Shown: positions 1-64,000 of the stretch, in pieces
Layout of the letters: each line of letters opens with the position of its first letter
How positions within the stretch are numbered: the stretch's first letter is position 1
Origin: Lingula anatina
Taxonomy: Eukaryota; Animalia; Brachiopoda
Direction of reading: 5' to 3'
DNA length: 64,000 nucleotides
NCBI GenBank assembly: GCA_051362555.1
Contig: CM120643.1
Coordinates: 8,556,001 to 8,620,000, forward strand
The notes under the pieces: generated by a model
What the model was told of the DNA's origin: nothing
What the model saw: the letters and a program-made list of their open reading frames with translations, nothing else
The model's database searches: none
Program-made: the position numbers and the translations under genes

Positions 1-1000
1 ATGGTAAATTCATCTTATTATCACATAGGTGATTTCAAAGTAATATTTGGCCTTATCAAGTATGTTTTTCATTGCATTAACAAAAATAAGTAAAATGTGT
101 ACAAAAGCCTGTTTCAGCAAAATGGTTAAAATAATATTTTCTAAGATCATTTCTTTGGAAGAACCTGCTAGAAGAGAAAACATATGTTGTGGGAATTATA
201 TACCAATATCATATTCACCATAAATCATTGACATAAAGAGCTAGTGCATCATATTTATGACCTTAATTGCAAATGGCCCATCGTAACAGCTAAAAATAGG
301 TACTTTTTGAACACATAATTGGCTATATTTTTGTAAATTGTAGTCCGATTATTATAATTCTTTTTATTATTTTGCTCATATGGACAGTGTCTTTGATATC
401 AGTCTATCAGCAATCTCTTATCGTAAATTGCTAATTTATCAGACACTTGTAACATTAACCAGATTTAATTGTTCACCCTGATTGTGAAACAGCCGACAAT
501 TTCCACGGCCATCGCTCCTTGCAATTAGCGTCCCTGCTTGAAAGGACATCTCATGTGGCCCTTGCGACTCGCAAGGCAGACGTTCCTTTACCTCTTCGCA
601 CTCCACGGCCTCCGCATCACCCAAAAATCGCAGGGGACGTACGATCCTGAAAGTCGTGCGTCCGGTTGTGACCGAGGCTTGATATATTGCTATACCATCT
701 CGTGATACATGCAGTTAAAACGTCAAGCGTCAGCAAAAGATACATCGGTTGCCCAACATTGTATGCAGTGTGTCAGCCCCCATGTGAAGACTTTCCATGA
801 CAATTTCTCCTCTCTATGCTGTTTGTGGTACAGTCTGAATGAAGCATAATATTGAACCATTGACATGTACGCTGTACAACCTGCTATTCTCAAAGTACAC
901 TTCTGTCGTGTTTCCAGTTGGATTAACCTTACTTACCTGAAAGAAACATAAGCCTACAACCGAACATACGGTAGCCGTGAGGTTACTGTTAACAAAGAGC

Positions 1001-4000
1001 ATGGACGCTGATGAGCTAGTATTTTTCGTTAATGGAAAGAAGGTATTTCGAATTTAATACGCGGTCACGTACTTATTGTCATCTATTACTGTTCTTTAGA
1101 TGAACTAAGAATTGTTTCTTAAACTGACCATAACTGTATCTACTGGAGAAAATACGGAATGCATTCTTGACAATATTTAACTCAGTTTTGGTTAAAAGTT
1201 CATATTTTCAGCAACGACTAGGGGAGACCGGGGCTAGTTGGCCCAGTTAGACACTTTTGGCCTTGAAGAGCCAACTGGGCATGAGTTAGAGTAACAAAAG
1301 TGGTTTTGAAGTAAGCACCATGAAGTAAGCTACGTATGCAACGTCATTATTTTTCAAATATAATGCCAGATGGCTCACAATTTGACGAAAAACGCTATTG
1401 ACGTCAGGGGGCCAACTTGCCCCGTCGCGGGTCAAGTTGGCACCCGGGTCGGGGCAAGTTGGCACCCTATACTTAAATGCAGTATTAAGCAGGTTTTTAA
1501 TAAATGAAAACGAATAATAAATTTTCATTTTAAAAGAAACTAACAAATTCAGTCTGAAACTGGTAATTATTTAACAAACCATTAACTTTGCTTTAACAAT
1601 GGTCTATAGCTCTGTTGCGCGCAAAGGATTGTGGTCTATATGAGGGTCCAACTTGCCCCGAGCCAAGGGGGGCAACTAGCGCCAGGTGCACAATTTTTAT
1701 ATTTAAGGATTGCAGCCGTTTATAGTGCAAGAATGGACTGCGATAAAACATTTTTGTAAAATTTCAAACAATTAGCTTTAGTTTGATGCCCTATACGTAT
1801 ACTTTATTCGATCAAAAGCATATGAAAATAGATTTTTAAATCTCTTAAACAAAATTACTTTTAGGTGCAGAAATCGTTTATTTGGACTCACCGCTTAAGT
1901 AAAACTTTTTAACGTCCGACACTTCCTTGGCATTGTAGGCTACGGTCACATTACAAGAGCAAGTGGCCAATTTTTTTTTTACCTCGTAGTTACTTTTTCA
2001 TAAATTGACGCGGGGGCAACTTACCCCGGGGTCCAACTAGCCCCGGTCTCTCCTACTGCACAGAATGGCAATTTCTACAGAACGTTTTTTTGCATAAGGG
2101 TGCAATGCGTACGTGATATAGGCATTTATGTTATATACGTATCAGTAACATACCTTTTTACCAGGGCGACAGATTGATTTTCCACAGATATTCACAGATA
2201 TGTCTACAGCATAAAATGTCCACAATAATAACTGCGACCCTGGTAGAGGGTACCAGTAACACTGCTTAAAGAAGCAACATAGGCCTATCTATAATCTAAT
2301 TCAAATAATTAATTTTTCACAGTCCTAAATACAAGAGCTACCTGGCTTGATAACAGATAAACTACAGGAGGCAGATTTCGTTAAATAAACATCTTTTCGC
2401 GAAATCCAGTGTGAAAAATTGTTCAATAACATGAACATCTGACGTCATAACTTTTAGATCATAGAAAAGAACGCCGACCCGGAGACGACACTGCTGCAGT
2501 ATCTGCGTAAAATACGTATCCTTTTGGACGTGCAACATACGAAACCATCAGCGCATAAAGTTATAACATCAAATTGTACTCATCGCACTTCGTCGTTTGC
2601 AAAACCATGACGATCTCATTCAGTTAAGCTGACGGCACTCAGCGAGAGACCCCACAGTGTTGGATCGGTCTACATGGACTGAGCGTGTCTCTGGGAATTT
2701 GCCCTTTTCTCGTATCTCTCTTTTCCTTGCTACAAATATTTATGTATCCTTTACTCCACGTATCAGTGCGTCTTCCTGGCACCAAACTTGGCTGTGGAGA
2801 AGGAGGATGCGGTGCATGCACAGTGATGATATCAAAGTACGACCAGGAACAGGACGAAATATTGTATCCTTACACGTTACTGTTATTTCCATGGGTCTTT
2901 CCTATGTAACCTTTATGATAAGTTGATTTTATACAGATTTATTTTCCCTAACTGTTGACTTGTCATTATGCATCCAATGCGTGTCTTGTTCCAATATGCT
3001 CTCTCCATGGTCTCGCTGTCACTACAGTGGAGGGGATTGGTAGTACGAAAACGAGGCTACACCCAGTTCAGGTATGGTGTGAAAAAGTAGAAGACATACA
3101 TGTACTGTGAATAATAATAAAAAAAATCATCCCTGATACATCTTTCATTCAAAAACAACCGTACCGGTATGGTCAAATTGAAGTTGTATATAATGCTTTT
3201 TAAAATATCATATGGCAACTGTAAACAGTTACATGCGAGCAAGTAATAAATCTTGGAATTATACCTGTCTCCAAGAAAATTTTTATCACTGAGATCTTTA
3301 ATAAGACATCGTTGCAGATAGTTGCCTTACTTGAAGCACAGTGCGGGGTAAAGCTGTATGTTATTCTGGAAAGCTACAATACAACTATTATATTTTTGTA
3401 TAACCTATTTAAGTACTGTTTTGCTAACTCTGTGGTCCTTAAGATTTAAGATTGGCTTAGGTCCGTCATTAATCCCATACCTAAAGGTGATGGTGTTAAT
3501 TTATGCGATCCACTAGAATATAGAGGAATAATATTATCATCTATTCTGAACAGGAGATTATCGAAGTGGGCCGAAGATAATGAAATAATAGTTGACGAAC
3601 AAAATGGTTTTAGACAAGATCGTGGGTGTTTATATCACATGTATGTAATGTCTAGTATTATAGAAAATAGTTTAAAGCAAAAGCAGAGCATATACGCGTG
3701 TTACATCGATGCAAGAAAAGCATTCGACAGAATTAATAGGTCTCTTTTATGGTATAAATTATTTAAACTAGGAATACGCGGAAATTTTATGAATTCCCTC
3801 CAAGTTCTATATGATAACCCAAAGTGCTATAACTATAAAACAGGTTTCTTTGACATTGAAACTGGAGTAAAAAACAGGGGTGGTTGCTGTCACCTTTATT
3901 CTTTGACATTTATATTAATGATATGGTACATGATCTTAAAGCTCTGGGTAAAGGCATTAATGTAAATGATGAGCTGATCTGCTCGCTCCTTTATGCAGAT

Positions 4001-7000
4001 GACGTGTTTTTGGCCAAAAATGAGAAGGATTTACAGTCAATGCTTGATGTAGTGCACAAGTGGTGCTATAAATGGCAGTTGACTCTGAATGAGGACAAGA
4101 CCCAGAAAGTTCATTTTAGGTCACCTAAAATACCTAGAACAAATTACGTTTTTAAATGTGGCAATTTTATAGTAAATATTGTTGAAAAATATAAATTATA
4201 AATGGCAGTTGACTCTGAATGAGGACAAGACCTAGGTAGTTCATTTTAAGTCATCTAAAATACCTAGGACAAATTATGTTTTTAAATGTGGCAATTTTAT
4301 AGTAAATATTGTTGAAAAATATAAATTCTTGGGTATGTGGTATATTGAGCACTTTGATGCGAATAAGACGGTATCATGTACAGCTAAGTCTGCAAGCAGA
4401 ACTCTAGGTCTTCTGATTGCAAAATGCAAGGTTTGTGGGGGCATGTTCTATGCATGCTTTACGAAATTATACGATGCACTTGTAGCTCCTGTGTTAGAAT
4501 ATGCTTCTGCTATATGGGGACTACAGGAATTTATTCAGATTAATGCTGTTTTCAATAGAGCTTGCAGGTATTTTTTGGGCGTGGGTAGGTACGCGCCAGC
4601 CGCTGCCTAGCGTTCTGAAATGGGATGGACTTCGCCTTTTGAAAAGCAGTTAATTAATGTGACAATTTTTTGGTGTAGATTAGTTAATATGGAGTGTAAT
4701 AGGTTAACTAAAAAGGTGTTTTTATGGAGTTTACGTGTATCAAACAATGGAAAGAAAAATTGGATAACTAGGGTTAAAGGTAAATTTAGTGATCTGGGAG
4801 TAAGCCATCTTTACTTTACTGACACTGATATACCCAAGACTAGCAAACTGAATTGTGTTAGGGAAAGTGTAGCTTTTGAATGTCACTCCGATTGGTGGGC
4901 GAAACTATGGGATGATACCCCACGCAGAAATGGAGATGGAAATAAGCTTGGGCTATTCAGATTGTTTAAGCAAGACTTGGTAGTTAGTGAATACGTTAAG
5001 AAACCAACTTTATTGCTCAAGGATCGGCGGGCATTGGCTAAACTGAGATGTGGGGTGGCCCCACTCAGAATAGAAACTGGACGGTATGAAAAACTTCCAA
5101 TCCTGGAGAGAACGTGTATACTCTGTGAATCAGGTTGTGTTGAGCATGAGATTCATTTCTCAATTAATTGTCCATTTCTTAATGATCATCGTACTGATTT
5201 AATGAGAACTGCTAAATGTTTTAAGCCGGATTTTGATTTATTGGATGAACAAAGCAAATTTCTTTTCCTGATTGACGGTCCGAAAATGATTTTTAGCACT
5301 GCCAAAGCCTGTAGACATTTCTTAGGATTAAGAAGAGATTTTATATATTTAAACTGTAATTAGTTTTTAGTCTCTCATAGTTCTCTATAGAACTGCCTTG
5401 TTGTAACGATTGTTTTAACTCTTATTGTTTTTATTTTTATCTTTATGGGTGACACTTTAATAAAATAAACTGAACTGAATGCACATTATTTTTAATGACG
5501 ATATCATTTGCCATCTTAGGAGATGATAGCCAAGTCCCACGGCACACAGTGTGGTTTCTGCACTCCAGGAATGGTGATGTCAATGTACACGTTACTAAGG
5601 AATAAGCCAAAGCCAAAAGAGGAGGAAGTGGAAAACATATTCCAAGGTACCGATTAAATCATGTTTCTTTGCAACCCCACGAATGAAAATATGTGCACTA
5701 TTTGTTTAGATATTTAATATTTATGCAATAACATTACGTTATTTTAATTTACCCAACATTATCTAATGCTATATAATATAACTTTACACTATTCTTTTAC
5801 TAGAGAGACCTTTCAATAAAAGCAGCCATCACCAGTCAAATTTCGAACACCATATTTGTGTTTGTCCTTTATTTATAGTTTCACTTGGGTTAATGAGGAG
5901 ACATAAAAACCACGTATTCCAATCCTTGAACAGCCGCGGCATAGTACACAACAGTTATAAATTTAAAAAATGGAATAGCTTGAATATCTGATGTTCATTG
6001 CGTTGTACGCAAAGTGTGTGGATACGTTTTGTATACATGTTAGCACTGAAGTTGGTATTGAAGATGCATATTATACAGGTCCTTTCTCTTCTTTCTCTTG
6101 ATAAGTGACTCTTGAGATACATGTGTACTTATTGACCAGCTCATTGGAATATTCATGCTATTCAGTCACACAGTTCTTGGTCATGCCTTCGCTTTCGCCA
6201 TGAATATGTAATTGAACATTAAGCTACGGTTTTAAAATGTCGATCCTTTTAGGAAACCTTTGCAGATGCACTGGCTACAGACCTATCCTTGAAGGATTCA
6301 AGACTTTCAGCAAAGACGAACCCTGCTGTATAGGAACCAAATGTTGTAAAAATCAGCCAAGTAACAAAGAGCATTTTCTTGATGCCGCTGAACCATGCGA
6401 CTTTGTGCCCTTCGATACGACCCAGGAACCAATATTCCCCCCTGAATTAAAAGTAAGCCCAAAAATGTTTATTGAGATATATTAAATTTATATTTCATCG
6501 GTCGTGTTTAGTAAATTCAACTCTGTGACGAACAATGTTAAAACGTTCCGTTGTGCAAAATAAAATTAAATCTTGCACAATTGGACCATTTTGCCTTTTT
6601 ACTTTTATCTTTGCAGATTTCGAATGGATTCGGGACAAAGTTTCTAACGTTCAAGAGTGAGAGGGTTACCTGGTTACGGCCTGTGTTCTTGAAGGATCTT
6701 CTGGAACTGAAATCCAAATATCCCAATGCTAGGATTGTTATTGGAAACACAGCTGTTGGTAGGTGATTAAAATTCTATTCCATCCCTATATCACATATCT
6801 TGTTACATTTTTGTATTTTGCAAAGAGAGTTGTCTAAGTTAAAGAGGGTTGTATTTTAATGTATTCCAGTAGGCCCCATGATAGGGAATCGATAAACTCA
6901 TTTTGATATACCTATGGCCTTCTATATATATGTGGACAAAGAGGAAAAACGTAGATGGTGTTGAAGGCATTGTTATCAAATGTTCTCCTTTGCCGTAGGT

Positions 7001-10000
7001 CGTGTCTATTACAATGTGTCTTTGTGAAGGGCATAATTTGTTGCACTCTCTAACAGAAGGCGTGACATAAATTTTATGCAAAAGCTCTGGCTGGACCTCT
7101 TTGTTTTACTATCAAATAAAACCAATTATTTCTACGCGGTATAAAACCCTTGTAACTCTGCGAAGTGCCCTCTGCTAAACGCACGTGGCATACAGATGAT
7201 CTGTCTCCACTCATGTCTGGTAAATAAGTCATGTGTTTTGGAAGGGTTTTCCAAAACTGTGCACATGAAAATCCTAGCTATCACAGTGGAGCCAGCAGTT
7301 TTAACTTAAAAGGTCGGAGCATTTTTAAATGCTTAAAAGAATCTTGAATGCCGTGAAAGGGACTTTTCGGGGACTTGCTCAGATTTCATCACAGAGCCAC
7401 AGCAGAGAAAGGTGTGCACATTTTTTCTGGAAAATATATGTTACTTTCTAGTGATATATCAATCTTTGGCCCTGGTATAGAGTACGTTTGTTAGTATTTT
7501 TGCATTCCAAACAGTTGTTTGTTTATGGATATTGTTCTTTTAACCCTTTTAAGGGTTGGATACAAAATACAGAAAAGCACATGCCCAAGTTATGATTGCT
7601 GCGACACACGTGCCAGAATTACATGAAGTCGCAGTGGATGACACAGGGATCCATATTGGTGGCGCAGTTACCCTTGCGAGATTAGGCGAGATTTTGACTG
7701 AAACCATCAAGAATACAACAGGTAGACAATACATGATGAAATACAGTGTTTTTGTTTTAATACAGTATTCTATGAAACCTTTCATTCAACTGTTTTTTCA
7801 TTCAACTGTTTTAAATTCTACTTCGAAGAAATGGTCAACTTGAATCTGCCTTAGGACTAAATGTTATGAATAAAAAAAAACATCACATATTAGGCTTTTA
7901 AAATGTTTTATGACCTGCGTAAAAACACTGTCCTGGGTATACTATTTTCAACTTCATTTTGTCTGAAATATTGTAATCAAAACCAATGTCTTTGCAGAAT
8001 ACAAATACAAGACCTTGGTAGCCATGCGGGGGATTATAAATGAGATTGCAGGACATCAAATTCGTAATGTAGCCGTGCGTCTCTCAAATGTTTGTTTTTC
8101 GATTTATATTGTATAACATTTAGAAAAAACTGTCGTTAACTATATCAGATAAGCCGCAGAAAGAAACAATACTATGTATTGCAAGAACACCGGCAACAAG
8201 ATGGGTTCTTTTTTAAAATTATTACCAGTGAAAGATATGTAAGCCAACAACTTGTCCTATTTCATACATAAAAACCTACGTTACGCTTGAAAACCAATTT
8301 GATTTCAGTCTTTGGCTGGGAATATTTTGTGGACACATCACAATTCCGACCTCGTCCCTCTCCTGATGGCTACGGGATCCACGATAACCCTGATATCGCA
8401 AGGTACATGAATTGCAATTTCTCCCCATACCAACGGACGCAAGAACCTTATGGTTTCATGCATAACTATCTTCTTGCTCGGCAACATTTTCAGTTATGGT
8501 ATATGTATATTGACCACTATTGACATAAATACTGTCATTTGAAGAGAAACGTTCTATGTTTTTAGTGAACGCCAACAATTTAAAAATATTGATGAGTTCT
8601 GCCTTTTCCAGTTACGTAGTACTTTAAGGATATTTCTACCCTTCGCCAAAATCTCCTTATTTGCTGCTATTGGATAACAGATAAATCTTCTATCCTTAAG
8701 AATTTTGCTTCTGTGCATGACCACACTGTATATTTTCCAATGCATATTTTAATGTATGTAATTAAATTTTTATTTTTAGAGGGTGGCCAGAGAAATGCTT
8801 TTTTGGACAACACTTTTTACATCAGACGCGGAAATTGGAATATTAAACCGGATGAGATTGTTTTGTCTGTTTTCATCCCTTTTTCCAAAAAGGTTAGCTA
8901 TATTTTTGCCCTATCAAGGTTTAAAGATGTAATTTGATTGTTTTTCCTAGTTTGCAGTTTGCATTAATATAACATGATACACAAGGGTGTGTTTACCTAT
9001 ATTTTGTCAGTGTGAATGTTGTTTTTTAATTAAAGTAAATTGTGAGTGATGTGAATTTTAAAGGTGGAAATTTTAAGGTCAAATTAAAATATGATTAAAA
9101 TGTTTTCCAGAATGAATTTGTGTTCGGATACAAGCAGGCACAGCGCAGAGAAAATGCAACAGCAATAGTGAACGCTGGGATGAGAGTTCTGTTTGAAGAT
9201 GGAGCCAATATTATTAAAGAAATGCAAATTGCCTTTGGTGCCATGTCTGAAACATCTTCGTTGGCCATAACAACAGCTAGGAGATGTGTGGGGAGGTATA
9301 CTGGCGTGGTTTCTTAACTTACCTATGAATAACTACGATTAGATATGCGACAGACTAGTAGTAGTTTTCCATGAACGTATTTCACATTTTGTGTTTTGGG
9401 GTATGTTGGGTAGTTTTGTAATTTAATGCTACTCTTTCATGTTAAAATAAACTGGTAACAACATGTACATTAGACGTGTTTTCTTTTCATTACAAATATA
9501 GAAATGTATATCATGACCAAGGCTGTATAAATTTTGTTATAAATTTCAGGTTATTTGTATTTGACGTCGAGGTGAAAACGTCAGAAATCTTTACAAGCGA
9601 TTTTTCTTCTTTGTTTCTTCTTTCTTCTTTGTTTTCTTTTTTGTAACGACCTATTTGAATTTGCCACTGACCTTTATTTAGTCATGCAGATATGGCAGTC
9701 TTGTTGTCTAGTTACAGGCTAATCTTGTTTCTTGCCATTTTTCTTTTTCTTGTGTCCGATTGACTGCAAACTAAATTCTGTTAAAATAACCTGTTATATT
9801 TTCAGAAAATGGGAAGACCAGCTGACATCAGATGTAGTCCAGTGGCTGGCGGAATACTTCCATTCACCACCAGAGGACATTGGTGGTCAGATGCCCTACA
9901 AGAGAGCACTGGCTTGCAGTTTCTTTTTCAAGTTTTTCCACAGGGTGCAATTAGAGTTGTGCAAACAGGTACATTCACAATTTCTTACCTACATGTACAA

Positions 10001-13000
10001 AATCGTCTTTACAAAATTGTAAAGAAACTAGTTTGAAAAGAAATTTAGTTAAAGGGCAAAATATGTTCTACGCAGTTAGTTGGGTACATAAAAAGATTTC
10101 GAAAGCAATTCAAATTCAAATTTACAACCAAAATTCATTGTACATTTTAGTCTGGGATGGAAGATGCAACAGTATCACCCCGGCAAACACTGGCACTTCC
10201 CAGTCTGACACGAAGCATCAGCCGAGGTACACAAGTGTTTGAAGAGGTCTCTCCTGACCAGCCAAAACACGACGCCGTTGGACGCCCATTGCAGCACAGG
10301 GCGAGCTTGCAACACGCCACCGGAGAGGCTCAGTATTGTGACGACATGCCACTGATTGACGGTACTTTTTGAAGCTTTCGGTTTTTTAACCAATGTGTTT
10401 TTTTTTTCAGCATTTGATGATTATTTTTATCATTTTGTCTCAACTGCGGATCAACAACACGTTTTATTTTGATCCCCTGTTATTTACCGGTACAATGTAT
10501 CTATGCATCTTCTAGTATATTTATCTATCGGTCTGTCTGTCCGTCTGTCCGTTCGTTCGTCCATCCATCTCTTTTCCACATTTGATTAGGTGAGCTGCAC
10601 TTGGCATTGGTGACTAGCACCAGAGCCCACGCCAAGATCCTCTCCATTGACACTAGTGAAGCACTTGCTTTACCTGGAGTAGAGGCATTCTTTGGCCACG
10701 AAGATGTACCAGGACATAATATAAAGATAGTTCTGACAGTTGGGGAGGAGATATTTGCTTCAAGGGAGGTACTGTATTGGTTTACTTGTACATGTACCGG
10801 GAAAATTGCTGAAACGTATTGGTTTATTTTGGTAATGGGGTGTATGTATTTCACAAAAAAATGTGTCTTTTTTATTTGGATTAGTTTTTATTGCTGAAAT
10901 CGGTCAGCCTATGATGAAGAGTCGACTGTGGACCATTGGTTAAAGAGAACATCAATTGAAGTAAAAACCATCACTGCACTGATATGTACTGGTAGAATCA
11001 AGGAGGGGCTTGAGAGGGGGGTAATTCTATATTTTTAAAGACACTTGCAATGCAATTAATCAAAATCACAGGAATTAGTCTTGTTTCTGATTAGTTCGCC
11101 TCCCATCTTAAAATTTGCTCCCTACAGTCCTGTACTTCAATATTGTAGGTGACGTGTTATGGCCAGGTGATAGGTGCCATAGTGGCTGACACCAAGACGC
11201 ATGCGCAGAGAGCAGCGAAGGCCGTAAAAATTGAGTACGAAGACCTTCCAACAGTGTTCACAATAGAGGTAACATAACTTAGTGCTATAGAATGTTTCTT
11301 TGGATTTTGTAGTGGTAACAAAAACAGAGAGAAAACAAGTCTTCTTTTTGAACTTAAGTAAAGTTTTTTTCAACAATTAGCATAACCCTTAGCAAAAAGA
11401 AAAAATTGGAGCAATATTGCAGCAAAATTGCGGCAACGAGTTCGCAGTAGTTTGCAAGAAATAAATTATTGCAGCAAATTTACTGCAAATATGCAAGAAA
11501 TAATTAATTGCAGTTTGCAGCAATATTGCAGCAAATTTGCTGCAAATTTGCAGCAGGTCTGATATTTTGCTAGGGGAAGTTACGGTATGTAATTAGGGTT
11601 TTAAAGTTAACAGACGGCCAATTTATAGGAAGCAATTGCCAAAGAGTCTTACTACCCACACGAAGCGAAGGCTCTCATCAAGTCAGGTGATGTAGAACGT
11701 GGCTTTGAGCAGGCTGAGCACATCTTAGAAGGAGAGGTCAAAGGTGGGGGGCAGGAACATTTTTATCTGGAGACGCATGCAGCTAGAGCCGTACCTAGAG
11801 GAGAAGATGGAGAAATTGAAATATTTTGTAGTACGCAATCTCCGTCGAATTCTCAGGTAATGTTACAACTCGCTTCTCAGTGCTTCACTGTGATGTGTAC
11901 TTAACAGGATTGGACTCTTTCGATTTAAGCCCGATTGGACTATAGTTACAATTTGTTGTCAAAGGACGCAGTCTTTATCTACTATCTAGAAAACGATGGG
12001 GTTGATGTTATTGTACATGTGCAGTAGGAGACAGCAACTAAATTTATTTTGTCTATTTTTTTTGTTTTAACTAATTTTTGCAATCCTTTACCTGCTTTGA
12101 AGAGTATTTTTATTCTAACATTTCATGGAAGGCTGATGTTGCTAGAGCCCTTGGCTTACCGATGAACAGAGTGTGTATCAGGACAAAACGGCTAGGTAAG
12201 TATTTAAGAAGATGTGTAAATCCTCTGACTGAGATAAATAAGTTTCCACTTGGATAGAGCAATTGGTCTTTAGCCACATTCAACAATTAAGTTGAATAAT
12301 CTTCTGAGTAAATATAGCTGTTCATAGCATACATGTATATATCCAATGGTATGGGTGTAACGTGTTTGTGACATGTACATGTAGCATCTATTCTGTGACT
12401 TTATGAACCTTTCTTCGTTTTGACGCTTTGTGGCAATGATATTTTTGGCATTTGTATCTCTACAGGTGGGGGTTTTGGAGGAAAGGAAACCCGTTATGTG
12501 ACTCTGATACCGGTAGCTATCGCTGCTTTCAAGTGAGTGGAACCCAACATTTTCTTCCAAAATTTGTTGTTATTTAGCAGTTTATATACGTTTTTAATAC
12601 AGAGAAGAGCTTTTACCATATTTTGAAGATATGTTCCGAATTTTTATGTATAATGAAAAAAAAAATCCAGGAAGCTAAGAATTCGGTTCATGGGTGACAG
12701 GGCTATATTTACAGGCCATGTGCAAGCCGGTGTAATGTGACAGAGAGTCCCCCATAACAGAGAGTCCCCTTCCCATTGATTAGTACAAATAAAATGAAAC
12801 AGAGAAGACACTTTTCAAACCAACTCTATGCAGTGTTATGTCAAGTCATCATGTGGAATATACTGTTTTACACAGGTTGAACCGACCAGTCCGTGGTATG
12901 TTGGATAGAGACGAAGATATGCTGATATCAGGGGGACGACATCCTTTCCTTGGAAAGTACAAGGTACATGTACATGTATGCTGCCATTTGGTTAGAATGT

Positions 13001-16000
13001 AGCTCAGTTGCTAGCTGAATCCACTGTCATTTTGGACTCGGAATGGCTTCTTTTAAGTTTCAAATATTTACTCACTGACCTACATGCACAGGTAAAAGAC
13101 TTCTCTGTCAAAATAATGAAGATATCCTGTCTTGTATACCAGTCAATGTTGCTGATTTTTTATTGTTTTGGTGAGTTTCAATCGTATTTAAGCAACTCCG
13201 ATATTTAGCTTGTGTCTATGTGTAGCAACTGTTGTGATTCATTTCCAAAATAAGTGAAACTGATACAACCAGGGATTGGTTTTATCTTGTGTTTAATTGT
13301 CCACAAATCAAAATGCTCGTTTCAGGTTGGCATTGACAGCGTTGGTCGTTTCAAAGCCTTGGACGCCACAGTCTACTTGAATGCAGGAAATACTTCCGAT
13401 TTATCACCAGAAGTGAGATCTAACTCCTGAATGCTTTCTATATTTATTGCAATATACTGATCAAAAAGGAAATTATATACATGTAAATGACTACAAAATA
13501 AGTGTGCGATGTTTGTATACAAAATGTAATATATATTTCGAAACATTATTTTCTGTACGTTTTTTTTATGCTACAGGTAGTAAGTGTATCATTATACAGT
13601 TTGGACAACTGTTACCATATTCCAAACACTGTACTTACTGGTTTCCTGTGTAAGACCAACCTGCCCTCAAACACGGCATTCAGGGGCTTTGGTGCCCCTC
13701 AGTCAATGCTGGTCATGGAGAATATAATTGAAGATGTCGCCGTCAGTCTGAATATCCCCTCACATAAGGTAGGTATGAGATGTAACAAAGAATCTGTATT
13801 GTAGGTCTGTATATAGCGGAGCGTTGCAGGAAGACATAACTATTCCACATCCAATTTTACCACTTTTATCATACAGTTTTAACATGGACATTTGTGTTTT
13901 ATATTTATGCTTCACTTATTCACATTACAACACCGTAAACTGTTTATTGTAACTGGATCAGGCCCTAAACTCTGGTTTTGACTAACCCAGTACGTACGTA
14001 CAACTATAATGATATGAATTGTATTATAACCTTAATATTGTACGCAATAAAACCATTCAATATTGTTTTCATTTGTTGAAGGTCCGTGAGATAAACATGT
14101 ACAATGAAAATGACCTAACGCCAAAGGGTATTCGACTGATAAACTGTGCTATAGACCGTTGCTGGAATGAAGTCATCCAGCAGAGTGAATTTTTTCAGAG
14201 AAAAGAAGACATTGCCAAATTTAACAGGTAATATGGCATCAAAAATAGCAGAATCGCCTTTAAACTACTCCACAATAGGCACAGCAGTAGAGTGATAATC
14301 AAGCGATTCGATAGAGCGCTAGAAGAAATAAGTTTAAGTTCTTGTCGAGGAGATAAAAAAGTTGTAATAGTTACCGAATATTCGATCCGTTTTTACAGAG
14401 GCAGCCTTTGAAAAACGTTGCCACAGTCTTTTGTTACATTTACCGGTGCATTTGATAATCTTGATCAATCATGAGATAAGTTACATAATTATTTGAAGAG
14501 CAGTCTCAGTCAATTGACACACAACTATAAATTTTTGCAGTAGCGGATTTTAAATGTATACGTATTTGTATTACAACTGGCTTGAAATTTGTAGATATGG
14601 GTAAAGGGCCTACCTCTATACAGTCAGCATTTTCCACTGGTCGCTGAAACAGGCTGAAAAACTATTGAGATACATTTATTACATTATATTGGAACTGCTT
14701 AACTTTATTGCACTAAATTAAAAGAGATCTTTCGTCTTATCTAGTCGGAATTCAAATGGTATTTAAAAAGCATCTGTCTGTATTTTTCTCCCAAGGCTGT
14801 TCAATATTACAGAGGGATTAACTTAGATTAAAATCAATAACACAACAAAGTAAAATTTTCAAGGTTAACTCTGCTTTCAGAGACAACCGATGGAAGAAGC
14901 GTGGAGTTAGTTTGATTCCAACCAAGTTTCTGATTTCTTACTATAATGAGCGTTTTCTAGAACAGGTACATGAATCTATAAAATGTCCCCTTATATCATT
15001 GTACTGGTAATTGTTCCTCAAAGAAAAGGGTACCATACTGTGCTTAATTGACTTTATTTTTACATGTGCATTCTGTAACATTAGTCAGTCCTTTTCACGT
15101 ATTTTTAATTTTTTATTTTGTGTTTACAACTAATGATAAATTCAATACTTTATAAATAGCATATTCAAATAAAATTCCCTTTTCTGTTATTTTGTATATA
15201 ATTATATATTATACATCAAACGTGACTGGTATACCGGTAGACATTGTCTTACAACTTATCTCGTTTTGTCTGATTACTAGGGGGCAGCACTTGTTCATGT
15301 GTACCAAGAGGACGGTTCAGTTCTGATAACACATGGTGGTGTAGAGATGGGACAAGGATTGCACACTAAGATGATACAGGTATGACAGTATAAAAGTTGC
15401 AGACTACGCGGCAGTATAGCCATAAAGGTGCCGTGATTGCATGCTTTGGGTTTGCTTTTCTAAATAAACAGGAAAGGTTCTTCGGTTGTAAGTCAGTGTA
15501 CTGGGTATTTATGCAATTTAGGGAGGATTAACACCAAGAAGAGCCGAGGTCTAGTAAGGTTGCGACCTAACTAGGGCGGACCTACATGAAAGGAATACCG
15601 CTAATCCTGTAATGGTCTCGCCGCCTCTCACACGCCTCCCCACGCGTTGTCCCTCGACCGGTTGAATTGAGCCGAGATCTAATTTACTGTGCCCCTGCAT
15701 TATTATCGATACAAATAAGTAAACGTGGTATTATCGTCCAAGGTTGCCAGTCGAGCGTTACAGTTGCCAGTCCACAAGTTCCACATCAATGAAACCACCA
15801 CTAGTACCGTTCCGAACACCACTGCCACAGCTGCCAGCACAGGATCGGATCTCAACGGCATGGCTGTATTGGTGAGTTGATAACATAGGGCCGTGTACAT
15901 CTATAGGCTGAGGAAAGTGCTTGCGGACAGTTCTTGAAGGCTTACAAGGCATGTAAGTACGGTCTTAGTACCACCTGTGATAATAGGCGTCGCTTAAAGG

Positions 16001-17889
16001 AAACACTAAGGCTTACAGGGAACTAACAGGGGACACTAAGGCTTATACCCTTTTTAGCTTTAAGATTAAATGTTTCCCTCCCCCCTAAAGTTCTGTTTGG
16101 GTTTGTGGCATCTACTACGAAATGTTTATTATTTGTCTTACTGTAACGAAAGGAAAACTTCTAAAGCATGAAGTTCGATCATCATGATCAAGTCGTCTGG
16201 TGAGTCATTTTCAAAAACCAGTACATATTTTTTGTGTAAATGATTGCGTTGAGCTCACATGAGTTTTGTTTATTGGCATTCAAATAACCATTGATACGAA
16301 GGGTACCTGTTAAGTTGTTAAAAAGAAAACGGTTAAGCTCCCTAAAAACAGTGAGAACTAGTACACACACGTAACTGTATACATATCGCATCTATTACAG
16401 AATGCATGTAAGACGTTAAGACACCGACTTGAGCCGTATATAGCCGGTAATCCTGGTGGATCATGGGAAGATTGGGTAAGTGATATATGCTTGGGAATGA
16501 TTATAATTAGTATATTAACGGAAATGAAAACTTATGAAACATGAATTTGATCAGTACAAGTACAGAGCACATTCAAACCTTGAGCACAGTTTTGTCAATT
16601 CGTTATCTCTATGTTACGGTAGAAATAATCCTGTGAAAGGACGCTCGGTTTATGATACACAAAATAAACTATATTTTATATAAAAAAGGTTTCAGTATAT
16701 TAAAATGAATGTTATCTATCGTAATTGCAGGTTAAAGCTGCCTATATGGACAGAATCAGCCTGTCTGCAACAGGTTACTACAAGTAAGTCACGTCTTCAA
16801 ACGTGTTTGTATCGGTAATGTTTAAAAACACAAATGGACCTAAATTGATAATGTTTAAAAACACAATTGGACCCAAATCGGTAGTGTTTAAAAACACAAA
16901 TGGACCCATACCTTCAACCAATCTGCTAAATTAAATGCAAGTCTGTGTTAAAATGCTTACGTTATGTTATTGCATCGATCCCAAACTTTAGAGGCAATAT
17001 TTTGTTTATAACCTACATGTACGTGTGGGTGAATAATGTATTTCAACTTACAATTTTTTTTAGTATTTCCCTAATATAAACCGTTTGTTAAAACCTTCGG
17101 AATAAGGGGGACCTCCTCTCTCCCTAACGAAAATTGCATAGTAAGTAAATTTATATTAAGAAACACTATGTAAACAAAAGCAGTACAAAATGAAATGAAA
17201 TTTTGATTTTTTATTAGGCTGCAATTGCAGTCCAAACCAGGCGGTTGACATTTGTTCTTCACTATTAAAGCTTTCTGTCTTCTGAAAGTTCGGTTTCCAC
17301 TAGTGAAATTGCGTTGCTTCCTTGTTATATTCAGGGTTCCCGATACCTGGGACGATAACTATGTACCTGTAGAACGGGAGCAAACCACGCAGAGGTACCA
17401 CACATACGGCGCCGCTTGTTCCGTGGTTGAAATAGATTGCCTTACCGGAGACCATGTGGTAATGTGCTATAATTTATACTCACTGTTTTAGTGACAGTGT
17501 CGGTTTTGTGTTTATCCTTTTTTTAATAAAGATATATAACCTTGATCTGACTTCAGTTAAAAAGGTCAACATATTAATAAAAGAGTTTCCCTCTTCTGTA
17601 ACAGCTAATGATCGCCATTAAACTTACTTTGGACATAATTCTAAAAGTATGAAATGTTTATTTCCATTATAGTTTATTATTCAATCTGTAGTGTTTATTT
17701 ACCCATTGTTATACAATTGCGTTGGTGTCTAGCCTAAAGTCAAAGAAGAGTAAATATATATACTTACGTTCCATAAATATCTCTTTATAACATCTAAGGT
17801 GTTGCGAACAGATATCGTTATGGACGTTGGAAGAAGTTTGAATCCAGCCATTGATATTGGACAGATAGAGGGAGCCTTCGCGCAGGTGA

Positions 17890-17922
<33 letters not shown>

Positions 17923-19378
17923 TACAAAAGAAGAAAATTAATATAATTCATCAAAACTATTGGATGGGCTCCTATAAGTTACAGAATTGTTGTTCTTTAT
18001 TCATTGGGCAAATATTTTGGAGAGTGCTCTGTTTTTTACATAAGGATAACTTAATAGCAAGCCATCAGCTCTTTTAAAAAGCAATAGCATTTATAATTAT
18101 TGTAGAATTCACTCCCTGGACACCACATTAAGCCGCACTGAAATGGTAAAGCAAAGTCTATGAATAAAATTAAACAAAAATGTTGTTTTATGGATGCTTG
18201 TAACACTCCCAACCAGTGTATCATTTCATTTTCTGAGAGGATGCATTTGCTTTTAGGGCTATGGGCTATTCACCATCGAACAACTGAGATACTCTTCTGA
18301 GGGAAGACTGATAACTAATGGTCCAAACAAATACAAGATCCCTGGTTATGGAGACATCCCTGTGGAATTCAATGTTTCTTTACTGAAAGGTGCTTCCAAT
18401 CCTAAAGCGGTATATTCTTCCAAAGTAAGGATACACAGAATCATTAAGAGTTATCCAACATTTGATTTTGCAATTTGTTGGTTGTGTACAGAGAATCCCA
18501 AAATACGTTATTGTAATATCACAAGTTGAATATGACATCTGTAGTAAAGAGAGCAATTTTTCTTTGCATTATCTCGCATCCAGGTATTAATCTAAATTTG
18601 ATATCGTTTACATGTTACAAAAAGTACCTTTGAGTAGACTTATACCGTCCGGCTCTTGTTGTTGACAGGGTATAGGTGAACCCCCTTTGTTCCTGGCGTC
18701 CTCAGTGTTCTTTGCCATCAAGGATGCCATATCGTCTGCTAGAGCCGAGTCCGGTTTGGAAGGGAGGTTCCGATTGGACAGTCCAGCCACAGCTGAGAGG
18801 ATCAGGATGGCATGTGAGGATCAGTTTACACGCCAGGTAAACGTGCATTGAGAAAGGTTGTTTATGTATTGGCCACGAAAACAGTTGTTCTTAGGCAATG
18901 TACTCGCATTGATAAATGCTACATTTTAATTTGATAACTGATTTATATGAGGTCAAGACATCAGTAATTCGTCAATCTCTATTTTTTTTTAATCTGTTAC
19001 TAGACTTATTCTAGTTTGCGGGGTCTCCCTCTCCTAGACTTCAGCTGGTCTCACTTTAACTATGTAAAATAAGGCTGCTACATAGTATTACCTGCTGTAG
19101 TATTACCTGGCAGTATTACCTGGCAGTTAGTTTTGAAAGTTTTTTGCTTTAAGTAGCAGAAAAAAAAAATAAAAAGTTGCCTACAAAATGGAAAATTTTA
19201 CATGTTTTATACACGACACTGTTTTTGATTTCCTTTATGCGATTCAGAACCAGAATATTTCATTTCAACCAACTGGCACTGGTACATACTGACTTAAACC
19301 CCCCCCCCCCCCTTCGCTTTGTTATAGTGCTCACCAAACAGCCATCATACCTTGAGGCCAAGGTTTTTAGATGTGTGA
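1001..19378 (+). CDS. XDH: Xanthine dehydrogenase/aldehyde oxidase family molybdo-flavoenzyme, copy A (33 coding exons, ~1331 aa, intact)
   Basis: Manually spliced exons: 1001-1042, 2458-2515, 2767-2863, 2963-3071, 5520-5646, 6253-6452, 6617-6758, 7554-7721, 7998-8074, 8309-8402, 8780-8892, 9111-9295, 9806-9968, 10151-10361, 10590-10768, 11149-11268, 11629-11856, 12132-12195, 12466-12532, 12876-12963, 13326-13412, 13577-13768, 14082-14227, 14881-14965, 15281-15379, 15743-15871, 16401-16475, 16731-16783, 17335-17458, 17799-17885, 18257-18424, 18669-18836, 19328-19378 (sum 3996 nt, open). Motifs: [28 protein letters not shown] and [17 protein letters not shown] (2Fe-2S), AGHQIRNVA (FAD), [43 protein letters not shown] (Moco). 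The symbol denotes the family; function may be aldehyde oxidase-like. Confidence 0.95.
1221..2053. mobile_element. Non-autonomous DNA transposon (Tc1/mariner-pogo-like MITE), copy A intron 1
   Basis: TIRs GGGGAGACCGGGGCTAGTTGG ... CCAACTAGCCCCGGTCTCTCC, TA target duplication, internal GGGGCAACTT/AAGTTG repeats. Empty site CAACGACTACTGCAC in copies B and D. Confidence 0.9.
2151..2252. mobile_element. ~100-bp MITE with a ~9-bp TSD
   Basis: TIRs TACCTTTTTACCAGGG / CCCTGGTAGAGGGTA flanked by (t/c)CAGTAACA. Absent from the other copies. A related left end TACCCTCTACCAGGGCGAC...GATATTCACAGATATG lies at ~52424-52475. Confidence 0.75.
2516..2766 (+). other. U12-type (minor spliceosome) intron 2, GT-AG, copy A (paralogs 22666-22910, 43370-43625, 63277-63521)
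   Basis: 5' site GTATCCTTT and a TCCTTTAC branch box ending 12 nt before the end of the intron, no polypyrimidine tract in between. Conserved in all four copies. Confidence 0.92.
2864..2962 (+). other. U12-type intron 3 with a non-canonical 3' end (GT-TG; GT-AC less likely), copy A (paralogs 23008-23106, 43723-43820, 63619-63717)
   Basis: 5' GTATCCTTA; branch box TTCCCTAAC (2944-2952) followed by TGTTGACTTG|T CAT TAT. No in-frame AG. The TG junction gives ...[12 protein letters not shown], colinear with XDH ...KIV-HFSANACL. Confidence 0.85.
3376..5479 (+). mobile_element. 5'-truncated, degenerate non-LTR retrotransposon (LINE; RT plus C-terminal CCHC domain, possibly RTE-X-like) in copy A intron 4
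   Basis: RT motifs [33 protein letters not shown]; C-terminal LRIETGRY...CILC...EIHF...C. Frameshifts and a stop, an internal ~130-bp duplication (4068-4327), 3' AATAAA and a (CTGAA)2 tail. Absent from the paralogous introns. The clade call is tentative. Confidence 0.9.
11386..11576. mobile_element. MITE with CCCTTAGCAAAA/TTTTGCTA(A/G)GGG termini and GCAGCAAATTTGCTGC palindromic repeats (shared: 29398-~29596 truncated, 50983-51189)
   Basis: Terminal inverted repeats and internal palindromic arrays at the same intron-16 position in copies A, B and C, so it predates the duplications. Confidence 0.8.
16811..16910. repeat. ~30-bp minisatellite (ATCGGTAATGTTTAAAAACACAAATGGACC): 3 units in A, 4 in B (~37170-37300), degenerate in C
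   Basis: Tandem repeats directly visible in intron 28. Confidence 0.85.
17891..17921. repeat. (AAT)n microsatellite next to the exon-30 donor (also ~38553-38583; short at ~58543)
   Basis: Directly visible. Confidence 0.9.
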
Positions 19379-21094
19379 ACAAGTAGGACACGTGACTGGA
19401 TGTTATAGCCAGGATTTGTTCTCTGGCAGACTTCAACTGAATCTTATCTACGGGTTAGCATGAATATATTTGAGGACTCTTTAACTCCCGATGATAACCG
19501 CATGACAACTCGCAACAGCAAATTGATGGTTAAGGGTTTTCTTATTGGACAACTGTAATATGAATATAATGGCTGCCATTAATGTACTCAAGACTCTTTA
19601 AATATAATCGGTCAGAGCACATGTATGATAATGCAATCCAGAGTACTGAGGTATATGTTTATTCGGTACTGTTGCGATATTAATGCTATTAAACATTGTA
19701 GTGAAGTAATTGTAATTTTGTCTAAGAATGCACGGGCACTATATTGACACTCACACCTAAAAGATAACCAGACACCATACCCAAATACCTGACCGGATTT
19801 GGAAGTTATTATTATGAGGCGTCTTTGTAAGTTTTCTAATTTGAAGAACTCATATCACCATCTTTTTACCATTTCGTCTTAAGACAGATGTGTACAGGAT
19901 CTGCTTTTCACCTCTAATAAATGTTTTCTTGTTATCTTATAATTATAATATTGCTTTAGTGTTTACCATTACACGTATATCACTCGCGTACATACTTATA
20001 TGTATGGACACAATTCAACAAAAATATGTTTGTTACATCAAGTTGAACAATTTTACCTTGGTAGTGGAGTTACATGGTGTTTAAAATTCAGAAATAAATA
20101 ATTTTGAAAAATCTAAGGTGTCGCTTAACTTTTGAGAATCAGTACACATGTTCTAGATAACATTCATTTACATAAAGTCTAGAGACAATAAGAGATATAA
20201 ATATGCTTTACATATTTTAAAACTCAAGTTCGTTTGTGTATTTTTTTTAATGATCTGTCCACGATATACAACTTTTTAAAGACCTGCTCTTTGTATCATT
20301 ATTGCTAGTAGCCCGTCCACTCACCTGATAAAATCCCTCCGGTGCTTAATCCAATGCCCCGACCAACCAGCTGAGTGAGGAATAGACTGTAAATACTTTC
20401 TGCCCACCAGAACCTCGTTACAGACAGCAAACCATGCAGCAATGATGGGTCCCTGCCCGGCTCCTAGAGCTGAATTATTTTAAAAAATCATTGATGCCCC
20501 TTTTATCAATATTGGCAAGCTGGATCATGCTATCCTTTGCTGCTAGAAAATCAGTGATACGTTTTGTAACCTCTGATGTTCAGAAACGTATGTGTGTTGC
20601 GGTATCAATGCAACATGCTCCCCTTTTATTCTATTCGGCCACCACGCCCAAAACAGCGGACGTATTTTCCAGATGGTACCCGGAAATATTCGGAGTATTC
20701 TCCAGTTCTAACTTTCCCCAAACAAGAATAAGTTCAAATAAACATGAAACACCCATCCCGGATCTTCCCCGCCTCGATGCTAAAGATATGAATTAAATTG
20801 ATAAAACCCATACACTTCTAATAGTTGTCTGTTGCTGATGAAAACTGACTACCCCAACTTTATCCAACGCATGCATAATAAAATCACTGTGACAACGTTC
20901 CAGACCTACATGTAATGAGGTTTTATCCCCAAAATCCACATAAATCATATATTGGACTGAGACGTATACGTACAATGAACATGTAGTGGAGCGCGATTTA
21001 TAAAACCTGGAATAAAACCCGGGTTTACAGTGGAAACCCTGTTTGTCGTGGCGCATTTGCACCCCTAACTTTAATAATGTCTTCTTTTTTCAGT

Positions 21095-21778
21095 TAATTT
21101 TCATTTCGTGATTATAATCTATTAGCCTTATAGCATAATTATTTTTACTTTCCCCGTGCCGAATTTTAATATCCCGGTGACTCCCTTCGCCACAAAAAGT
21201 TTTCATGTAATTATTAAACAGAGCAAAAATGTCTCTCTATTTCTGTAGTATTATAAATACAAGGTTATCGCAAATATTTACTTTCGGGAGTCATCGGGGT
21301 ATTCCGTACACGCGAATGCAGCATTATCAGTACATGACCTCTGTCCTACAATAAAGACGCAGAACCAATCAGTAGCAAGTTTCCATAACACATAACTAAG
21401 GGCCAGTCTCACTCTTGCTGCTGGTAAGATCAGACCTCAAAATTTGTCGGAGAGTTTTACTTCCAATTTTGCAAAAGAATTACCAGGTAAGCACTCCGAA
21501 TCTTACGCTTATTTTCATTCTTACATACAGGTACGTTGTCTCTTGTTCTTGCTTTCTCTCTTTCCATTTACTTTCTTTTCTCTTTCACCACATTTAATAA
21601 TTACATCTCTCTTTTCATTTAATTTTCATTACGTAATTATAATTTATTAGCCTTATCGCATAATTATCTTTACTTTCCTAGTGTCGAGTATCCCGGTGAC
21701 TCCCTTTGCCTCAAAAAATTTCATGTACTAATTATTAAACGGAGCCAAAATGTCTCTCTATTTCTGTAGTATTATAAT
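21095..21778. repeat. Pair of ~165-bp direct repeats in the intergenic spacer (~21095-21257 and ~21620-21778; also in the B-C and C-D spacers)
   Basis: AATTTTCATT...TATCCCGGTGACTCCCTT...AATGTCTCTCTATTTCTGTAGTATTATAA occurs twice per spacer. Confidence 0.8.
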
Positions 21779-21784
21779 AACCCG

Positions 21785-21940
21785 AGTGTCAGCGAAAGGT
21801 ATTTCGGTTGCGCAACGTTGTCTGCAGTGTGTCAACCCGCACGCAGACTTTCCATAACCTAGTTACTGATCAGGTCCAACTTCTTGAACAAACATCCACC
21901 CGAAGATACGGCAGCGGCGAAGTTACTGTCAACGGGGAGC
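21785..21940 (+). promoter_or_regulatory. Putative proximal promoter/5' UTR block shared by all copies (~719-1000, ~41900-42053, ~62398-62553)
   Basis: The only upstream segment homologous in all four copies. Contains TTGCGCAA (C/EBP-type palindrome) in B and D and CACGCA/CACGTA cores in B, C and D. No transcript data, so function is inferred. Confidence 0.4.
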
Positions 21941-22121
21941 ATGGGCGCTGATGAGCTAGTATTTTTCGTTAATGGGAAGAAGGTATTTCAAGTTTAATGC
22001 ACGCTAGCGTAATTGTTGTTACCTACTACTGATCTTTCGATTACGTAAGAATTGTTTCTTTAACTGATCATAACTGTATTCACCGGACAAATACAGAATG
22101 CATACCTGAACTCATTTTACT

Positions 22122-22275
22122 TATTTTTCGTTAATGAAAAGAAGGTTTCTCAAATTTAACATACGTTCACGTACTTGTTGTAATCTATTACTGTTCTTTA
22201 GATTACATAAGAATTGTTACTTTAACTAACCATAACTGTATCCACTGGACAAAATACGGGATGCATACTTGACAA
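22122..22275 (+). repeat. Tandem duplicate of the 3' part of exon 1 plus the start of intron 1 (also ~62735-62885)
   Basis: TATTTTTCGTTAATGAAAAGAAGGTTTC repeats the exon-1 end ~163 bp downstream, in copies B and D only. Confidence 0.8.
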
Positions 22276-25200
22276 TATTTAACTCAGTTTTGGTTAAAAG
22301 TTCATATTTTCAGCAACGACTACTGCACAGAACGGCAATTTCTACAGAACGTTTTTTTGCATAAGGGTGCAATGCGTACGTGATATAGGCATTTACGTTA
22401 TATACGTACCAATAGCACTGCTTAAACTTGCAACATATCTATAATCTAATTCAAATAATTAATTGTTTACACTCCTAAATACGAGAGCTACCTGACTCGA
22501 TAACAGATAAATTATAGAGGGCAGATTTCGTTAAATAAACATCTTTTTGCGAAACCCAGTGTGAAAGAAATTTCAATAACTTGAACGTCTGACGTCATAA
22601 TTTATAGATCATAGAAAAGAATGGCGACCCGGAGACGACATTGCTGCAGTATCTGCGTGAAATACGTATCCTTTTGGACGTGCAACATACGGAACCATCT
22701 GTGCATAAAGTTATAACATAGCGTGAAATTGTACTCATCGCACTTCGTCGTTTGCGAAACCATGATCAGTTTAGCTGACGGCACTCAGGAGAGACCCCAC
22801 AGAGTTGGATCGGTTTACGTGGACCGATTGTGTCTGTGGGAATGTGCCCTTTCTCGTCTCTCTCTTTTCCTTGGTACAAATGTTTATCTGTCCTTTACTC
22901 CACGTATCAGTGCGTCTTCCTGGCACCAAACTTGGCTGTGGAGAAGGAGGATGCGGTGCATGCACAGTGATGATATCAAAGTACGACCAGGAACAGGACG
23001 AAATATTGTATCCTTACACGTTACTGTTATTTCCATGGGTCTTTCCTATGAAACCTTTATGATAAGTTGATTTTATACAGATTTATTTTCCCTAACTGTT
23101 GACTTGTCATTATGCATCCAATGCTTGTCTTGTTCCAATATGCTCTCTCCATGGTCACGCTGTCACTACAGTGGAGGGGATTGGTAGTACGAAAACGAGG
23201 CTACACCCAGTTCAGGTATGGTGTGAAAAGGAAGAAGACGTACTATGAATAAAAATAAAAAATCATCCCTGATACATCTTTCATTCAAAATCAACCGTAC
23301 CGGTATGGTCAAATTGAAGTTGTATATAATGCTTTTAAAATATCATATGGCAACTGTAAACAGTTATAAGCAAATAATAAATTTTGAAATTATACCGGTC
23401 TTCAAGAAAATGTAAATCACTGAGATCTTTCATAAAACCTTGCTTTACTTAAATTGCCATACTTAAATCACAGTACGGGGTAAAGCCGTATGTTATGTTA
23501 GGAAGCTGTTTGTTATTTCTTTGATGACGATATCATTTGCCATCTTAGGAGATAATAGCCAAGTCCCACGGCACACAGTGTGGTTTCTGCACTCCAGGTA
23601 TGGTGATGTCAATGTACACGTTACTAAGGAATAAGCCAAAGCCAACAGAGGAGGAAGTGGAAAACATATTTCAAGGTACCGACTAAAACCATGTAATCCA
23701 ATCCTTGAACATCCGCGGCATAATACACAATAGTTATACATTTTAAAATTGAAATATCTTGAATATTCATTGCGCAGTGCCCAAAGCGTGTGTAAACATG
23801 TTAGTACTGAAGATGCATATAATAGTAATACAAGTCAATTCTTTTGAAAAGTGACTCTTGTCCTGTCCACGACTGATCATGCCGATTGTGATACTTATTG
23901 ACAAGCTCACTGGAATTGTCATGTCATTCAGTCACACAGTTCTTGTTCCTGCCATCGAATGGGTGTGTAATTGAACATTAACCCACGCTTTTAAAACGTC
24001 GATCCTTTCAGGAAACCTTTGCAGATGCACTGGCTACAGACCTATCCTTGAAGGGTTCAAAACATTCAGCAAAGACGAACCCTGTTGCATGGGATCCAAA
24101 TGTTGCAAAAACCAGCTAAGTAACGAAGGACAGGTTCTTGGTGCCGCTGAACCATGCGAGTTTGTGCCCGTCGATAGAACACAAGAACCAATATTCCCTC
24201 CTGAATTGAAAGTAAGCACAGAGATGTTTATTGTGAGAAATATTGAATTTACATTCCATCGGTCATGTCTAGTCAATTTAGTCCCGTGCCGTGTCTAGTC
24301 AACTGAACCCCGTGACGAACAATATTAAAATGCTACGGTGTGAAAAAAAAAATGTTGCATAGTTAGACTATTTTGCATTTTTTTACCTTTGCAGATTTCG
24401 AATGGGTTTGGGACAAAATTTTTAACTTTCAAGAGTGAGAGGGTTACCTGGTTACGGCCTGTGCTCTTGAAGGATCTTCTGGAACTGAAATTCAAATATC
24501 CCAATGCTAGGATTGTTATTGGAAACACAGCTGTTGGTAGGTGAAAAAGATTCTATTCCATCCCAATATCACATATCTTGTTGCATTTTGTATTTTGTAA
24601 AAAGGCTTGTCTAAGTTAAAGAGGGTTGTATTTTAATGTATTCCAGTAGGCCGCATGATAGGGAATTGATAGACTCGTTTTGATATGTATTGACAATACA
24701 TATGGCCTTCTATATATGTGGGCAAAGAGGAAAAACGTAGATGGTGTTGAAGGCTTTGTTATCAAATACTTTGTCGTTAGTTGCATCTCTTACAATGTGT
24801 CTTTGTGAAGGGCATAATGTGTTTTACTCTCTACCAGACTGCGTAACGTTAATTTTGTGCAAAAGTTCTCGCTGAACCTCTCTGTTTTACTGTCAAATAG
24901 AACCAATTATTTTTACCCAGTAGTAAACCCTTTGTCTTCACAGAACTTTTATCTCTGCGAAGTGCCCTCTGCTTAACGCACGTAGCGCACAGATGATCTG
25001 TCTCCACTCATTTCTGGTAAATAAGTCAAGTGATTTGGAAGGGTTTTCCAAAACTGTGCCCCTGAAAATCCTTTCATTCAGTGGAGCTAGCAGTTTTAAC
25101 TTCAAAGGTCGGAGCATTTAAATATCTTGATTGCCGTGAAAGGGACTTGTTGGGGACTTGCTCAGATTTCATCACAGGGTCACAGCGCAGAAATGTGTAC

Positions 25201-28200
25201 ACAATTTGGCTGGAAAATATATGTTAGTAACTAGCGATATATCAATCGTTGACCCTGGTATAGGTACGTTTGTTAGCATTTTTTGTATTCCAAACAGTTG
25301 TTCGTTTATGGATATTGTTCTACTAACCCAGGGTTGGATACAAAATACAGAAAAGCACATGCCCAAGTTATGATTGCTGCAACACACGTGCCAGAATTAC
25401 ATGAAATCGCAGTGAGTGACACCGGGATCCAAATTGGTGGCGCAGTTACCCTTGCGAGATTTGGCGAGATTTTGACCGAAGCCATCAAGAATACAACAGG
25501 TAGACAATACATGATGAAAAAATTTTCAGTGCTTTTCTTTTAATACAGTATTCTATGAAAACTTTCATTCAGCTCCGAAGTGTTTGAAATTATTTACACT
25601 TTGATAAAATGGTCAACGTGAATCCTCCTTAGGACGATATGTAACAAAAATAATTCTATGAATAAAAAATAACATTATTTATTAGGCATTTATAACGTTT
25701 TTATTAACTTTAGAAAGAGTGACCTTGGTGTTTTTTCAGCTTCACTTTGGTATGTTGTAATCGAAACCAATGTCTTTGCAGAATACAAATCCAAGACCTT
25801 GGCAGCCATGCGGGGAATTATTACTGGGATTGCAGGACATCAAATTCGTAATGTAGCCGTGCGTCTCTCAGCTGTTTGTTTTTCGATTTATATTGTATAA
25901 CAAACACGTGCATTTTTTTTAGAAAAAATTTGCCGTAAACGATAACATATAAGCAATATTACCCAGAAAGAAACAATGCTATGTATTGCAAGAACACCCA
26001 CAACAAGATGGGTCTCTTTTGACATAATTACCAGTAAAAGATACCTAAGCCGACAACCTGCCCTATTTCATATATAAAAACCAACGATACAATTGAAAAC
26101 CAATTTGATTTCAGTCTTTGGCTGGAAATATTTTGTGGGCACATCACCATTCTGACCTCGTTCCTCTCTTCATGGCTACAGGATCCACGATAACCCTGAT
26201 ATCGAAAGGTACATGTAATGCAGTCTCCTCACACACCTTATGGGTTCATGCTTAGGACGATAACTATCTTCTTGCTCGGAAACATTTTCAATTATGGTAG
26301 GGCCTATATGTATATACCACTATTGACATAAGTGCTGTCATTTTGAAGAGAAGCGTTCTATGCGTTAAGTGAACGCCAACAAAAATATTGAGTTCTGTTT
26401 TATCCAGTTACGTAGTGCTTTAAGGATATTGTTACCCTTCGCCAAAATCTCATTATTCACTGCCTTACATACATTATTTTGGATAACAGATAAATCTTCT
26501 TCTATCCTTAGGAATTTGCTTCTGTGCACGATCAGAATATATATTTCAATGAATATTTTTATGTACATATAATTAAATTTTGATTTTAGAGGGTGGCCAG
26601 AGAAATGCTCTTTTAGACAACACTTTTTACACAAGGCGCGGAAATTGGAATATTAAAGCCGATGAGATTGTATTGTCTGTTTTCATCCCTTTTTCCAGAA
26701 AGGTCAGCCATATTTTTGCTTTATCAAGTTATAAAGATACAATTTGATAGATTTTCGCAGTTTGCAGCTTGCGATAAAATTATCATGATGCATTGAAAGG
26801 GGCGATTCTACCGTTATACAAGACATAATGGCTTATTTATCTATATTTTGTCAGTGTGAATGTTGTTTTTGAATTAAGTCATACTATGACTTACATGCAT
26901 GTGATTGTTGAAGGTGGAAATTTTTAAGATCAATTTAAAATACGATTAAAATTTTCCAGAATGAATTTGTGTTTGGATACAAGCAGGCACAGCGCAGAGA
27001 AAATGCAGCAGCAATAGTGAACGCTGGGATGAGAGTCCTATTTGAAGATGATACCGATATTATTAAAGAAATGTCAATTGCCTTTGGTGGCATGTCTGAA
27101 ACATCTTCTTTGGCCCTAACAACAGCTAAGAGAAGTGTTGGAAGGTACTGACGTGGTTTCTTAACTAAGGCCTACATATGAAAAACTACGAGTAGATACG
27201 GGACAGACCAATAATAGTTTTAGTTACTGCGCAATTTAATGCTAAGCCTACACTTTCATGTATAAAATAAACAGGTGAAAATGTATACATTAGACGGGTT
27301 TGCTTTTTATTACAAATGGAAAATGTATGTTATGACCAAGGCTGTATACATTTTCTTATAATTTTCAGGTATCCCATTTTTGACGTTGCTGAGAAAACGT
27401 CAGAAATTTCTCAAAGAGGTTTTTTTTCTACTAATCATCTGTTTTGCATAGACCCATTTGAATTTGCGACTGACCTTTATTTAGTCTCTGCAGATATGTC
27501 AGTCTTGCTGTCTAGTTATAACATTATTTTTTGTTAATTTGCCCTTTCTTGAGTCCGATTGACTGCGAACTAAATTGTGTTAGAATAACCTGTAAATTTT
27601 TCAGAAAATGGGAAGATCAGCTAACATCAGATGTAGTCCAATGGCTGGCGGAAGACTTTCCTTCATCACCAGAGGACATTGGTGGTCAGATGGCCTACAA
27701 GAGAGCATTGGCTTGCAGTTTCTTTTTCAAGTTTTTCCACAGGGTGCAATTAGAATTGCGCAAAGGGGTACATTCACAATTTCTTACCTACATGTACAAA
27801 TTTGTAGCTGGCCAAAATAACTAGTTTGAAAAGAAATCTAGTTAAAGGGCAAAATATGTGCTACGCAGTTAGTAAAACACCAACACCACTTGCATTTTCT
27901 ATTTTCTGTTTGTTGTTATCAATCTTTTAATATTAAAAATATTTCAATATCGAAATTAAAAAAAAAAAAAAAAAAACAGACATAAAAACAAAGTGGACAT
28001 ACAATTACAAATTGAAAATAAATCACTGTTCAACAGAATTACGTAGCACGCATGTATTTCATGACTCAATAAAAAACGATTAAAGCAGTTTAGCAAATTA
28101 AGCTATTCAATTTACAACCCCAAATCCATTGTACATTTCAGTCTGGGATGGAAGGTGCAATAGTTTCACCCCGGCACACACTGGCACTTCCTAGTCTGAC

Positions 28201-28487
28201 ACGTGGTATCAGCCGAGGTACACAGGTGTTTGAGGAAGTCCCTCCTGACCAGCCAAAACACGACGCAGTTGGACGCCTACTGCAGCACAGGGCAAGCTTG
28301 CAACACGCCACCGGAGAAGCTCAATATTGTGACGATATGCCACTGGTTGACGGTATGTTTTGCAGCTCTCGGTTTATGTGGTGATTTTTCTTTCAGAATT
28401 TGAAGATTATTTTAATTATTTTAACTAAACTGGGGTCAACACCACGTTTTATTTCGACCCCCGGTCAGGTCATTTACCAGTGCAAAG

Positions 28488-28505
28488 TATCTATCTATCT
28501 ATCTG

Positions 28506-28540
<35 letters not shown>
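28488..28540. repeat. (CTAT)n microsatellite upstream of the exon-15 acceptor (also ~49365-49400; compound CTGT/CGTT/CCAT at 10522-10570 in copy A)
   Basis: Directly visible. Confidence 0.9.
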
Positions 28541-31500
28541 CTGTTTCACATTTGAGTAGGTGAGTTGCACTTGGCATTGGTGACCAGCACCAAAGCCCAC
28601 GCCAAGATCCTCTCCATTGACACTAGTGAAGCACTTGCTTTGCCTGGAGTAGAGGCCTTCTTTGGCCACATGGATGTACCAGGTTCCAATATTAGGATAG
28701 TTCTGTCAACTGGGGAGGAGATTTTTGCTTCAGAGGAGGTAAGGTAGTGGTATACTTATACATGTACCCGGTAGATTGTTGAAACGACTACTTATTTGGG
28801 ACTTGTGTGTATGCATTTCACAAAAATATTTTTTCTTTCAAAAGTCTATTTTCTCTGGATTAGTTTGTATTGCTGAAATCGGGCAGCCTGTGATGTAGAG
28901 TCGACTATGGGCCAATGTTTAAAGAGCATAGATTGATGACTTCAATGAAAGTAAAAACCATCATTGCACTACTATGTACAATTCGCGTAGAATCAAGGAG
29001 GGGCTTGAGAGGGGGGTTAATCCCATATTTTTTACAGACGCTTGCAATGTAATTAATCAACACAACAGGAATTAGTCTAGTTTCTGATTAGTTCGCCTCC
29101 CATCTTAAAATTTGCTCCCTACAGTCCTGTACTTCAATATTGTAGGTGACGTGTTATGGCCAGGTGATAGGTGCCATAGTGGCTGACACCAAGACGCATG
29201 CGCAGAGAGCAGCGAAGGCCGTAAAAATTGAGTACGAAGACCTTCCAACAGTGTTCACAATAGAGGTAAGATATCATGGAAGTAATTAAGAATTTATATT
29301 TATGGTTAATGAATGTCTCTTTGGATATTGTAGTAAAAACAAAGTGAAAATAAGTCTACTTTTTGAACTACAGTAACTTTTTCATCACTTAGCATTACCC
29401 TTAGCAAAATGATAAATTTAGAACAATATTGCAGCAAAATTGCTGCAAACAAAAAATTTGCGTCAACGAGTTTGCAGCAGGTTGCAAGAAATAATTTGTT
29501 GCTGCTAGTTTGCAGCATTATTGCAGCAAATTTACTGCAGATTTGCAAGAAAGAATTAATTGTAGTATGCAGCAATGTTGCAGCAAATTTGCTGCAGTAT
29601 GTAATTTAGGTTTAAAAATTAATAGACGGCCAATTTATAGGAAGCAATTGCCAAAGAGTCTTACTACCCACACGAAGCGAAGGCTCTCATCAAGTCAGGT
29701 GATACAGAACGTGGCTTTGAGCAGGCTGACCACATCTTAGAGGGGGAGATCAAAGGAGGGGGGCAGGAACATTTTTATCTGGAGACTCATGTGGCGAGAG
29801 TCGTACCTAGAGGAGAAGATGGAGAAATTGAAATATTTTGTAGTACGCAGTCTCCGTCCACTGCTCAGGTAATGTTACAAACCGCCTCTCAATACTTACC
29901 GTAATCGTGACGTGTTCTTAACAGGATTGCACTTTGGACTACAGTTACTATTTGTTGTCATAGGTCGCACTCTTTATATACTATCTAGAAAACGCTGGAG
30001 TTAATGGTTTTGTGCATGTACAGGAGTCAACAATAAAATTTATTTTGTCTATATGTCTATATCTGCTTTATTCTTACATTTCTTGAAGGCAATTGTTGCT
30101 AGAGCCCTTGGCTTACCGATGAACAGAGTGTGTATCAGGACAAAAAGGCTAGGTAAATATTCAAGACGTGTAAGTCCTCAGACCGACGTCAATAACTTTT
30201 CACTTGGATAGAGTATTTGATCTTTAGTCACATTCTGCGTAAACATAGCTGTTCTTAGCATACACGTGGAAATCCATTGGTATGGTGCACCGTGTTTGTG
30301 ACATGCGCATGTTGCATCTATTCTGTGACTTTATGAAACTTGTTTCATTTTGGAACTTTGTGGCAGAGCTATTTTGGAATTTGTATCTCTACAGGTGGGG
30401 GTTTTGGAGGAAAGGAAACCCGTTATGTGACTCTGATACCTGTAGCTATCGCTGCTTTCAAGTGAGTGGAACCTGACTTTTATATCCAATTTTGCCGCAA
30501 GTTTCGATTCGCATTCAAAGCTTGTTAAAATGTGAAATGGCGTAACCAATTATCCCGTACACTCTACACAGATGTTCAAGTTGGGAATCAAATAAAATGA
30601 AATAGAGAAGACACTATGCAAACCGACACTATGTGTAATATCATGCCAGCGTGTGATTTGTTGTTTTACATGCATACACAGGTTGAACCGGCCAGTCCGT
30701 GGTATGTTGGATAGAGACGAGGATATGCTGATATCAGGGGGACGACATCCTTTCCTTGGAAAGTACAAGGTATGTTGCCATTTGTTTAGAATCTACCTCA
30801 GTTGCTAGCTGAATCCACCGTCATTTTGGACTCGGAAGGACTTCTTTTAAGTTTCAAATATTTACCCTCTGACCTACATGCACGAGTAAAAAAAATTCTG
30901 TGTCAAAATATTGAAGATATCATGTATACCTTGGTATGTATCAGACAATGTTGCTGATTTTTTTTGTAGTGTTTTGATGAATTTCAGGGGTATTTAAGCA
31001 ACTCAAATAATTACCTTTTGTTTGTGTAAAACAACTGGTGTGATTCATTTCATAAATAAATGAAATTATTCAAGCAGGAATTGTTTTTATCTTGTCTTTC
31101 ATTGTCACGAATCGAAATGCTCGTTTTAGGTTGGCATTGACAGCGTTGGTCGTTTCTAAGCCTTGGAGGCCACAGTTTTCTTGAATGCAGGAAATACTTC
31201 TGATATGTCACCGGAAGTGAGTTCAAACTCCTGAATGTTTTCTATATTAATTGCAAGATACTGATCACAAAAGGAAATGCATACATGTAAATGACTACAA
31301 AATAAGTGTGCGATGTTTGCATACACGATTGTATAAACTTGTATACACTTTTGTATACACAGTTTGTATACACTTTTTTGTGCTACAGGTCGTCAGTGCA
31401 TCACTATACTGTTTTGACAACTGTTACCATATTCCAAACATTGTACTAACTGGTATCCTGTGTAAGACCAACTTGCCCTCAAACACGGCATTCAGGGGGT

Positions 31501-34160
31501 TTGGTGCCCCTCAGTCAATGCTGGTCATGGAGAATATAATTGAAGATGTCGCCGTCAGTCTGAATATTCCCTCACACAGGGTAGGTATAAAATGTAACAA
31601 ATATATGTTTAAAAAAAAGCGGGGATTTTTACAGGAAGACCTTACTTGTGCTCTGTTCCAGAGTTATCACTTTTATCACACAGATTTAACTTGGTTATTT
31701 GGGATATTTACAGTAGTTATGCTTCCCTTATTCACATTACGACACCGTAAACTGTTTATTGTAACTGGATCAGGCCCTAAACTCTACTTTTGACTAACCC
31801 AGTACGAACGTACAACTATAATGATATTAATTGTATTATAACCTTAATATTTTACGCAATATAACCATTCAATATTGTTTTCATTTGTTGAAGGTCCGTG
31901 AGATAAACATGTACAAGGAAAATGACCTAACGCCAAAGGGTATTCGACTGATAAACTGTACTATAGACCGTTGCTGGAATGAAGTCATCGAGCAGAGTGG
32001 ATTTTGTCATAAAAAAGAAGACATTGCCCAATTTAACAGGTAATATGGCATCAAAAATAGCATAATCGCCTTTAAAAGTACTCCACATTAGGCACAGCAG
32101 TCGAGTGATAATCAAAGGGTTTGGTAGAACGCTAGGGGAAATCAGTGTGGATCCCTGTTGAGGAGACATAAAGTTGTAATGTTTAGCGATTATTTGCTCC
32201 ATTTTTACAGAGGCGGTCTTTAAAAGCGTTGCCACAGTGTCTTTTGTTACGTTTTACCGCTGCATTTGATAATCTTGATCAATTATGACATAAGTTGCAG
32301 ATTTATTTGGAGAGCAGTCTAAGTCAATTGACACACAACTACATATTTTTGGAGTAACGGATGGATTTAAAATGTACAGTAGATTATATTATAACTGGCT
32401 TGAAATTTGTTGGTATGAGTAGGGACTACCTCCATACTGTCTGCATTTTCAACCGGTCGCTGAAACGGTCTGAAGAACTATCGACATCATTATATTATAT
32501 TTTGTTGGATCTACATAACCTTAGATTGCGTCAATTTCGTAACACTAAACTAAAAGATATATTGTGCTTTATCTGGTCAGACTTCAAATGATCTGGCTGT
32601 ATTTTCACCTAGGACTGCTCAATATTACAGAATAATTAACTTTGATAAAAATCAATAACACAATGAAATTTTCAAGGTTAACTCTGCTTTCAGAGACAAC
32701 CGATGGAAGAAGCGCGGAGTTAGCTTGATTCCAACCAAGTTTCTGATTTCTTTTTATAATAATCGATTTCTAGAACAGGTAGATGAATCTATAGAATGCC
32801 CCCTTATGTCATTACACTGGTACTTGTCTCTCAGTATATTTTTAATATATTAATCTATTTTTTACATGCGCATTATGTGTCACGTTAAGCAGCCCTTTTT
32901 TGCGTATTTAGTTTTGTTAGTTTATTTTATTTTCAAAACTAAATAGCATATTCAAATAAGATGTCCTTTTCGGTTATTTTGCTTATAAATAAATATCGTA
33001 CTTTAAAAGCGACTGATATAGACTATAGACATTGTCTTACAACTTATCTCGTTTTGTCTGATTACTAGGGGGCAGCACTTGTTCATGTGTACCAAGAGGA
33101 CGGTTCAGTTCTGATAACACATGGTGGTGTAGAGATGGGACAAGGATTACACACTAAGATGATACAGGTGTGACGATATATAAGTTGCAGACTACCCGGT
33201 AGTATACCCATGAATGCATGCTTTTGCTTTGTTTTTTTTTAATAAACAGGAAAGGTTCATCGGTTGTAAGGCAGTGTAATGGGTATTTAGGCAATTTAGA
33301 GTGTAGTGAGTTTGGTGCCATCAAATTGATAGGCTGATAATGATGAGATTACTGACATTAGTTTTACTTAAATTTCCTAAGTTTTTGGGCTTGACTAATA
33401 TCGATTTAAATTTATAGACATATTCGCTAGATTGTTCTACGAGTGTTAAACAGAGAATCTGTTCAAAATAAATGTAGTTGGCATACCTTAAAGTGACTAT
33501 GACCACTGAGACAAAGGCGATTGTTAAGATTTATATTTTCTCTTGATGTTGATTTAAAAGAAGGGAAAAGCTGCATTCTAGATTCTTTGTGAATCGCAAG
33601 TCGGTTTAAGACAAAGCACTTAATTTTCTGCAGGGTTCAATAAAGGGCATATTCCCCTAATCGCCTACCCCCACTCAGAGGTATGTATTTTGGGCATCGA
33701 ACGTAGGTCGAGATTGGAGTACGCATTGTGCTTCTTGGGACATCTACCCATTCTCAAATTTGGGGGGAAAGAGAGGGTAATCCCCATAATATTTTGGATC
33801 CACTCCTGGTATTCATATTATTATCGACACATCTTTATAAAGGTGGTATTACCCTTCAAGGTTGCCAGTCGAGCATTACAGGTCCCAGTCCACAAGTTCC
33901 ACATCAATGAAACCACCACCAGCTCTGTTCCTAACACCACTGTCACAGCTGCCAGCACAGGATCGGATCTCAACGGCATGGCTGTATTGGTGAGTTGAAA
34001 CTGTGGGGCCGTGCACATCTATAGACTGAGCAAAGTGCTTGGGAACAGTTTATGAAGGCCTACTGCGCATGCAAGCGCGGCGTTTGAACCACATGCTAAT
34101 AGACGTCGTTTAAAGGAAAAAAAAAAAAAAACAGGGAAAGGCTAAAGCTTATACCCTTTT

Positions 34161-36420
34161 TATGTACAGACACAGATGTGTCTGTACATATGGCCGTCAC
34201 CTGCGTTTCACCGATAACACCATAAGTGAAAAACCGTTTTAACTTTTGGCTTGAAAATTACAGAACTGATGAATATTCATAACATGCAGGCCAAGTTCGA
34301 AAATCAGCCTGATCGGGCCATTTTTATGGAAGTTATGTTGTTTTTTCACTTTTTTCAGCATGTGTGCAACACTGATAACACGATAAGTGAAAAATCGTGT
34401 TACCTTTTGGCTTAAAACTTACAGAACTGATGAATATTCATAAAATGCAGGTCAAATTCGAAAATCAGCATGATCGGACAATTTTTATGGAAGTTATGCT
34501 GTTTTTTCACTTTTTTCAGCATATATGCAATACCGATAACACATTTCAAAGAAAATCAATCGGCCAATTGTTTTGAAATTCACAGGGGTGATCAGTCTTA
34601 CTGAAATACAGGATAAGTTCGAAAATAAGCTTGATCGTTCCAGTTTTGGTGAAGGTATGCCTTTTTTGTATATAAGTGTTTTTTCCACAGATTTAATTGT
34701 TAGACATGTTAACAATCTCATTTGTGATCTAATTAGTTATGTAAAGGTGTTCTTTCGACATTTTCTGCATCTTAACAATATTGTTAGTTAATTATGTAAA
34801 AATGATGGTAAACCTGTTATTGTGTATTGTGTAAAAAGTGTCAAAAATGGAAATAAACTCATATCTAAATAGAGTTTGTCATATTCAATCATTCACCATG
34901 TTCAGAATCTCAGAATGAAGCAAATTGGACATTTAAAATTGTTTTGTTGATTTTCTTAGTTGATCATTTAAAAATGACAGTAAATTGATTATTTTGTTAT
35001 ATGTAAAAAAGGTGTTGAAAGTGGAAAGAAAATCAATTCAGTACAGTTATCTCTTGTTTACATTTTGGCATTTTGAAGGTGTGGCTCTGAACTGCCATGG
35101 TCTTGAAGACCTTTCCATGTCACATTTTCTGAATATCCATGATAATTTTATTTTATTATTAAAATTTGTTAGTCATTATGCTGTTAAGTATTATGTAATA
35201 TTGCGTCAAAATGGAAGACAACCCTATTTTAGACACTGCCTCCATAGTGACCATGAAAGGAAACCCAAGTCACATACTCTTTCCAAACTTACAGAATGTA
35301 GCACAGGACTAAAATATAGCTTCAGTTGGAAAACCTATTATATCGGTTAACTTTCCTGGCAATTATATAGTTTTTTTTGTTGTTAGGATTAAAAATTTCA
35401 CATATGGACATTTTCAAGGTGTGACTTAGTCTTTGAACTTCCATTAGCTTGAATACCGTTGCTAGTCACATTTTCTGAATATCCATGATACTTTTACTTT
35501 ATTATTAAAAATTAATGGTCATGATGCTGTTAAGCATTATGTTATATTGCATAAAAGTTGAAGAAAACCCTATTTTGGACACCACTGCCAGGATGACCGT
35601 TAAGGTTAAGAGAAAACCATGTTACTTATGATACCCAAACTTACTGATAAGTTTCATAGGACTGAAGTGCATCTTGTGTTGGAAAATCAGTGTGTTTGTT
35701 TTCTGTTTTAGATGCCATACAGCTCTATAGAGTGCTATTTGGGGCTACTGTATATGAATGGTGGTCAGTACGGTATGTAATTGTCCCTTGGGTAATCACT
35801 AGCTAAGTTCAGAGCTATTAAATCACTTGCCTAATTAATTTTCAAGTGCCCATTAAATAAGATTACATAAAACACAGGTTGAGATTTTCCAGTAAAGTCC
35901 CAAAGGTTAAGCTCTCTTAACTGTGTCACATAATTAGAAATCGGTGATAATTAGGCAGGTAAATGTTGTTTAATATTGCAAATAAGTTAACAAAAGAAAA
36001 AAAATTGTGTAATGCCAATATTTATGCTATAGATGAATAATAGTGCCTTATTATTCTCAAACACATTGGAGTTATTCATATCATGTTAATACAGCAAGAT
36101 TAAAAGTTTGAATAGCAGCTTTATTAGAATATTTTTATTGTTGTTTTTTTAATTTTTTTCAAACACTGGCATTTTCAACTCACATTCACCTGAAGCTCTT
36201 CACATTTTCTATATTTCCACATAAGCAGTTGCATTGGTTTTTATGTCTTTAAACATTAAGTAATATTATTTAATGCACTGTCATCATTTTTCAAATATTG
36301 GGATTTTCATTATGTGAGTTTGATTCAGTGTTGATTGACAATGCTATTATAAGCATTATTTATTATTGCATCAAAATTGACAAAATGACCCATTTTCTGC
36401 ATTTTTATTTTGCTGCCTTG
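34161..36420. mobile_element. Helentron/HINE-like non-autonomous element with internal tandem repeats, copy B only
   Basis: Inserted in a T run; starts with the perfect palindrome TATGTACAGACAC-AGAT-GTGTCTGTACATA; three ~160-bp tandem units (34211-~34680) and a ~340-bp duplicated block (~35065-35690). Absent in A and C. Right boundary approximate, superfamily inferred. Confidence 0.7.
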
Positions 36421-38552
36421 TTAACTTTAAGGTCACGTTTTCCCCTAAATGTTTGATTGGTTTTGTGACATCTTCTAACAAATGTTTATTGTTAGTCTTA
36501 TTGTAAAGAAAGGAAAACGTTTTAAAGCATGAATTAAGATCATCATGGTCAAGTCATGGTTAAGTTTTCAGAAACCAGTACAAATTGTTATGTGAATTAT
36601 TGCATTGAACTTAGATGGGCTTTGTTTATTGGTATTCAAATAATCATTGATATGAATGGTACCTGTTAAGTTGTTTAAAAGAAGGCGATTAATCTCCCTA
36701 AAAACAGTGGGAACTAGTACACACACTTAACTGTATATATATCGCATCTATTACAGAATGCATGTAAGAAGCTAAGACGCCGACTTGAGCCGTATATAGC
36801 CGGTAATCCTGGTGGATCATGGGAAGATAGGGTAAGTGATATATCCTTGGGAATGATTATAATCAGTATATTAACGGAGACGAAAACTTATAACATGAAT
36901 TTGATCAGTATAAGTACAGAGAACATTCAAGCTTTGTGTACATTTTTGTCAATTCGTTATCTCTATGTTACGGTAGAAATAATCCTGTGAAAGAACGCTC
37001 GGTTTATAATCAACACACTAAAAATAAACTATATTTTATATAAAAAGGTCTCAATATATAAAACTGAATGTTATCTGTCGTAATTGCAGGTTAAAGCTGC
37101 CTATATGGACAGAATAAGCCTGTCTGCAACAGGTTATTACAAGTAAGTCATGGCTTCAAACGTGTTTGTATCGGTAATGTTTAGAAATACAAATGGACCC
37201 ATATCGGTAATGTTTAAAAACACAAATGGACCTAGATAGGTAATGTTTAAAAATACAAATGGATCCAAATCGGTAGTGTTTAAAAACACAAATGGAACCA
37301 AACCTTCAATCAATCTGCTAAATTAAATACAAGTTTGTGTTAAAAATGCTTCTGTTACATTATTGCATCGATCCCAAACTTTAAAGGTTATATTTTGTAT
37401 ATAACCTACGTGTGCCTTATGCGTGAACAATATATTTCAACTTAAAAAGTTTTTTGAGCGTTTCCGGTATATGCTGCCCTACAAAAAGTGTCACCACAAA
37501 CGCAATGCGAAAAGTGGCACAAAAAATCATGTCATGAACCAATGCTATTTATTCAACTTCTAAGCGGAATTATTTTTCACAATTTTTTTAATAATTGGTG
37601 ATGAAGTATTTCATTGGATAAGCTAGGCGCTCGACTACACCCATCCCCAATTTACACAATGACTGGTTGCCTAGTTATGTTATAGTAAAATAAAAACTAT
37701 GTGCACCCTTGCAGCAATGTATATAATTCCAGTAAGGGTGACGCTTTTTTGTAGGGTACGTTAAGCGTCTGTTTAAACCAACGGAATAAAGTAGACCCCT
37801 CTCTCTCTCCCCTATAAAATTGAACAAAAAGACAATTAACATGGAAACAAAAGCAGAACAAAAATTAAATAAAAATTTAATTATTTTTGTCAGGCCACGC
37901 TTTGCAATCCAAACCAAGAGCTGACATTTGTTCTTCACTATTAAAGCTTTCTGTCTAGTTAAAATGTGTTGTTTCCTTGTTATATTCAGGGTTCCCGATA
38001 CCTGGGACGATAACTATGTACCTGTAGAAGGAGAGCAAACCACGCAGAGGTACTACACATACGGCGCTGCTTGTTCCGTGGTTGAAATAGATTGCCTTAC
38101 CGGAGACCATGTGGTAATGTGCTATACTTTGTGCACACTGTTTTAGTGACAATGTCGTTTTTGTGTTTATCCCTTTTTAATAAAAAAAAGTATAACCTTC
38201 TTTCTGACTTCAGTTAAAAAGGTCAATATATTAATAAAAGATACCCTCTCTTCTGTTACAGCTAATGATCGCCATTAAACTTACTTTGTCTATAATTCTA
38301 AAAGTATGAAATATATATTTCTGTTATATTTTATTATTCCATCTGTAGTATTTATTTACCTATTGTCATGCAATAGCGTAACGGACCAGGCGTCTAGTCT
38401 AAAGTCAAAGAAGAGTAAGTATATACTGGCGTTCTACAAATATCTCTTTATAACATCTAAGGTGTTGCGAACAGATATCGTTATGGATGTTGGAAGAAGT
38501 TTGAATCCAGCCATTGATATTGGACAGATAGAGGGAGCCTTCGCGCAGGTGA

Positions 38553-38584
<32 letters not shown>

Positions 38585-41500
38585 AAACAAAAGAAGAAAG
38601 TTATACCTCAAAACTATTGGATTGGTTCCTATCAGTTATTGAATTATTGCTCTTTATTCATCGGACAGATATTTTGGAGAGTGCTCTATTAATCACATAA
38701 GGATAACTTAATAGCAAACCATCAGCTCTTTTAAAAGGCAATAGCGTTTAAAATTATTGTAGAATTTACTCCCTGGATATCACATTAAGCCATTCTAAGA
38801 TGGGAGAACAAAGTCTATAAATAAATAAACTGCTAACAAGTATAACATTTCATTTTCTAAGAGGATGTATGTGCTTTATAGGGCTATGGGTTATTCACCA
38901 TCGAACAACTGAGATACTCTTCTGAGGGAAGACTGATAACTAATGGTTCGAACACATACAAGATCCCTGGTTATGGAGACATCCCCGTTGAATTCAATGT
39001 GTCTTTACTGAAAGGTGCTTCCAATCCCAAAGCAGTATATTCTTCCAAAGTAAGGATACGCTGTATCATTAAAACCTTAAAAGATTTATTTAACAATAAG
39101 ACATTTTGGATATTAAATTAAGTTGCCTTTATTTCTGTAATCCCTAATAATTTATTCTTTTAAGAACTGCAACCAAAAACTCTTCAAGTTTTACCAATGA
39201 AGAGTGTCTATAATATGTACTGGTGAAAAGCAGCAGTCAAAGGATTACTTTGAGAAAATAAGTCGAGTGTAGTTTTGAATGCTTATAAGTTAATGTACCT
39301 AACGAGGAGTTATATTTATTATTTGATTTGGCAATGCGTTGGCTAAGTAGAGATAACTCAAAAATACATTATTGTAATACAATAAGTTGATTATGACTTC
39401 TGTAGTAAAGAGAGTAAATTTGTTTTCTTAACATTATCTCGTCATCCAGGTATTAATATAAATTTGATATAGTTTACATGTTAAAAAAAGTACCTTTGAG
39501 TAGACTTAAACCGTCTGGCTCTTATTGTTGACAGGGTATAGGTGAACCCCCTTTGTTCCTGGCGTCCTCAGTGTTCTTTGCCATCAAGGATGCCATATCG
39601 TCTGCTAGAGCCGAGTCTGGTTTGAAAGGGAGGTTCCGATTGGACAGTCCAGCCACAGCTGAGAGGATCAGGATGGCATGTGAGGACCAGTTTACACGCC
39701 AGGTAAACGTGCATTGAGAAATGCTGCTTATGTAGACCTCGAAAACCATTGTTCTTAGGCAATGCACTCGCCTTGATAAATGCTACCTCATGTTTTATAC
39801 ACGACCCTGTCTTCTATTTCCTTTTTCTGTATTCTGAATGAAAATATTTTATTTCAATTAACTGGTACTGGTACATACCGACTTAAAAACACCCTCCTTT
39901 GGCTTTGTTGTAGTGTTCACCAAACACTCATCATACCTTGAGGCCAAGGTTTATAGATGTGTAAACAAGTAGGACATGTGACCGGAAAGTTTGGTTCCAA
40001 CGTTAGTTTGCTTATGTTATAACCAGGATTCTGCCAAAAATTGTCTACGGGTTATCAGGAATATTTTTGTGGACTCTTTAACTCCCGATGATAACCGCAT
40101 GACAACTCGCAATAGCAAATTGGTGGTTAAGGGTTTTCTTATTGGACAACTGTAATCAGAATATAATGGCTGCCATGAATGTACTCAAGACTCTTTAAAT
40201 ATAATCGGTCAGAGCACATGTATGATAGTGCAGTCCAGAGCACTGAGGCATATGTTTATTCGGTACTGTTGCGTTAATAATGCTATTAAACATTGTAGTG
40301 AAGTAATTGTGATTTTGTCTAAGAATGCACGGGTACTATATTGACATTCACAGCTAAAAGATAACCAGTGACCATTCCCAAATACCAGACCGAATTTGGA
40401 AGTTATTATTATGGGGCTTCTTTGTCGGTTTTCTGATTTGAAGAACTCATATCACCATCTTTTTACCATTTTATCTTAAGTCAGATGTGTACAGTATCTG
40501 CTTTTCACCTCTAATAAATATTTTATTGTTATCTTATAATTATATTATTGTTGTAGTGTTTACCATTACATGTATATCACTTGCGTACATACTTATATGT
40601 ATTAACACAATTCAACAAAAATATGTTTGTTACATTAAGTTGAACAATTTTACCTTGGTAGTGGAGTTACATGGTGTTTAAAATTTAGAAATAAATAATT
40701 TTGAAAAATCTAAGGTGTCGCTTAACTTTTGAGAATCAGTATACATGTTCTAGATAACATATCTTTCCATAAAGTCTAGAGACAAAAAGAGATATAAATA
40801 TGCTTTACATATTTTAAAACTCAATTTGTTTGTGTAATTTTTTAATGATCTGTCCACGATATACAGCTTTTTAAAGACCTACTCTTTGTATCATTATTGC
40901 TTGTAGCTCTGTCCACTCACCTGATAAAATCCCTCCGGTGCTTAATCCAATGCCCCGACCAACAAGCTGAGTGAGGAATAGACTGTAAATACTTTCTGCC
41001 CCCCCAGAACCTCGTTACAGGCAGCAAACCATGCAGCAATGATGGGTCCCTGCCCGGCTCCTAGAACTGAATTATTTAAAAAATCATTGATGTCCCCTTT
41101 ATCAATATTGGCAAGATGGACCATGCTATCCTTTGCTACTAGAAAATCAGTGATACGTTTGGTAACCTCTGATGTTCAGAAACGGATACCCGGGTTTTCG
41201 TGGCCCAGTTGCACCCCTGATTTTAATAATTACATCTTTTTTCAGTTAATTTTCATTTTGTGATTATAATCTTTTAGCCTTATCGCATAATTACTTTTCC
41301 CGTGCCGAATTCTAATATCCCGGTGACTCATGTAATTATTAAACAGAGCAAAAATGTTTCTCTATTTCTGTAGTATTATAAATACAAGGTTATCGCAAAG
41401 ATTTACTTTCGGGGGTCATCGGGCTATTCCATGTACTCGCATGCAGCATTATCAGTACATGACCTCTGACCTACAGTAACGACGCAAAACCAGTCAGTAG

Positions 41501-42053
41501 CAAGTTTCGATAACACGTGACTAAGGGCCAGTCTCACTCTTGCTGCTGGTAAGATCAAACCTCAAAATTTGTCGGAGGATGTTACTTCCAATTTTGCAAA
41601 AGAATCACCAGGTAAGAACTCCGAATCTTACGCTTATTTTTATTCTTACATACGTTGTCTCTTGTTCTTGCTTTCTCTCTTTCCACTTACTTTCTTTCTT
41701 TTCTCTTTCACCACATTTAATAATTACATCTATCTTTTCAGTTACTTTTCATTATGTAATTATAATTTATCAGCCTTATCGCAAAATTATCTTTACTTTC
41801 CCCAGTGTGGAGTATCCCAGTGACCCCTTCGCCACAAAAATGTTCATGTGATTATTCAACAGAATAAAAAATTCTCTCTATTTCTGCAGTATTAAACCTC
41901 AAGTGTCAGCGAAATGTATTTCGGTTGGGCAACATTGTTTGCAGTGTGTCAACCCGCACGTAGACCTTCCATAACCTAGTTACTGATCACGTCCCACTTC
42001 TTGAACATCTACCCGAACATACGGCAGCAGCGAAGTTACTGTCAACGAGGAGC

Positions 42054-45000
42054 ATGGACACTGATGAGCTAGTATTCTTCGTTAATGGGAAGAAGGTATT
42101 TCAAGTGAAATACGCGTTCACGTACTTGTTTTAATGTATTACTCACCTTTAGCTTATGTTAGGATTGTTTCATTAACTGATCATAACTGTATCCAGTGGA
42201 CAATAAACGGAATGCATACTTGACAATATTTAACTCGGTTTTGCTTAAAAGTTCATATTTTCAGCAATGGCTACTGCACAGAATGGGAATTTCTACAGAA
42301 CGTTTTTTTTTTTTTTTGCATAAGGGCGCAACGTAATATAGGTATTTATGTTATATACGCGCCAGTAACACTGGTTAAAGAAGCAGCATATCTGCAATCT
42401 AATTTAAATAAGTAACGTTTATGTAGTTAAATGTTTACACTCCTAAATACGAGAGCTACCTGACTTGATAACAGATAAAGTATTCATCATATAATTACGT
42501 CTATAGTAGATAATTCTTCAGTGTTCGCTGACTAAATTCTTTTGTTTTTACGTGAATGTTAATTTTCCGATGACGTCACAATTGTGATTTTTGGGGTAAA
42601 CATTGTAAAATCGGTTTTGCAAATTTCTCCTTTACCTGAGCACCCACGAACACTGTTTCAGCGCCAATTTAATGACACAATTGACTACTTCAGAACCCTG
42701 CAAGCAGTTTTTCTTAAAAACCTCAGAATTTATCGTTATTGAGGCAAAATTGTGTCTTTGTTCAATGGTGTATTGTAATTAGGAGCTCATAAGTCATGAC
42801 AAAAACGTTAAACTAAAGCCAAAATGATGGCACGGGATTGAAGCCCATGCACTTGTGCTCGTCTATCCCAATATTTGTGATAAGATCTTGTCCAGGGATA
42901 CAGTTACGCCCCGTCCCGTTTGCTATCTCACATCAAAATTGAAAGCTGAAACGATAAACGCTCCGAGGTGCTTATGGTTAATCTTAACAAAAAGAAAAAT
43001 AAACACCGATATTTTACATTATCGAGGAGATTTTATTGATATTTTTTAGTCAACAAAAAGATAGATGCATTGTTGAAAAATTATATGCTTGTATACAAAA
43101 AGAACCGAAATCACATATGACATATCATACAAAAAATCCACTGTTTTCTAATTACATGTATCATAAAATCCTCAAATATTTAACTTTGGCCCAGTAGTAA
43201 TTGTACATGTGTATAAGGGGCAGATTTCGTTAAATAAAGAACATCTTTTTGCGAAATTCTGTGTGAAAAAATCTTTCAATAACTTGAACGTCTGATGTCA
43301 TGATTTTTTAGATCATAGAAAAGAATGCCGACCCGGAAACGACGTTGCTGCAGTATCTGCGTGAAATGCGTATCCTTTTGGTCGTGCAACATACGAAACC
43401 ATCAGTGCATTAAGTTGTACCGTAGCATGAAATTGTACTCTTCGCACTTCGTCGCCTGCTAAACCATGACTATCTCATTCAGTTAAGCTGACAGCACTCA
43501 GCGAGAAACCCCACAGAGTTGGATCGGTCTACGTGGACCGAGCGTGTCTCAGTGAATGTGCCCTTTTCTCGTCTCTCTCTTTTCCTTGGCACAAATGTTT
43601 ATTTATCCTTTACTTCAAATATCAGTGCGTCTCCCTGGCACCAAACTTGGCTGTGGAGAAGGAGGGTGCGGTGCATGCACAGTGATGATATCAAAGTATG
43701 ACCAAGAACAGGACGAAATATTGTATCCTTACACTTTACTGCTATTTTCATGGATCTTTCCTATAAAACCTTTAGGATATATTGATTTTATACCGATTTT
43801 TTTCCCTAACTGTTGACTTGTCATTATGCTTCCAATGCTTGTCTTGTTCCAATATGCTCTCTCCATGGCCTCGCTGTCACTACAGTGGAGGGGATTGGTA
43901 GTACGAAAACGAGGCTACATCCAGTTCAGGTATGGGGTGAAAAGAGAGAAGACGTACTATGAATAACAATAATCATCCCTGATACATCTTTCATTCAAAA
44001 ACAACCGTACCGGTATGGTCATGCAAATTGAAGTTGTATATTATGCTTATTTAAAGGGATAATAACTCTTTGTTTTGGCCAAAAAATGAATTTTCCTGGA
44101 GTAAACAACAATTTTCCCATACTTACCAGTGGTTAATAAATCCATTTTTACATTCAAAGTTAGTCCCTGATTTTTTCTAAAAAGTTTGTTTATTTGTAAA
44201 AATCTCTTAAGAGATTATAACAGAGTATTGCTGTCAATGGAGGTCACGTGGTCTGAAAACCAGCTCAGATATCAGAATAATTGCTATAACTGCCGTTTTT
44301 GTGGTAAAACAGAATATATTATATTTCTGTGAGTTATTCACAATGTTTTATTGTGAAATATAAATCTCATACGAAGAGTTATTATCCTTTTAATATATGG
44401 CAACTGTTAACAGTTACATGTGATCTCGAAAAATCTCAAAATTATAGCGGTCACTGAGATCTTTAATAATTGCCTTACTTGAAGCACAGTACGGTGTTAA
44501 GCCGTATGTTTTGTTAGGAATCTATGTTATATCTTTGATGACGATATCTTATTCCATCTTAGGAGATAATAGCCAAGTCCCACGGCACACAGTGTGGTTT
44601 CTGCACTCCAGGAATGGTGATGTCAATGTACACGTTACTAAGGAATAAGCCAAAGCCAACAGAGGAGGAAGTGGAAAACATATTCCAAGGTACCATGTAT
44701 CATTGCAACCCCACAAATGAAAATGTGTGCACCATTTGTTTGGATATTTATTATTTATGCTATAACATTATGTTATTTTAATTTACTAAACATTATCTAA
44801 TGCTATATAATAACTTTATACTATTCTTTTACTAAAGAGACCTTTCAATGAAAGCAGCCACTACCGACCATTTTCGAACACCACATTTGTGTTTGTCCTT
44901 TATTTATACTTTCACTTGGGTTAATGAGGAGACATAAAAACCATGTATCCAAATCCTTGAACAGCTACGGTTTTAAAATGTCGATTCTTTTAGGAAACCT

Positions 45001-48000
45001 TTGCAGATGCACTGGCTACAGACCTATCCTTGAAGGGTTCAAGACTTTCAGCAAAGACGAACCCTGTGGTATGGGATCCAAATGTTGCAAAAACCAGACA
45101 AGTAACGAAGAACATGTTCTTGATGTCGCTGAACCATGCGACTTTGTGCCCGTCGATACGACTCAAGAACCAATATTTCCCCCTGAATTAAAAGTAAGCG
45201 TAACAATGTTTATTCTGAGAAATATTGAATTTACATTTCGTCGGTCATGTCCAGTCAATTAATCCCCGTGTCGTGTTACGGTGTGCAAAATAAAATGTTG
45301 CACAATTGGACCATTTTGCCTTTTTGTTTTTACTTTTACAGTGTTCGAATGGGTTTGGGACAAAATTTCTAACGTTCAAGAGTGAGAGGGTTACCTGGTT
45401 ACGGCCTGTGTTCTTGAAGGATCTTCTGGAACTGAAATCCAAACATCCCAATGCTAGGATTGTTATTGGAAACACAGCTGTTGGTAGGATAAAAAAGATT
45501 CTATTCCATCCTAATATCACATCTCTTGTTACATTTTGTATTTTGTAAAGAGATTTGTCAAAGTTAAAGAGGGTTATATTTTAATGTATTCCAGTAGGTT
45601 CCATGATAGGGACTCGATAAACTTGTTATAAACTCGTTATGTATTGACAATACCTATGACCTTCTGTATATGTGGACAAAAAGGAAAAACGTAGATGGTG
45701 TTGAAGGATTTGTTATCAAATGTTCTGCTTTGTCTTTGACTCGTGTCTGTTACAATATGCCTTTGTGAAGTACGTAATTTGTTGTACTTTCTACCAGACT
45801 TCGTGACGTAAATTGTATGCAAAAGCTCTCGCTGGATCTTTTTTGTTTTACTATCAAATAAAACCAACTATTTCTACCCGGAAGAAAACCCTTCTTCGTC
45901 ACACAGCTTGTAACTCTGCGAAGTGGTCTCTGCTAAATTCACGTGGCTCACAGATGATCTGTCTCGACTCAAGTCTTGTAAAATATCATATGATTTGGAA
46001 GGGTTTTCCAAAACCTTGCACATGAAAATCCTATTATACAGTGGAGTCAGCTGTTTTAATTTAAAAGATCGGAGCATTTAAGTATCTTGATTGCCTTTAA
46101 AGGGACTTATCGGAGATTTGCTCAGATTGCATAACAGGGTCACAGCGCAGAAATGTGTACACAATTTGGCTGGAAAATATATGTTAATTTCTAGTGATAT
46201 ATCAATCTTTGACCCTGGTATGGAGTACGTTTGTTAGCATTTTTGCATTCCAAACAGTTGTTGGTTTATGGATATTGTTCTATTAACCCAGGGTTGGATT
46301 CAAAATACAGAAAAGCACATGCCCAAGTGATGATTGCTGCAACACACGTGCCAGAATTACATGAAGTGGCAGTGGGTGACACCGGGATCCATATTGGTGG
46401 CGCAGTTACCCTTGCGAGATTTGGCGAGATTTTAACTGAAGCCATCAAGAATACAACAGGTAGACAAAACATGATGAAATACAGTGTTTTTCTCTTAATA
46501 CAATAGTTTATGAAACCTTTCATTCAGCTCCGAAGTGTTTGAAATTCTACTTCGAAGAAATGGTCAACGTGAATCTGCCTTAGGACTAAATGTAACACAG
46601 AATAATTTTATGAATAAAAAATGACATCATATATTAGGCTTTTATACCGTTTTATGACCTGTATAAAAACACTGGCTTGGGTATATTATTTTCAACTTCA
46701 TTTTGGAAATATTGTAATCGAAACCAATGTCTTTGCAGAATACAAATACAAGACCTTGGTAGCCATGCGGGGAATTATTAATGGGATTGCAGGACATCAA
46801 ATTCGTAATGTAGCCGTGCGTCTCTTAAATGTTTGTTTTTCGATTTATATTGTATAACATACACATGCATTTTTTAGAAAAAACTGCCGTAAACGATAAC
46901 AGATAGACCGCATTACCCAGAAAGGAACAATACTATGTATTGCAAGAACACCCGCAACAAGATGAGTCTCTTTCGACATGATTACCAGTAAGAAATACGT
47001 AAGCCAACAACCTGCCTATTTCATATGTAAAAACCAACGTTACACTTGAAACCAATTTGATTTCAGTCTTTGGCTGGAAATATTTTGTGGACACATCACC
47101 ATTCCGACCTCGTTCCTCTCTTGATGGCTACAGGATCCACAATAACCCTGATATCCCAAGGTACATGGATTTCAATCTCTCCCCGTACCAACGGACGCAA
47201 GAACCTTATGGGTTCATGCTAAGGACGATAACTATCTTCTTGCTCGGCAACATTTTCAGTTGTGGTATATGTATATTGACCACTATTGACATAAATACTG
47301 TCATTTTGAACAGAATCTTTTTATGCTTTTAGTGAACGCCAACAATTTAAAATTATTGATGAGTTCTGTTTTTTTTTATAGCTACGTAGTGCTTTAAGGA
47401 TATTGTTACCCTTCGCCAAAATCTCCTTATTTACTGCCTTACATACATTATTTTGGATAACAGATAAATCTTCTATCCTGAAGAACTTGCTTCTGTGTTT
47501 GACCACAATGTATGTTTTCCAATGCATATTTTTATGTACATCATTAAATTTTGATTTTTAGAGGGTGGCCAGAGAAATGCCTTTTTGGACAACACTTTTT
47601 ACACCAGGTGCGGAAATTGGAATATTAAACCGGATGAGATTGTATTGTCTATTTTCATCCCTTTTTCCAAAAAGGTCAGCTATATTTTTGCCTTTTCAAG
47701 GTATAAAGATATAATTTGATAGTTTTTCCTAGTTTGCGTTAAAATAAACATGATGCATTGAAAAGCTTCACCATTTCACATTGTCAGTGAGAATATTGTT
47801 TTTAATTATGTCATACTGTGACTTACGTGAATGTCGGAGGTGGAAATTTTTAAGATCAAATTAAAATATGATTACATTTTTCCAGAATGAATTTGTGTTC
47901 GGATACAAGCAGGCACAGCGCAGAGAAAATGCAGCAGCAATAATGAACGCTGGGATGAGAGTCCTGTTTGAAGATGATACCAATGTTATTAAAGAAATGC

Positions 48001-49364
48001 AAATTGCCTTTGGTGGCATGTCTGAAACATCTTCGTTGGCCCTAACAACAGCTAGGAGAAGTGTTGGAAGGTATTGACGTGGTTTCTTAACTAAGGCCTA
48101 CATATGAAAAACTACGAGTAGATACGGGACAGACCAATTGTAGCTTTTCCGTGAACGTATTTCACATTTTGTGTTTTTGGGATGTTGGGTAGTTTTAGTT
48201 ACTTTGCAATTTAATGTTAGGCTACTCTTTCATGTATAAAATAAACAGGTGAAAACATGTATGTTAGACGGTTTGCTTTTCATTACAAATGGCAAAATGT
48301 ATATTATGACCAAGGCTGTATACATTTTCTGATAATTTTCAGGTATCCCTTTTTTGACGTTGAGGTGAAAACGTCAGAAATTTTTCAAGAAGTTTTTCTT
48401 CTAATCATCTGTTTATCATAGACCTATTTGAATTCGCGACTGACCTTTATTTAATCTATATCAGTCTTGCTGTCTAGTTATAACATTATTTTTGCTAATT
48501 TGCCCTTTCTTGTGTCAGATTAACTGCGAACTAAATTGTGTTAGAATGACCTGTAATATTTTCAGAAAATGGGAAGATCGGCTGACATCAGATGTAGTCC
48601 AATGGCTGGTGGAAGACTTCCCATCACCACCAGAGGGCATTGGCGGTCAGATGGCCTACAAGAGAGCACTGGCTTGCAGTTTCTTTTTTAAGTTTTTCCA
48701 CAGAGTGCAATTAGAATTGTGCAGAGGGGTACATTCACAATTTCTTTCTACATGCACAAACTTGTATCTGACCAAAATTACTACTTTGAAAAGAAATCTA
48801 GTTAAAGTATGTGCTACGCAGTTACTTAGGTAAAACACCATTTGCATTTTCTATATTCTGTTTGTTCCAATATTAAAACAGACATAAAAACAAAGTGAAC
48901 TTAAAAAAAAAACATCCTGAAAATAAATCACTGTTCAACGGATCTACGTAGCACACATGTTTTTCATGACTCAATAAACATAAAGATTTCGTAAGCTATT
49001 CAACATTTTAGCCTGGGATGGAAGATGCAACAGTTTCACCCCGGCACACACTGGCACTTCCCAGTTTGACACGTAGTATCAGCCTAGGTACACAGGTGTT
49101 TGAGGAAGTCCCTCCTGACCAGCCAAAACATGACGCCGTTGGACGCCCACTGCAGCACAGGGCAAGCTTGCAACACGCCACCGGAGAGGCTCAGTATTGT
49201 GACGACATGTCACTGGTTGACGGTATGTTTTGAAGCTTTCGGTTGTTTACCAACGTGGTGATTTTTCTTTCAGAATTTGAAGAATATTTTAATTATTTTA
49301 ACTAAACTGGGGTCAACACCACGTTTTATTTCGACCCCCGGTCAGCTCATTTACCGGTGCAAGG

Positions 49365-49401
<37 letters not shown>

Positions 49402-50013
49402 CTGTTTCACATTTGAGTAGGTGAGTTGCACTTGGCATTAGTGACAAGCACCAGAGCCCACGCCAAGATCCTCTCTATTGACACTATTGAAGCCCTTGCT
49501 TTGCCTGGAGTAGAGGCATTCTTTGGCCACGAGGATGTACCAGGTTCCAATATCAGGATGGTTCTGAGATATGGGGAGGAGATATTTGCTTCAGAGGAGG
49601 TAGTGTATTGGTTTACTTGTACATGTATCCAGTAACTTGCTGAAATGGAATGGGGTACATGTATTTTACAAAAGGCTGTCGTTTTTTTTCTTTATATTTG
49701 TATTTCCGAAATTGCAGCGGGCAAATTATGTTGTTTTAACGTTGAAACAACGTTGAACCATAACGTTGAAAAGACATTGGATAAACGTTGGATTTGAAAG
49801 TTGTGTCAACCTCAGATAACAACGTTGTATCAACGTCAGAAAACAATATTATATCAACCCCATCCAGCCTGGATGTGTTTAGCAGTAGGACATTTTTGAT
49901 GGCTAAATATTTGTAGGGTATAAATGTATGGCCTTTAAGTTAAAATTTCCAAGGTTTAGATTAACATATATAGTTAATCTAAATATATATATATATATAA
50001 GATAACTACAACG

Positions 50014-50077
<64 letters not shown>

Positions 50078-53000
50078 CAAAGTCAGAGTCACCTCCACCT
50101 GTCTATCTATAATAGCAGGTTACCAAGAACTGTTAACTCTATCACATTTACAGCAACTTATTCATCCTAGTGCTAGCTGACTTTGCAAGGAATTCAGTTT
50201 ATTGGAATGTATTTCTGAATAACAAGTTAAGAAAATTCACTAGTTAACTAAAGACACAAAACAACTGTCACTTTTACTTTAAAACCGTTTTGTCATTATT
50301 TTGATAAATTTAATTACAGTATTGATAAACAAAGTATCACCTTTTCAATAATTAATATTTTAAATTACAATCCATAACTGCAAGGTTGTGTCATTGACCA
50401 AAATACAACGTTGAGTCAACGTGGCTGGATCAACGTTGATTTTACCTTGAATTTAAGTAGATCAACGGCAATACAACGTATCAACCTGTTTTCAACGTTG
50501 ATTCAACGCAACTATGCCTGCTGGGAAGACTGTGGTTTAAGGGCGCAAATTGTTGTCATCAATGAAAGTAAAAACCACCATTGCAATGATTTATAGAATC
50601 AAGGAGGGGCTTGAAAGGGGGTTAATTTCATATCTTTCCAGATATTTAATTGTTCAAAATCACAGGATTAGTTCGGCTCCCATCTTAAAATTTGTTCCCT
50701 ACGCTCCTGTTCATATTTATTGTAGGTGACATGCTATGGGCAGGTGATAGGTGCGATAGTGGCTGACACCAAGACGCATGCGCAGAGTGCAGCGAAGGCC
50801 GTAAAAATTGAGTACGAAGACCTTCCAACAGTGTTCACAATAGCGGTAAGATATGATGGAAGTAATTAAGAGTTTTTATGGTAATAGAAGGTTGCTTTGG
50901 ATTTTGGAGTAGGAACGAAAACAGAGTGAAAACAAGTCTACTTCTTGAACTTCAGTTACGTTTTTTTCGTCAATCAGCATAACCCTTAGCAAAATGAAAA
51001 AATTGGAGCAATATTAGCAAAATTGCTGCAAACTAAAAGTTTGCGGAAACGAGTTTGCATGAGTTTGCAAGAAAAAAGTATTGCAGCAAATTTACTGCAA
51101 ATCGTCAAGAAGGAATTATTTGCAGTTTGCAGCAATATTGCCGCAAATTTGCTGCAAAATTTGCAGCATGTCTGATATTTTGCTAAGGGAAGTTACGGTC
51201 TGTAATTATGGTTAAAAAATTAACAGACGGCCAATTTATAGGAAGCAATTGCCAAAGAGTCTTACTACCCACACGAAACGAAGGCCCTCATCAAGTCAGG
51301 TGATATAGAGCGTGGCTTTGAGCAGGCTGACCACATCTTAGAGGGGGAGATCAAAGGAGGGGGGCAGGAACATTTTTATTTGGAGACGAATGGGGCTAGA
51401 GCAGTACCTAGAGGAGAAGATGGAGAAATTGAAATATTTTGTAGTACGCAGTCTCCGTCGACTGCTCAGGTAATGTTACAACGCGCCTCTCAATACTTTA
51501 TTGTGATGTGTACTTATTAACAGGATTGCACTTTTTCGATTTAAGCCCAATTGGACTACAGTTACGATTTGTTGCCATAGGGCACATCTTTATCTGCTGT
51601 CTCGAAAACGGTGGAGTTGATGTTAGAATTTATTTTGTCAATATTTCTCTTTTAACTGATTTTTTAAAATCCTATATCTGCCTTAAACAGGTGTTCTTTT
51701 TCTTACATTTCTTGGCAGGCTAATGTTGCTAGAGCCCTTGGCTTATCGATGAACAGAGTGTCTATCAGGACAAAAAGGATAGGTATATATCCACCTTTTA
51801 AGACGAGTAAATCCTCCGACTGAGAAATATATATCCAATTGGATAGAGCAGTTAATCTTTACCCGCATTCAACAATCACATGTAAGTTGGATATTCTTCT
51901 GAGCAGACATATCTGTTCATATCATATACGTGTATATCCAATGGTATGGTGTAACGTGTTTGTTACATGTACATATAGCCTCTATTCTTTTATGTGACTT
52001 TATGAACCTTGCTTCATTTTTTACACTTTGTGTGGCAATAATAGATTTTGGCATTTATATCTCTACAGGTGGTGGTTTTGGAGGAAAAGTAATTCGTTAT
52101 GCGACTCTGATACCAGTAGCTATCGCTGCTTTCAAGTGAGTGGAACCCGCCATTTTAGTATAAAAAAATTGTACTGTTAGTTAGCAATTTATAAACGTTT
52201 ATAAATATAGAGACTAGCGTTTACCATATTTTGAAGATATATGTTTTGAATCTATATGTATTATGAACAAAAGAAAACATTCAGTAAGCTAAGATACCAT
52301 TCCTAGACGCTATCGTACTAATTTTGGATCGAACTATCTCCAAAAAGGATTCTAGCTTAATTGCAATTTATTTAAGTGACTTAGATGTCTGTCACACCTA
52401 CTGAAGCTGATAGGGGTAATAGCTACCCTCTACCAGGGCGACTGAAAGATTTTTACGGATATTCACAGATATGTTTCTAGCTAGATAGATTGTCATTTTC
52501 AACTGAAGTCTATATACTTGTCACTTACAGGGTAAACATTGATACTATTTTTTTAACAATTATGGGGCCATCTTAAGCACACATTTATCTGTATGTTAAG
52601 TTGTTTACATTTTATTTCATGCCATACGGATAGTTTTGAAGTACAAGAGCCCAAACGAATACATGTATGTGCATAAAATGTTGATGAGCTAAACGCACGT
52701 CTCAATATACCATATCGCATTCAAAGCTTGTTAAAATGTGAAATGGCATAACTGATTATCCTGTACACTCTACACAGATGTTTTGGTTGGCAATCAAATA
52801 AAATGAAATAAAGAAGACACTATGCAAACCGACGCTATGCAGTGATATGTCATGTCATCATGTGGCCTATACTGTTTTACACAGGTTGAACCGACCAGTC
52901 CGTGGTTTGTTGGATAGAGACGAAGATATGCTGATATCAGGGGGACGACATCCTTTCCTTGGAAAGTACAAGGTACATGTATGCTGTCATTTGGTTAGAA

Positions 53001-56000
53001 TGTAACCCAGTTGCTAGCTGAATCCACTGTCATTTTGGACTCGGAATGGCTTCTTTTAAGTTTCAAATATTTACCCTCTGACCTACATGCACGGGTAAAA
53101 AATTTTCTGTGTCAAAATATTGAAGATATCATGTATACCTTGGTGTGTATCAGACAATGTTGCTGATTTTTTTGTAGTGTTTTGATGAATTTTAGGGGTA
53201 TTTAAGCAACTCAAATAATTACCTGGCTGCTTTTAAGTTTCAAATATTTAAACGGGATACCAATTAACTGACCTGCATGCACAGATAAAAAACTTCTCTG
53301 TGTCAAAATATTGAAGGTATCCTCTATCTTGTATCCTATATCTTGTAAACCTTGGTATGTACCTTGTATACCTTGATGTGTCTGTTTATTGAAGGTATCC
53401 TGTATCTTGTATACCTTGGTGTGTCTGTATATTGAAGGTATCCTGTATCTTGTATCCTGTATCTTGTATACCTTGGTGTGCATCAGGCAATGTTGTTTTT
53501 TTTTATTGTTTTAATGAGTTTTAGGCGTATTTAAGCACCTCAAATATTAAGCTTGTGTTTGTGTGTAACAACTGTTGTGATTCATTTAAAAAGTAAGCGA
53601 AACTGATACAATCAGGGGTTGGTTTTATCTTGTGTTTAATTGCTCATGAATCGAAATGCTCGTTTCAGGTTGGCATTGACAGCGTTGGTCGTTTCAAAGC
53701 CTTGGACGCCACAGTCTACTTGAATGCAGGGAATACTTCTGATTTATCTCCGAAAGTGAGTTCTAACTCCCGAATGCTTCCTATATATATTGCAATATAC
53801 TGATCAAAAAGGAAATTATATACATATACATGACTACAAAATATGTGTCCGATTTTTGTATATACAATGTAATATATTTTGACACTTTAATTTCTGTACG
53901 TTTTTTATGCTACAGGTACTAGGTGTATCATTAAACAGTTTTGACAACTGTTACCATATTCCAAACATTGTACTTACTGGTGTCCTGTGTAAGACCAACC
54001 TGCCCTCAAACACGGCATTCAGGGGGTTTGGTGCCCCTCAGTCAATGCTGGTCATGGAGAATATAATTGAAGATGTCGCCGTCAGTCTGAATGTCCCCTC
54101 ACACAGGGTAGGTATAAAATGTTACAAAGATATGTTTTGAAAATAAGATGTGTGAAATCAGGAATCCATATCATAGGTCACATAACAAACTGTATATAGC
54201 GGAGACTTTGCAGGCAAATATGGCTTATTTTGTGTTCTAATCCACATCCAGAGTGATCACTTTTATCACACAGATTTAACCTGGTTATTTGTGTTATTTA
54301 CAGTAGTTATGCTTCACTTATTCACATAACAACACCGTAAACTGTTTATTGTAACTGGATCAGGCCCTAAACTCTGCTTTTGACTAACCCAGTACGTATG
54401 TACAACTATAATGATATTTATTGTCTTATAACCTTAATATATGACGCAAGATTACCATTCAATATTGTTTTCATTTGTTGAAGGTCCGTGAGATAAACAT
54501 GTACAAGGAAAATGACCTAACCCCAAATGGTAATCGACTGATAAACTGTACTATAGACCGTTGCTGGAATGAAGTCAACAAGCAGAGTGGATTCTGCCAT
54601 AAAAAAGAAGACATTGTCAAATTTAACAGGTAATATGGCATCAAAAATAGCAGAATCGCTTTAAAACTATTTCACAATAGGCACAACAGTCGAGTGATAA
54701 TCAAAGGGTTCGATAGAAGAAATCAGTGGTGATTCCTGTTGAGGAGACATAAAGTTGTAATGCTTAGCGGATATTTGGTCCATTTTTACAGAGGCAGGCT
54801 TTTAAAACGTTGTCACAGTGTCTTTTGTTACTTTTTCCCGGGCATTTGATAATCTTGATCAATTATGAAGTAAGTTGCAGATTTATTTGGAGAGCAGTCT
54901 AAGTCAATTGACACACAACTATATATTTTCGGAGTAACGGATAGAACCAGTCGCTGAAACAGTCTGAAGAACTATCGACATGCATGTATTATATTATGTT
55001 TGAACTACATAACCTTATTTTGCCTTATCTAGTCGGACATCAAATGATATCAAAAAGCATCTGTCTGTATTTTTCTCCCCAGACTCTTCAATATTACAGA
55101 AGAATTAACTTTGATTAAAATCAATAACACAATAAAATTTCCAATGTTAACTCTGCTTTCAGAGACAACCGATGGAAGAAGCGTGGAGTTAGCTTGATTC
55201 CAACCAAGTTTCATATTTCTTTCTATAATCAGCGTTATCTAGAACAGGTGAATGAATCTATAAAATGCTCCCTTATATCATTGTACTGGTACTTGTCCAT
55301 CAAATAAAAAGGTACAATACTGTGTTTAATTGAATTCTTATATATTTTTAACATGCGCATTATCTGTCACGTTAAGCAGTCCTGTTTACGTATTTTCCAC
55401 TGTTTGTTGGTTTATTTTGTGTTTACAAGTAATTATAAATTCAATACTAAATAGCACATTCAAATTAGATGTCCTTTTCGGTTATTTTGTTTATAAATAT
55501 ATATTGTACTTTAAACGTGACTGGTATAGGCATTGTCTTACAACTTATCTCGTTTTGTCTGATTACTAGGGGGCAGCACTTGTTCATGTGTACCAAGAGG
55601 ACGGTTCAGTTCTGATAACACATGGTGGTGTAGAGATGGGACAAGGCTTGCACACTAAGATGATACAGGTAGACGATATATAAGTTGCATACTACACGGT
55701 AGTATACCCATAAAGGTGCCGTGAATGCATGCTTTAATTTGGCTTTTTTTTAATAAGCAGGAAAGGTTCATCAGCTGTAAGGCAGTGTACAGGGTATTTA
55801 GGCAATTTAAAATGTAGTAAGCTTGGTGCCATCACAGTGATAGACTGATAATGATGATATTACTGACACTAGTTTTACTTAAATGTCCTGATTTTTTGGG
55901 CTTGACTAGTATCGATTTAAATTTATAGACACATTCGCTAGCTAGACTGCTCTACCAGTGTTTAAAGTGTGTACAAAGAATCTGTCTAAAATACTTATAG

Positions 56001-57104
56001 TTGGCATGCCTTAAAGTGACTATTGACACTGAGACAAAGGCCATTGTTAAAACTTATATTTTATTTTTATGTTGATTTAAAAGAAGGGAAAAGCTGCCTT
56101 TTAGATTCTTTGTGAAACGCAACTCGGTGAAAGACAAAGCAGTTAATTTTCTGTAGACTGCAATAAAGGGCATATCCCTCTAAACGCCCCACATCCATTC
56201 AGAGGTATATATTTTCGGCATCGAACGTACATGTACGTAGGTTGGTGGCAAGGTAAAGATTGGGGTACACATTGTCCTTCAGTGGACCTCTACCCGTACT
56301 CCTTTTTGGGGGAAGAGACCAGAAAGGAATCCACCATTATATTTTGGATCCACTGTTTTATCAAGGTTGCCAGCCGAGCATTACAGGTCCCAGTCCGTAA
56401 GTTTCACATCAATGAAACCACCACCAGCTCTGTTCCTAACACCACTACCACAGCTGCCAGCACAGGATCAGACCTTAACGGCATGGCTGTATTGGTGAGT
56501 GTCCGAAATGCGATCTGACACACACCTTGAAAACGGGTAGTGTGGTCCGATATACCGGTTAATTCAGGATCCTTATGTGCCGAGTCTGGTAGTTAGGTAG
56601 GCCTGAGGCTTACCCTTTTGAATTTTAAGATCAAATGTTTTCCCCTAAAATTTTGATTGGGTTTGTGACATCAACTAAGAAATGTCTATTATTTGTCTTA
56701 TTGTAAAGAAAGGAAAACTTAAAGCATGAATTCAAATAATCATGATCAAGTCATCCAGTCATTTTCAGAAACCAGTGCATATTGTGTGAACGATTGCGTT
56801 GGTTTTAGATGAGCTTTGTTTACTGGTATTCAAATAATCATTGATATGAAGGGTACTGGGTAAATTGTTGAAAAGAAAGCGGTTAAGCTCCCTTAAAACA
56901 GTGAAAAGTAGTACACACACCTACCTCTATACCGAATTTTCTACAGAATGCATGTAAGACGATAAGACACCGACTTGAGCCGTATATAGCCGGTAATCCC
57001 GATGGATCATGGGAAGATTGGGTAAGTGACATCTGCTTGGGAATGATTATAATTAGTACATTAACGGAAATGAAAACTTATAAAAATGAATTTGATCAAT
57101 ACAC

Positions 57105-57143
<39 letters not shown>

Positions 57144-59987
57144 TTTATTTACGTCTCACGTTTAAAAATAAGATCTACCCTACTAGAGATTATGAGAGAC
57201 TAAAACCTGTGAGATAGTATAGTTAAAATTCATAAAAGTTCTTTTAAATAAATTACCTATCAATTAAACAAGAACGTTCAAGTCTCGTATACATTTTTAT
57301 CAAATTTGTTACCTCTGTGAGACGGTAGAAATAATGCTGTGAATGGACGATCACTTTGTAATCAACACACTAAAAATAATCAATATTTCATATGAAAAAG
57401 GTCTCGATATATAAAAATGAATGCTATCTATCGTAATCGCAGGTTAAAGCTGCCTATATGGACAGAATCAGCCTGTCTGCAACAGGTTACTACAAGTAAG
57501 TTACGTCTTCAAATGTGTGTTATAACACACTGGACTGAATCGGAATGGTTATAAAAACACAAATGGGACCATACCTTCAACCAATCTGCTAAATTCAGTG
57601 CAAATTTGTGTTAAACATGCTTACATTATGTTATTGCATCGATCAGAAACTTTAAAGACTATATTTTGTTTATAACCTACATGTACGTGTGTATGGACAA
57701 TGCATTTCAACTTACTATTTTTAGTGTTTCCCTAATATAAACCGTTTGTTAAAACCTTCGGTATAAGGTGGGCCTCCTCACTCCCTAATGAAAATTGAAT
57801 AAAAATATAGTAAGAAAGACTATTCAAACAAAAACAGTACAAATATGAAATGAAATGAAATTTTAATTTTTTGTCAGGCTGCGCTTTGCAATCCAAACCA
57901 GGAGATTGACATTTGTTCTTCGCCATTAAAGCTTCCTGCCTCTGAAAGTTCGGCTTCCACCAGTTAAAATGTGTTGTTTCCTTGTTATATTCAGGGTTCC
58001 CGATACCTGGGACGATAACTATGTGCCTGTAGAAGGAGAGCAAACCACGCAGAGTTACTACACATACGGCGCTGCTTGCTCCGTGGTTGAAATAGATTGC
58101 CTTACCGGAGACCATGTGGTAATGTGCTATAATTTATACTCACTGTTTTAGTGACAGTGTCGTTTTTGTGTTTATCCTTTTTAATAAAAAATAGGCAGCC
58201 TTCTTCCTAACTTCCTTTAAAATGTCAACACATTGACAATAGAGGTCCTCTATTCTGTTACAGCAAATGATCGTCATTAAACTTACTTTGGCCATAATTC
58301 TAAAAGTATGAAATGTTTATGTCCATAATAGTTTATTATTCAGTCTGTAGTATTTATTTACCCATGTTATACAATTGCGTAGGCGTCCAGCCTTAAGTCA
58401 AAGAAGAGTAAATATATATACTGACATTCTACAAATATCTCTTTATAAGGTGTTGCGAACAGATATCGTTATGGATGTTGGAAGAAGTTTGAATCCAGCC
58501 ATTGATATTGGACAGATAGAGGGAGCCTTCGCGCAGGTGATATAATAATAATAACAAAAGAAGAAAGTTAATATAATTCCTCAAAACTATTGGATTGGCT
58601 CCTATGAGTTTTGGAATTGTTGTTCTTTATTCATTGGGCAAATATTTTGGAGAGTGCTCTGTTTTTCACATAAGGATAATTTAATAGCAAGCCATCAGCT
58701 CTTTTAAAAAGCAATAGCGTTTAGAATTATTGTAGAATTCACTCCCTGGATACCACATTAAGCCGCACTAAGATGGAAGAACAAAGTCTATGAATAAAGT
58801 TAAACAAATTGTTGTTTTATGGATGCTTATAAAACTCCCAACCAGTATATCATTTCATTTTCTGTGAGGATGCATTTGCTTTTAGGGCTATGGGTTATTC
58901 ATCTCTGAACAACTGAGATACTCTTCTGAGGGAAGACTGATAACTAATGGACCAAACACATACAAGATCCCTGGTTATGGAGACATCCCTGTAGAATTCA
59001 ATGTTTCTTTACTGAAAGGTGCTTCCAATCCTAAAGCGGTATATTCTTCCAAAGTAAGGATACACAGAATCATTAAGAGTTATCTAACATTTAATTTTGC
59101 AATTTGTTGGTTGTGTACAGATAATCCCAAAATACATTATTGTAATACCACAAGTTGATTTTGAATTTTGTAGTAAAGAGAGCAATTTTTCTTAGCATTA
59201 TCTCGCATCCAGGTATTAATATAAATTTGATATCGTTTACATGTTAGAAAAAGTACCTTTGAGTAGACTTATACCGTCCGGCTCTTGTTGTTGACAGGGT
59301 ATAGGTGAACCCCCTTTGTTCCTGGCGTCCTCAGTGTTCTTTGCCATCAAGGATGCCATATCGTCTGCTAGAGCCGAGTCCGGTTTGAAAGGGAGGTTCC
59401 GATTGGACAGTCCAGCCACAGCTGAGAGGATCAGGATGGCATGTGAGGATCAGTTTACACGACAGGTAAACGTGCATTGAGAAAGGTTGCTGATGTATTG
59501 ACATCGAAAACCATTTTTCTTAGGCAATGTACTCGCGTTGATAAATGCTCCCTTATATTTTGATAACTGATTTATATGTGGAGGTTAAGACATCAGTAAT
59601 TCTTCGGTCTATATTTTTTAAATCTATTACTAGACTTATTCTAGTTTGCGGCGTCTCCCTCTCCTAGACTTCAACCGGTCGTACTTTAACTATGTAAAAT
59701 AAGGCTGCTACATAGTATTATATACTGTATCTAAGGTTATCTGAAACGTCCCAAGGCAGTTAGTTTTGAAAGTGTCTTGGTCTAAGTAGCAGAAAGAAAA
59801 AAAAAAGTTGCCTACAAAATGGAAAATTATACATTCTTCTATTTCCTTTATCTGTATTCAGAACCAGAATAGTTCATTTCAACCAACTGGCACTGGTACA
59901 TACTGACTTAAACCCCCCCTCTTCGCTTTGTTATAGTGCTCACCAAACAGCCATCATACCTTGAGGCCAAGGTTTATAGATGTGTGA
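42054..59987 (+). CDS. XDH: XDH/AOX-family molybdo-flavoenzyme, copy C (33 coding exons, apparently intact; GGKV instead of GGKE)
   Basis: ATG 42054 ([14 protein letters not shown]). Exons read in frame with the same splice positions as copy A. Terminal exon 59937-59987 ([16 protein letters not shown]). Confidence 0.93.
42481..43216. mobile_element. ~735-bp copy-C-specific insertion in intron 1 with weak terminal inverted similarity
   Basis: Flanks TAACAGATAAA / GGGCAGATTTCG are nearly contiguous in the other copies. Ends tattcatcatataattac / gtaattgtacatgtgtata are imperfectly complementary. Confidence 0.55.
44055..44389. mobile_element. TTAA-flanked MITE (Kolobok- or Crypton-associated type), copy C intron 4
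   Basis: TTAA|AGGGATAATAACTCT ... AGAGTTATTATCCTT|TTAA; empty site in copies A, B and D. Confidence 0.85.
49713..50525. mobile_element. EnSpm/CMC-like non-autonomous element with CAACGTTG palindromic subterminal repeats and an internal (TA)n, copy C intron 15
   Basis: Right end TGCCTGCTGGG, degenerate left end GCAGCGGGCA, clustered CAACGTTG(A) at both ends. Absent from A and B. Confidence 0.75.
50014..50075. repeat. (TA)n microsatellite
   Basis: Directly visible, inside the EnSpm-like element. Confidence 0.95.
53050..53545. repeat. Local tandem duplication with nested ATTGAAGGTATCCTGTATCTTGTATACCTTGG repeats, copy C intron 20
   Basis: Block ~53050-53220 is repeated at ~53228-53545 with an internal expansion. 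Confidence 0.75.
57106..57265 (-). mobile_element. Short 3' end of a LINE with a (TTA)n tail, antisense, copy C intron 27
   Basis: Minus strand reads TTTTAGTCTCTCATAATCTCTA...AATAAAA(TTA)n, matching the 3' UTR motif TTTTAGTCTCTCATAGTTCTCTA of the LINE at ~5365-5387. Absent in A and B. Confidence 0.65.
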
Positions 59988-62553
59988 ACAAGTAGGACAC
60001 GTGACTGGATGTTATAGCCAGGATTTGTTCTCTGGCAGACTTCAACTGAAACTTATCTACGGGTTAGCAGGAATATATTTGAGGACTCTTTAACTCCCGA
60101 TGATAACCGCATGACAACTCGCAACAGCAAATTGATGGTTAAGGGTTTTCTTATCGGACAACTGTAATCAGAATATAATGGCTGCCATGGATGTACTCAA
60201 GACTCTTTAAATATAATCGGTCAGAGCACATGTATGATAATGCGGTCCAGAGAACTGAGGCGTATGTTTATTCGGTTCTGTTATGATAATGATTCTATTA
60301 AACATTGTAGTTAAGTAATTGTGATTTTGTCTAGAATGCACGGGCACTATATTGACACTCACACCTAAGCGATAACCAGTGACCATACCCAAATACCTGA
60401 CCGTATTTGGAAGTTATATTATTAGGGGGCTTCTTTGTAGGTTTTCTAATTTGAAGAACTGATATCACTATCTTTTTACCATTTCGTCTTAAGACAGATG
60501 TGTACAGGATCTGCTTTTCACCTCTAATAAATGTTTTCTTGTTATCTTATAATTATAATATTGCTTTAGTGTTTACCATTACACGTATATCACTCGCGTG
60601 CATACTTATATGTATGGACACAATTCAACAAAAATGTGTTTGTTACATCAAGTTGAACAATTTTACCTTGGTAGTGGAGTTACATGGTGTTTAAAATTCA
60701 GAAATAAATACTTTTGAAAAATCTAAGGTGTCGCTTAACTTTTGAGAATCAGTACACATGTTCTAGATAACATTCATTTACATAAAGTCTAGAGACAAAA
60801 AGAGATATAAATATGCTTTACATATTTAAAAACTCAAGTTCCTTTGTTTATTTTTTTTTAATGATCTGTCCACGATATACAACTTTTTAAAGACCTACTC
60901 TTTGTATCATTATTGCTAGTAGCTCTGTCCACTCACCTGATAAAATCCCTCCGGTGCTTAATCCAATGCCCCGACCAACCAGCTGAGTGAGGAATAGACT
61001 GTAAATACTTTCTGCCCCCCCAGAACCTCGTTACAGACAGCAAACCATGCAGCAATGATGGGTCCCTGCCCGGCTCCTAGAGCTGAATTATTTTAAAAAA
61101 TCATTGATGCCCCTTTTATCAATATTGGCAAGCTGGATCATGCTATCCTTTGCTGCTAGAAAATCAGTGATACGTTTTGTAACCTCTGATGTTCAGAAAC
61201 GTATGTGTGTTGCGGTATCAATGCAACATGCTCCCCTTTTATTCTATTCGGCCACCACGCCCAAAACAGCGGACGTATTTTCCAGATGGTACCCCGAAAT
61301 ATTCGGAGTATTCTCCAGTTCTAACTTTCCCCAAACAAGAATAAGTTCAAATAAACATGAAACACCCATCCCGGATCTTCCCCGCCTCGATGCTAAAGAT
61401 ATGAATTAAATTGATAAAACCCATACACTCCTAATAGTTGTCTGTTGCTGATGAAAACTGACCACCCCAACTTTATCCAACACATGCATAATAAAATCAC
61501 TGTGACAACGTTCCAGATCTACATGTACTGAGGTTTTATCCCCAAAATCCACATAAATCATATATTGGACTGAGACGTATACGTACAATGAACATGTAGT
61601 GGAGCGCGATTTATAAGACCTGGAATAAAACCCGGGTTTACAGTGGAAACCCTGGTTGTCGTGGCGCATTTGCACCCCTAACTTTAATAATGTCTTCTTT
61701 TTTCAGTTAATTTTCATTTCGTGATTATAATCTATTAGCCTTGTAGCATAATTATTTTTACTTTCCCCGTGCCGAATTTTAATATCCCGGTGACTCCCTT
61801 CGCCACAAAAAGTTTTCATGTTATTATTAAACAGAGCAAAAATGTCTCTCTATTTCTGTAGTATTATAAATACAAGGTTATCGCAAAGATTTACTTTCGG
61901 GAGTCATCGGGGTATTCCGTACACGCGAATGCAGCATTATCAGTACACGACCTCTGTCCTACAATAAAGACGCAGAACCAATCAGTAGCAAGTTTCCATA
62001 ACACGTGACTAAGGGCAAGTCTCACTCTTGCTGCTGGTAAGATCAGACCTCAAAATTTGTCGGAGAATTTTACTTCCAATGTTGCAAAAGAATTACCAGG
62101 TAAGCACTCCGAATCTTACGCTTATTTTTATTCTTACATACAGGTACGTTGTCTCTTGTTCTTGCTTTCTCTCTTTCCATTTACTTTCTTTTCTCTTTCA
62201 CCACATTTAATAATTACATCTATATTTTCATTTAATTTTCATTACGTAATTATAATTTATTAGCCTTATCGCATAATTATCTTTACTTTCCTAGTGTCGA
62301 GTATCCCGGTGACTCCCTTTGCCTAAAGAAATTTCATGTACTAATTATTAAACGGAGCCAAAATGTCTCTCTAATTCTGTAGTATTATAATAACTCAAGT
62401 GTCAGCGAAAGGTATTTCGGTTGCGCAACGTTGTCTGCAGTGTGTCAACCCGCACGTAGACTTTCCATAACCTAGTTACTGATCAGGTCCAACTTCCTGA
62501 ACAAACATCCACCCGAAGATACGGCAGCGGCGAAGTTACTGTCAACGGGGAGC

Positions 62554-63826
62554 ATGGGCGCTGATGAGCTAGTATTTTTCGTTAATGGGAAGAAGGTATT
62601 TCAAGTTTAATGCACGCTCGCGTAATTGTTGTTACCTACTACTGATCTTTCGATTACGTAAGGATTGTTTCTTTAACTGATCATAACTGTATTCACCGGA
62701 CAAATACAGAATGCATACCTGAACTCATTTTACTTATTTTTCGTTAATGAAAAGAAGGTTTCTCAAATTTAACATACGTTCACGTACTTGTTGTAATCTA
62801 TTACTGTTCTTTAGATTACATAAGAATTGTTACTTTAACTAACCATAACTGTATCCACTGGACAAAATACGGAATGCATACTTGACAATATTTAACTCAG
62901 TTTTGGTTAAATGTTCATATTTTCAGCAACGACTACTGCACAGAACGGCAATTTCTACAGAACGTTTTTTTGCATAAGGGTGCAATGCGTACGTGATATA
63001 GGCATTTACGTTATATACGTACCAATAGCACTGCTTAAACTTGCAACATATCTATAATCTAATTCAAATAATTAATTGTTTACACTCCTAAATACGAGAG
63101 CTACCTGACTCGATAACAGATAAATTATAGAGGGCAGATTTCGTTAAATAAACATCTTTTTGCGAAACCCAGTGTGAAAGAAATTTCAATAACTGACTTC
63201 TGACTTCATAATTTATAGATAATAGAAAAGAATGCCGACCCGGAGACGACATTGCTGCAGTATCTGCGTGACATACGTATCCTTTTGGACGTGCAACATA
63301 CGGAACCATCTGTGCATAAAGTTATAACATAGCGTGAAATTGTTCTCATCGCACTTCGTCGTTTGCGAAACCATGATCAGTTTAGCTGACGGCACTCAGG
63401 AGAGACCCCACAGAGTTGGATCGGTTTACGTGGACCGATCGTGTCTGTGGGAATGTGCCCTTTCTCGTCTCTCTCTTTTCCTTGGTACAAATGTTTATCT
63501 GTCCTTTACTCCACGTATCAGTGCGTCTCCCTGGCACCAAACTTGGCTGTGGAGAAGGAGGGTGTGGTGCATGCACAGTGATGATATCAAAGTACGACCA
63601 GGAACAGGACGAAATATTGTATCCTTACACGTTACTGTTATTTCCATGGGTCTTTCCTATGAAACCTTTATGATAAGTTGATTTTATACAGATTTATTTT
63701 CCCTAACTGTTGACTTGTCATTATGCATCCAATGCGTGTCTTGTTCCAATATGCTCTCTCCATGGTCTCGCTGTCACTACAGTGGAGGGGATTGGTAGTA
63801 CGAAAACGAGGCTACACCCAGTTCAG
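62554..63826 (+). CDS. XDH: XDH/AOX-family copy D, exons 1-4 (gene continues past the window end)
   Basis: ATG 62554 [14 protein letters not shown]; exon 2 ends 63276; exon 3 63522-63618 ([14 protein letters not shown]); exon 4 63718-63826. Nearly identical to the 5' end of copy B. Confidence 0.9.
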
Positions 63827-64000
63827 GTATGGTGTGAAAAGGAAGAAGACGTACTATGAATAAAAATAAAAAATCATCCCTGATACATCTTTCATTCAAA
63901 ATCAACCGTACCGGTATGGTCAAATTGAAGTTGTATATAATGCTTTTAAAATATCATATGGCAACTGTAAACAGTAATAAGCAAATAATAAATTTTGAAA

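What the first reader, a model, noticed from the sequence alone, without database searches (positions are those of the whole stretch)
2864..2962. U12-type intron with a non-canonical TG acceptor, kept in all four paralogs
Seen: the intron starts GTATCCTT and has a near-consensus U12 branch box TTCCCTAAC followed by TGTTGACTTG|TCATTAT, identical in copies A-D. The only nearby AG (2935-2936) is out of frame, leads to a stop and is missing in copy C. Splicing after TG (2962) restores the frame with no indel against XDH ([11 protein letters not shown] vs KIV-HFSANACL) and lies 11-12 nt from the branch A. An in-frame AC (2958-2959) is only 8-9 nt away and would add a Cys. Established: the minor spliceosome places the 3' site largely by distance from the branch point and tolerates odd terminal dinucleotides. 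Inference: this is a rare GT-TG minor intron that gene predictors would mis-model, and it may be a rate-limiting step for expression.
Basis: partly seen in the sequence, partly recalled or inferred. Interest (0 to 1): 0.8.

Follow-up and report, generated by a model that had tools for sequence, protein, structure and literature searches.

The report
Minor-class intron ending in TG, brachiopod
In a cluster of xanthine-dehydrogenase-like genes of a lamp shell, an ancient intron of the rare "minor" class ends in TG instead of the near-universal AG, and the few RNA reads that cross it are cut at that position, so it is most likely a working example of a rare but already catalogued splicing exception.

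Summary
Observation confirmed. Intron 2864-2962 is intron 3 of an XDH/AOX-like gene whose closest named relatives are Lingula anatina proteins. It has a GTATCCTT donor, a TTCCCTAAC box 11-12 nt upstream and a TG end, identical in four tandem copies. It matches the catalogued minor intron 3 of human and mouse XDH (97-nt exon 3). Of 23 scorable animal orthologous loci, 21 end in AG, 2 in AT and none in TG, so TG is derived. Four reads (2 starts) in one RNA run join in the TG register, without the extra codon an AC acceptor would add. That animal's genome is unknown. Copies A and C are intact (dN/dS about 0.26); B has a stop. A public model starts inside this intron, so annotation broke here. A second, independent GT-TG candidate lies in XDH intron 2 of cockroach/termite-type loci, with AG-bearing sister loci (no RNA). 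GT-TG minor introns are known but rare (0.039% of conserved animal minor introns). The scan noted another candidate (LRGUK, other genome). Minor-spliceosome dependence and rate-limitation are untested.

The parts
1001..19375 (+). Copy A, XDH/AOX-like gene, 33 exons, intact 1331-aa ORF; 31 of 32 introns GT-AG, intron 3 GT-TG
   Evidence: spliced alignment; 91% aa identity to Lingula anatina P0002, 56% to oyster XDH P0006
2458..2515 (+). Exon 2 (copy A)
   Evidence: RNA joint 2515|2767 in 8 reads, 6 starts, run X1
2516..2766 (+). Intron 2: U12-type GT-AG (GTATCCTTTT ... ATCCTTTAC ... CAG), phase 1
   Evidence: matches the second MIDB minor intron of XDH
2767..2863 (+). Exon 3, 97 nt, encodes [14 protein letters not shown] of the first 2Fe-2S domain; same length as the exon between the two minor introns of human and mouse XDH
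2864..2871 (+). U12-type 5' splice site GTATCCTT, phase 2
   Evidence: same motif at the same place in 45 animal loci (the motif was part of the search pattern)
2864..2962 (+). Intron 3, 99 nt, U12-type, GT-TG; retention gives a stop in every copy
2944..2952 (+). U12-type branch box TTCCCTAAC (8 of 9 to consensus; candidate branch A at 2950 or 2951)
2958..2959 (+). In-frame AC, 8-9 nt from the branch A; rejected as main acceptor
   Evidence: would add a Cys; not seen in reads
2961..2962 (+). TG acceptor dinucleotide (derived from ancestral AG)
2963..3071 (+). Exon 4 (HYASNACL...HPVQ)
23008..23106 (+). Intron 3 of copy B (gene 21941-39961; in-frame TAA at 31157), GT-TG
43723..43820 (+). Intron 3 of copy C (gene 42054-59984, intact 1331 aa), GT-TG, 98 nt
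63619..63717 (+). Intron 3 of copy D (gene runs off the window), GT-TG, identical to B's

Best explanation
This is the ancient minor-class intron 3 of animal xanthine dehydrogenase genes, whose acceptor changed from AG to TG before these brachiopod genes were tandemly duplicated, and it is most likely still removed at the TG by the minor (U12) spliceosome. Likely mechanism: U11/U12 bind the GTATCCTT donor and the strong TTCCCTAAC box without needing an AG. After branching at A2950/2951 the acceptor is chosen mainly by distance (11-12 nt). The terminal G is kept, so the first-G/last-G contact would survive, and only the -2 A is lost. No AG competes between the branch box and 65 nt into exon 4. 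Shown: the signals, the orthology, the reading frame, the junction register in a few reads and purifying selection on the copies. Inferred: which spliceosome acts, the distance mechanism, and that the RNA-giving allele also has TG. The TG is probably a tolerated, near-neutral change rather than an adaptation.
For: Orthology: human and mouse XDH each have two MIDB minor introns flanking a 97-nt exon (donor CGT|GTATCCTTT), as here. Of 46 pattern matches in 45 metagenome loci, exon 4 was present and in register in 23: 21 AG, 2 AT, 0 TG, all at this exact position. RNA: X1 gives a joint 2861->2963 with two letters between (4 reads, 2 starts). This fits 2863|2963 with one substitution (1 mismatch in 12), against 3 mismatches for a shifted AT-AC and 2 for the other same-length registers tested; no +3 nt form was listed. 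X8 gives the same register for a more distant paralog (3 reads). The X1 haplotype differs from copy A at 7 of 264 exon bases, within the spread among the copies (6-14), so it belongs to the TG-bearing array. A second public assembly reads LLTC (TG, not AG) at this place (P0002). With the donor fixed, TG gives the only indel-free match to 37 outgroup proteins, and 0 of 1589 in-frame pairs are GT/GC-AG. Copies A and C are intact, with pairwise dN/dS 0.26-0.27 (0.09-0.18 over codons 1-165) at dS 0.14-0.15, so the genes stayed under selection while carrying TG. The review PMC3584512 (passages) gives an 11-13 nt optimum, no U2AF requirement, and non-canonical termini that splice 'often with reduced efficiency'.
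Against: RNA support is thin: 4 reads from 2 start points in 1 of 8 runs for the array type. X4 and X5 had no exon coverage. The second lay was swamped by a repeat, and 22 joints were not shown. The RNA animals are not the sequenced one (most reads under 99% alike), and the supporting reads carry a substitution 2 nt before the donor, so their own acceptor is not known. No DNA run was laid. GT-TG is among the rarest subtypes (29 introns, 0.039%, in animals). I recall, without being able to read it, that Dietrich et al. 2005 found most -2 mutants of a U12 intron defective. Copy B has a premature stop. The minor snRNAs of this genome could not be checked (no genome held; none in the window). The spliced alignment was told to allow this TG, so it is not independent evidence for the site; one search is the unbiased test.
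Confidence: 0.85

Rival explanations
1. The TG cripples splicing. The reads come from an AG-bearing allele or paralog elsewhere, and the TG copies make little mRNA or are decaying.
For: The RNA animals differ from the window, and their intron was not seen. Copy B has an in-frame stop. There is some intron-3 depth in X8 and X9 (1.4 vs about 11-12.5, and 0.5 vs 6-7 in flanking bins). AG>TG mutations kill U2 acceptors in humans (PMC2374985 passages).
Against: All four window copies and a second assembly have TG. A and C are intact over 33 exons with dN/dS about 0.26 since duplication. The X1 haplotype is nested within the array.
Confidence: 0.07
2. The intron ends at the AC at 2958-2959, either as GT-AC (adding a Cys) or as a 3-nt-shifted AT-AC intron (2861-2959), which keeps the protein length.
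For: AC is a canonical U12 end. The shifted pair is AT..AC and scores almost as well against outgroup proteins (166.9 vs 167.7).
Against: Reads show no extra codon and fit the shifted form with 3 mismatches against 1. ATTGTATCC is not a U12 donor. GT-AC is disfavoured and 8-9 nt is below the 11-13 nt optimum. All 37 outgroup segments have one length, which the GT-AC form breaks. The 23 orthologous acceptors sit at the TG position.
Confidence: 0.04
3. The junction is right, but it is made by the major (U2) spliceosome as a TG acceptor of the TG-AG tandem kind.
For: U2 introns use TG acceptors within 28 nt of an AG, and A, B and D have an AG 26 nt upstream. AG-less U2 splicing can be independent of a downstream AG (PMC10853781 passages).
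Against: The donor and branch box are U12-type and found only in introns 2 and 3 (6 of 96). The upstream exon ends in TT, not AG. The -26 AG is absent in copy C, lies upstream of the branch box and leads to a stop. The orthologue is a catalogued minor intron.
Confidence: 0.03
4. The TG is a sequencing or assembly error for AG.
For: None found beyond the rarity of GT-TG. No DNA reads were laid, so the base was not checked against raw data.
Against: TG is present in four diverged copies and in an independent public assembly (P0002 starts LLTC, where AG would give LLTS).
Confidence: 0.01

Closest known systems
Minor (U12-type) introns 2 and 3 of human and mouse XDH in MIDB (Olthof et al. 2019, PMC6717393; supplementary rows seen, main text not read)
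   Same: Same gene family, two adjacent minor introns around a 97-nt exon, GTATCCTT donor after a phase-2 codon, U12 branch box.
   Different: The rows do not give the mammalian acceptor. A vertebrate-like locus with the same branch box (L039) and 20 other loci end in AG, whereas here it is TG. The intron is 98-99 nt, against 1180 (mouse) and 1719 (human).
Non-canonical GT-TG U12-type introns (Sheth 2006 PMC1557818 Table 2: 0 human, 1 mouse of 66 non-canonical; Larue and Roy 2023 PMC10639083 Table S1: 29 animal, 15 plant; MIDB count 1 human, quoted in PMC13602164 Table 1; listed among G-type minor introns in PMC8280824)
   Same: Same terminal pair, one change from GT-AG, with U12 donor and branch box.
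   Different: These are annotation-based counts and the passages I saw do not name the genes, so I cannot say whether XDH is among them. Here there is orthologous polarity (AG ancestral), read support and persistence through duplications.
TG-AG tandem acceptors of U2 introns (Szafranski et al. 2007, PMC2374985; abstract and passages)
   Same: TG used as 3' splice site.
   Different: Those are major-class, always alternative and tied to an AG within 28 nt. Here the TG is the only frame-keeping acceptor, in a minor-class intron.
Xanthine dehydrogenase / aldehyde oxidase family (Pfam Fer2, Fer2_2, FAD_binding_5, Ald_Xan_dh_C, MoCoBD_1/2)
   Same: Full domain set, Fe-S cysteines, FRGFG and GEPP motifs conserved.
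   Different: The Arg of the MxRALF motif is replaced in A, B, C and P0002, the Glu of GGKE is Val in C and P0002, and the FAD-domain motifs are altered. These look AOX-like rather than true XDH; that reading of the residues is recalled knowledge, not tested.

Membership tests
U12-type (minor) intron | 5' splice site RTATCCTT | tested here: met
   GTATCCTTAC in all four copies; 6 of 96 introns, only introns 2 and 3
U12-type (minor) intron | Branch box near TTCCTTAAC, 11-13 nt from the 3' end | tested here: met
   TTCCCTAAC, 8 of 9, adenosines 12 and 11 nt from the TG; optimum from PMC3584512
U12-type (minor) intron | No separate polypyrimidine tract between branch point and acceptor; upstream exon does not end in AG | tested here: met
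   10 nt TGTTGACTTG between box and exon; exon 3 ends TT; criteria
U12-type (minor) intron | Position conserved with a catalogued minor intron | tested here: met
   97-nt exon flanked by two MIDB minor introns in human and mouse XDH; same position in 23 animal loci
U12-type (minor) intron | Excision depends on U11/U12/U4atac/U6atac | not testable with these tools
   Needs knockdown. No genome held to look for the snRNAs; none in the window. Larue and Roy report L. anatina as minor-intron rich.
GT-TG subtype of minor introns | mRNA junction follows a genomic TG | tested here: inconclusive
   Junction in the TG register in 4 reads, 2 starts, but the genome of the RNA-giving animal was not seen; TG inferred from 4 copies plus a second assembly
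U2-type TG-AG tandem acceptors (Szafranski 2007) | U2 intron with a functional AG acceptor within 28 nt, TG only as alternative | tested here: not met
   Donor and box are U12-type; the AG at -26 leads to a stop, is upstream of the box and is absent in copy C
Xanthine dehydrogenase proper | Substrate-binding Arg (MxRALF) and Glu (GGKE) (recalled as Arg880 and Glu802 of bovine XDH) | tested here: not met
   Arg replaced in A, B, C; Glu kept in A and B, Val in C (alignment with oyster and fish XDH)
XDH/AOX molybdo-flavoenzyme family | 2Fe-2S, FAD and Moco domains in one chain of about 1330 aa | tested here: met
   1331-aa ORFs in A and C; Pfam domains on the 91-96% identical P0002 and on P0003

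The most novel reading that the evidence does not exclude
The -2 A of minor-intron acceptors is dispensable whenever the branch box is strong and 10-12 nt away, and XDH/AOX genes have repeatedly fixed such weak acceptors in different phyla (TG in brachiopod intron 3, TG in intron 2 of several cockroach/termite-type lineages, AT in intron 3 of another animal) because slower splicing throttles these oxidant-producing enzymes. The near-identical AG/TG pair in the insect loci would then be a ready-made natural test of how the minor spliceosome picks its 3' end.
Probability: 0.12. Interest if true: 0.65.

Novelty: new member of a known kind. Interest (0 to 1): 0.38.

Why it matters
It is a rare natural case of a sole, apparently constitutive TG acceptor. 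In major introns TG has been reported only as an alternative to a nearby AG, so this supports the view that the minor spliceosome chooses its 3' end by distance from the branch point and can do without the -2 A. The ancestral state is known (AG), and a second lineage offers alleles that differ at that base with an otherwise almost identical 3' end, so the cost of AG>TG can be measured directly. In practice it explains a truncated public gene model that has lost its first Fe-S domain. It also suggests that counts of GT-TG minor introns from annotations are underestimates. It does not show a new splicing machine or a regulatory role.

Tried and rejected
No whole genome is held, so other paralogs and the minor snRNAs were not examined; Rfam found nothing in the window. 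No indexed RNA holder was listed; the nine runs came by species label, and 8 of 9 were laid (X6 was not). X4 and X5 had no exon coverage. The second lay (copy C) was swamped by a repeat in intron 4; 22 joints and 26 between-letter rows were not shown, so array-type intron-3 joints there may be hidden. Of 46 metagenome matches, 23 were scored for the intron-3 acceptor. Twenty had no exon 4 within the fetched DNA, and three (L007, L032, L026) had exon 4 out of register or damaged and were dropped. That scan required an RTATCCT donor, so it says nothing on how often the intron was lost or converted. Rejected: upstream AGs (all give stops), downstream AGs (first at +65, out of frame), AT at +4/+7 (out of frame), intron retention (stop in all copies), GT-AC, shifted AT-AC, assembly error. 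A-to-I editing cannot turn UG into AG (established chemistry). Conservation across four copies was rejected as evidence of selection for TG. Dietrich et al. 2005 was not held and is cited from recall only. Literature searches 'U12-type intron'+'xanthine dehydrogenase', 'minor intron'+AOX1+U12 (15) and Lingula+'xanthine dehydrogenase' (54) gave 0 papers. U12+'aldehyde oxidase'+introns (51) gave 2 unrelated titles, and the GT-TG searches listed no title or abstract on this case. The library lacks most subscription papers, and the per-intron data behind Larue and Roy's counts were not seen, so the case may sit in a database.

Full report
What the window is. The window holds a tandem array of XDH/AOX-like genes on the + strand: A 1001-19375, B 21941-39961, C 42054-59984 and the start of D. 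The closest named proteins are Lingula anatina xanthine dehydrogenase/oxidase-like models. Copies A-C are 91-96% identical to P0002, 73-74% to P0003 and about 55% to oyster XDH, so the animal is a lingulid brachiopod. A and C give intact 1331-aa ORFs over 33 exons, and B has one in-frame TAA (codon 854, position 31157). In each copy 31 of 32 introns are GT-AG and only intron 3 is not (that script was allowed this one TG, so it shows that the rest of each gene is sound, not where the site is).

The observation. Intron 3 of A is 2864-2962, GTATCCTTAC ... TTCCCTAAC TGTTGACTTG, followed by TCATTAT, with the same 3' 19 nt in B, C and D. The two candidate branch adenosines are 12 and 11 nt from the TG, within the 11-13 nt optimum given in the review PMC3584512 (passages read). 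A GTATCCTT donor and a U12-like box each occur in 6 of 96 introns of A-C, always introns 2 and 3. In an unbiased test of all donor/acceptor pairs in 2840-2899 x 2900-3029, 1589 were in frame and stop-free and none was GT/GC-AG. The best pair starting with GT was 2863|2963, the only indel-free one for that donor against 37 outgroup segments that all have one length. One non-GT register (2864|2964) scored slightly higher and a shifted AT..AC slightly lower; reads decide against both.

RNA. No indexed run holds the stretch; nine raw-read runs came by species label and eight were laid. In one search (copy A, 90% likeness) run X1 shows intron 2 spliced at GT..AG (8 reads, 6 starts) and a joint from 2861 to 2963 with two letters between (4 reads, 2 starts). 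That is the 2863|2963 junction with one substitution at 2862: 1 mismatch in 12, against 2 for three neighbouring registers and 3 for the shifted AT-AC. The GT-AC form would add three bases, which are not there. X7's depth also stops at 2863 and fits a restart at 2963, but below the listing threshold. X4 and X5 had no exon coverage. Depth in 2888-2949 was 0 in all four. In one search (copy C, 85%) a repeat in intron 4 crowded the tables. The one intron-3 row shown is 3 reads of X8 from a P0003-like paralog, in the same register. Intron-3 depth was 1.4 in X8 and 0.5 in X9 against about 11-12.5 and 6-7 in the flanking bins, and 0 in X2 and X3, which had little exon depth. Repeat-free bins of introns 1 and 4 were 0, and of intron 6 0.44 in X8. 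This is at most a hint of about 10% retention, from mixed paralogs. The main weakness is that these animals are not the sequenced one. X1's haplotype differs from copy A at 7 of 264 exon bases, while the copies differ from each other at 6-14, so it belongs to the array in which every genomic copy seen has TG, but its own acceptor was not observed.

Independent DNA and annotation failure. The NCBI model P0002 is flagged partial and begins [12 protein letters not shown]. This is the translation of the intron's last 11 nt from just after the TAA inside the branch box, 40 of 40 identical to 2952-3071. The Cys requires TG (AG would give Ser), so a second assembly has the TG, and the model has lost the Fer2 domain that P0003 keeps. 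I did not see that scaffold, so I cannot prove that exons 1-3 are on it.

Ancestry. The MIDB supplement of Olthof et al. 2019 (PMC6717393; rows seen, main text not read) lists two minor introns in mouse and in human XDH, separated by 97 nt, the length of exon 3 here. A metagenome scan for exon 3 followed by RTATCCT gave 46 matches in 45 loci of animal DNA. Exon 4 was present and in register in 23: 21 AG, 2 AT (L006, L014, close relatives of each other), 0 TG; as distinct tails, 17 AG and 2 AT. Twenty lacked exon 4 in the DNA fetched and three were out of register. So the intron is ancient, AG is ancestral and the TG is derived. It predates the duplications, after which the copies reached dS 0.14-0.15 with dN/dS 0.26-0.27 (0.09-0.18 in the Fe-S region). 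The genes were therefore making protein while carrying TG (inference). Sharing among copies is not evidence of selection for TG: intron 3 is 90-100% identical among copies, and ordinary introns 22 and 24 have equally invariant ends.

A second case. In the same loci, intron 2 ended in AG in 38 of 46 matches, TG in 4, AC in 1 (L040; not followed up), with 2 too short and 1 out of register. The four TG loci (L019, L025, L026, L029; L025 and L029 identical) end TCCCTTAAC TGAATTCTG. A GTATCCTT donor is visible in L019, L025 and L029, and every upstream AG gives a stop or frameshift. L023 and L043 have the same end with AG. The three TG haplotypes differ from each other at 21-28 of 295 bases and from the AG ones at 21-30, so TG has persisted across diverged lineages. 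An unrooted five-sequence tree groups them, but on unevenly overlapping DNA, so the order of events is not shown. The nearest named proteins are cockroach XDHs (90-91%), a different phylum and a different intron, hence an independent origin. There is no RNA for these loci, and L026 has a damaged exon 4.

Mechanism. From the review: U12 introns are defined by donor and branch box, lack a polypyrimidine tract, do not need U2AF, use Urp/ZRSR2 at the 3' end, and tolerate odd termini, often with lower efficiency. The anatomy fits selection by distance: a strong box, 11-12 nt spacing, a retained terminal G and no competing AG. Non-AG ends go with strong boxes in this small sample. Intron-3 boxes scored 8, 7 and 8 of 9 for the three non-AG tails against a median of 6.5 for 17 AG tails (one-sided p 0.03, sequences not independent), and the insect TG introns score 8 at 10 nt. 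This is suggestive only. The contact between first and last intron G, and the report that most -2 mutants fail (Dietrich 2005), are recalled; the paper was not held. Minor-spliceosome dependence and any rate-limiting role are untested.

What is known. GT-TG minor introns are catalogued: 1 mouse and 0 human among 66 non-canonical U12 introns (PMC1557818 Table 2, passages); 29 (0.039%) in animals and 15 (0.064%) in plants, against 54669 GT-AG, 319 GT-AT and 159 GT-GG in animals (PMC10639083, section 30, passages and Table S1 rows); 1 in human MIDB (PMC13602164 Table 1, passages); and named among G-type introns (PMC8280824, passages). In U2 introns TG was found only as an alternative to a nearby AG (PMC2374985, abstract and passages), although a later study found the downstream AG dispensable (PMC10853781, passages). 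PMC4176328 and PMC7367187 were read as passages and add only background. Searches listed no paper on a TG acceptor in XDH or on Lingula XDH; the library is incomplete, and the per-intron lists behind the surveys were not seen.

Verdict. A real and most likely functional GT-TG minor intron (0.85): a new member of a rare known subtype, with better evolutionary polarity than most and thin read support. Interest 0.38. The recurrence in an insect XDH intron 2, with an AG sister allele, is the most useful lead.

Noticed in passing
L019, L025, L026, L029 (intron 2 end, 97 nt before the matched donor) vs L023, L043: Independent GT-TG candidate in U12-type intron 2 of cockroach/termite-type XDH; sister loci have AG with 28 of the last 30 nt the same.
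   Followed up: partly
L006, L014 intron 3 end: The orthologous intron 3 ends in AT (GT-AT subtype), 10 nt from a TTCTTAAC box, in register with exon 4.
   Followed up: partly
L040, upstream of exon 3: The position expected for the intron-2 acceptor reads AC without an obvious U12 box; donor not seen.
   Followed up: no
window 1001-19375, 21941-39961, 42054-59984: The array copies lack the Arg of the XDH MxRALF motif, copy C has Val for the Glu of GGKE, and FAD-domain motifs are altered, which resembles an aldehyde-oxidase-like shift in a brachiopod (functional reading recalled).
   Followed up: partly
window 31157-31159: Single in-frame TAA in copy B (AAA in A and C): recent pseudogene, allele or sequence error.
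   Followed up: partly
window about 3380-5480 (intron 4 of copy A): Broken LINE-like retroelement with an RVT_1 match (E 1.8e-9) on the + strand, absent from the short intron 4 of B and C.
   Followed up: partly
window 44050-44400 (intron 4 of copy C); 2616-2650 (intron 2 of A): Interspersed repeats that draw RNA reads from elsewhere in the genome: thousands for the first, tens for the second.
   Followed up: no
window about 21940-22320 and 62510-62935: A roughly 175-nt piece around exon 1 / start of intron 1 is duplicated (about 80% identity) in copies B and D.
   Followed up: no
window 16586-23389 vs 57291-64000: The end of A plus start of B matches the end of C plus start of D at 93% over 6.8 kb, higher than most other inter-copy blocks, suggesting unequal crossing-over or gene conversion.
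   Followed up: no
P0003: The public full-length Lingula paralog has an internal duplication of about 74 residues in the Moco domain, possibly an assembly or annotation artefact.
   Followed up: no
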